Of a DNA stretch of 64,000 nt, positions 1 through 64,000 are shown one piece after another. Position 1 is the stretch's first letter; each line of letters opens with the position of its first letter. Source of the stretch: Antedon mediterranea. Taxonomy: Eukaryota > Animalia > Echinodermata. The notes beneath the pieces were generated by a model. That model was not told the origin of the DNA. It did no database searches and saw nothing but the letters and a program-made list of their open reading frames with translations. Location: NCBI RefSeq assembly GCF_964355755.1, contig NC_092670.1, positions 19,144,795 through 19,208,794 of the forward strand. The letters are read 5' to 3'. The translations under genes and the position numbers were made by a program.

Positions 1-29
1 AAATGAGCAGACGATAGCAAGGGAACCTC

Positions 30-228
30 AAGCTGATTGGTTAATACACAAAGGGGCGGATACAAGCTCATTGACTGGCCAATAGTTGGGTTAGGCCCTC
101 CCATTGAATAATCGCTATCTTTGTGGATTGTCTGTATCGCTTTGCATTGGTTGCATTTCTCGCAATCAAACGGCTGCTTGTTTTTAGGATCTTCTCGATC
201 CTCTTCCCTTTCTTCTTCTGATCCGGAG
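30..228 (+). promoter_or_regulatory. Probable main promoter and non-coding first exon of the myosin heavy chain gene
   Basis: ATTGG/CCAAT boxes (36-40, 79-83) and a GC box GGGGCGGA (53-60) are followed by a strong donor GAG|GTAAGT at 228/229. The next downstream acceptor (CAG ending 2842) opens the ATG-containing myosin exon. Linkage to the myosin gene is inferred. Confidence 0.55.
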
Positions 229-1561
229 GTAAGTTTATTGTTGTACCAAAATAAGTTTTTTTTTGCGAGTTACCAAGTTCTTATTTGGATTTTATACAAG
301 TGCACGAAGTTTTTCTGTCGGATATTTATAATCATCTTGTGCATTTTTATGTGTTGTATGTTGCTTATCATCGTCGTCGGTTTGCTGTTTTGAAGATTTT
401 ACTGTAAGAATGTTCTTTGTTTGTTATTATTTATTAGCTTAAAGGGGTATGAAATGATTTACGGTTTAAGCCATAAGTTTAACGTATACATTTTATTGAT
501 ACATTACCCCTTTTAAATAGACTGCAACGTCGTAGAGTAGGCCTACAGCTTTTTTTCAAAATAATTTTCTTTATGATAAGTTATACGGTAAGTTGTTTAA
601 GTATGACGTGTTTATCTATGATGCATTCGCTTGTCTATTCACCTCAATATCTGATTTGAATAGAAATAGTTAGACTATAGTGAGTGCAAAAAGTATTTTC
701 TATCACAAAATATGATAAATTGTAGATCTATCTACAAATTTAGGCCCTATATAGTCTAGGCGTGTGTCGTGTGTAATCTACTATTATTAGGTCCACACAC
801 GTGTGTAAATAATACATTTCTAGATATAGAATTAGTTGCAAAATGTTTATAAATCAAAATATTTGTGTTTACAATTACCAATAATAACCTAAATATAAAG
901 TATATTAATATGAGGGACAAGCGCGTGTTTTTGCGTGTGTAGGGGCGGTGGGGAGGTGCATAAAATAGAAGATGCATAATAAAAACTTTGAACCAATCAC
1001 CGAAGACAATTCGGTTAATAAGTAGGCGTAATGAGAATTTTATAAAAGCTAACATTTATTATTAATTATATGTTTAATAGTATTCTTCTGTAGAAAATGC
1101 AGAATATCAGATTAAGTAATTATTTTTTTTGATCAACTAGACTGTAAATTTAGTAGCTTTCTAATGATCTAAAAGAGGAAAATGTCCGACTGCGGTGGCG
1201 GGCTTTTAGAAGACAATTTTCATTGACAGCATGTGCAATTGAACATAGTTTTTTAAACAGCTGCTGTTTACATTTTATACCCTTGGGGTTTATAGACATA
1301 ATATTATACTATTCCAGAATAGAATATATTCACTCATGATAATGATATTGACCATCTTAAAAATTAAGGTATTTAATTACTGTAAGTGACTTTAGGCCTA
1401 GGCTAGGCCCTGCCTGAGTCAGTGTCACTCACATGGCAGTGTGGTAGGTCTGTGGGGCCTAGGGGTTCCCATGATTACCGCCATGCCGGTTTGCGGTAGG
1501 CCTAGCCTAGGTCTGTTGTATGTTTCATTTTCCTTTTCATCAACACTAAGGTAGGGATTGT

Positions 1562-2400
1562 GGTTTTTAAAAAAACGCTGTGGCTAAAGATACGGTACCG
1601 TATTCTAACTTCTGTTTACTAAAGATACGGTAAAATTGCATTACGTCATAACCAGCCAATGGGGTGCTGGTACGTGTGTGACGTCATCGTATAAGGACTT
1701 TGTGGATTTTTTTCATATCGCGAAAACCATGGAGGTATGGCGAAAACAGTGATCAACCGCATTTTCTTTATGCTTTATTTATCGCTATTATCGCCGTCGT
1801 GTGTGACAAAAACTAAATGTAGCCTACGTCTGTTATTATTATTGAAAAGCCATGTTGATTTTAATTCTAGAATAGAGAAAACCGTTTTAAAAGAGGCCTA
1901 GGCCTACTTACTACGTACTATGTATAACCTCATTATATGAGTTTGTTTGTGTAGGGAAAGCGATGCCAGGCTGTGGCCAGCTGCATATGTGTGCTGTGCG
2001 CTGATTTCTGTGACTCGTCAGCCCTGGGGCTACACTGCTGTCTAAATCATAGTATTTAAGGGCCCCTTTATTGTCCGCATTTGCTTGTTGTTTATGGTCA
2101 CCATTGTAAACAAAGTTTTAAAAAAATATAGGCCTAAATAGGCCATTTTGAATAAAAAAAAAACCCTCATCTGCAGCGCACACACATCCACGCAGCCTGG
2201 CGCCGCCGATAGGAATTCTCTACATATATACAACCAACAACAGACGCGATATGAAAAAAAATCCAAAGTCCTTATACGATGACGTCACACACGTACCAGC
2301 ACCCCATTGGCTGATTATGACGTAATGCAATTTTACCGTACCTTTAGTAAACAGAAGTTAGAATACGGTACCGTATCTTTAGCCACGGCGTTAAAAAAAC
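1562..2400. mobile_element. Non-autonomous DNA transposon / foldback element with ~150-bp terminal inverted repeats
   Basis: 1574-1722 (aacgctgtggctaaagatacggtaccgtattc...tttcatatcgcg) is the near-perfect reverse complement of 2245-2392 (cgcgatatgaaa...gaatacggtaccgtatctttagccacggcgtt). No transposase ORF inside. Confidence 0.85.
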
Positions 2401-2903
2401 GAAGCTCATGTTGGTTTTTCTATATTTATGCTTTGGCATGTATGAGATGACACAATATTTTGCGAATGGTCCTCACATTATTATAACAATCGCAATAAAG
2501 TATAAGATAACGAATGATAAAAAAACCCGGCCTAATACTTGTCCTCAAGACAATGGTGAGTATACACAAAAAGGTTGTAAATGAAAACCATAACTCCCAG
2601 CTTTCTATAACCTCATCACCATGCCAACCAGCCAGTAAGTGTGTTAATGCAAATTACATTTTTTATCTGACCAATGGGGGCTGGTTGGACACCCGTTCTT
2701 TACTCTCAGTTCTGTATCTGTTTGTAGTGTGTGTACTTCATTTATGGGACTAAACTTTAATCCATACAACAATGTAATGACAGAATCTTTTAGACTTTCA
2801 GTTCTTAAAAAGTTCAATAAACAAAAAATTCTCTTTCTTCAGATTTCTGCTCTTTCGCTGTTCTTTTTTTGGAAGTCCGTAAGGAAATCAAAAAACAATC
2901 AAT

Positions 2904-5900
2904 ATGGGTGATGATCCAGAACAATACTTGAGGCTTGACCCCAAGGCCCAGATGGAGGCTACAACTCAGGCTTTTGACAGTAAGAAGAACTGCTGGGTTC
3001 CTGATGAGAAAGAGGGCTTTGTAAAAGCTGAGGTCCTCTCCACAAAGGGAGACATGGTTACAGTAAAGACCGTTACTGGAAAGGTCAGTACTACTGTCAC
3101 CTATCATAGATGTATCTATGTATACATACTTTTATATTGGTTTAAACTTATATTCCATTCAATCTGTGTGATAAATAAAGCTAAAAAAGTCCATTTCTAT
3201 ATAATATAAATATCTGTTTCTTCAACTTAAATCACAGCCAAGGGAAATAAATAAATGCTGTTTTATCTAGAGAGCATGGACTTACTCTAAAAGAAAATTT
3301 ACAAATGATGCAAATTATTAAGTCATCAAATAAACAATGCCTATATATCCTGTATATAAAAACATTTTCAAGATTAAGAAATAACAATTTTGTTTTATTT
3401 TTATAGCAAGTAACACTTAAAAAGGATGATACACAACAAATGAATCCTCCCAAGTTTGACAAAAGTGAGGATATGGCCAGTATGACCTTCTTGAACGAAG
3501 CTAGTGTACTCGGAAATCTCAGACAAAGATACCAATCCGGTCTCATCTACGTAAGTTACTTTATTTTTTTTATAATAGTGATGATGTAATATATGCAAAA
3601 ATGTATTGTGTGCGCCAATTCAAGCATTTTACATTGATGTAGATTGATTGAATTGATTGAAATTTATATTTATACTGGGTAACCTCTTCAATCAAAGACT
3701 GGTCTCCCAGAGGGCCCAGTTGGTGATCAGTGGCTGTGATGTACTAATACACCGGGGTAACCCCCTACTCGTCTCGAAAGATGTACTAGGTTCTTTTAAA
3801 GTGCACACGAGCTAGATGTGTACACTGGACCTACGGTTTATAGTCCTTATCCGAGAAGACTCGTTCTACCACCAGAACCATGGAGTGAGTGAGCCTCGAA
3901 CCCCTGCCGATGTTATGGCTACGTAATTACGGTTCCACTGTCTTAACCGCTCGGCCACTCACTCACCCGCCACTCGCTCGGCCACTCACTGTAGCCACGA
4001 GAAATAAGGTAGTCCGGTTTTCGCAAGAAAAGAGAATAATCTCTGTTCAAGCCACTGTTGCCTCTGTGAAAAAGTAGTCGGGTTGAAAGCTTACCAACCA
4101 TTCTGGTGGCTACGACCCTGTTTAAAAATAAAAAATAACCAGGTTAAAACAATTTAAATTAAGGATTTCAAATTAGTTTTAAATCAGTTTAAATTTGAAG
4201 ATCTGATTTTGAAGATTAGCTTAGAGCAGGTTCAGATATGGGAATCATCGACTTCCAATCTCTAAAAGATACAGTAATGAAGATGAAACCAAATGTACTT
4301 TATGTAACCAAAACGCTACTGGAGATGAATACCACTATTTGTTCATTTTCCCCTTACTTTGCCCCATGCGCCAAATATACATTCAAAAGTATAATTATAT
4401 CACCTGCCCAAATAGAACCAAAATGCACCAATTACTTAATACCAGATAAAAAAAAAAAAATCAAACTAAATTTATTCATGAAATTTTGTATTTGTTTTAG
4501 TTAGATGTTGCTTTTCGATATATCATTTATGTATAAATAAGACCAAATATTTATGTCTGGAAGTGTTTATTTTTGTATTATATTGAAAGAATGTTCTTTC
4601 ATACCCTGAAAAAGGGTCAATAAAGAAATAAAGAATCATTGTCATTGTCAGCAAAAATAAAATAGAATTTGTGAATGACTAGTTGTAAAACAACTTAAAA
4701 TTAAACTAGCCTAGTAATCTAGCAAATACAATTTCAAAATGTGCGCCTTGATTGACTAGTACAGTAGTGGAATAATAGGCCTACCTGGATAATGATTATA
4801 AATTTGAACTAGAATAATGATATCGTGAACGATATCAAATAAACTACAGCGAGAGGATAAAGAACACCTCCAAACAAATGACATAAATAAAATAGATCAT
4901 GTAATAAATTAGCCCCTAGTTAAAGGGTTCATTCAGATATGTTGGAATGTCATATCTCGGCCATGTGGACAGAACAGCTGACATGGTGTTTCCTTATATG
5001 GAAAGGTCTGTATGTTGATGTGATGGTGTACTTCATTTGACCCTTTGACCTGAGCCCTGAACATGTGCTAATAGCTTCAATGTCCATCCTTATCAATATT
5101 GTTATATATTTCATGTACTGCCATAACCATGCATAGATATTTAATATATATAACAATGTTGTACAGTAGTCCTACAGTATATGCAAAGAAGGTCAATGAA
5201 TGATGCAGTTCAGCATACAGTAAACGCACAATGCCAGTACTGTACATCTTGGAAAGTTGAAAATAATATCGCTCAGTGTATTACTGAAATGTAATTTTGT
5301 AATTTTCAACACATCCAACAAACTTATTTTAACTCACCGATTACAGGATAAACTAAATGTTCGTATTAAACGGAAGTCTCATTTGAGACTTAGGAGGAGT
5401 AAAAACAGGTCAGGTTTGAATACGGGACAGTTCTGCAGCATATGAAAAATCTATTGGATATGTTGGCATGGCAATAACATTACAATTAATCATGATCTAT
5501 TTATCAGCATAGCAGACATTTTTAAACAAAAAGAATGATCAAAAAAAGAACTAAACTAAATTTCAAAGCATTTAGAACCCCGTTTCTACTAGAACCAGAA
5601 AGTAAACGGCCATTTTAAAGGTCACTGTGTTTGATTTTAAACATTGTAGATAGTAAGTCTATAAATATGAACCCACTTCAAATGAAAAGCAAACACAATA
5701 CATTGTAAACCCTCTTAAATAGAATAACTTAAGCTTCTTCTATGTCCGTCGTATTGCTCCCTCTGATAAATGCCAAGGGTACTTTTTTGATAAACTTAAA
5801 TTTTCCTCATAAGGTTTTTGAAACAAATAAGAAAATGTTTTAACAGAACTTAAATAAATATTATTGTTTAGTCTTAATTATTATTATTATTGAAAGCCCT

Positions 5901-8900
5901 ATTAATACATAATTACCCAGTTTTTGGTTCAATGTGCAGTGGCAAAAAATCAGTGCCCATAATTTTATTCCAAATTTATTTCAAGGAACAATAATCCATC
6001 CAATACTTCATGCGGTGCCCCAGGTCTCAAATTTAGTAACAGCATTGTTTTTTAAATTTCCAAGCCACTATGACATTATCCATAATTATAATTTGTCAAA
6101 TGTTTTAATAACCAAGTGTGGCTAATTTACTGTAGGGCTATGTAATTAAAATATTTCATCAAAACTCTACAAGATATGCACTAGGCATAATATCTTTTCA
6201 TTTCTTAATTCACTGTTTTAAATAATTGTTTTGATACTGAAGAAAAAATACTATAAATGTATACTGCCTGTAATTAATGAAACCATAGTACAGTAACTAG
6301 CTATGCTGGTAAGTTTGATGGCCTACAGCCAATTGGTAGCCTATATTTGGGCAGGGAATTCCAAGCCTGTAGAATGCCTTGAATGTTTCTGTGAATGAAG
6401 AAGACACACTTCTCATTATCTTATGCTACCAGCCAATCAGCAGCCTTCAATAAAAAACCAGGCAGCAGTAATTAAAACGGAAGAATAATTGCTAGCTCCT
6501 TAGATGTTTGTGATACTCTAGTGAATTTTTTGGCTTGATCATTTGTTGAAACTTATTCTCCTGAAATAATTTTATTCATTTATTTCGTTTATTCTTTATT
6601 TTATATTCAAATGTACATATACAGCATTACAGATACAAAGCTCTTTAACTAATAAATTACATGGATTTAATTAGCAATAATAACTTTAATATTTTTTATT
6701 TGCATTACACTACAGTATAGTCATTAATTAACAAAACAGAAAACAATATATCCTAATATTACAGTAAATATTATTACCATGTGATGCCAAACTAAATTTT
6801 AAATTCTTCACATTTTAAAATAAATTCTCATTTTGAAATCACTATTCATATGTTAATTATCTTTTTATATTTAAAGTAGCATATAAAATTCAAGATCTTT
6901 TGAAACTCAGAAAAAAAAATATTTCTGCTCTTTCTGGAAATTTGTTTATCTCTCAACAACACAGAATGGTCAGAATTGTCTCAATTGGCTACAATATTAG
7001 TCCCAAGTATCAACTGTATGATTCCTTTAATTGGTTTAATTAATGGTTCTTGAGGTTAAAGGAGGCTTGGCAGGTGTTATGCTTAAGTGTGTACTTACTT
7101 TATTGTTATCCACCTGGGGCTGTTAAGTGAGGAGAAAATAAATGACAGTTTAACCATGGTTTAAATGCCCATAAATAGCAATTACTTCTATTGGTATGTG
7201 CTTTACTGTATACCCATTGATGTACAGTACTTTGTATGCGTAATCCAGTATTCCAATCCTAAGCAGTTTAAAACAAATTCTAAATATACAGGCTTTTTGA
7301 TTTGAACGCAGTAAAAATTAAAATTTCATAAACTATCAAACCAATCGTTTTACACGTATTATTACACAAATACTTTACTGCGAAAGGGGAAAAAAACAAC
7401 CAGTGAACATAACTTTTTTTCAAAGTTTGATAAGCAATGGCTGTTTAATCTATCTGAAGTCTGAGCAAAAAGCATAGCTTTGTATTGCATTTTTTGTTAA
7501 CAATGTTATGAATGTGTAGCAATATTGTCAGTTTTATGTAGCACATATTGCTATGCTACACCTGATGGACATTGTACAAGAAATTGTACAAAAAAGTTAT
7601 TTAATGGAAATTTATGCCTGCTCCTCTGAAAATGTTAAGTTTTCACAAATCTATATCGTATATCTACTGTATACTGCACGTGTATTCGCATATATTGAGT
7701 TTATTACAAAGTACAGTATATACTTAAAAGGTTAACTAAGTAGTTAGTGTAGAAACTTGAGAACTCATTAATTGAATCTTGATCTGGTTTCTAGTGTTTG
7801 TTGTTCATAGAGTTGATTAAGTTTTGGTTGGAATGTTGGTGTTAATTTACTCCAATGATATCGGAGGTGAAAGGTTGACCTTCATTATGGTTGCCTATTT
7901 AACTGTTAAAACATACTCCCAATGTATTAATCGCTATCTTTTTAAAACATTTCTAAAAGAAGTGTATCCTGTTAATTTTCAAAGAATTCCATATTATTGT
8001 AGAATCTCTTTTAAGGGGACACCTTTATGACCCAACAATTAGTTAGTGTTGCCCGTTTTACTGCATATACTGTATTGGCTCCGAGTACAACTCCTGGAAA
8101 GTGTATTAGGCAAACACAGCATATGCAGTAGAACTAAAACATCCAGAGATTACAAAGTGTACTATTAATAGTAGTGTCCTATAAACAGGTGTTGGCCATA
8201 ATACTAGGACATATATTTCCCTTTATTCATTCGTTTCTCAGTGTCCCTTTATAGGGTTTCACTGTTATCTATTACAACATGGACTTATTGATTAGTAATA
8301 TACATAAATTATATATTAAAACACATATACTGTATATCTCCTCTTCTAATAGGGATTTCCATTGAATAGTGGTGTCCCAAAGGTGAATTTGTACTGTATT
8401 CCAACATGGGCTTATATTAAAAGATATATATATTAATTGTGGGCCGTAATATTTCTTACAGACCTACTCTGGATTGTTTTGCGTTGCTGTCAACCCATAC
8501 CGCAGACTTCCTATCTACAGCGACAAGGTAGTAGCTCTCTACCGTGGTAAACGACGTAATGAAATGCCACCTCACGTGTACGCCGTTGCTGACAACGCTT
8601 ACTATGACATGTTGCAAGGTAAAGATGAGATTATTAATATACAGATATGAGTTATTTATATTATAGATATAATAGTTCTATATTTATTAGTTATATACAG
8701 TATAGTGAATCTATTGGTAGAGAGAGAATGGTATTTTATGTAATGTTTTTAACCTTCTTATGCCCCTAGGGAAACATGTAAAATCAGTATTAAAAAACAT
8801 CATCTGTAAAGCCTACTGTCTGTAGAGACCATTATACATCATAAAGGACTGTGTTTTGTTTGCGGATCCTAAAATAAATTTGAATTAAAGAAAAGTTAAT

Positions 8901-11900
8901 AAGATGGTTTGTTTTCTTGTTTGATTTAACAAGGTTCCTTCTGATATGTTTACCGACGGTTTAATCTTTTGAAATATTAATATGAATATATAAAGATGGG
9001 AGGCAATAGCAAACAAATTAAGAGAAAGTATTAACTCTGTCAGAAAAATAAAACAGGGAGTTGATATAGTACCAAGCCAACAAACAACACATTTAATAAG
9101 AGCCACTGCATGCTTGATAACAATTTAGTACAATTAGTTTGGCCTAGCAGTATGTTATGAACTAAGGTATATAAAATTTGTTTAGTGTCTGCGAGCAGCT
9201 AACATAATTTGGTCACTCATTCTTGCATAATTGCAAGTGGTGTAATTACATAGCTAGTTACTATTACAAAATATGTCTTGTGTTGCACCCTTGGAGGCTA
9301 ATCTGAAATATCCTAAAGGGAATTTATGCCCATTAAGGCTTATTAGGAATCATTAAAGGTGAATTATGCTGGTATTACACACACTCTATGGGCCCGTTCG
9401 GACGGGACTGAAACTACCGTGTACTTCCAACTGTGAGGTCGCGTGTGGCAATTAACTTACGCCTCTGGCTATAAAAAATTAGAAAACCATCTGGACGAAA
9501 AATCCACCAACTTTACTGGTTATTTCAATCCCATTCCAATTACACGCTGCCTCGGGGTATAATTAATCAAGCGTTAACGGGATCATGTCAAATCGCGACC
9601 TCAAATAAGCTTTCTGATTGTTTAACAATTATTGTTTAAAATGTTCTTTTTCGTTAATGCGAATGTATATCTATTGTTTTGTAAAATTATATATAAATAA
9701 TCAACTCGTTGGTTTTTTTCCGGTGACCTGAACTTGCGAATCGGTGGCTTATAATGTACATGTAACGGCAGGGAGTTCTGTATTGTGGTAGCCTGGTGTC
9801 TGTGAATTACCACATCAACCGTTCGGCTCGCACGATAAGAGGGGTACAGTGCGTGTTAAATGGAATTTTTACAACAATAGTTCGGCTCGCACGATGAATA
9901 CACGTGGTGATTTTTACAAGAGGGGTACAGTGCGTGTACATTAAATGGAATTTCCACAACAATAGTTCGGCTCGCACGATAAATACACGTGGTGATTTTT
10001 ACAAGAGGGGTACAGTGCGTGTACATTAAATGGAATTTCCACAACAATAGTTCGGCTCGCACGATAAATACACGTGGTCAACAAACAACATACGTTAGCA
10101 GGATTTTCGATCATTATTTATTTAAAAAGTAAATTGTATTCGATGTATTATAAATATATAGGTCTGGTTGTCGATTGAAAAATAATAATTGAACGATTCG
10201 CGCGCGAAACGACATGCAATATCCAGTTGAATTTGTCAACACGCCATGTCAATTGATATGGGTCGACGCACAGAGGGCGCTTTTTGACCTAAGAATTCCG
10301 ATCTTAATTGGTTTCGTGTCAGCTTACCGGTACTTTGTTTATTCGTACGAACGTCGTATGGGTTTTACCCCAAGGGTAAAAACCAAATAAACGTGTATTT
10401 CAATCGCCGTACGAACACGGTCTATGATTAAAGGGACAGTCTCTTTTGTCCCACGTTTTAACAATAGTTTTTTTATACTAGGATGGTACACATTTACCTT
10501 TAGTATTTGAAAAATGATGTACCTTATTTAGGAGTAGGGGAGTCTCTCCATTTAAATAGTAATTCTTATTTTTTTTAATCATTATATTCTTTCCTCTGTT
10601 TTTGATATGTCGTCTTTTTAACTAATTATTGAACCAGTATTAAAGATTAGATATTTATAGAGAAATCAATACTATTGCTATAATTGACTTTCCCAACATA
10701 TTGTATAATAAATTTGCACTATATATAATGAACCATTTATTTTGGATGGGCTACTACTATTTATATCTGGCAGTATATGATTACATTATTAAATCTATCT
10801 AACATGCTTGAACGATTCGATGGAAGTTGTTGCCAAAGTCTCTTATTAATAGGCAATTTGTAACTAAGCTTCAACCTGCACATCCCATCTTCTAAACAGA
10901 TTTCTGAATATCTTGCCTTATTTGGTCATCTTCTCAAAGCAGCACTGTTAATATTAAATGTGTAAACTCGATATATGGCTTAGTTGATAGAATACATTCT
11001 TAAAAATACTTTATTCTTCTGGTCTTAGGTTTAAATCCTAGTCTATTCTCAAAATAACAAATACGTAATTCAAAATATTTTGTTTTTCCACAGACAATGA
11101 AAACCAGTCTATGCTGATTACGTAAGTTTAAAGATGCCTGATGGTGTGCTGGTGAAGTGTTTTTTACATTTTGTCTATTATATACATTCAAAGTTATCGG
11201 CAGACACTATAAAGTTTAATCTGTTCTATGAATAGTTTCATAGTTTAAAAAAACAATAAATAGAAAAGCAGAAGTTCATTGAGAAGAAAGATTTATTTTG
11301 GGGTGATGGAACAATAAGAAATCATTTATTTTGTTGTAATAATATTTATAGATGTTTATATGGACCCATTGTAACTATTAGAATAATTATTTTGGTCTGA
11401 AAGAAAATGATAAATCAAACCTGTTTTTTCCCCGTGATTTTAGAAAATTGCTTTAATCAATATGATTAATATTGATTATGATGTTCTTTAATGATTTTTT
11501 TTTGCTTTTGTTGTTGGATTTTGTAACCATGTATATTTTTATTCTCAACAGGCGTCGTCAGCATATTTGCTGTTGGATTTTTCTATTATTGATAATTTTT
11601 ATATTTTTCCTATTTTATTCATGGAAATACAGCTAATACAGCTATTTAAACAAAATATTGTTTTACTACCCTTTACATGGATTATTAAAATTAGTAATGA
11701 AACTATACTATATCTATATAAATATCACAATTATTGAAGCTGTAATATTTACTTTAAAATATTTTGTGATCTAAAATTTTTAATTTCTAAGATTTAGTTC
11801 AATTTAACAAAATTAATGCTGTATTCCCATGTTTCATCTTCTCTGGGTAAACAAACAAACGCACATTGCATGCTTGCATGGTTGTTAGAACAGTGGAAAT

Positions 11901-14900
11901 TGTATCAGTAAAACATCACAGATGTCATTTGATTGGATAAAAGTTTGGTTGACATCAATTGCTAATCTGTGATTGGTTGAAGATACACTTCTTCTGTTCT
12001 AACAATGTAGAGTTATATAAAACAAGAACTAGAGTTCATTCATGAATTTAAGATTGAGATTTTCAAATTATTCAATCTATTAAACATTTAACTTAGAATT
12101 CAAAACTCTTTAAAGAAGTACTCTATATATCAGAATTATAGTGTTCATTTCTGATTCTACAAAAATATATTATAGACAAATCATCAAAGAAATTTAAACA
12201 AATGAAAATTAATAATAGTTCTTGTTTATAAACTCTTCTATCTAACAATCAGCATGTGCCTGTAAATGCACTAGTTGAATGAATAGCCTTTATCAATCCA
12301 TGCATTTCTCTCAGTGGTGAATCCGGTGCTGGAAAGACAGAAAACACGAAAAAAGTAATCCAGTATTTTGCCAGTATCGCTAGCTCAGCATCCAAAGAAC
12401 CCCAGACAGGAGAGAAGAAGGTACAGTGTCAAGCGGTGGCTAAACATCTAGCATAACCTGGCAACCTTTCATCCTATAATGCAAATCCTACTTGAACTAT
12501 TTTCAAAAATCCTAATTGTTTTTTCTTATTTAAAAATAATATTTAAAAAAGAGGGTTTTCTTTTTTAATCTTAGAACTCATTTATTATAAAAATGTTTAT
12601 TTCTTTCCAATCCACAATTTATCTTTCTTCAATATCAGCGATTTTAATTGATTAAATTTGGTTGTTCCTCATTAATATTTCTAACCTCAAAATTTTAGAT
12701 ATGATTGTGTTTAAATATACCATAATTATATCTTAATATGAAGTACACAACTTAGAAAACATATCTACATTTAAACAAATTTACTCCTCTCCCCCCCCCC
12801 CCCCACCCAACCCTAAAAAAGAAGTTAACGAAATAATTCTAATTGGCTTTGCATATTGGGCTGACCATTGGCAGATTACCAGGTTATGCTGGGGGTCATT
12901 CTGAATGACCACTTGTTTATACCACACATTATGTACAATCTACCTTTTATCTATCAATGTACTTTACTCTGTATTCAAGTTATCTCGCTATAACTTTTGT
13001 TTTGTTTTGTTTGTTTCAATGTTGATTTTTAAATAAGAGTTTGGATTTTACTGAATTATAATACAGTAATTTAGGCTTATCGATATCTTCAAAAGTTATA
13101 TTTTCTTACTCCCCTTAATAATTTATATTACGTTAATTAGTTTTGTTTGTTTTTAAGTGACCCACACCTTTAAATTGATTAAATTACAGTATTCAAGCCT
13201 TTTGTTTTATTTTGTTTGTAAACTTTTCATTAATTTTTGTTTGTTTATTTGTTCAAATTGTTCTTTCAAGAAAATTGTTGATATTTAAATATCAATTTCG
13301 ATTATTCAAATTTTACTGTTATAAAATGTTACCCTACATTTATAATTTTAAAGTATAAAATATAATAATAATAAAATAATTTTAAATATTAATTCTTAGT
13401 TTTTTCTTCCCAATTTGAGATGATAACTTGTTTCGACAGAGTATGCATAGACTGGGGTTTTTTCTTCCTGAAATTCTTCAATGATGATATATATTATGTA
13501 GACATATATTTTTTAAAACACAATATATAGTAGTAAAGTATATAAAGATAAAATTCCATTAGAACAGAAAGCATGAAATTATAATTCTGCAATGCATGTA
13601 GGCATAAATAAATATACACAATAATTAAAAACAGGGAGTAAATATAGTTATATTAGAAAAATCAATGGATCACGTAAATATTATTTACTACAGTTGCTTC
13701 AGTAAATTGAATATGGACCTACTGCAACAGCTACTGAAATTAGCTAAGCTCTGTCTACACTATCAAACTAATTTGACAAAAAAAGTATGATGTGCCAAAA
13801 AATGGTAGTGATATGTCATAAATATATATAGGCACATCACATTTTTTTGACACATGAAGTTTGATAGTGTAGACAGAGCTTAAATGCAGAAAGTCTGTAA
13901 AAAACGTTTACCTACTTAGTAGGTACTGAAGCAAATGCTGTAAAATAATTCTTTCATGGTTCCTCAAGTAGTTTGTTGTAGAATTACTCTCTCACACTTT
14001 ATCATTTGCATGAATACTACCTTAAATGCATATAGAATGGTCTAATAGCGGCAGTACCTCTTTAAGTAAATTATTGAATGAATTATACTATATTGTTAAA
14101 AAATATATTTTTTTCAATTATGGAATTTTATATATACCTATATACCTGTATATTAAATTTAGTACACAGGGTATATGGACCTATATATTTTTTTCGGGTT
14201 TATTCTGGTAAGTATTCATGCATGCAAAAAGAGAGAGAATAATTCTACAATTTAGCTTTTTATTGAAAGATATCATTAGAATTATTTTAGCCAAATGAAA
14301 GGCAGAACATTACAAAGGAAATTTGATAGAAATGCAACTGGTGTAACTTGCATTTTACAGAGTCTTTGTACATTCTCATGTCCGGCTTTGGCCTGATTGA
14401 GACTAGAATACGTTGGCAAAAGTTATTACACTCGGAGCTAGCTACAGTATCCCCACTAGACTCCCGTAGACAGTAATGTCCGCATGTGTACTCTGTAACA
14501 TAAAATTATGTCATGCTCATAAGAAATGTTCACAGTTACCATATCAACTGTGTCAAAGTGCATGTCAAAAATTCACGCATGTAGTTTTCATAGATGTAAA
14601 ATTAAATTAAAACATTTAAATAAAATGAAAAAAAAAAGAGATTAAGAACATGTTTAATGTAATGTTTAATGTTATGATTTAATCATTTTAATGTTGTACA
14701 TATTTATGCATGTTTGTCTTTAACATCGTTTGTTTGGTTTGTTGATCACAGTTATATAAACGCAATATTGATGATCAAGTTGTCCAGGCTAACCCTGTGA
14801 TGGAAGCATTCGGCAATGCGAAAACATGCCGTAATGATAACTCTTCACGTTTTGTAAGTAACCCCCTGGTTTACCACATGTTTTATTTTATGCAATGTTT

Positions 14901-17900
14901 TATTTCACTGTGCAATTTTACACGATAAAAAATCTAGGGTTTAGAAGAACAAGTTATCCAAACCAACCCTCCTCTTGAAGCTTTCGGTAACGCCAAGACC
15001 ATCCGTAATGACAACTCCTCCCGATTTGTAAGTAAATGCGTGTTTTGAACACGTATCAAGATTTGCAGTCTCGTTGTTGTGAACTCATCCTGTGGATTTG
15101 TTTTGTGGCCCCCCTGACAGTTAATTTTACCCTCTTCTCGATGTCTATCATCTCCTTTTCATCTGCTGTGCTGTGTTCAAATACATAAAAACTATTATAC
15201 AAATATATAACATAACATTGATGTTGAATAATTTTTTTTAAACTTTATATATTTTTAATATATCTAAGGTTGATAATGATGCTATTATATACTGTTTATC
15301 GATTTATTTATTGATGTGAATTTGTTTACATATGTTTAACACGTCTATTTCCAATTAAAGACCATTTTTAAAAACAAATAATTATTAGAGATTGAGGTAT
15401 AATTCCATGCTCCTAATTTAGGCTAAATTAAGAAGGAAAATACTTGTTATGCATTGTTGAGGAAAGCAGAGTATTATCTCACCCTATAACTATACTCTGT
15501 TATATACAGTTTATTGTTTATTCAATCTAAACAATCTTATTTGTGTGTTTTCTTTTTTAAACTGGTCTTTAGTTGGAGTGACATTTATATTACATAATTT
15601 ACATATTTAATTTTGTTGTTGATTGTATGTTGCATGTTTTGACATAATAATTAAATTCAAAATCAAAAGTATAGAATTTTCAATCTGTTTATGGAATGCA
15701 GTAAATAAAAAGTGTTCATCGATTCTACAGTATTATCTAAAAAACAGAAAATGTTAAATCATATTATCAAGGTCCATACTAAAAACATTTTAAAAATTGT
15801 AGAAGGCCTGGAAAATTTGTATTTCATTTAAAAGTAATTGACAAAAATTTAATAAGATGAAGACAATTTTTTTTTCACATTTATACAATTATTTCACTTT
15901 ACTATGTTATTTTAAATTATGTGAAACTGTTCAAAAGTCAAGGAATTTTGGCTTGAAAGTCATGAAAATTAACTCTTGAGAAAGTGTATGAACCCTGTTG
16001 CATGTAATATGATAATTTTCCCGATGACCCTTGAATGCATGAGTTGTTTTTGCATGATTATTACTAAGTGTAATGTTTGAAATTACAGTCAGCTCTTCCA
16101 AAACCAGAAACACTTTGTGGCACTGTGGATTGGTGGTTGACTACTAGTTTACCAATCCAAAGTCCTTGGTTCAAATCTTTTCAGATTTTTTTAAAAGTCG
16201 AACACAGCGAAACTAGGCCTCATATGAGATTCGGTGTTCCCCGATTATGTAATTATTGTGTTGTGTGCTACTGTAGACATGTGAGAACTTTTTACAAAAA
16301 TCTTTCCTACTATCAAAATCCAAAATGCTAGTCCAATTGTGTACGGTTTTGCACGAGTTGACTGTATGTATATAGCTATTAATTTTATATTACTAAAAAC
16401 GTTATTATGAATATAAATTTTAAGTTAGCTACAGCTGAAAGTAGAAATCCATTCCAACACTGTAATTTGCATTCACTTAAAGTATTAATTATTACATTAC
16501 AAAGTAGACTTCCACAGATTTACAATATGCAAACATTTACTGTATATAAAATATTTTAAACCTTTCATTAAAACAAAAATAAATGCACTATAACAATATC
16601 AGACTTTTAAATAATTAGCAAACAATCTTAAAATTAAAAAATGCATGTTAATTAGATTAAAAATATGCATGCAAAAATACAAGTATAGGCCTAGAACATT
16701 CACTACTGACGCGAGTATCACTTAGTGCATACAATTACATCTTAGACATTCTCAAAACAGTATTTTAAGTTTGATGTACATATTAAGCGCAATATTAACT
16801 TTGTCTTTCTGATTTTTCTCTAAAATTACAGGGTAAATTCATCCGTATCCACTTTGGTGGCAATGGAAAGTTGGCTGGAGCTGATATTGAAACTTGTAAG
16901 TAAAATGAATGACACTAGCTTGATGGTTAACATGTTTTATTTCCTTAGGTTATCAGTTTTTCTCATCCTTGAAAATAAAAATTGCTTTCGCATTGGACAT
17001 TTTGTTCATTCTGGTTCCTCAACTTGAATATATATAAAACCCTAATGCCTGTGTTTTTAAGTATATTCTTTCTTTAATCAACTTGCATTTTTTTAAACTT
17101 TAAGATCTGCTTGAAAAATCCAGAGTTGTAACCCAGTTAGGAGGTGAAAGAGCATACCATATTTTCTACCAGATCTTGTCTGGAGGAATTGATGGACTTC
17201 TTGGTAAGATATTAATTAAAACTCATACATATTCATATTCATGACTTACATTAGCACATTAATTCATGAGATAGCTGCTCATAAATATTCATAAATTGAT
17301 AATTGAACTGCTCATCATATTCATTAGATACAATATACAATATTATTATTACTCTATATAGTACTCTACATATGCATAGAGTATAATTGATTTTTGTTTC
17401 TTTTCAGAAAAACTTGCCCTCACTGGAAAGCCTGAGGATTACAACTTCACATCTCAGGGTGTCACTACCATCGACAACGTAGATGACAAGCAAGAGATGT
17501 GCGACACTGACGTAAGATTTCTTACCAACATCACTACAACAATCATAATTCTTATCAATACCAATTTGTCCCTGGGTGTGTTCAGGCACAAAAAATAGCT
17601 GTGATGGTCCCATCATGGACCTAAAGTGGGGTCCATAGTCCCATAGGTTATTCCAAGAGCAGGTGAACAACCATGTGTTGATCTGGGCCTCCGTGATCAA
17701 ATAAAGTTGAATTGGATTGAAAAAATCATTTTGACCACTATCGACCTCGACCATCTTCATTAAAAGGCATAGTTTACATTTAATACTATTTACATTGTCA
17801 TTGTTGCCTCACGATCTTATATTGTTATAATGTCATAATGATCACACATCATCGCCATTATTCTACTTTTTATGGCCTTAATTTGTTACATTCAACAGAA

Positions 17901-20900
17901 AGCCTTGGATGTATTGGGCTTCATCCCTGAAGACAAACTGTCCATGTGGAAACTCTGTGCTGCTATCCTTCACTTTGGTAATGCCAAGTGGAAGCAGAGA
18001 CCAAGAGAGGAGCAGGCTGAATCTGATGGCACTGAACGTAAGTATTTTTGAAAAACAACAATGAATTGTTGAATGAAAAGTCAATGTTGTGCACTACATT
18101 GTAGGATATTTGTAGAAACCAAGTCAGCCAAAGATAAATCTCCGTAGCTCAGCATCCTGTTGTTAGATACCCTTGGTCCAATTGGTTATAATGGTATATT
18201 TCTTTAAATATAATTAATTTGTTATGTAATAAAAATAGTCTCTAGTATAAGTAATTCAAGAAAACAGTAGATTTCCAACAATACATTTCTATTTTTGTTG
18301 ATTTACAGAAATTGATGCTGTGTCCTACCTGCTTGGCCTGAATGCTCAGGACTTGATGAAGAACTTGCTTAAGCCTAGGATCAAAGTCGGCACAGAATAT
18401 GTACAACAAGGACGTACCAAGGAGCAGGTCAGTGCGTCAGTTCTGTCCATAATCAATTGTATTTTTATTGGCTATCGATTGCATACAACTGTAACTTGGT
18501 GGTTAACATGCTTGTTTACCAATCGTAATGTCCCAAAGTCTGCTACTTTAACAAATGCAGGTCCTCTTACTGGTATGTTTAATGCTCCTCCAACAAGACT
18601 TGGCATTATGAACGTATTGTAGCCCCAAAATATATACATAATATGCACAAGCCTAAAAAAACTCCAACAAGCCATAAAACTAAAAGATATTGTCAAATGT
18701 ACATCCTATATTTTTTCGTTGATTTTTTATAAGAAATCATTGATATTATTCTTTTAGGTTGCCTATTCTGTCAATGCTCTCTCCAAAGCCATTTACAACA
18801 AGCTTTTCGGTTGGTTGGTCAGCCGTGTCAACACAACACTAGACACTAAATCTACCAAGGCTTTCTTCATTGGTGTCCTGGATATTGCTGGGTTTGAGAT
18901 CTTTGATGTAAGTATGATGCAGAGTGTAATTCATGTAAAAATTAGGTGTATTGTTACACAACAATGTGTTCCGTAATTGGGTTGTCCCCTAATTATGTCG
19001 TGGACAGATGAGAGAGTGGCACTTACATGACGTCTCTTAGAGGAGAAACATTTAGGTGAAAAGTGTAACATCTGAGTCCACAGCGCCATGAGCAATGAAA
19101 TATTTATTGAAACGCTATACAAGAACTCGTATATAATATTATTATTATTAGCCATAGTGTTATAATATATATTGCCCTCATTCATTTTATGGGACAGTGT
19201 CCCTTGAATAGTGGTGTCCCAACAGAACGGTTCTACTGTAGTTACATAAATCACAGATCAATTTAATTTTTAACAATGTATTTAAACAAATTATACAGTA
19301 TACCGGTATTGATAGTTTTTATCTCTAATACACATCAGATATACAAATTTACACTCTTCTTTTCCCCTAGTTCAACACATTTGAACAGCTTTGCATCAAC
19401 TTGACTAATGAGAAATTGCAACAGTTTTTCAACCATCACATGTTTGTGCTAGAGCAAGAAGAATACAAACGTGAAGGAATTGACTGGGAATTCATTGATT
19501 TTGGTATGGATCTTGAGAACACCATCCAGCTTATTGAGGGTGTAAGTACATTTAATGGAATAGATAACAGGCCAAACAAGTTATAATGTAATGTTTTTAG
19601 CAATACATTTAATGGTATTACCCTATATCTAAGTACTTGTGAACATTTATTTCTCCAACAAAAAAAATTATGCAGATCTACACAGTGAAGTTTTACTCTC
19701 TTCATGTAGTACAAAACATTCTTATAAGCCTAGTGACTGACATACATCTGTATCAATATTGTTTTGATTTTAGTGGGTGGCCCTGTCACTCAAGTGTGGC
19801 TCTGAAGTATGCTATCAAATTTTGGTCTTGTTCTTATATTCTAAAGTTTAATAATTTAATTCAAATTTGTTCTCCAGAAAATGAGTGTATTTGACATCCT
19901 TGAGGAAGAGTGCATGATGCCAAAGGCCTCTGACAAGACCTTCACTGACAAATTGGTTAAGCAACACAAGGGAAAACATCCTAACTTTGGAACTCCAAGC
20001 CTTGGAAAGAAGAAGGGTGTATCCACATCTGAATATCACTTTGAAGTTCACCACTATGCTGGAACAGTGAGTATTATTTGGCACTTCATCTCTACCCCTA
20101 CCTAGAGATCCTTTGTCTACACTATCAAACTTTATATGACAAAAAAATGTGATGTGCGGCCCATATATGGAAATAATTTAATTACATCATATCACTACCA
20201 TATTTTGGCACATCACATTTTTTTGTCAAACTAGTTTGATAGTGTGGACAGAGTTTTAGACACATGCAGCATGATTTAGCACCATAGACAATTTCAAGAC
20301 TCCAATTTAAACATGGCTGTCTTGGACTAAATGACCTATAAATTTACCAATCCGTAGTATTACATATTTACTGGAAAATCAAACATGACTTAATTTGTAT
20401 TCATTATTTCAGGTTGGTTACAATACTGACTTCTGGTTGGACAAGAACAAAGATCCATTGAATGAAGCTGTAGTTGACCTCTTCAGGAAGGGCACAGAAC
20501 ATCTGCTGCCAAAACTTTTCTCTGACATCCCAACTGGTGGTAAGTTTCTTCAATAATCTCTTATATATATCTTATAATAATAATGAAACTTCAAGAATTC
20601 ATCTCTTAGTGAGGGTTTTTCTTTAATGCTCTGTCTACACTATCAAATTATTTTGACAAAAAAAGTGATATGACACCATCTTGTCCATATATGGGTACAT
20701 CACATTGTTTGTTAGTGTAGACAGAGCTTTAATCTATACAATTAACTCTCCCAAACGTTGTCGACCATGACTCCGTTCAAAATGTTTTTTTATGACACTT
20801 GGGTGGGTTGGGAATCCCCATTCATTTCATACATTAGTGTCACAATTTTGTTAAATTATGATGTAGTCTTGTTTAGTTGTACTGTATTGTTTTATGAATT

Positions 20901-23900
20901 CTATTGATCTTTTCTATCTACATAGTTAACTGATAATATGTTGTAATTGTTTTTTTTCTACCTGATACTGTATACAGTATATTACTAGTCATTGAAGAAT
21001 AATTTGTTTTCTATTTTTCAATTCAATTTTACCATTGAAATTCTTTTCTTTTTAATTACATTAGTTATATAGTCACTTTTATCTATCCGTAAACAAATTA
21101 ATAAACGTATGTTTTAAATGGATTAGCTAAGGTTGCGAAGTATTGCTTTATGGGAACTGTTCCATCCATGCAGGCCGAAGGAACTCAAGGTAGTATTGAG
21201 CACCAAAGGGACTGCATCCAACACACTGGCTTGTTAGTGTGCTATAAATTGCTATCACTTCTACTTCACAAACCCCCTTCCCTTATGTACATGTGAGTTA
21301 TGTACTTGTGGGAGTTAAATAACAGAGTACCTGTTCTTTTATGTATTGTACTGGCAGTCACTTTTACCTCACTTCCTCCCTCTGTACAACCTTCCTAGGT
21401 GTTCTAACCTACAATATAGATTTTATAATGTAGACAATTATTTAACTTTTGTGTAACACAGTCAACCGAGTTGCAAAGTACAATTTCCAGGGCAATCAAT
21501 CAGCAGCTGTAACGACAGGTAGTTTATATCAGATCCTTTGAAATACTAGTTGCAGCTGTATCAAACTATGAAATACGAATGTAGAGGATTCAACTATAGG
21601 ATTCAGATATAGAACTAGTGCATATAGATTAAATACCATTAAATCATGAAACACTAAGATCTTGTTCTTTAGTCCATCTTGCTACTTGCTTTCTGAATAC
21701 AGCAAACGTTTGCTAGTAGAATTAAAAGTTCTGCTAAGTTCTGCCAATTCTATGCAGCTGCATGTATAAAAAGGTGACAGTAGTTTATGCCACAAATATC
21801 TTTTCTTCACTTTTACAATAGAAGTTTCTTTTCTTTAAAACTTTACTCACAAGAATAAGCATTTTTAATGATGGGTTTGGGTTTTGAAAGAGGAGTATGG
21901 GTATTATATGAACAGAAAGGTTTGAGAGGAAGGGATATGTTTGAGGTCAATGGGACAGGTTTAAGTGAGTGTGAGGTGTAGGTTAATAGGGTGGGAGGTT
22001 GGGATGTCACTAAAAGGCAAGTGCTTATTCATGTTAGTAGGGTATTACTATAATCTTAAGCTTGGTTGTTACTAGGATGCAATGCAAGTACATAAACGCA
22101 ACGTAAGTAATCACATCACAAGCGATGGATTATTCAAACTGTCGCTTGCCATTGATCAACTCGCTTGCGTTGCGTTTACCTCATTGTGTTGCGTCCTGGT
22201 GGGACCCAAGTTTTCAAAGTAGGATCTACAGCTACTGTATATACTTTTCTGCATACAAACACTGGTCTTTACTGTAATATATTGCTACACCTATTCAAAT
22301 TTAATGCACTTATCTCTCGCTGTTAGTGTTATATAGTTCAATCTACAATACTTCAGATAGTATTTATAGGAGTAAATAAAATTAAGTCTTTTTAGTGTAG
22401 TATCATAGTTTATGTACATAGATAGATAATCTATTTCTCTTTTACTTTTTTTTAAATAGAAAAAATAGCTTTGCAGGGTAGATTTTCAAATATTTCTTTA
22501 TTTAAAAAATGTAGTTTGCAATTTTATGCTAACTGCTTTGGCTGTCTAAGAAACAAAGTTGCTTTTACTAAAATTTTGCAAATACTAACATCTAAACTAT
22601 ATGTCTGTGTCTGTATTTATGGTAACTAACCATTTGCTAGCTTGCTTAAAATCAAGAAAGCCTAACAGAGTATTGCACAATGTATGTAATAAAACCCAGT
22701 AGGGCCTACTTAAGTATAAAACGCAGTAGAGCCTACATCAATATATCTAATAAAACCCAGTAGGGCCTATTTAAATATAAAACCCAGTAGGGTCTACTTA
22801 ATTATAAAATCCAGTAGGGCCTAATATCATATCTTATAAAGCCCAGTAGGGCCTAGCATCATATCTTATAAAGCCCAGTAGGGCCTACATCAATTCCATG
22901 ATATATCATATAAAGCCCAGTAGGGCCTACTTTATTGATATAGCTCAAGTGCAACATTTTGTATTTTCATTCATAACTGCAATTGATACTCCAAAACGAA
23001 TTAATTCTCATCTTCCAACAGATCAATTGGTCGAGTAAAGTAGTAGGATCAAACTACCACTTGATATTATTCATTCTACCCATATGGCCTTTAATTGGGA
23101 GGTTCCTTAATAGACCTGTTGATTATCTATACTTGATTGCATGAAAACTGTTTAAAAATTATGTTTTGAAGTGATTTGCTAATGCTTTTTTTATTTCTTT
23201 GCTTCAACAGGAAAACAAAGTAAGTTTATTTTATTTGTTGTTTAAACATGATTATTACAATTTATGTTGGTCTGTTTTCCAAACAGACCAACACTTTTAT
23301 TGAAAACAATTCATTTGGAGGCTATTGTGATAAGAATATAATTTTTTTTGGTTTGGCAGACAAAACAAATTTTAGACAAATTTTACTGGAAGTATGATTT
23401 ACTATTTAATTTTTTGAAAACACCAGATTTTGACCCTGCTAATATTCAAAAACATTTCCCAAAATATTCTTTGTGTAATATTTGAAAAATAGTAGTATCA
23501 TAATAAAGTACCCATGTATTATTATGTAACATAAACAAAATTAATCTAAACAGTTTTTAACAATATGTTTTGTCATTTGCTATGTTTAACATTGGCATTT
23601 GCAGTTTGAAGTGTGCCTTGCATATTATTTGTTACAATAATTACCGTTTTAAATCAATTTTTATTTAACTGTAAGCTATATAAGAACAGGACAGACATTT
23701 GAAATGTTATGTAGCACAATTTTGTATGTTACATGTACTGTAGATAAGGTATAGTAGGGTTCTTGGAATATGTAACATTTTGTAATGTTATGGAAATTTA
23801 TATACTTGGTACAGAATGTGCATTAATGTTTATGACATGTTTAAGGCAGTTTTATTGCTATTGTCTTTTAGGATTTTATAAAATTTTGTTTTTAATGTTG

Positions 23901-26900
23901 CAAGAAATTTTGTTTTGTGTACATCTGTGTTATAGGGTCCTACTGTCACGATTTTTTTTTGGTTTCGACGCCATCAATATGTAGGCCTACCGAGTGAACA
24001 CATTCTAACTTATCTTGAATCTTGCACATAGGTGGTGGAGCCCGAAAGAAAGGCGGTTCCTTCCAAACAGTATCCGCCAAACATAGGGTACGGTGACTAT
24101 TTGTTCTTATTGTTAAATGCGCATCTTCCCCCATTTGCGCACATTCATAATTTGCTATGTTATATTGCATGTTTTGACATTTTTTTATAATCGTGTTTGT
24201 TCACAGGAGGAGGAAAGCGTGAGAAGGCTATCAAGACTATAAGCGCGGGTCACAGGGTTCGCATGAATTTCATTGCTGCGTGATGAGTGCTCTTTTCTGA
24301 CTGACAAACAATACTCAAAATCTCTTTAATCAGATATATCTACCATGGAATTTTCATTTTTTTTAATTGTTTTACCTGACACAATTTCTGTCTCAGGTTT
24401 TACCAATAAGTCATTTCTACATCTGATCATAGAGACACTATAAGATCTCTATGATCTGATAAAAAATTGGGGTTTTCAATGTTTGATTTTGGCTCCGTTT
24501 GATTTTCAAATTCTTCCTTTCAATAATGATTGGTTCGAAAAATGTCTGATTGTTCTTTGGAATGAAGGGTATTGTTTGTGAATCTTTGTAATCATCACCA
24601 CAATCCCACAATGCATGCTCGTTGGAATTTAAATACAAATCTTTATCTGTTGCATGAGTGCACAACATACAAATAAAAAAAGTTACACATTATATTTTGA
24701 ACGAAATCCTGATTTTATTTATTAAATTATTATATTTTTTAATTAACCATAAGACTATTGAAAACATGTAGGTATTTCTTAAAGTAAGATCAACATTTTT
24801 CTCAATACCAATACAAATATATTCCTTATTTAAAAATGAATAAATCTACTTTTTTTAAAAATGATGGAAAACAAGAACCTTCCATAATTAGACAAAATAA
24901 AAGTAAATACAGACAAATATTCTGACCTTGCTATACTCAACTGTAACAATCATTAAAGAATAGCTTAATACTCTTATACCATCACCATACCATTTTTCCT
25001 ATAAATAGATATGAATAAATACATTTTTAAAAATGACAACATTTTTAATAGTATGGTGCATTCATGTTAAAGAAAAGATGTTTTATTGCTGTAACTAACA
25101 AGCTCCTGTTATATGTTGACATTCTGTAAACATTTGTGTTTTTTTTTAATGTTGCAAGATAAAACAACAAACTAGCGCATAAATTACAAACTAATTATTA
25201 TACCCAATTTTTTAAATTACGCATGATGCATTTTTTGTCCTGCACAGTAGAAGAATAAATTACTTTAAATTAACTTGAAAGAATTTTACAACTTATTTAA
25301 GAGAATAACTTTTGCATGTAGAGATGAAATTTGGATTAATTTGTCTCTCATCTATTCTCAAATTTCAATTATTTATAGATATACTGGTGGCTGTTTAGCA
25401 TTAGTCTTATCTTTGCATTAATATGGCTGAAAAAATTAAAACAAAAATAGCATAGATCCAAATCCCATGCAAAGAAGCTTACGACCAATTTTACAAAATG
25501 TTGACACCGAGTTTTTAGTAATTGTTAATTTCACAGTATTTATGTTTTATATTATATGTATTTATCTATTTATGATAATTGTATATAAATGTGAATTGTA
25601 TTTATGTACTTGTTATCGCTATATTTAAATTCACATGCTCTTCTGTCATCTTGCTTTTAAAAACAAACATCAAATTATTTACTAAAAGCAACACACTAAA
25701 ACAAGGTATGTGAAATTTACAATGACTAAATAAAGAATTTAATCAAAAATATCTTTCTCTATCAGCAATAAGATTCTAATGATATTCAAAATACGTTTCT
25801 GTATCTAAATAAAATAAATATATTTTTTTATTGTTCAATTGCTATTCAAATTTGCGCCTTTGTTATTTTACTTTATTTTGGTGTTAAATTATTATTTCTG
25901 TATTTTCATTTAATGTTTGATTGATTTTCAATGATTTTAATTTGTTTTTGTAAATGCAAGGTGATAGAAGAAACCATATACAAGATACTAACGTCAATTC
26001 CCTAAATTCTGGACACCCTTGCAACGGTCAAAGATGTGCAGGTTTTTGAAAGAAGTTTCAAAATTTGATTTAAAAATATGTTCAGTTTAACAAAAATTCA
26101 AAATATTGTAAAAAGAAAAATGTTCAGTTTTTCAAAAGAAATTTCAACATTTGAATTTCAAAATTATAATTATTATCAAAGATTCTAAATTTGTGAAAAG
26201 CTACAAAACTAAATACAATGATTTGTTAAAAATCATTGTTAAATATATTTAGTGTCTTGTATATGTTTATTCACTTGTTACATTTTTCTTACATTGCTGT
26301 GTGCTTATACAGTGGTTTATTAAATTGTTGATGAAAATAAAAAGTTAAAATTAAATAATAAATAAATAATAATAAATATATATAACCTATAAAATAAGGA
26401 CGGAATATATATAAAAGCAAAAGCTATTAACTAAATGTTTAAAATAATTTTCACATTGCTGTTTACTGCTGTGTTTTTTCCTCAAATATTCAATAAAAAA
26501 ATTTTATTTTAAATAATAATTCAATTTTTATTTTCGAAAAAAAATTTGATTGGATGCAGTGACATTTTATGGATGTTTCAATGACACTACTGTATCTAGA
26601 CTAAAAAACAATTGTGTGCCAAAAGCAGTATTTTATTCTGCCCTTTTGGGGTTGGTTAGATTCAATGTAGTGTACTGAAACATCTCTATAATACATCACA
26701 TAATGTATTCAACTAGATTTTGGGCTGATTATGATAAAATAATAATATAAAGTAATATTAAAATTAATAACCTTGGTATTAATAAAAAATAATACATACT
26801 ATAATCTTCTGCAGTAATACATAATTCTATTTGAAAGCCGCTTTTAATATTTTAAAAAACTAACTATCTGGGTACTGTTGCTATAGGAACAACTGAACCG

Positions 26901-29900
26901 TCTGCTGTCCACACTGTTCAAGACTTCTCCTCACTTTGTCCGCTGTATCATTCCCAATGAGTTCAAGAAACCCGGTCTCATGGACGCCCATCTTGTACTT
27001 CATCAGCTCTCCTGTAATGGTGTGCTTGAGGGTATCCGTATTTGCCGAAAGGGATTCCCCAACAGAATGTCCTTTGCTGACTTTAAACAAAGGTACAGCA
27101 CCAATCATAATTCAGAATGCATCATATTTATAATTTCTTAAATCAGAGAACAAAACACTATCCAACTCAGGCAAAACCTTTTTAAATAAAATAAGGTTTT
27201 TCTTTACAGAAAAAATGGCCTATCTTCATTGTTCATTTTTTTGGGGGACAATACATCTTTAACTACATTTTTGTTTTGTTTTTTTAAACAGATACACAGT
27301 TTTGGCACCAACTGCTGTTCCCGGTGGATTCATGGATAGCCGCAAAGCCTCTGATGCCCTTTTGAAAGCCATCCAACTGGACACAAATGAGTACCGCATG
27401 GGATACACAAAGGTTAGTGTTTTTCAAATTGTCCTCGCCTTTTGTTCACCCTGTCTCACTGAAAACATATTTGTGTCTGTATCTGTGTATGTAGTATCAT
27501 AGTTGTATGATCTCAAACAATACAACTGGTTCAGCAGACCATGTTGTAGATTTTCTAACAGTGAATTTGTTTTTTAAAGGTGTTCTTCCGTGCTGGATGC
27601 CTTGGTGAACTTGAAGATATGCGTGACGAACGTCTTTCTAAGATTGTGTCCATGTTGCAATCTCAGTGCCGTGGATTCATCATGCGCAAAGAGTACAAAA
27701 AGATGCTGGATCAGAGGTATGAATGAAAATAGTTATTATGAACATCATTATTAGAACCATATCTCTATGTTCCTTATGCAATATCAAAATTGTCACTACT
27801 TACTCTTCTCATTCACATAATTATCTTTGCTGCTGTTATCATTCTTATCAGTTAGTATAAATGCCATCATCTATGTTATATTAGTGTTATTAACATCAAT
27901 CAAACAATCACATGTTAACAATCTATTTTCAATTATTGACAGAATTGGCCTTAGCACACTTCAGCGTAACATCCGTAAATACTTGATCCTGAGAAACTGG
28001 CACTGGTGGAGATTGTACACAAAGGTAAGGAACGATGCCATTGAAGGAACCATTGTCATGTTGAAGAGCACGTAATAAATAACTAGGATATCTTGTGAAA
28101 GCTTATTACACTTTCTGTACAACTTTATACATCTCCACTGTATTGCAATTATGAGATATACAATACAACAATTTGTTAATTTTAGGTCAAGCCTCTGCTC
28201 AACGTTGCCCGTGCTGAGGATGAAATGAAGGCCAAAGAGGAAGAGTTACAGAAGTTTAAAGAAAAAGCAGAGAAAGAGGAGAAAGAAAGAATCGTTCTTG
28301 AAGAAAAGAACTCGCAACTGTTGAAAGAGAAGAACGAAATGATGCTCCGACTCCAAAATGTAAGATGCACTCATCAATTTTCTCTCTTTTAAAAAAAAAG
28401 ATACTGACACTCAAACTGCAAGCATGGGCTTTCCTCAGGATATTTCCATTTTATGTTGGTTCGTACTGACTTAAGTGTTTTGGTTTTATGTTGGGATAGG
28501 AACAAGAACAAGGAGGTGATTATGAAGAAACTATCAACAAGTTGAATGCTGTCAAGACTGCTCTAGAAACCAGAATGCAGGTAATTTTTATGGTCATTTT
28601 TAAATTGCAACATTGGTTGCAATCATGCTCATATTTATAATTTATAGGTTAGATTTTTAGTTTGTACGCTGACCATTCATATAGACACTCACACTTATGT
28701 TTTGTCTGTCAATTTACAAGAATTCTTAAGCAAGTTGAAACTAGTTATTGATAATCAATATTCAGATATTCAATTAAAACCATGTTTTTTTAGTTTGTGG
28801 CTGATGCTGAGCTGGTACTTCAAATCTTTTGCATTGTTGTAACACTCCATACTATTTCCATCAATGAGAGTTAGCGTTAAATTGTTTTTACCATGAATAA
28901 TACAACTCGTATTTCTCATTATTTCTTTTTAGGAAATGCAAGAGCGCATTGAAGAAGAAGAGGACAACAACGCAGACATCAGCGCCACCAAGCACAAGCT
29001 AGAGAAGGAATGCTCTGAGCTCAAGAAAGACATTGATGATCTTGAGATCACTTTGGCTAAGGTACTAATGAACTAATCCGCACTTGGTTCCTACCAACAT
29101 GGGTAGCTCAGATGTAAAGCTCTGTCTACACTATCAAACTTTGTGACAAACAAATGTGCTCATTTATGGACATGATGATGTCATATCACTACCATATTTG
29201 GGCACATAACACTTTTTTTGTCAAATTAGTTTGATAGTGTAGACAGAGCATAAGACGTTGAACATGTCACCAGTGAGCTGTCAGAGCTGTTTGTGTTAAT
29301 TATCAAACAGCTCTGAACTTCTCACTGATGTTTGTTCAGAGCTATTTGATTTGCTATCAAACGTTTGTGGTAGTTACAATACAATGATATAAACATAGTC
29401 AATTACTAAATGTTTAAAACCATTGTATTGCAATCTACGTCAGAGTTTGTTGTTAGGAAACTTGGTGCTGCATGATTGTTTTGAGGTGCTTGGCAACTGC
29501 TTTTAATAATGTCTACACAAAAAATATAAGTATTTGATTAATTTGGTTTTCAACAAGAAGAAATACTAAACTTCAAAGCATATACACAACTTAATGCTTT
29601 GTTTTAACCAATGGCATTCAACCAATTAATATCATTACACATTTTGATGGAAATTTAATCACAATTTTTTCAAAGCTACAAGTATTTGAACGTTTTGTTT
29701 TACTAAGTGTGTAGTGTTTTTCTGCTTCTAACTATCTATCTGTCACTTGTTTCATCCTATTCTTTTATTTATTTATCTATCACTTTTTCTCTTGTATTCT
29801 AGTCTGTTATCTCCTCTAATTTCTGCTGCACTTACTCATTACCTCTTGCCTCAATTCTATCTGTGATTTTGTTATACTCTGCATAACAATATAAAACATT

Positions 29901-32900
29901 TTTTTAAATGTAAAAAAAAAATACACATTCAATCGAATTAGGACAGTACCTGGTTCTTCAAAATTTACAATTCTACAGAAAAAATTAAATCAAATAAAAC
30001 TTCAAAGACATTTATAATTACAGTAAGCTTCAACAAAATTAGTTTTCATAAAATGAAGCTTGGAAGGGAACAGGTGTGTTATAAAGTATTTTGTAAAGCA
30101 TCTTATTTCAATTGGATTAGATTATTAGTATCACAGCAGAGTTTTCGCAGGACATTTGATTGATATGATTGCAGGGTATATAATTAAACACAACAGCAAA
30201 TTAATAACACTACTAAAGGACCTCCAATAAAATATAGAATTCTATATTTTGTTGATACCTTTTGTAATCAGCTTTTATTAATTTACACTTTTGTTGTTGT
30301 TGTTTTAGTAAAATGTATGATATCAATTTAATATAGATGACTACCACTTAATATTAAGAAAGTGGTCTATGTTATTATGTGTTATCTGTAAATCATTTAC
30401 CTTAAATTTTATATATTGTGATATAATACAGTAATAATGTTATCATGTCATTATACTCTATGTGGCACATTAAATGCATGTTTGTGATTGGTTGCTAATA
30501 AGGGTCAGTGAGCATGCTCGCTGAGGTTTTGAGACTTTGGTTTTAAGGTCGAGGATGAGAAGAAGGCCAGAGAGGCTCAAATCAAGACTTTGAATGAAGA
30601 CTTAGCCGCTCAGGATGAGAGCATTGCTAAGCTGACCAAGGAGAAGCAAGGTCTCGATGAAAAGAACAAGGTAGGTTTGATTCATGAAATTTAAGATTTT
30701 TCCGGTAAAGAACAAGTTATAAGCATTATATTAGGACTTATGGTAAAATCTCATTGTCTGAACATTTTCTTTATTTTAATATCTTATTTATAAACCTATC
30801 TTTCCTTATGTAGAGAACCGAAGAAGCTCTCCAGGCTGAAGAAGACAAATGCAACCATCTTAACCACCTCAAAGCCAAATTGGAATCAAGCATTGATGAG
30901 GTACCTACATATAATTTGTTGAAACTGTAACTACTGTAGGTAGTAAATCTTTGGCCTATATCCTATATGTTTATATTTTTATTCTAACCACACCAGGAAA
31001 TACTGAACATGTTATTGGTAACATGGAGGTTGACTGTCCTGAATAAGTTCTGCAAATACTAAGTTACATGCACAGTCGATCATGCTCATAGAAACCTTTG
31101 AATTACTAGCTCAGTTACTTGGCCAATAGCCTTTTCCATTCTGTAGTGGATGAAGTATAAATTGAACATTTTGGGTAAAATAGAAAAATGAGTATATTTA
31201 TCATGCTCTTCCTTTCTGATCACATGTCATCAATCCATTAAGCTCTGTCTACACTGTCAAACTAGTTTGACAAAAAAAAATGTGATGTGCCGTAATATAT
31301 GGTAGTAAAATTCTTAAATAAAGAAGTGATATGGCCACATCACATTTTTTCACATAAAATTGGTTAGTGTAGACAGAGCTTTAGATAATATTTGTTGTAC
31401 TGCTACTAATACAAACTTTAATAACAACATTTTAAAATTTCTCTTTTTTTCAAATAGCTTGAGGATAATCTTGAGCATGAGAAGAAGGCCCGCGGTGATG
31501 TAGAGAAGGTTAAGCGTAAGCTTGAAGGAGACCTCAAGATGACTCAGGAAACAGTTGAAGAGCTTGAACGTGCAAAGTCTGGTCTTCAAGAAAACCTCAA
31601 AAAGTAAGTATTGCAGAAAATTTGAATTTTGTACAAAGAAAATAAAGTATACTTTTTAGTCTATGCGTATATTTAATTTTCTACATTTGGTGATGTATCT
31701 TCCTGCTCCTTTTAAGAGCCAGTTTACGACTTTATTTGTTGCACTTTGTGCATGTGCTTTCAATTAGTATGTATCATGTTATAGGTATTTATGTGTTACT
31801 AAGCAATTGTACTATTTTTTATAAATAGGAGAGAATATGAGATCACACAATTGAACAGCCGACTTGAAGATGAGCAAGGTCTAGTTGCCCAACTCCAAAA
31901 GAAGATCAAAGAGCTTCAGGTAGGATCATATTTACTGTTTTTGTTTTTGAAGATGTCAGTCAGAGCTACTCCATTCCTTTTTTGTATGTCTTTAGTCATC
32001 TGGTTTGGCTCTTGTTGCCTCAATATGCTGGTTATACTTTTAACACTTATAGGAGCTTTTTGCAGTGTCAATGAAAACTTGTTGTTGCTTGGATAAATTT
32101 ATATGTCCATATATGGTCATAATTTGACATATATAGTATTAAAGATTCCATAATTGGTCGTTAATAGCTGTAAATCAAGAGTGTTTTCAGTTTATTGTAT
32201 GGTAATTTATGATACGTATGATTCCATTAGTGCTGTACTTCAAAAACATGTTCGTTATTGTACATATAACAAGGAATATAAAATACTTTAGAATAATTTA
32301 TACTACTTTATAGTTTAAGTGTAATTGTTGTATAGGTGTGTCAAGGTTGTTGAATATTTTCTCAATTTTTGAAATCAATGGTAGGAAAGGCCATGATATT
32401 TTGTAGACATATGATTTATACTTTAACCATCTGCTGTAAAATGTGTAGACAAATACTTACATGTACAACCTGACAGTTGATTAGTTTAGTTATAAATAAA
32501 TTAATTAAAAACTCAAATATGGAAAAATATTGCTTAACCTAATTTATCCATTATATATTATCAACATAATTATTATAATGTTGAACAATTTACCCCATGG
32601 CTGTTTTAATTCCTCCATACTTGCAATATGTCAATGAGATTGCCAGTTGCTAGCAAGCCTATATAAGGAAAACCAACACAGACCTTAGAGAGGTCTCACA
32701 TCCCTATGTCATCCAAGGAATTCCACTGACAAACAGTCAGTCCATCCCAGGGCATTCAGCAGAATTTTGTTTAATCATTAATTATTTTTAGATTATTAGG
32801 TAAACAGTTTGATTTATATCTGACATTGAAACTAAAATTATTTTTCAAGTATGAAACTTTAAATGTCAGTTGATTAACGCTGTAATGAATTATCCTGAAC

Positions 32901-35900
32901 TGATTAAAATATAGCATATTAATTATTGAAAGCAATTTTTTATTTCAAAATTTGCTTGACTTTGTTTACTTATAATTATAAATATTAGGCATATTTTTAA
33001 TTATTGACATTTCTAAAATTAACTATAACTTAGAAACAAACTGGAAAAATCTTAAATCCGTCAGCACATTCTATTATATCTGTAATTAATTATTAATGTT
33101 ATAAATAATACATATTATTTTATTTTACAATTTTATTTTAATTTCAAAATTTGCTTGACTTTATTTACTTATAATAATAAATATTGGGCATATTTTTAAA
33201 TATTGAAATTTCTAAAATTAAGAAAAACTTTAGAAACAAACTTGAAAAATTTAAATCTGTCAGCACATGCCTTTATATCTGTAATTAAAGAAAATTATCT
33301 AATTTGGGACCGACCACAAATATTCCCACTAACCACATTCCTTATCAATATCACCATACACTTGTCCATAGCAATTATCAATAGGTACCGTAAGTTATGC
33401 TTGTATAAACCAATTAGTGGAATTGAATAACAGCATAACGGTATCACAGAAGTTATGACATCACAACTTCAGACTTCTCAAGTTACTCAATAACATAGTA
33501 TTTCTAAATTTATCGTGCTAAGCATTGAAACGATAAGACCATTTTTGGATAGCTATTATGCCAGAATGGTTTACTTTGAGGCTCTATATTTACAAAAAGA
33601 CATGTGTTGACGTGTAACTTAACGCTTGTGATTTGGGCGGACTATTAAAAATCTGGCATAAAATATTTGACAGTCTTGATTTGGTTTGTGGTGCTGATAG
33701 CGTCGACATCGGTAGTGGTTAACTCACTGCTTGCATTTTTACAAACTCTTGCAACTATTTTATTTACTTTGGATTTCCTATTTGAAATTACTAATTGATT
33801 CAATTGAGGAATTACATTTTTAAAACTGGCTCACTCACGGATTAAAATGTATAGCGGTGGGGATGACTACTTTCTTAGGAGGCGACTGGTATAAGTAATA
33901 TTTTTATCTAACTTTCTTTTTATATAGTACTACTGTACTTAGATTTTGTATTACTAAAATTATTTTTGCATGAATTATGAAAATTTTACAAATTCGTCAT
34001 CTCTTTCTGCTTTTGTTTACAAAATTAAATTTTGTAGATAATTGGTAATTAATTAGTGACTTATTAGTCTAATAATTAGTTATTCATTTATTTGTTATTC
34101 ATCTATTTACTCAATCATCACGTTAATATAATCAAACAGCTTTAAATTTAAGACACAATCTTAAAAACAAATTGAAACTGTTATTCCAATGAATTATTGT
34201 ATTTAATGCTAGGTTCTGTGTCATCAATGTGTTTAATTAAGAGAATCAAGCATAATATATTTAATCTATGACTACTTATTATCTTATGACATAATTTTAT
34301 CACCGACATTCTTGTCATGTTTGTGACTGCATTTCCTCAATTTAGGATGTTTTTAAAGGCGACAGTTATGTTTATTTCTCAATGTCTTGTCTCATACAGA
34401 CATTCCTTTCTCAGCTGTCTAACAGTACTGAAATATTTTTAGGTGTTTTTTCTTAACCATCTCCCATCCAACAAATTAGGTTTGTCATTAGAGTTTATTA
34501 GCTAAAAATAAATATGGTACTATACTATTCTATTTAGTTTGTGATTGATAAACAATAATTTTTTATTTACTAGCTAAACTACCCTATTTACCATACTGTA
34601 CACAGTACAATACCTTTATTTCCATCAGTTCACTCAAGCATGATAAACTAGCCAATCAGATTAGTGATTACTTAATATTGCCAAATAACCAATCAGAGAA
34701 CAGGGAAGTTACAAACTTTCTGACCAATCAAAGATTGATATACTATATAGATATTTTGTATAGGTTGTTACATTTTTTAATCAGCTGATCATGAAAAGGT
34801 TAATGGCCCAATTGATATAGATGCCAACTTAATTTATGAATGGGTTATAGAATGGAATGGTTGACACACATTTTACTACTATTTGGAAATCAGTTGTGTG
34901 GTTGTCAAAGTCTGTTCTTTGGCATACAACCAGAATGTAGGCTTACTAGCTCTAAATGTATTCTTTGGCAAAACATCAATTGTCTGCCTTAGTAGTCCTA
35001 ATTGTATTCATTAAAAAACTTTAAAAGCATGAGATAACTAGATTTAAAAATTGGAAAATTATATAGCAAAGTTGAGCAGAGAAAAGTTTATGAACAAATT
35101 TTATTTACTTTAGCCATTTACTGTAGAAAGGTAAATTAATAGAATCATCCCCTACATTAATACCATAAGTAAAATGAAAATAGTTACTTAAATTACATGT
35201 CAGATATCAGCACCATGTCTATTAAGTGTTTATGTTATTTGAAGAATGTTGAAATATATTTTTGTTTAATAAGCAAATATGAGCCCAATATTTCTGACTC
35301 ATCTGGAAGATGCTAGATTAACTCAAACCAACTCCATTTATGAACCCTACAACGCATACTGACCACATTGGGCAATCCTTGAGATATGCATACAGCCATT
35401 ATTTTTACCTGCATGAGATATGCAACAAATCTTTAAACTATTTGTGACCGGTTTTTTTTTCTTACTGTAGACACCAGTTATAGAAATAAGTACATTTTCT
35501 ATAGGCCTTTAGTTTATCTTTAAATGTGTCCAGTCAAGCATTCCAATGGTGTTTAGTAACATATTATAAATTAAATCAATTAAGTATCTTAATTAGTTGA
35601 CTATTAAGTGTCAAGTGTAAATACCTGAGAATTAGTAAAGTATAACTGTTATAGTTTGAGTGTAGGCCTAAGTTATTTTTAGATATTAACGATAGTTATA
35701 CATAGTTTGAATGGTAACTATAATTAAGATTTTCTATGGTAGACAGATGTATAGAAAAAAGAATGGCCTGTAATTTGTTAGGTAACATTACTGTCAAATA
35801 AAGTTCAAGTCAGGGGTAAAATTCAATTGGAATGATTAACAACATATCTGTCTGTGCTACCATCTTTAGAATAATAAGGCAGTCAGCGACGAGTTCAACC

Positions 35901-38900
35901 TATGCATGCCAGGATAGGGTCAGTCCTAGCCATCTTAGGTACATGCATTCCAATACCAAATAAGCATTGCATAGATGACACCATCAGTTTCAGTCAATCA
36001 ACCAAATAGATACAGAATTAACACGATTGGCCGATTGCCTTGATGACATCATCATCACCACACTTTTAGCCTATCAATCAATTATCCAGAATTGGTGGAG
36101 TGTGTGGTAGAAGTCCATTAATACAGTTGGAGATTTACGACAGGGGGCGGGCCAGCATGTGACCAGACTTAATGAATGCTTATACAGCATAGTCTCTTCA
36201 GTCAGTTAGCTCAGTGCAATCTCCTGAAGTGGTACGTACCACTGTCTCTTCTAAGTGCAATATTATTGGATAGAGGGTGGCACCAGTCTTTTCTGATACG
36301 CTCTTCAGCTTAGACCAAATATTCTCCTGGACTATTACTCTTGGACTACAAAGCTAGGCCCTGTTCTACTTGGAATACTCACTGTGAATTTAAATACCCA
36401 AAATGGAAAGTAGCAGTATGATAAAATCATCTAAAACAACAAAGAAGATGGTGTCCTCAACTTCAGGGACACAATCCTTGGATTATTCTAAAAATCTGGA
36501 CACGCATGTCAACTACCAAAAACTAAGTGCCAAGTCAAGGAAGCTCATTCGTCGTAGCTATGAGATGGGCGATTGTTTTGTTGGAGCAAAGGAACTATAC
36601 CAAGTAGGCAACTATATTGATTCCGCATGCATTTACTACTGATGTTGTAAGTAGAAGTAAGAAAGACTAGGCTAGGCCCAAGCTTGTTCTGATAGATCTG
36701 AGTGCACTAGGGTAAAAATCAAGTTGTGGGTCTACAAAATAGAACCAGGTATAGATCGTAATGAATATATTTCATAACGACTAAAATGCAGGTTATCCAG
36801 AATAGGACAGGTTTATCTAAAATGCTAGTTTGAAAATCCAGATAGAAAAGAAATTTTTTTTTTTTTGATCCAATAGATCTAAAGTACTAAAAATGGTACA
36901 ACAACATTTCGCAAACTTTCAGTCAGTTTGCTTTCTCATGTAGACTGTTTAATCCAGATAATTATCATCTAATCATCAAGAAATGTCCTGTTAAATATTC
37001 AGCAACTGTTCAAGCTTCCATATCAAAACTATGATTTTAATTAAATAATATCTTGTACTGGTTGCATGTATATCTTTATATTGAATATTCTATACCAACA
37101 GTTATAGAAACTATTAGATACAAAGGGATGAACTTGTGTGACCTATTTCATTACCCCCCTTTCTGTTGACCTTCTTGTCTCCCTGCCACTGTCTCAACCA
37201 GTAGTTCTATTTTGATATTGACCTGAAGGTCAGAATAATTAATGTATAATTTGATTGATATGTGATACTCCCTTCAACACCTGCTCTGAGAATTTCTACT
37301 TGCCAATGATACAAATTCTTCTCCTATTATGGATGGTTGGGAGACATCACAATGGTCACATAGCAATACATTTTCATTTAGAATGTGCTGTATCTATATC
37401 TTTGGTGTGTTAGCTGTAGGGTATATCTAATACATAGATATTGGGCTAAAGAAAGTAGCCTGAAGGTAAAAGAAGCTAGGATAAATAAAGCTGAGAACAC
37501 TCATGGGAAAAAATGTTTAGATGAATATCAGATCAGTTAACCAGTCGAAAATTCAATTAATATAAATACAAACATTCTATTAGCAAACTTATTCATCCTC
37601 TACCTGGAAATCTGAATAATTTCACACAGTGTTAGGATAATTAAGCTTAAGTGAACTAATTGTCACAAAATGTCATTATTATGAATGACTTACTTACACA
37701 TTTGTTTTTGTAAATAAATATTGTTATTATTTTTTTGTTTTTTTTTGCTTGGGTTTTTAATCAATTAAATACCACATTTAATGTTACTATTAAATTTGTC
37801 AGAATTGCAAATAATTCTTTTACATCCTATTTTTATTTATTTTTTTTTGGTATTAAATGTACTGTAAGTTTAATTGTTGAGATTCTTTAAATTATGTATT
37901 GTTTTATTTATGTAGTGTTTTATTATTATTTAGATTAAATTTAGAAGTAAAAAATTATCAATTTAAACTTAGTTTTGAAGTAAGTTTCATGTACGATTAA
38001 TATTTCAAATGAAAGTTTATTGTACTAATGTAATCTAATCATTTTACTTTAGTAACTAATTACTCTGTGTCTAGAAAAAAAATTAAGGATTTTATCAATC
38101 AATTACAATAATAGTTGCTGCAGCAAATTGTAAATACATACACACAAACCGGGACACAAACTGTATATTCAAGTATTTAATCATTGTAATTATTATATAT
38201 AATTAATCACATTAGTTGATTATTACATTGTAACTAAAGTTTTGTTTATTTTTTAGGCTCGCATTGAAGAATTAGAAGAAGAGTTGGATGCAGAAAGACA
38301 AGCTCGTACCAAGGTATGTTATCAAAAATCTTTTTAGAAAAAGTTGTATTAAAATACATTATGTCAAAGTGGAAAAAAGGTATATTCCTTCAAAGTCAAA
38401 TAATAACTAATTGGTAATAAAGAATGTTATGTTCTAATTACATCTGACTCTTCTGTCAATTGGACTTTCTGGAACTGCTATTAGACTGTCAAATCAATTT
38501 ATTTTCATTACTAATAAATCCTATCCAGGAATGCCTGCCCTCTCCAGGGATCTATTTACTTATTGGACTCTACTCTGGTATACTATAAAGAATGTTCGCA
38601 TTCCAACCATACTATTCATTTTTCTATTACACTGTAGTATGCAGTGTATTGTAGTTTGTATTGAATATTATATACTAGGTAATTACTTCATTATATTACA
38701 GAGCAATAGTACAATTTATTTGTAATATACTTATATATAATAAAATGAAAATAATATACTGTAATATATTTATACACTGTTATATTATAAATAGGTCGAG
38801 AAACAGCGAACAGAGCTGAGCCATGAATTGGAAGACCTCAGTGAGCGTCTTGAAGAGCAGGGAGGTGCCACCGCTGTCCAAATTGACTTGAACAAGAAGC

Positions 38901-41900
38901 GTGAGTCCGAGATCTCCAAGATGAAGCGTGAACTTGAGGATGCACACATGCAAAGTGAAGCCACATCCCAGGCTCTGCGCAAGAAACATCAAGATGCAGT
39001 AGCCGAGCTGAGTGAGCAGGTAGATGCCCTCAACCGTACTAAATCCAAGTAAGTAACTTTGCGAAAAATATATAAATTATGGTTTATTATATGCATTGTA
39101 CCCGAAAAAATAAAGATGAATAAAATGAAACTTTTAAAAAACAATTTTTTAGTTTTAATAAAGTTATTCACTTTTAGGAACAAGTTTAAAACAAAATTCT
39201 CACAAGAATCAGACAGAATAAATGGTTAAATTTAACCAAAAGCCCAGATAATGGGCTTTAAAATTCACAATTGTTCTTTAAATTACTAAATTAAATAAAG
39301 TTTAGAGTGTTGACTTATCAAGAACCGTGCACATGTTTGTTCTATACACATCATGAATGAGTTTCTTCTATTTACCATTCAGGATTGACAAAGAGCGCCA
39401 GAATCTTAAGATGGATATTGATGACCTCGTCACAACCGTAGAAGGCCTCCAGAAATCCAAGAACAACGCAGAGAAATTATCTCACCAACTTGAGAGCCAG
39501 TTGAACGAGGCTAATGGCCGCGCTGATGATCTCTCCCGTTCCATTGCTGAGCTGAATAACCACAAGCAGCGAATGACAAACGAAAACGCTGATCTTCTCC
39601 GTCAACTTGAAGAGAGCGAGAACGGCCTTAGCCACATGGGTAAACAAAAGAGCCAGTTGGGATCACAAATTGATGAGCTTAGACGACAACTTGATGAAGA
39701 GTCAAGAGTAAGTTTTCTTTTTGGAGTTGACAATTAATACCATATACAACAATTGTAATATATAAATTTAAGTATATTCAAAGCATGCTCGTTGAGCTTG
39801 TGCACTCTTTGTGTTCATAATCAGTGTACCATGTCCCGCATACCTGGCTCAGCCTATATATTGTGCCAGTTCTGCGGTACATTTCATTTCGAAACCTGAG
39901 CTGCACTGACGAGATCTAATAAAATCGAAACAGTACTGTCTGCAGATTGGATAAATTTAAGTATATATTTTTATTAAGAATTACTTTTGTAAGGCAATAA
40001 TATGAATAATTTTTTGTTTTGCAGGCTAAGTCACAATGCATGTCCCAAATCAAGAATCTCAATGCTGAATGCGATCAGCTCCGTGACCAGGCTGAAGAGG
40101 AAGCAGAGGGCCGTGCAGAGGTTCAACGTCTTCTTGGAAAAGCCAACGCTGAGATCCAAGCCATGCGTGCTAAATATGAAGGAGATCACATTGCTCGCGC
40201 TGAGGAACTTGAAGAAGCCAGAAGGAGATTGCAGATCAAACTGACTGAACTTGAAGACCAGCTTCAAAATGCTCTTTCCAAGAACTCCACACTTGAGAAA
40301 ACTAAACAACGTCTCTCTGCTGAGATTGAGGATCTTCTCTTGGAAGTTGAGAGAGTATGTAACTTTTTATATACTATATAAATCTTATCTTTATCACTAT
40401 CTTTTTCAAAATTGAAAATTGTATTAATTAAATATATTTATTTTAGGCCAACAGCATGGTCAGTGCTCTTGAGAAGAAGCAGAAGAAATTCGACCAATTC
40501 CAGGCCGAATGGAAGGCAAAGGTAGATGAAGTAACTGTCGAGCTTGAGATTTCTCAGAAGGAGGCTCGCTCATACTCTGCAGAACTCTTTAAATTCAAAG
40601 GATTCTATGAGGAAACACTTGAAAGCATTGAAACACTCAAGCGCGAGAACAAGAACTTGTCGGGTAAGCTTCTAGCTTTCAACTGGTTTGCATGGGCATT
40701 ACTAAGGGGTTCTTTTAAAAATTTGCGTAAAACTCTTACCAATCCTTTGTATTCAAGTTAAGTTCAATACATTCGACTAATAAATGCAATGCATTTGACT
40801 TAAGTTAAAATTTATTGCACAAAATAAAAGCATAATGAAATAATTATTTATCTGCAGATGAAATCCACGACCTTACTGATCAGCTCGGAGAAGGTGGAAA
40901 GAGCATTCATGAGCTTGACAAAATCCGCCGCCGACTTGAGATGGAAAAGGAAGAACTCCAAACCACCATCGATGAGGTTGAATCTCAACTTGAACAAGAA
41001 GAGAGCAAGGTTGTCCGCTACCAACTTGAGATCACCCAAGTCAAAGCTGACATTGAGCGCCGTTTGTCAGAAAAGGATGAAGAGTTTGAAGTTGTCAGGT
41101 TAGCAATTCATTTTACTTGAAAACTCTTACTTTAAAATTTGTTAAATTATTTTCTTTAGTTTAAAACTATTTTATTTTATATATCTACAATTCAATACTA
41201 TTATGTTGAAACAGGAAGAGCCATGCCCGTGAGATCGAATCATTGACTGCAACTCTTGAATCTGAGACTCGTCAACGCAATGAGGCCATGAAACTGAAGA
41301 AGAAACTTGAATCAGAGGTTAATGAATTAGAGATCCAACTTGACCACACTAACAAGAACCTTGCTGAAGCACTTAAGAACAACAAGAGACTCCAAGGATC
41401 ACTCAAGGTATCTATTTATGCTGATAATCTAATCTTTTCCTAAGCTATATGTACGTAGCCATGTGATTCTAACATACTATCCATAGTAAGTCAGTCATAG
41501 TCAAAGAAGATGGACAACTATGATGATGATGATGATTCATTTATACATACTTGGTTACATGATATAAGAGAGAACAGCGGGTTATCAATTATTGTTATTT
41601 CTCACTTTTATTTAATTTATGTTTTGTTTTATGTAAAAGGGTCCTGCAAAAACAGACTTGTAAACTTCTTTATGCAGGATCATTGCCATCAATTATATAC
41701 TGAATATACTGTAATTATAAACGATGACTAAATAAATCTGAATTGAATTGTTATTTTTAGGATCTCCAAGCCCAATTAGATGATGAGATTCGTGCACGCG
41801 ACGAGCTCCGTGATCAATACCAACTGACTGAGCGCAGATGCAACATGCTCTCCACTGAACTGGAAGAGCTCCGCAGTCAATTGGAGCAATCTGAGAGAAT

Positions 41901-44900
41901 GCGCCGATCTGCAGAGGGCGAGCTATCTGATGCTAACGACCGCAACGGAGAGCTTGGAGCTCAGAACCACTCCCTCGCTGGCCAAAAGAGACGGTTGGAG
42001 CAAGAATTGCTTAGTGCACGTGCAGAGGCTGATGAGGCTTCTGCTGAGGCTAGAGCCAATGATGATAGAGCCAAGAAAGCAGTTAGTGATGTAAGTAGTG
42101 TATCGATTACTCTAATAATTCCATCGTTTCTTACTGCAAATTTCCCTGTACTCTCCTAATTAAAATTGTACAATAGAAATAAGGTGTTTAATCCTCATCT
42201 TTTTTTATTGGTTACACACTGCTTACTGTCTGGTGTGGAAATCATTGTTGTTAAACAGTTACATTAGCCCTGACATAATGCTCTTTAAAAACATTATTTT
42301 AACAATCGTTTTTATAGGCCACACGCCTTGCAGAAGAGCTCCGCCATGAACAAGATCAATATGCAGTTAGTGAGAAGAACCGCAAGGTGTTGGAGGTAAC
42401 TGTTAAGGAGTTGCAAGTCCGTATTGAGGAAGCCGAAGCCCTTGGAATCAAGGCTGCTAGACGCCAAATGCAGAAACTTGAAGTCAGGGTATGTTACCTA
42501 GAAATATATTTTTTATGAATAAATCTTTTACAGGTTAAACAATAGACTATTATTTCTCATTGTAACGATTGTTTAAATGTTTAAATACTCACTTGTTCTT
42601 TTACAGATACGTGAATTGGAGCAAGAACTTGATGGAGAACAACGCCGCCGTTGTGATATTGACAAAAACATGCGCAAGGGAGAACGCCGCATCAAGGAAT
42701 TGAACATGATCATTGAAGATGAACACAAAGTCCAACAACACATGCAAGAGACTGTTGAAAAATGGACAATGAAGTGTAAGACACTGAAGAAGCAAACTGA
42801 GGAACTTGTAAGTTTAACATCATTAAGCTCTGTCTACACTATCACACTAATGTGATGTGTCAAAATATGGTAGTGATATACCAAAATATGTTAGTGATAT
42901 GACATCATCATATCCATATATGGGCACATCACATTAAATTTTGATAGTGTAGGCAGAGCCTTAAGTTGTTTAGACTTGGGAACTCTAGAGTAACATGTAC
43001 GCTGGGGGTGAAAAGAACGTCTACGTCTGTGTCTGCCAGCTCCATATATTGATATATTTCTTTCCTCAACCATGATAGGATATTGCAATATTCCTTCAAA
43101 TAATATTACTGTAATTTCAAAGGACAATCTTCTGTACACCAAAGAAGTTATTTACTAATGTTGTTTTTTTCTTATATTCTTGCAGGAAGAGCATGCCAAC
43201 GGCAACTTGTCTAAATTCAAGCGTGCCCAGACTGAGCTGGAAGAAGCTGAAGAACGTGCTGACATCGCCGAAAGTGCCCTTCAGAAGCTCCGTGCAAGAC
43301 ATCGCAGTGCCATGACACAGCGCACCACTACCACGGTAGAGTCAGACGCTGATTCTGAATCTGAAACCGAAGATTTCGATTTTGAATCAGAATATCACCT
43401 CATAACCACCTCTGTTTCACGTGACCGCCGCTTGCAACGCATGGCTGTAAACACTCGCGATAATCTCAGTTTGTCGACCAAAGGCATTTTATCACGATTA
43501 GACTTAAAAGTCGATAATGATCTTCTTAGTAGTATCGAATCTAAATTAGCAGCAAGCCCCACAAGGCCTGTTATAAATACTTTAAAAAGTCTTTCATTAG
43601 ACGACCGAGCAGGAAAATTGGACACTAGTATATCAGTGACTAAGTCATCAGAAACTGATGACGTATCAACAGCTACTGATGAAGCTCCAAAATTGCCCCC
43701 TACGGAAAGCATTCCACAAGTAGAAACATCTGAAGTTAAACAAGAGGCAGTTGCCTCATCCACTGAACAGTCTGAAAAAACATCAGATGTTTTACCGTCA
43801 GAATCTTCTGACCCTGCCAAATAAATGTCAATTTCATTTATTTATACAAAATTTTCCAACCTTTAAATCAATGAACATTTTATGTATTTTGTTTCTAAAT
43901 TTTGGTTTGAATTGAAATTTTTTACAATTCGATGTATAAATTGAGATTGTCTGTTTTCAGTTCGACATGCGCGCACAACCTTTGCGTTATCACTGCTTTT
44001 TTATTTCTCTTACACCAACAAAATAGTGCATGATTAACAATTTAGGCCCAGTTATATCATTTTCATATCTTAATATATTAATTTTCATTATTCATTACTA
44101 ACTTCAGCTTAAAAAGAGCACCTTTTTTTCACTATTCTAACATTCCCATCTCTTTGTGTGATTAATATTATTTTAGTTTCAACCTTTTTAAAAATTACCT
44201 TTTTACCACCAAAAACATATTTATACCTCTTTTTATACATTTATACAAAAATATTAGCACTCACTTATATCAACAGAAAAGAACAGTTGAGACAATTTTA
44301 TTGGGAGAAAATTATGAATGGTTACCAGGCCAAATCTTTAATTAAAGTTATTTCTTTTTTTTTACAAAAACGAATCAATTAATCAATCAATCATTTCTGT
44401 AGATTTTTCTGTAATGTAAAAAAAACCCAAAAAATCAAATCTATCTGTAAGATAGTCTGCTATTTATTTGTGCATTAGTTAGCTTGGTCTGGTATTGGCA
44501 TGGTGTGGAAACTCATTGATTTGCGGTGATCGCTCCAGCGCACGATCCCCTTACACAATCCCCTTCAATGCAAAATGATTGAGGTATATTATGACGTGAG
44601 ATTCTGTACATAAAAGAATTTAAGCTGTTGTAGTCAAAAGAAAAGAGAAACAAATTTGAACAAATATTGGTCTCTTTTCAGTTGATATTAGTTTTTTAAA
44701 AAACCATTTGCCGTGGTTACATATATTCTTTGCCCGTCCTTATCCTCCAACTCGCTATGATTTTGAAGTTATGGATCTAATTTTGTACGCACTTTTTAAC
44801 ACATAACTTTAACATCCTACGATGTTGGCAGATCTTGATGGCCATGTTTGTGGTGTCTTGGCAGTTATAGTAAGTAGAAAAAAAATCCATTGTGACAATG

Positions 44901-47847
44901 TCACATGAACTGCCTTAAGTGTTCATGCAAATTTATGTAAATTAGTTTATTCTGCAACTGGTTGCATATGTTCTCAAATTCATCCTTTTTGTTCTGTTCT
45001 TATCTTTGTATACAGAAATAGGTTACGTCCTGGCTTTAGAAATTTCAAGCGTCCTCCCTACAACTATCTCTTTTTAAAAATAGGCTCTAGTGGTCTTTCT
45101 AATTCTCCTCACTCTAATACCTCTGATGTGTAATATCAAAGTGGCTCTAATTTAAAGTTGCAATACTTCTTTAAATATTAAAATCCAAATTCTTAGGAAT
45201 AATAAGAATTAATGAATTAATGTAAAAGATTATTCATTTTAAAATAGAAAAGCAACATTAGTCATTTTAAACATTAGTCTTTCTAAACTCTTTGGCTTTT
45301 TTTGGTTTGCCAAATCTTTTGTTGTCAATTAATTTACTTAATGTTGTTTTTTCCGTTGCTCACTTTCTACCATTCTGAAAGTCATAAATGAATAATCTCC
45401 TAGTCTCTATTGTACAGACTTCCAATAGTTTCTCCTAGTCTCTAGTGTACAGACTTCCAACAGTTTTAGGTCATTGGATGAGAGATAAAGCTGGATTTTA
45501 TCCTCAAATAGATTAAGAGACTCTTTGGAGTAATAAGACAAGATTTTCAAGCGACAAGATTTTCAAACTAAAAATTTATCTATCTTGCCTGCAAAATGCA
45601 TTTATTAATTTAGGTGATTGGTAAAAGTTTGAAATTAAAATGACTAAAAACTGTTATTTTAGAAAATTGGACATAAACTTAGGAAGTAGATAATAGACAT
45701 TTTTCCAATTTAAACGTCCATTTATAATGGTGGTCTCATAGCCGCATTATGGTGCTCTTTATTATTCAAATTGTTAATGTTTGTTGTGCCCAGTTAAAAC
45801 TGTAAATAAAATTGATTTGATGTGCTTGGAAGTTCTGTCTGTTTGTGCTCATTTTTTGTCGGCCAATCAAAGCAGAGGATGACAGAAACAGACAAGAATC
45901 CGGCCATCTTGTCTTCAACAACTGCAATTCCAAAATTTTACAAAAAGCTGTTACAGGAAAGAAAGCGATAAAGTATAATGTTGCGTTATATGCATATGTT
46001 TATTTAAGCTTTTTTAAGGATTACCTGTTAGGAAGTGGAACTTATTCAATCCGGTATTCCTCTGTATATTTTTAGAAAAAAATTGCCAAATAATCTTTTA
46101 TAATATATCAATTTTAAACAATTTATAATTTTTCTAATTTGAGACTATCAACAAATTAATTTAAAGAAAGATAATATATTTGTCCCATCTTACAAGTGAA
46201 TCTAGTAACTTGTCTAAACTAAACGTAAAATATAACTTCTCTAACTGCTTACTATGAATAACATTTTAAATATCAGATGAGAATAAGCCACTATATTAGT
46301 ATTCCTAAATAGTTTAACATAAATAATTATATCAGTAGAAAAACGAGCTGATAATGTTAGACACGATGATGTTACATTTTGAGATGTGGTGAGAACTACT
46401 AAAATACTAGATAATTGCAGTGAACAAAATGAAAACAATTTGGATTGACAATTAAGTTTCTAAATAGACCTTTTCTGTTCCTACATCATATAATAAAAAA
46501 GCCCTGCTATAATATTGCTTAGTGGAAAGGAGACTTCAACTTGAGCAAAAATTATTATCTTATTATTACCTACCTTTTCTATTTTAACCTCTTTTCAAAG
46601 AGGTCATTTTCAAAGAATGATGGGATAGTCAACAACTGACACAATGACATTGTTGGGTAGATGCTCAAGCAATGTTTATGATTAAATTACTCCCATCTCT
46701 TTAGTGCCTCACTTTTTTCAAAATCTTGAATCCACCACACCTATTTTGTTATTTTTCTCTTTTACCGAAGAAGTAGATCGATAATTGCATGGTGTCAAAA
46801 GTGGCCTGTTCCATCATTTCATTGCTTATTCATACCCTCTATCATTAACCAATCAAATCTTGTGTTGTAAACTGGTAAGCTATTCTACTGTCTGCATCCA
46901 TTTTGTTACTGTTTTCCTTCTACAGAAAACTGGTAATACCACCATCACCACCACCACCAAATCCAGCAAAAAGTGAACTCCTGAAAAATGATCCGACTTC
47001 ATTTTAGTTTTTTTCTGGTAAATGTTTACCCATTTCTTCTTAGCATGCTGCTTGTTCTATCTTTCTGTATGTTTTTGTTTGTATCTGTTCATTCTGTCTT
47101 CATTTAATATGGTTCTTGTACCAAGAGGTCTGCTGATTGCATTCCAAACTTTACTTTCATTTTTGCAATATATATCTTCTACTTTAAAAAAAATCTAATA
47201 GACTGTAGATACAACTTTTTAAATGTAAACTTTTTGTAATTCTCAAAATTTTAACTTTTTTTAAAGTAATGCATTTTTTTTAAATTAAATTTTTACTCAT
47301 TTAAAAGTATTTCTTTCCAATATAGTTACCGTACGACAAGAGTTTTAAAAACTTTATTTCAATTTTTCTAAACCTAAATTATTTATTTATTATCTTTGAT
47401 ACAATGATCCAAAAGAAATATTTTAAAAACTATTTTTCTAAATGTGTTTGCAGTGATTAGTTTAGTATAGTATTAGCATTTAGTTACATAGGGAAAAATT
47501 AAGAAAATTTATGACCTAAAATGAAACAAAAAAGTTAATATAGTTTACTATTTCCACAATAAAGACAATAACTTATTTAAGTACAGCAATTCGCTTAATA
47601 CTGTTTACTGATTAAATCCAACCGCATGTTTTCAAGCACATAAATTACTGGAAATAAATTTCAAATTGAACCCTGACACCATGTCAAAGGTTGCAACACT
47701 TTTGAGTGTTAATTATAATTATGTTTTTGGTTACAGATTAGTCCAAGCTATTCGTCATTTAGATCTTATTCAACAAGTAGTAGTGATCCTCACGATCAAA
47801 TATCAAACGGAAACGATTACAAACATGATGAATTCGAAGAAGAATAG
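2904..47847 (+). CDS. MYH: Myosin II heavy chain, striated-muscle type (multi-exon, ~1,940-2,090 aa depending on isoform)
   Basis: Frame-consistent GT-AG coding exons: 2904-3083, 3407-3550, 8462-8618, 11094-11121, 12315-12420 (P-loop GESGAGKT), [14752-14853 | 14938-15027] (switch I NSSRF), 16832-16895, 17105-17203, 17408-17511, 17899-18037, 18309-18427, 18758-18907 (switch II DIAGFE), 19371-19541 (relay), 19878-20066, 20413-20539, (23211-23219), [24032-24087 | 24207-24256] (loop 2), 26887-27092 ([16 protein letters not shown]), 27292-27412, 27580-27716, 27943-28024 (IQ motifs), 28186-28359 (VKPLL head-rod junction), 28500-28580, 28933-29061, 30548-30670, 30814-30900, 31458-31603, 31829-31919, 38257-38313, 38795-39048, 39383-39707, 40025-40354, 40447-40663, 40858-41098, 41215-41407, 41761-42090, 42318-42488, 42607-42807, 43186-43335 (or to 43824), then terminal 46926-46976 or 47737-47847. 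Confidence 0.97.
3642..3967 (-). mobile_element. tRNA-derived SINE with Deu/Nin-type central domain
   Basis: Minus strand reads ggtgagtgagTGGCCGAGCGGttaag (A box)...GGTTCGAGGC (B box), then ctcggataaggactataaaccgtaggtcc...gtgcactttaaaagaacc...gagtagggggttaccccggtg. This resembles the DeuSINE/Nin domain as recalled from memory. Ends in a short (TCAA)n-like tail. Confidence 0.75.
4944..5001. promoter_or_regulatory. Candidate intronic muscle enhancer (MCAT + E-box + CArG)
   Basis: GGAATG (TEAD/MCAT) at 4944-4949, CAGCTG E-box at 4975-4980 and a perfect CArG CCTTATATGG at 4992-5001 lie within 60 bp in an early myosin intron. Confidence 0.45.
9390..10422. mobile_element. Degenerate non-autonomous DNA transposon (Harbinger-like termini) containing an 85-bp tandem repeat
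   Basis: Left end gggcccgttcggacgggactgaaa is imperfectly complementary to right end tttcaatcgccgtacgaacacggtc, with TAT on both flanks. The interior is GC-richer than the host intron. Confidence 0.45.
9821..10079. repeat. 85-bp tandem repeat, ~3 copies
   Basis: Unit gttcggctcgcacgataaatacacgtggtgatttttacaagaggggtacagtgcgtgtacattaaatggaatttccacaacaata starts at 9880, 9965 and 10050, with an internally deleted copy at 9821. Confidence 0.9.
13747..13880. mobile_element. ~135-bp MITE family A, copy 1
   Basis: TIRs agctctgtctacactatcaaact...agtttgatagtgtagacagagct, flanked by TA. Confidence 0.85.
14752..14853 (+). CDS. MYH: Myosin mutually exclusive exon A (end of loop 1 to switch I): [34 protein letters not shown]
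   Basis: CAG acceptor, GTAAGT donor, phase 0-0, homologous to 14938-15027. Confidence 0.9.
14938..15027 (+). CDS. MYH: Myosin mutually exclusive exon B (end of loop 1 to switch I): [30 protein letters not shown]
   Basis: TAG acceptor, GTAAGT donor, phase 0-0, 84 nt downstream of exon A. Confidence 0.92.
20111..20253. mobile_element. MITE family A, copy 2
   Basis: ctttgtctacactatcaaact...agtttgatagtgtggacagag; carries CCATATATGG at 20161-20170. Confidence 0.8.
20628..20728. mobile_element. MITE family A, copy 3 (internally deleted)
   Basis: gctctgtctacactatcaaa...agtgtagacagagct. Confidence 0.8.
22058..22212. mobile_element. Small degenerate inverted-repeat element (MITE-like)
   Basis: aagcttggttgttactaggatgcaatgcaa...aaacgcaacg is imperfectly complementary to cgttgcgttt...ttgcgtcctggtgggacccaagttt. 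Confidence 0.5.
22689..22931. repeat. Degenerate ~30-bp tandem repeat (taaaacccagtagggcctac core), ~8 copies
   Basis: Recurrent (a/g)cccagtagggccta motif with short AT-rich spacers. Confidence 0.85.
23211..23219 (+). CDS. MYH: 9-nt myosin loop-2 microexon (adds three residues, G-K-Q-S/R junction)
   Basis: Branch point GCTAAT, long polypyrimidine tract, CAG|GAAAACAAA|GTAAGT. Phase 1-1 and frame-preserving between 20539 and 24032/24207. Confidence 0.7.
24032..24087 (+). CDS. MYH: Myosin loop-2 mutually exclusive exon A: (G)[18 protein letters not shown]
   Basis: TAG acceptor, AGG|GTACGG donor, phase 1-0, canonical [10 protein letters not shown] loop-2 motif. Confidence 0.92.
24207..24256 (+). 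CDS. MYH: Myosin loop-2 mutually exclusive exon B: (G)[16 protein letters not shown]
   Basis: CAG acceptor, AGG|GTTCGC donor, same phases (1-0) as exon A, homologous T-[VI]-S-A-x-H-R end. Confidence 0.8.
29118..29249. mobile_element. MITE family A, copy 4
   Basis: agctctgtctacactatcaaact...agtttgatagtgtagacagagc; carries CCATATTTGG at 29192-29201. Confidence 0.85.
31241..31380. mobile_element. MITE family A, copy 5
   Basis: agctctgtctacactgtcaaact...agtgtagacagagct. Confidence 0.85.
32942..33288. repeat. ~200-bp tandem duplication (2 diverged copies)
   Basis: atttcaaaatttgcttgacttt...gtcagcacat...tatatctgtaattaa at 32942-33089 and again at 33141-33288. Confidence 0.85.
33847..33888 (+). 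CDS. MYH: Probable internal alternative first coding exon ([14 protein letters not shown]) for a headless myosin-rod isoform
   Basis: AAAATG start and CTG|GTATAA phase-0 donor matching the phase-0 acceptor at 38257. Upstream CArG at 33539-33548, GC box at 33635-33640 and TATTAAAAA at 33643-33651. Confidence 0.5.
36025..36402 (+). promoter_or_regulatory. Candidate internal promoter / 5' UTR of the headless myosin-rod isoform
   Basis: ATTGG boxes (36026-36030, ~36091), GC box GGGGGCGGG (36143-36151) and Inr-like TCAGTCAGTT (~36198). Locally GC-richer than the surrounding intron. Confidence 0.5.
36403..36603 (+). CDS. MYH: Internal alternative first coding exon (67 aa, Ser/Thr/Lys-rich) for a catchin/MRP-like headless myosin-rod protein
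   Basis: [25 protein letters not shown]...GAKELYQ has a strong AAAATGG context and an in-frame TAA 12 nt upstream. The CAA|GTAGGC phase-0 donor is in frame with rod exon 38257 ([17 protein letters not shown]). Confidence 0.78.
42826..42960. mobile_element. MITE family A, copy 6
   Basis: agctctgtctacactatcacact...tttgatagtgtaggcagagcc. Confidence 0.8.
43336..43824 (+). CDS. MYH: Read-through alternative myosin tail (162-aa acidic, Ser/Thr-rich non-helical tailpiece)
   Basis: The ORF stays open for 486 nt past the ACG|GTAGAG donor at 43335/43336 in AT-rich DNA, with coding-like composition; stop TAA at 43822-43824. Confidence 0.7.
46926..46976 (+). CDS. MYH: Alternative myosin C-terminal exon: [16 protein letters not shown]
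   Basis: Polypyrimidine tract plus CAG, phase 0, with a donor CTG|GTAAAT at 47017/47018 after the stop. Confidence 0.72.
   Translation, partial: KTGNTTITTTTKSSKK
47737..47847 (+). CDS. MYH: Distal terminal myosin exon: [36 protein letters not shown]
   Basis: CAG acceptor, phase 0, Ser-rich tailpiece ending in acidic residues as in many invertebrate myosin tails. AATAAA signals follow (e.g. 47892, 48924). Confidence 0.78.
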   Translation: MSPSYSSFRSYSTSSSDPHDQISNGNDYKHDEFEEE

Positions 47848-50139
47848 GAAGAGGAAAGAGAAATAAATAATTTAAAACAAATAATTATAATAATAAACAA
47901 TGCAGATCCCACAAAAAATTAAAAAAAAAATATCCTTTAATAATAATTCGGAATATTTCTGCAGTCCCCGACAGCAGGATATGAACTCTGACCTCCGTAC
48001 CTTCTCTGACTAACTGTAGAAGGTGGACAAGAGTGTCTTAACTGTTAATAACAATTATATAATAAATAAGTGTAAATTAATCCAAATAGTTTATTTAAAA
48101 TTATATAGTTTATAGAATATTTATAGCACAATATTTAAGCAATATGACATTTTTTTTTTGAGTGATTGGTATTTAAGCAATAACCTGGTGATTGATTGCA
48201 TGATTGCCAGGATATTTTTTTTATTGCATTCATCCGTCCAGTGCCTTACCAGAAAAAAGAAAAGAAAACTTTCTTGTAATTCTGAAGAAAGCCGTGTTTT
48301 AGTTATATAACGGCGCATGTATTACGTCCTATGCAACATTTTGGTCACTTATGACAAAAGTAAATAAGTTAAAACTTGTAAAGTAAATTTTTATTATAAT
48401 AACCGAATGCTGGCTAACACGACACGGTCCACCTTATAGCATAGTGAGACCATTATGGAGGAGAGATAGAGGGAAGAATATCTATCACTTGTTCTACGAA
48501 CAAGATGACATTTGATATCAAAAAATATATTAGATGCTTGACTGCTATTATTTTAATTTTTGTCTATTGTAACTTTTGTGTTGATTGGTAAATAGATAAA
48601 TTTCCTTGATGGAATTTTTCCTGTAGTATGGGTTTTTCTTTTAGTTAGGGGCGACCACCAGTATATGGTAAAGTGGAGATTGCCCTCTATAGGACTGAAC
48701 CTGCTGTTATGTCTAACCATGTAAACGCTATTGGTTTATGCATCACAATAAATTTAGAATATAGAAAGCACCAGATAAAAAAAGCTGTTTTGTCTCCAAC
48801 ATTGTTTTATTCATGGTCTGTATTCGACTGAAAAAATATAATTGTGAGAAAAACAGTAAAGAAAATCAAGGTTTGGTGGTTGGTTGGTGATGGAAGACCT
48901 CTACTGTACATTAGTAGTGATTCAATAAAATTAGATTCAAAGTTACAATCTGTTTTTGTCTCTTGCAACAAACATGAATACACAATTAAAGTATGCAAAT
49001 TTATGTTTTATGAATGATGCCATGAACTGGAATTTTGGAAAAAATCTACCATTTCACGGTATTGAAAACAAATTAAATACACACTTGTACCACTTGTGTG
49101 GAAAATATATAAATTAATTTTCAAACAACCCAGTAATGTCATTCCTGATAAAGACTCCATGTCAGGTAGACGACCATTTTGAATTTAAATAATAGAAGTA
49201 TGGATTTATCTTAAAATTAACTACCGACTACTTCAAGATTAATTCTATTAATGTCTGAATTTGATTCTAAACCAAGTATGGATTTACCTTGGAACAACAA
49301 TACAAAAATACAAAATTTTATTTATCATTATGTTTTTCCGAGACAAATTAAGTTTGCATAAGATTACAAAACAAATATGCATAGTTTGCAATTGTGTTTA
49401 TATTCTGTGTGTTTGCATGCAAACATTATCTATTATTTATCTTTTATTTTGGTTTAATTTTTGGATGAAAATAGAACTAGTGTACAGTAGAACAAATTGG
49501 ATGTACAGAGTAGAGTTAGTAATGATTGTATGCTGAAGAACTTCTCGGATTTGAATGAAGAAAATAGAATCAACAATTGGCATATCTGCAACTTCTTTTG
49601 GTTAGACAGCGATACACCTTAATTGTTATTTGTAAAAAGAAATACATTTTGGCACACATGGAATGTCATACCTGAACTTAAGCTGCTGGAATATCGAAAT
49701 TCCTGCTGGTGGTGCTCGTAAAGGAATTACAACATAAAAAAAAATTAAGTAAAACAACATCATAAACCAATATACTAATATTAACATTTTATTATACACC
49801 ATTAACTTTATATTACAGTACTTTATCATTTTACAGAAATTCCAACAAGTCTCAAAAAGAAGGCATTTAGAATGAGAATACCATAAATAAATTGGTAACC
49901 AACTTAAAGAAGGCCTGATAAAAATCCTGTTTATTCATTTCATTACCAAAACATGCAATTCCAGTTAAAATTATTGGAAGATCTTAATACTTCCAACTGA
50001 GAATAGTTTGATAGCAATAGTTTCACTGGTGGGCAAAATAGACAGACATGTTTGAATGCTTACACCATGACTGTACCCATCTAACATCATTACAACGAGT
50101 TTTTTTATATTTTCCACTGCATAGAATTCTCATTCATCC

Positions 50140-52476
50140 TCATGAAGCTGGCACCATTTCTGCCTGCCTGTTTTTCTCTCTTTTCTTCTCCCTTTCGATT
50201 TCTGAAAAATACATCATTCATTTTTTATACATCTCACAGATTTCCTTGTCCTCTTCATTGTTTATAGATTGATTAATTTAAAGCCCCATTCCCTACGTTT
50301 TTTAGATCTAATTTAAGATCACAAACTATATTTAATGTAAAAATAATACTATATGGTCCTATTGCGATAACTTTTTTCGTCTTTAAACGGTTAAAAATGT
50401 GAAAAATAAATCGATTTTAATAATTATAGCGGCCCGCTATAAATCCCAAAATGCATTGCGCGCGGATTGATATTGTTGTTTTTCACCTGTAATTCGCCCA
50501 CTTTTCGATTGATCGTGAAGCCAAAACAAATGGAAGACTCCTAACTTTTCAGCAAAAATACTGGGTTTTCCCCAATTTGTATCAACGGAGTCTGGCAAAA
50601 ATAGAAAGACAATTAATGCAGCAACTATACAACGTCAGACTAGGTATATAGCTAGCGTACGATGTTCGTACGTTACCGATGTTTACCAGCTAGGCCTACA
50701 AAACTAAGCCTAGCTAGGCTAGGCCTGAGACCGTCCACGAGAGGTCGATCGCCGCGAGCTACTTAGGTAGTGCATTGTTTCTCACTTTTTATCATAATTT
50801 ACCATAAAACGTACATTTAAGACAAGGAATGACATGGTTTAATGTTTTTAAAGTGATATATATGTATTATTTTCCAAAAAACGTCCAAAATTGCAGGGAA
50901 GGGGTCTTTAAAGTACATCACTGAATCGGTTAGAGTTTATCAGCAAAGTCACTGACAAGTTAGTACTCATGAGGTATGGAATGGTCTATGTTACACTGTC
51001 TCCAGGAATTCATTTCATTGTACACAATTTAATTTCATAATGTTTGAATTTGATTCTAAATCAAGTATAAATTTACCTCAAAATTATACTTTACTTGGAA
51101 CAACAATAACAGATAAATGCCATTATGTTTCTCCAAGGTCACTGTTAATAATGATAGTCAGTACCGTAATTGCAGTTCACTCATGGAGTATGAAATGTTC
51201 TACCATGTCTACAAGGGAATTCATTTATACAAAAAATTGTTATGACTGAAAGAATGTTGCACTGTACCTGGTAGTTCATCTGTGGGTACTTTTGGTAGGA
51301 CAGGAACACTGGCAGCTTCTTCTGCTGCTGTAATCTCATTGAGTTCTTCCAATATGGCTTCCTCATCTTCATCCGTTAAACCACCACTAAGTAGACTATC
51401 AATTTCCTAAATAAAATATTTCAGAGTTGATCTTTAATGTACATAATCAATACCTTAGTAAATAAAATTACGGACTGATAAAATAACTTACGTTTTGATA
51501 TTCAATTCCTTCCCTTGTTTCATCCATTATCTTTTCTACATCTTCCAACGACATGATCTATAAAATATTATTAACACATTTTGTTTCACTTGACTTATTC
51601 ACACATTTTTAAAATTAAAAAATAGTTTTCTCATGTATGGTAGCACACCCAGAAGGTATCTAATCCAGGGTACTGTATCCAGGGTACTGTATCCAGGGTA
51701 CTGTATCCAGGGTAGTATCTACTACTGTACTTCATTATGTTTCATCCAGGGTAGCATATCCAGGGTTTACCACTTCATTTATGTTTCATCCAGGGTAGTA
51801 TATACAGCCTCATTTATGCACCCAATCAAGGGTAGCACATCCAGGGCAATTTAACCATGATAAATCATCAAGGGTATTAACCAAGTCACTATTAGTATTC
51901 CTTACCTCGTGCATTTTTTTAAGACTTTCATTACCGACTTTCAGTCCCTCTACAACCTTCATCTCAATCTGAGCAAACTCAATTTCATCAACCATCTTCT
52001 CCAAGTTTTCCAACTGTCCATCTGTATTCTTCAACAATTGTTCTTGATACCGTTTCTTTTTCAGAAGCACAATTGCTTTACTGTAAAAAAAAATTAAATT
52101 CCAATACAATCATACTTGAAAACATTGTTTTTCTGCTGATGTTGTACAATTATGCTACATGAAACTTACTCTTTTTTTCCATTTTTTAATAGCTGTTTTG
52201 CTACAGATCTTTCTTTCTCCAGATTTTGTTCAATCTTCCGTTGATATTGTTTTAATTTATCTCTTTGTTGTTTTAATTGCTAAAAGAAAAAATGAAAATG
52301 TATAAAAACGTGTAGTCCTACAACAATTATTTATTATACTACTAAGATATTTTTTTAAGAATGTTTAATTTCGTATAGTAATGATAAATAAGCTTTTTTA
52401 AACTTACAAGAACTGCTTTATCCTGTTCAGTTATCCTCGTTGCAGGCTGCTTTTTTCTACCAAACAGATTGCCCAT
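50140..52476 (-). CDS. CHMP6: Charged multivesicular body protein 6 (ESCRT-III VPS20), 206 aa
   Basis: Exons 52476-52408, 52279-52170, 52080-51906, 51557-51492, 51406-51268, 50201-50140. N-myristoylation-type start MGNLFGRKK..ITEQDKAVLQLKQQRDKLKQYQ and Snf7-family motif EFAQIEMKVVEGLKVGNESLKKMH. Confidence 0.95.
50282..50907. mobile_element. Non-autonomous TTAA-flanked DNA transposon (Kolobok-like termini) in the last CHMP6 intron
   Basis: TTAA|AGccccattccct...agggaaggggtCT|TTAA, with imperfect TIRs and no ORF. Confidence 0.65.
51663..51846. repeat. Degenerate 14-bp tandem repeat (atccagggtactgt)
   Basis: About four contiguous copies at 51663-51718, then spaced atccagggt copies. Confidence 0.8.
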
Positions 52477-53029
52477 GATGTATTGGTGGTAGGTGGTCCA
52501 AAGTTAGTAGTTCTGCATACAACGTTTAATATTACATTATTTATAATAGCAAAACAATGAATTTGTAAACTATTTTATCAAAGAATAATTATTGAATTCA
52601 GTAAATCTTATTGAGTAGGCTTAGTGACGAATAAATAACGAAAAGGGATTCTTTATGTAACCGAGATACAATTTTTGGAGTAAGTAGTTTTCTAGGCCTA
52701 GAATGCATAGAGGCAGTCCTGCCAAGAGTCCAGCACCACGGCGACCTAGAGCTTATGCATGGAATTAGGCAAGGTGGCCTAGCCTAAAAATATATGAATA
52801 TTTAATCAATAAAATGTACCTAAATATTAATTCGTTATGTAAAAATATATCTAGAACATTTCAGTCATATAATATTAAAATTCAAAGCAATACAAACCAC
52901 AAAATAGACAAACAAGTAAACACTCACTGACTGAATGAAGAAATGTTGACACCACCCAAATATTGGTGGCGCTGTCTTAATTACACTCGGGGTTTCCCCT
53001 TTTACATTACGTCATTCTGACGCAACAAG
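52477..53029. promoter_or_regulatory. Bidirectional promoter region CHMP6/GFER
   Basis: Divergent ATGs 553 bp apart. ATTGG box at ~52962, CRE-like TTACGTCA at ~53007 and YY1-like AAGATGGCTGC overlapping the GFER ATG. Confidence 0.65.
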
Positions 53030-55514
53030 ATGGCTGCTTCTAGTAAAAGGAACACGTTTGATTTCGGCTCACGATATGAAACAAATGAATCACCTAAAGA
53101 CGGACATAATACTAAGAAACAGAAGCCATGCAGAGCATGTACAGATTTTAAATCATTTGCTAAATCTCGAGGCATGGCTTTTTCAACAGCGCCTGGAAGT
53201 AAAGACGTAAGTTGGTTGAAAAGGCTAGGCATAGCTAGGCCTCCTCTCTAGGCATAAAATTAAAACTTAATTTTAGACAGACCGCCCCAACCACCACCAG
53301 CACCGCGCAGGAGAGAGGCTGCCTAGCCAAACCTGGAATCTAGGCCTAGAATTTTGTTTTTATTATCGGGTTAATCAGGGTTAATATAGGCCTAGGCCTA
53401 ATTAATTGTTTTATATAGCATTTACCATTTTTAGGGATTTGTAGGAGATAAGGTTTAGCCTTAGTTTTAGGTTAAGATTTTATTTAAATTATTTTAAGAT
53501 ATTTTTTAACAAATAATTCTGTGTCCATTAATTAATATTATTATGCATTATTCCTTTTCCACATATACAGTAGTGTAGTGTACAGTACTGTAGTGTAGTG
53601 TAGTGTACAGTACGGTAGTGTAGTGTAGTGTACTGTAGTGTAGTGTAGTGTAGAGTACTGTAGTGTACTGTAGTGTAGTGTAGTGTACAGTAGTGTAGTG
53701 TACAGTAGTGTAGTGTACAGTACTGTAGTGTAGTGTACAGTACTGTAGTGTAGTGTACAGTACTGTAGTGTAGTGTACAGTACTGTAGTGTAGTGTACTG
53801 TAGTGTAGTGTACAGTACTGTAGTGTAGTGTACAGTACTGTAGTGTAGTATAGTGTACAGTAGTGTACAGTACAGTACTGTAGTGTAGTGTACAGTACTG
53901 TAGTGTAGTGTACAGTACTGTAGTGTAGTGTAGTGTACTGTAGTGTAGTGTACAGTACTGTAGTGTAGTGTAGTGTACAGTACTGTAGTGTAGTGTACTG
54001 TAGTGTAGTGTACAGTACTGTAGTGTAGTGTACTGTAGTGTAGTGTAGTGTACAGTACTGTAGTGTAGTGTACAGTACTGTAGTGTAGTGTACTGTAGTG
54101 TAGTGTAGTGTACAGTACTGTAGTGTAGTGTACAGTACTGTAGTGTAGTGTACAGTACTGTAGTGTAGTGTACAGTACTGTAGTGTAGTGTACAGTACTG
54201 TAGTGTAGTGTACAGTACTGTAGTGTACAGTACTGTAGTGTAGTGTACAGTACTGTAGTGTAGTGTACAGTACTGTAGTGTAGTGTACAGTACTGTAGTG
54301 TAGTGTAGTGTACAGTACTGTAGTGTAGTGTAGTGTACAGTACTGTAGTGTAGTGTACAGTACTGTAGTGTAGTGTACAGTACTGTAGTGTACAGTACTG
54401 TAGTGTAGTGTACAGTACTGTAGTGTAGTGTACAGTACTGTAGTGTACAGTACTATAGTGTAGTGTACAGTAGTGTAGTGTAGTGCAGTGTACAGTACTG
54501 TAGTGTAGTGTAGTGTAGTACAGTAGTGTACAGTACACCATATTAATAATAATTTAATATACAGGATTTATTAAGATACTGCATTTCAAGGCAATAAAAT
54601 ATTTTACAAATTATAAACTATAGACATGGAAGCAAATAGGCACTAGCCTGAAAAAAAGTGTAAGTGTAATAATAATTAGGTTTATAGGTATTTAATTCCT
54701 TGAAAATACAGTTACTAATATATAACTATCTATTTTTTAATTCAGACACTCACGGAAAACACCCCAGCAGAAGACCCAGAGTGTCCATTAGACCGATCAG
54801 AACTTGGGTCAAACACCTGGTCATTTTTACACACAATGGCTGCATACTATCCTGAAAAGCCCACTACGACGGAACAAGGAGAAATGAAGCAGTTTATTCA
54901 CCTATTTTCAAAGTTTTTCCCCTGTCATGAGTGCGCTGAAGATTTGAGAGAAAAGTATGCAAAAATGAAATCATTGCAATAATTTGTTTCAATTTCTTAA
55001 ATTTATAATAAAGTTATTTATTGGTTATATATATTTTTAAGGCTTCCAATACAGCCTTATCTGAAGAAGTTCTGGTGGTGGAACCAGTCTTCTCGGATAA
55101 GGACTATAAATCGAAGGTCCAGTGTACACAGTTATAACCTGTGTGCACTTTAAGAACCCAGTTCATTGATCGACGAGTAGGGGGTTACCCCGATGAACTA
55201 GTTCACAAAATAGCCCCTGTATCAGGGGGGATTACCACCTATCTAATAGGACAGTGATTCATTTACTATTGGTAATCCTTGGCCACATTATAGTGCCTAA
55301 AGACATAAAAAAAATAAAGAATTCAAATTAATTTTGTTTTATTTGTTATAGCCTAAAAAACAATGAACCAGATACCACCAATCAACACAGACTATCACAA
55401 TGGTTTTGTAGGTTACACAATGATGTGAACAGACGTATAGGAAAACCAAAGTTTGACTGTTCTAAAGTCAATGAGCGGTGGCTGGATGGTTGGAAGGACG
55501 GATCTTGTGATTGA
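53030..55514 (+). CDS. GFER: FAD-linked sulfhydryl oxidase ALR/Erv1, 182 aa
   Basis: Exons 53030-53206, 54746-54954, 55352-55514. Shuttle motif [32 protein letters not shown], redox CxxC (PCHECAED), [31 protein letters not shown]. Confidence 0.96.
53568..54537. repeat. ~970-bp satellite of 5-bp subunits (TAGTG, TACAG, TACTG; main 20-mer tagtgtagtgtacagtactg) in GFER intron 1
   Basis: Directly visible; gives rise to the spurious 337-aa [11 protein letters not shown]. Confidence 0.97.
55069..55195 (+). mobile_element. 5'-truncated second copy of the Deu/Nin-type SINE
   Basis: gttctggtggtggaaccagtcttctcggataaggactataaatcgaaggtccagtgtacaca...gagtagggggttaccccg matches the reverse complement of 3750-3880. 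Confidence 0.8.
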
Positions 55515-55569
55515 AAATTAGTAGTATTGTAGGAGAGAATTTATCTTAGAACAATTAATTTATATTACA

Positions 55570-55830
55570 GGCATTAGTATTGCTAAAGAAATCAATCAAT
55601 TCATTTTATGCAAAGAATTTGCTGTTGGAGTTAATATACTGTAATAACAGCTGATCAAAATCCCAGGCACTAGTATTGCTACAAAAATCAAGCAATGCAT
55701 TTTATACAAAGAATTGGCCTTTGGAGTTAATAAATTAACAGCTGAACAAAATTATAGGATTGCTACAGAAATCAAGCAGTGCATTTTATGCAAAGAATTT
55801 GCCTTTGGAGTTAATATATTAACAGCTGAA
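55570..55830. repeat. ~90-96-bp tandem repeat x3 downstream of the GFER stop (3' UTR)
   Basis: Repeated attgcta(a/c)a(g/a)aaatcaa...cattttat(g/a)caaagaatt...ttggagttaata...taacagctga. Confidence 0.85.
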
Positions 55831-56402
55831 AGAAATTGTGGCCATATGGGTGTCAACTTACTCATTTGCCACATAGGAAATGGCTAAGCGTCAAAGCGGA
55901 CAGGAGACAGAGGCGGTGGATTAGATGTAAGATGTCCACTCTGGGTGTCTATGTAACTATGACTGTAATCTTAGCAAATAGTAGATTATAGGATATATTC
56001 AGATGAGGTTCTTGTAATAGACTTTTATTATTTTAACAATTGTTTAATTATATAAAATTTGTATATAAGATTAATTTATAGATTAATGTTGGTCATTTGT
56101 ATTTTTTTTTACTTCAACTTTACCACTTTCATATAAATACCTAATATGGTATTTGGGATTTTTATGGCATCTATATTGATGATAATAAATATATTGTGAA
56201 AAACATATATTGTATTGTGAATTTCTGCAATTTTATTGTAGAAAAGACATGAAGTCAGACTTTGAAACATAATTAAATTAAAATTTTTTTTTAAATAACC
56301 TACTAAATGACATGTATAGTAATTACAGTATCAACATGCTACTTGATATTTTATCTAGACAACTTTTGTTTGTTATGAAATGTCTGAACAAGTATCCGTA
56401 GG

Positions 56403-59400
56403 TTAATCTGGTAACATCTTCAGGTTGATCAAATGACGCATAGTTGGTCGGCCATGAGGACAGTTCTGAAATCATAAAACAAAACTTTCATAACTGCTAT
56501 TGAAATTAGCTGATTGTTTCTTTATGATTAATATGGATAATAATTGGATGATATGCCATTGTTCTTGTTCACCTGCTGGATATGCAAATAAGTTGGACAT
56601 TGCTTAGGCTGTTCTAGTATAGTAGACCAGTGTGTGTTGCTGTGAAAGCAGCAGTGGCTGGGTATTAAACTCCTCCTGTATGGCTATGTTTCTCTCAGGT
56701 AAGATTGTAGTCTTTTACTTGGTTTTAATATTAGTTAATATACTTCTAGTGTTATATTGGCTGTAAATTTATAGGATAGGCTGTAAATCAGGCTGTTTAG
56801 TCAATGTAGGCTGTGAAGTTATTTTACAGTAAGCTTACCCATGGCTGGTCAATTTCTCCCATGTGGTGCAAAAGCTGTAAATGAAGCAAAGTTTTAAATA
56901 TAGCTATTTCAATGGAGTTATCAGAGGCTAATAACCAAGGTTTTTCTTTCACAGATATTTGGTAGGGTCATCTCTCCCTGTTAATTTTTACAACACAACA
57001 TTGAATTATGTAGGCCTACAATTAGTACAGTACAAGTTTTTATTTACCTTCTTCATATCCGATTGGTTCAGTGACGTTCCTATCATTACCGACCTTCGAC
57101 ATGCTCTTGAAGCAAACATCTGTCGAACACGTGAGGGACGACACATTACTCCCTTAAGATTAGAGACCATTATTGATTACATTTAACAACATATAGAGTT
57201 ATAGGATTAAGAGTAATCTGCCTACAGTAGAGTGAATTACTATTTTAATTGCCACCTATTGGTGTTTTTCCTATATAGGTACCAATTAACATAACTCCAT
57301 GTTGTAATATATTTCCCCTCACTTGTTTGATAATAATATAAGAAAGTGTCCCCTTAATTAGAGTAGGAATGTTCCAAAGGAAGTTAGATATTAATTTGTG
57401 TTTTTACCGGTGCATCCATTAACATAAAAATCAATTCATTGATATCTTCAGTACCAAATGTCCAATTCTTGCTGATTGGTAGTGACACCAGTTTGACTTT
57501 CTGTGTTGGTAATGCTATATTATTAAATTTAATAAAAATTAAAAAGTAATTAAACATGTCATATAATATTGACAATCAGTTGAGATTGAAATTAATAAAT
57601 ATATTCACTCACCATCTTCATTTATTTCAAATTCAAACCCATTCTTTTGAAAAATGTGAACATTGTCAATCAGTATACTCTCATCTACAGCTGTTAATTC
57701 AAGACTCTTGGGCCTGTATTAAAAACAATAAATATTTGAATTTTATATTTGTGCATATTTTTAGTTGAATCCCTAATATGGAATACCTCTAACGAAAGAT
57801 ATATATATATATATGTTTAAATACAGTGGAAAACCACTGTTAAGGGAATAGTTTGGGATCCGAAGGTGTCACATTAATAGGGGTGTTAATGTATGAAGTT
57901 TCCTTACTGAATGAGCTTTTGGTTTTGAAGTGTGGTCGTTCGTTGGAAAGTCTCGAAGTTGTACTTTTCATCTGTCGCATGCTGAAAAACAATTATCAAT
58001 ATTTTTATATTCATACAATATTCTATTATTTAACAGTGCCATTTTCCGTAAAAAGTGTAAATTTAGCATAACTTGTTTCCTAGTAGATAAAGTTACCAAA
58101 AATCTGTTTCAAACTCACCTGGTCAATAATAAAAAGATCGCTCTTCAGTTTAGCGATAATGAACCCCAGATTAAACTGACCAAGAATATCCATCTTGCTA
58201 AACATGTCTTTACTGTATGCAATAATAAAATGCAAGATTAGACAGTTGGTCTTAACTGCAGTAACTCAACATATTTCCATCAATTGTGCTGCAGTACTAC
58301 GGTAATAATATATATTCATGACATGGTTATGTTACCTAATGTTACGAACAAGTTCACTTTCCGCATTGCTGTTGTCGGCAGGTGTGATTGAAGCATAGAA
58401 TGATCCAACATTGCCATCGCTTTTCATATTAACATCTAAAAAGATAGACAGTGACATGAATTGTCATAAGAACATAGATAACAACAGACGAATTGCGCTT
58501 ATGATTTTGATTTATTTTGACCTACAGTACCAGAAATTATTTAATCTTAATGGTCAATAAAATAGGTAAACAATATCAATATAATTGTACCTGATTGGTT
58601 CCGACAGCTTTTAAGACTCTTTAAACTAAATGGAATGGTGACTTGTTTTTTCACAACTGTAGAAGCAGTATCAACCTTTGTTTTTAAAAATAAGAATATA
58701 TTAAGAAAATAATACTGTATGTTAGATTTAAAAACTAAAATCATAAATACAAAATTAGTAAAATACTAACATTTGAATTATATTTTTTAACTTCTCTGTT
58801 TTTTAATTTATTTTCGATACTTGTACCATCTTGATGATTCCTATGTGATTCCCTCTTTCGTCCTTCAACATCACCAGTATCATTATTAAGATTAGCAGCC
58901 AATACTGGTGACTCACATATACTATGAACTCTAGAACTCTCTTTTTTCAGTTCTTTAATATAGTTCAAGTTCTCCACTTTGATTGTGATTGGTTGTCTTG
59001 AGTTCTCCACTTTGATTGTGATTGGTTGCCTTGTAGCTGGAGATGACATCTGGTCATTATCATGACCATTGTCAGTGTTTGCTTCAGTGACCGGTTGAGA
59101 CTTTGAGTGGCAAAGAGCAGTGCTTTTTTTTACAGTCTCTGTTAATAGATCCTCGTTGGAGTCTGTCTCAGTTGGTGATAGCAGTTTTGTAAAGAAAGAA
59201 TCAAGTCTGGGACCTAAAGAGAAAATGTGGCAAGCATTATATTTAAACTGTCTGTCCAAACGATCATATCATGACCTGTTGCCGAAACCTGCTGAGATAG
59301 ATTAATGGAGAGAAAGTTTGCATCTGTGTTCCCCAATGATAATTGCCTAAATATAGATAACATATTAAAAACTTACATTTAGAGCGTTTTTCTAATGAAC

Positions 59401-62400
59401 CATTATCTTTCGCAGCATCTGGATGAGAAAATGACCTTCAATAAAAAGATTTTTTCATAAAGTAAGCTTACACATGAACACATTGAATCTAATTTTACGA
59501 CCATTAAATACTGTACCTTTTTAAATTTGATAATGTAGCTTTGGCAAAGTTTGAAACTGGCTGAACATTTCCAGATAAACTGCTTTGTGAAAAACCTGCA
59601 AACAAATTGAAAAAATGTGTAATCGTAATGCAAAATTTTAGAAGAAAAGACAGTTATAACATAACTTACTAGTTTTCAACATAGGTTGTTTAAGTTGGTA
59701 GGTTCCGGACAGCGACTCAAATAATTTGATTAGGGATGTCTGTAAAAAGAAATCAAAATTTAAATGATAGTATGGACACCAATGAAAGGAAAATAATGGG
59801 ACGACTACATTAAAAAATATTGAAGAAACGGCAACTGGTATCAAAGAATACCATAGTTTGGTCTAGGAATCACCTTTAACAGTGACGTAACACACTGATT
59901 TAGCACTCTAGGAGCCCTTCAATGCTAGTGGTCAGTTGCATTGGGGCTGCTCAGTTGCATTGGGGCTGCTCAGTTGCATTGGGGCTGCTCAGTTGCATTG
60001 GGGCTGCTCAGTTGCATTGGGGCTGCTCAGTTGCATTGGGGCTGCTCAGTTGCATTGGGGCTGCTCAGTTGCATTGGGGCTGCTCAGTTGCATTGGGGCT
60101 GCTCAGTTGCATTGGGGCTGCTCAGTTGCATTGGGGCTGCTCAGTTGCATTGGGGCTGCTCAGTTGCATTGGGGCTGCTCAGTTGCATTGGGGCTGCTCA
60201 GTTGCATTGGGGCTGCTCAGTTGCATTGGGGCTGCTCAGTTGCATTGGGGCTGCTCAGTTGCATTGGGGCTGCTCAGTTGCATTGGGGCTGCTCAGTTGC
60301 ATTGGGGCTGCTCAGTTGCATTGGGGCTGCTCAGTTGCATTGGGGCTGCTCAGTTGCATTGGGGCTGCTCAGTTGCATTGGGGCTGCTCAGTTGCATTGG
60401 GGCTGCTCAGTTGCATTGGGGCTGCTCAGTTGCATTGGGGCTGCTCAGTTGCATTGGGGCTGCTCAGTTGCATTGGGGCTGCTCAGTTGCATTGGGGCTG
60501 CTCAGTTGCATTGGGGCTGCTCAGTTGCATTGGGGCTGCTCAGTTGCATTGGGGCTGCTCAGTTGCATTGGGGCTGCTCAGTTGCATTGGGGCTGCTCAG
60601 TTGCATTGGGGCTGCTCAGTTGCATTGGGGCTGCTCATGCTCAGGAGCCACTGGGTTTAGCTCATAGTCGTTATGCCACTGATCTACAAAGTGTAAGGAT
60701 ACCTTAATGACTGCAAGCAGAGTCTTTTCTTCTTGTACAAGAATTTTCCTCTTATCAGGTGTTAAATTGACATCCACATAATCTGAAATATAAATACAGT
60801 ATTATTTGAATTAATGATGAACAAGGCTATACAGATGGCTGCGGTCGCGTGCTCATTAGTGTTTACCGACCGACCGACCAACCTACCAACTGACCGAAAT
60901 TACTGAACATGTTTAAAAATGTTGAAATGTTTAAAAACATTTATATTTTTTTAATTTACACGTGCGTAGCCTGTCACTTTTGACGTGCTCGTATAACGTA
61001 ATTTCGAGTTGAAAAGTAAGTCAAGAAAACAGAAATCGGGCAAAAAGAGTGCGCAATAACATAAATCTGCGCACTCATGGCAATTTTGTAAACGTTTAAA
61101 ATTGCCTGAAACGTACTCTTATTTCATCGCAAATAAATTTTGAAAATTGTAAGCGCGCGTACGTATGCGTTACATGCGCTACGCACGTGTATTGCCATAT
61201 GATGATTTATGCCCTGAAATTTATGAGTACCAAATTTTATTTAATTGTGATTCATGGTTGTGAAGATATGATTACAAACGTGATTTTGTTAAATCATGTG
61301 TAGACCGTGTAATTTTTTATTGCGCACCGTGAAAACATAACCACATCGATTCCTGGCCATAAGGAATATACTGTGAAAAATTGACTTAGCTAGATTAAAC
61401 TGATATCAAGATAAGGTCAGAAAGCGATAAAACGCATAGTTATACCAGACCGACCGACCGACATAGTGAACTATAGAGTCGCGTCCACGCGACTAAAAAC
61501 TAATTGATTACATAACAATAACATGATCATGTGCGCTACTTTGAGGTAACAGCATTAAAATAATTCTCGTGTGGCAGTACAACCTGCAGACAACTAGTTG
61601 ATAGCTTAAGAACAGGCTTGCACCGATGGCCAAGGTTAGATTCACAGCCATAGAAGCAGCAACATGTGAACCATCATGATTGACATAATCACCTTTATTT
61701 AATGTTATATTAAATACTACCATTGGATACTGGTGTCTGTTGTACATGTGGTAAACCTCATTTACAATTTTTGAAACCTGAAAGATAAATACAAGAGTTA
61801 CTGTCTGTATGTAAAGGAGCAGTTGTAGCAGCAATCATGTTTCGCATAAAATATTCTATTGATAAATCTGACCTTTGGAAAGTCACATGGTCTACTATTA
61901 ATAAAGTAGTACTGTCGGTCAGTGCTGCTTCTTCCTGACCCATGCTCACAACTTGATATATAGCCAGAGATACTGGAAATAATAAAAACCAGAAAGTTTC
62001 AATTTTGTTTCAATTCAACAAATTAAAACTACATTATTTAAGCTATAAATTCAAGGAATTCATACCAACCTAAACACACTCCTAACTTGTGGATCTAACT
62101 TGACGCCGAATTCTTCACAGCAATCTACCGATGGCTCACTTTGTTTAAGGTCTAACAGATTCGCCAAAGACTTTGGTCCATAAATGTTGCCAATGTTGTC
62201 ACGTATACAACTATTTTGATATGTTTGTGCTACAATATTTTTTTTCCTAAAATAGAATAATATATAAATTATGAGTATGCTGTTAATTGAGATGCACAGT
62301 GAGCAGGTAGTATCAAAATAGTTACCCTGTTCCAACTTGGTTTGTACAGGTGATACGAACACCTGTTGAAATCAGACAGTATGCTTGCAACAGATGGACC

Positions 62401-63505
62401 ATTTTACCAAAATCTTTCTTGACGTTTCTTAAAAATTCTTTATGCCGAACTGGGAAAGTTGAGAACAAATTCTGAAGAGTGACAGTTGTTCCTGGCTGCA
62501 AAAACAATAAGATTAGTATTAATTAGAAATGAAATGATACCTTATTCTCTGTCAGAACCTTTCCATACCACAATCCTACTTTACCTCATAGATTTTGTCA
62601 TTGAAAAAATATACCTCTATTGAACTCACCTGTCTAGAGATTGGACTTTGTTTTAAAAGAATTCCATCATGATTATACTCAAGTTTGGTTCCTATGGCAA
62701 CTGATGTGTGACATGTAGTAATCATTAAATTGCTATAAAAAGAGACAAATAATTAAATATGTCCAAAACAATTTCCAAATTTCAGAAAACTTTCACCATT
62801 ATACAGTACTCATTAACGTTACAGACAAAAAGCTTGAAATTGTCTTGTATACTTACGAAAGAGCACATAAAGAGCTTAGAGCCTCTCCTCGGAATCCAAA
62901 TGTACTTACACCAGCAAGATCAGAGAAGTCATTCAGTTTACTTGTGTGATGTTTCAGAGCTAAAATATATGAGAGATATTATAATAAAAATCAAGTCTTA
63001 CTATCAAATTTTATGTGACAAAAAAAGTGTGATGTGCCCAAATATGGTAGTAATATGGCATCATTGTGTCCATATATGGGTGCATCACAAAGTTTGATAT
63101 TGTGAGCCTTACTCAGTGCTTCAAAGTTTTCTTCTTTGACTCCTGATCCATTGTCGATAACTTCCAACAACTCTGAACCGTGATTCTTCAAACGCACCTC
63201 TGTCGTAAGAAACATAAAAAGGTTGTGAAATATTAAAGAATATGTATAATGGATCAACATAATGGTAATAGTATTTTCTCATTGTAACATTTCCAAGCTT
63301 ATTAACAGAATTACAATATCATACTGCACTATGAAAATGGAAAAAACAACGGTTACCAATGCTGGTGGCTCCTGCATCGAGACTATTCTCTACTAGTTCT
63401 TTGACAGCAGTAGCAAGATTTAAAACGACTTGACCTGAACAAATTTGATGAACCGATTGTCTGTCGATTGCTTTCACCTTTCCTGCCATCTCATTATTTC
63501 TGTGA
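56403..63505 (-). CDS. PMS2: Mismatch repair endonuclease PMS2 (MutL family); first exon not located
   Basis: Exons 63505-63357 ([28 protein letters not shown]), 63199-63113 (DNGSG), 62959-62857 ([12 protein letters not shown]), 62732-62630, 62495-62326 ([12 protein letters not shown]), 62246-62070, 61972-61873, 61777-61693, 60782-60703 ([10 protein letters not shown]), 59739-59670, 59595-59517, 59435-59377, 59213-58771, 58675-58591, 58435-58336, 58212-58119 ([10 protein letters not shown]), 57981-57908 ([10 protein letters not shown]), 57713-57613, 57514-57408, 57152-57048 ([11 protein letters not shown]), 56874-56839, 56465-56403 (NCPHGRPT). In-frame ATG at 63489, but the acceptor at 63506 suggests an upstream exon. 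Confidence 0.95.
59932..60637. repeat. Perfect 19-bp minisatellite (cagttgcattggggctgct) x ~37 in a PMS2 intron
   Basis: Directly visible, with no variant units seen; explains the three overlapping 19-aa-periodic ORFs. Confidence 0.98.
60820..61499. mobile_element. Non-autonomous Helentron/DINE-1-like (HINE) element
   Basis: Starts AACAAG, has (GACC)n microsatellites near both ends, and ends in a terminal hairpin agtcgcgt-cc-acgcgact (61477-61494) followed by AAAAA. Confidence 0.55.
62999..63099. mobile_element. MITE family A, degenerate copy 7 (PMS2 intron)
   Basis: ctatcaaattttatgtgacaaaaaaagtgtgatgtgcccaaatatgg...ccatatatgg...aaagtttgata. Confidence 0.75.
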
Positions 63506-64000
63506 CTGCGAATAAAATGAGAGTGTGTATATTCAGTTTGTCCCATAGAAATAAACATATATATATCAGCCATCGATTATAGTGTATGGTAACCAGAACA
63601 TTAAAAATAGAAATGGATACAATCAACACCATCATCTCTACTCATCATACCATCCATGATCATACCCACTTTCCTTAATTAAATCATAAATGGAATGTGG
63701 TACACCTCACTCCTGTCAGTGTCAGTTTATTAATTAATAACCAATAATTATCTATCTCTATAGAATAGATTGATTGTCAATCAATTATTATAATTGCTAT
63801 GTAATCTTGTTATAATGTATTTTACATTATAATACATTATTAAAGCCAATTTATCTGCAATTTCCGGAAAATAAACCTTTAGATAAACACATGTGAACCA
63901 TGAAGAATGATGAACAAAAAAATAAACAACCAGGTGAACTTTGACACAACATCCAGGTCTTATAATTCAATGGGTGAGTTCAGGTTATACAAGACATACA

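Follow-up and report, generated by a model that had tools for sequence, protein, structure and literature searches.

Exon 36403–36603 of the window is very probably the crinoid homologue of the mollusc catchin (myorod) exon. By window, we mean the entire 64,000-nucleotide stretch of Antedon mediterranea DNA that was analysed. The exon sits in an intron of a myosin heavy chain (Mhc) gene. It is likely transcribed from an internal muscle promoter and spliced to the rod exon at 38257, which would yield a predicted 906-residue rod without motor or S2. Conservation of a block at the end of the exon, the position of the splice junction and RNA contigs all point to this interpretation. An earlier note, made from the letters of the window, had proposed that an exon within an intron provides the start of a headless, paramyosin-sized rod, and that the animal was possibly a deuterostome. 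The proposal stands. The host is a crinoid, and the exon is both conserved in relatives and transcribed.

The intronic exon and its predicted product

The host is a striated-type Mhc gene. We mapped RefSeq protein P0002 (XP_071962722.1, Antedon mediterranea) to the window and placed 1935 of its 1937 residues. One rod exon of the window is 100% identical to the RefSeq protein of this species. In a phylogenetic tree, the Mhc rod encoded by the window groups with the Mhc of Patiria and Ptychodera (100/99). The RefSeq cluster of the host gene holds three isoforms, all full-length, and no headless form. Automatic annotations of other species may include the short headless form. Coordinates of the relevant features are listed in Table 1.

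Table 1. Features of the window that bear on the headless rod
Feature	Position	Strand	Details
Striated-type myosin heavy chain gene (host)	2904..47017	+	Coding sequence opens at ATG 2904 and runs to the 46926 tail exon; P0002 mapped exon by exon
Largest Mhc intron	31920..38256	+	6337 nt; phase 0; precedes Mhc residue 1099 (P0002 mapping)
Stretch under one X1 contig	35870..36603	+	Contig of 794 nt (30 + 734 + 30); AG acceptor 35870 to donor 36603
Conserved non-coding 24-mer (CATTCCA and CCAAATAAGC)	35946..35969	+	22/24 identical to L001 491–514
Likely start-site region	36191..36220	+	Words AGTCTCTTCAG and TCAGTGCAAT common to L001; putative start site
Catchin-type N-terminal coding exon	36403..36603	+	67 aa
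Shared rod exons (n = 11)	38257..43335	+	823 aa; Mhc 1099–1921; joints spliced in the RNA run only
Tail exon and start of 3' UTR	46926..47017	+	Yields the 906-aa form; basis: P0002 end, RNA loose end at 43335, joint 47017>47737

The reading frame of the exon opens with AAAATGG. An in-frame TAA begins 12 nt upstream and the frame ends at a phase-0 donor (CAA/GTAGGC, slash at the boundary). The receiving rod exon has the acceptor ttttttag/GCT. All coordinates given in the earlier note for the intron, open reading frame, start context, upstream stop, donor and acceptor were reproduced. Residues 1–40 are variable and rich in Ser, Thr and Lys. Residues 41–67 (36523–36603) form the conserved catchin block, which includes Ser52. 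The exon matches no family in Pfam. AlphaFold2 modelled the 67-mer with low confidence (mean pLDDT 60.8), placing helices at 43–55 and 58–65 after an unstructured N-terminal part.

Together, the 67 exon-encoded residues, 823 rod residues and a 16-residue tail predict a product of 906 aa and 104.9 kDa. Residues 68–906 are identical to residues 1099–1937 of P0002. A length of 906–926 aa had been anticipated. The lower value holds, via the 46926 tail, and joining of 43335 to 46926 is supported by an RNA loose end at 43335 and by RefSeq. The 926-aa isoform was rejected; the joint it requires (43335>47737) has no support among the joints listed, and joint 47017>47737 lies downstream of the 46926 tail exon, within the 3' UTR. 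An alternative tail at 45016, from RefSeq P0013, would give an 891-aa headless form. RNA contig 43306–46913 represents a retained intron that reads past the last rod exon, with a 1052-aa headless form as a possible result. The read-through at 43336–43825 encodes an acidic, Ser/Thr-rich tail of 162 residues.

The size of the product raises the matter of paramyosin. The same protein could be the long-reported echinoderm 'paramyosin'. Ambulacrarians would then have no separate paramyosin gene, and the headless rod would form the core of the thick filament. We regard this as plausible, if somewhat doubtful. The headless rod does have the size and register of paramyosin (P0130). However, a sea cucumber annotation lists one paramyosin, undetected in the body wall (as given in PMC7599334), and in molluscs catchin is described as a surface component of filaments whose core is true paramyosin (PMC4410989, PMC12040844). 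Our search of the literature for the distribution of paramyosin in deuterostome genomes found nothing decisive. The N-terminus itself had been likened to a paramyosin headpiece. This likeness was not borne out: the 27 residues at the junction score -24 against the paramyosin-type protein P0130.

Other features of the locus were recorded. Motor-domain exons at 14761–14850 and 14938–15027 (…EAFGNAK…) are duplicated in tandem and appear to be mutually exclusive; P0002 of RefSeq contains the second. Two loop-2 exons (~24030–24085 and 24207–24257) are mutually exclusive, with RefSeq isoforms P0012 and P0002 using one each. Both neighbouring genes lie on the minus strand. One, at 51184–52503, belongs to the Snf7 family and is presumably CHMP6-like. 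The other, at ~57000–63576, is a MutL-family gene that we take to be PMS2-like. Tandem arrays occupy 53566–54536 (a 20-nt unit repeated 49 times) and 59932–60637 (37 perfectly identical copies of a 19-nt unit). Copies of a dispersed, short, high-copy repeat are found at ~29115–29250, 31238–31385 and 42816–42935.

Related loci, transcription and the likely start site

We searched 1.84 billion proteins with the 67-mer using phmmer. Five matches were obtained at E<=1e-3, and four of these, all from genomic contigs, are homologues (E 4e-9 to 4e-6). The fifth, P0167, is a repeat protein and was discarded as spurious. Each homologue matches up to L[YF][EQ] and then continues with VG, which corresponds to the GT donor; the donor codon is the same as in Antedon. 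When longer proteins containing the 67-mer were sought by word index, none of 17 candidates qualified. A search for short rod proteins revealed no echinoderm headless isoform among the 120 listed of 742 matches, for which the best listed identity was 48%.

A scan of metagenome contigs gave 53 pattern matches, one of which was confirmed. This locus, L001, consists of an ATG, 67 codons, a GTAGGC donor, an intron, an ARIEELEEE exon and the next rod exon. The 67-codon exon occupies the same Mhc intron as its Antedon counterpart. The rod exons of L001 are 78% identical to those of Antedon, 74% to Ptychodera, 71% to Patiria and 58–69% to the other myosins tried. Hence, L001 is likely to derive from another ambulacrarian. 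Over the last 31 codons, comparison with Antedon identified 9 identical, 13 synonymous and 9 residue-changing codons. The differences by codon position number 8, 6 and 19 for first, second and third positions, respectively. The exon had been expected to recur in relatives and it does so, in four homologues with the same donor and in L001, as a 67-codon version ahead of the same rod exon.

To assess transcription, three of five runs (X1, X2 and X5) were aligned over 28100–48000. Across introns of the rod or the UTR, run X1 contained 10 GT..AG joints; DNA runs X2 and X5 had none of them. Hence, X1 was judged to be spliced RNA, although none of the runs is recorded as such. The RNA signal consists of contigs from this one run of one study. 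An X1 contig over the exon fits 35868–36603 and ends exactly on the donor base. The 30 loose letters beyond it were not counted as a bridge. The X1 rod contig starts exactly at 38257, 55 letters ahead of the 38311 joint. Contig ends at 36603 and 38257 are the pattern expected of a 31-mer graph if two exons enter acceptor 38257. We consider splicing of the exon to 38257 likely. Depth in X1 was 3768–6521 for the rod, ~1280–1500 (back-calculated) for exons found only in full-length myosin, 756 for the exon and ~5 for neighbouring intron contigs; these values are consistent with an additional source of rod transcripts. They were given no weight, however, since contigs are unsuited to ranking gene parts and 3' bias confounds the comparison.

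The 5' end of the exon contig carries 28–30 loose letters at the AG acceptor 35870. Hence, some RNA enters this stretch from an upstream exon. It follows that 35870–36603 might be an internal exon, in a message that starts further upstream, either at a small exon near 33.8 kb or at the main promoter. Consistent with this, the 30 + 734 + 30 nt contig begins at an AG acceptor, its 2-base overhang suits an upstream exon with CAG as its last bases, such as the one that ends at 31919, and an RNA contig of depth 135 is present at 33845. Even so, we judge an internal exon unlikely. On entry from 31919 the reading frame would stop after 15 codons, and the 33888 donor (CTG/GT) does not fit the 2-base overhang. 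Furthermore, eight ATGs lie between 35870 and 36176, but none from 36176 to 36403. Hence, an efficient message should start 3' of 36176. A conserved, promoter-like 24-mer also lies inside 35870–36603.

The 24-mer is located ~450–530 nt 5' of the ATG, in the stretch covered by the RNA contig that starts at 35870. Its alignment to L001 scores 38, compared with a maximum of 32 for 300 shuffles and 20–27 for 11 intron tiles without it. L001 and the intron share 45 plus-strand and 35 minus-strand words of 9–11 letters, mostly AT-rich chance matches; only the 24-mer passed this control. We take CATTCCA and CCAAATAAGC to be MCAT/TEAD-like and CArG-like muscle elements. The 24-mer is likely a muscle promoter module. 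The GC box named in the earlier note has no aligned counterpart in L001. We propose that an internal muscle promoter, behind the MCAT/CArG-like module, would drive transcription of the headless form from ~36190–36215. The earlier note had placed the start near 36200.

Two further observations concern RNA from this intron. First, splicing of 31919 to 35870, the acceptor found at the 5' end of the exon contig, would truncate myosin behind S2 and append 15 residues (an HMM-like product or an NMD target). Second, the X1 contig of depth 135 covers 33845, in the region 33817–33894. Here, ATG 33847 opens 14 codons that are followed by a phase-0 GT. A GC box and a TATA-like word lie upstream of this ATG, near 33635–33650, and a 13-mer within 33817–33894 is the reverse complement of L001 550–562. 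The region is a possible second internal first exon, which would give a minimal rod of ~853 aa.

Homology with the mollusc catchin exon

Six mollusc catchin exons, aligned in Fig S3 of Kollmar and Hatje 2014 (PMC3912159), share a 27-residue end block, LSA[KR]S[KR]..R...G.K.L.., that is followed directly by ARIEEL. In the same figure, mollusc catchin joins the rod at a junction equivalent to intron 31920..38256. The intron phase is likewise shared. Residues 41–67 of P0001 align with the block without gaps, and the 27-residue spacing to ARIEEL is the same. Counted by eye in three of the six rows of the figure, identities over the 27 residues number 9 for Mytilus, 11 for Crassostrea and 12 for Biomphalaria (33–44%). 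Most remaining block residues, also compared by eye with these three species, are conservative changes. The conserved G, K and L positions stand outside the basic motif. In the Mytilus row we counted a head of 156 residues, with Thr141 at block position 12; this corresponds to Ser52 of Antedon. Thr141 is described as the MLCK phosphorylation site of mussel myorod (PMC4410989, PMC12040844). Ser52 is invariant in all six rows of our alignment A1. Because the block aligns gap-free at the same junction, with Ser52 at the position of Thr141, we conclude that the exon is a homologue of catchin and no mere look-alike. The earlier note had drawn an analogy with catchin, which understated a relationship that extends to sequence and position.

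Protein P0039 provides a further comparison. Its head, of 172 residues, meets the rod precisely at residue 1099. The last 27 residues of this head align with the exon block without gaps (BLOSUM62 score of 51), and 0 of 100,000 shuffles scored as high. The next best of 127,840 27-mers from the window scored 27 against the P0039 block. The upstream Mhc exon scores -23 against the block. Hence, the catchin-type exon is not a duplicated rod exon. P0039, P0109 and P0140 are headless proteins in which the motif is joined to the rod as uninterrupted sequence. P0140 opens with the 13 C-terminal residues of the block (0 of 20,000 shuffles as high when compared with P0165). In the tree, P0039 and P0109 group with mollusc-type Mhc (98/97) on a long branch, and they perhaps represent a dedicated gene; no placement in the tree was obtained for P0140. 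The long branches of P0039, P0109 and P0140 suggest stand-alone catchin genes outside molluscs. A profile built from ambulacrarian-type blocks and run on 168 proteins recovered P0039 only at E 9e-4 and P0109 at 0.14. A search of the ESM Atlas with residues 70–200 of P0039 was uninformative, returning only rod or paramyosin-like clusters (top 0.90).

A second catchin block, RDYRG..HP, is present in P0039 and in molluscs (PMC3912159, Fig S3) and absent from P0001, L001 and P0163–P0166. We view this as a shortened head. In the sections of PMC3912159, PMC4410989 and PMC12040844 that deal with catchin, it is not described as a defining loss.

Convergence would require the exon to have arisen independently in ambulacrarians, at a convenient phase-0 intron, with its likeness to catchin due to a shared basic kinase motif. 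The match is short, head length and the upstream block differ, and Drosophila Mrp and Lottia Mhc8 indicate that headless rods have originated repeatedly (PMC3912159). However, the intron is the same, the 27-residue spacing to the junction is exact, and G, K and L are conserved beyond the basic motif. Hence, convergence is very improbable. Least credible of all is that the stretch is a poison exon or noise that merely truncates or degrades Mhc transcripts, its frame untranslated; 31919>35870 splicing is possible and would bring a stop 15 codons later, but protein-level conservation, third-position bias and the conserved start and donor speak strongly against it.

Age, possible function and comparison with known systems

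With the Antedon exon, the catchin family gains a deuterostome member. The same exon, junction and motif occur in molluscs, in another lophotrochozoan-type protein and in ambulacrarian-type loci. Hence, the isoform would date to the protostome–deuterostome ancestor, where a homologue in a crinoid and other non-mollusc sequences would push its origin. Catchin is likely far older than molluscs. By contrast, published accounts restrict myorod to molluscan catch muscle, where it is a current candidate for the catch linkage (PMC4410989, PMC12040844). A homologue outside molluscs would separate the core role of catchin from bivalve catch. PMC3912159 covers Mhc genes of sea urchin and acorn worm; in its cited sections, catchin exons are named for molluscs only. 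Our literature search found no report of myorod or catchin in echinoderms, although subscription papers and the sequence supplement of PMC3912159 may contain one. The finding also bears on the identity of echinoderm and hemichordate 'paramyosin'. Tentatively, catchin could go back to the bilaterian ancestor as a thick-filament protein that ambulacrarians have retained. The 'paramyosin' isolated from muscle of sea lily, sea urchin, sea cucumber and acorn worm would then be this Mhc product, and duplication of a catchin-type transcription unit may have given rise to paramyosin itself.

All functional steps for the Antedon protein are borrowed from in-vitro work with mussel. In mussel myorod, phosphorylation-dependent binding of the head to actin or myosin has been reported in vitro (PMC4410989, PMC12040844). 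By analogy, the headless rod would dimerise and co-assemble with full-length myosin into thick filaments, via the identical light meromyosin. This could add headless bulk to the filaments. The short, basic head may project and bind actin or myosin, switched by phosphorylation of Ser52.

As known for catchin and myorod (Yamada et al. 2000, as described in PMC3912159, PMC4410989 and PMC12040844), the Antedon rod would be an alternative muscle product of Mhc. Both have a Ser/Thr-rich head and a C-terminal part identical to the rod of their own Mhc. Rod and tail after ARIEEL comprise 839 aa in Antedon and 830 in mollusc catchin, and neither protein has a motor or S2 (PMC3912159). The head is shorter, at 67 aa, compared with 156 in Mytilus and ~120–210 residues for catchin heads in general (PMC3912159, Fig S3). 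Antedon has Ser52, in an RRS context, where mussel catchin has Thr. The host of the Antedon exon is a deuterostome, whereas catchin is from molluscs.

Drosophila Mrp is also a headless Mhc isoform made from an internal start. The analogy drawn with it in the earlier note is less apt, since Mrp starts ~260 residues earlier. It is ~260 residues longer, retains S2 and has an N-terminus that is not conserved (PMC3912159). The start of Mrp is the first exon after the light-chain-binding domain; the Antedon form starts at Mhc residue 1099, without S2, from a conserved exon. Lottia Mhc8, which is rod-only, starts at the same position but is a separate gene without a catchin exon (PMC3912159). Paramyosin is similar in size and its rod begins in the same register (P0130). 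However, it is the product of a separate gene with a rod 39% identical, whereas the headless rod of Antedon consists of myosin's own exons.
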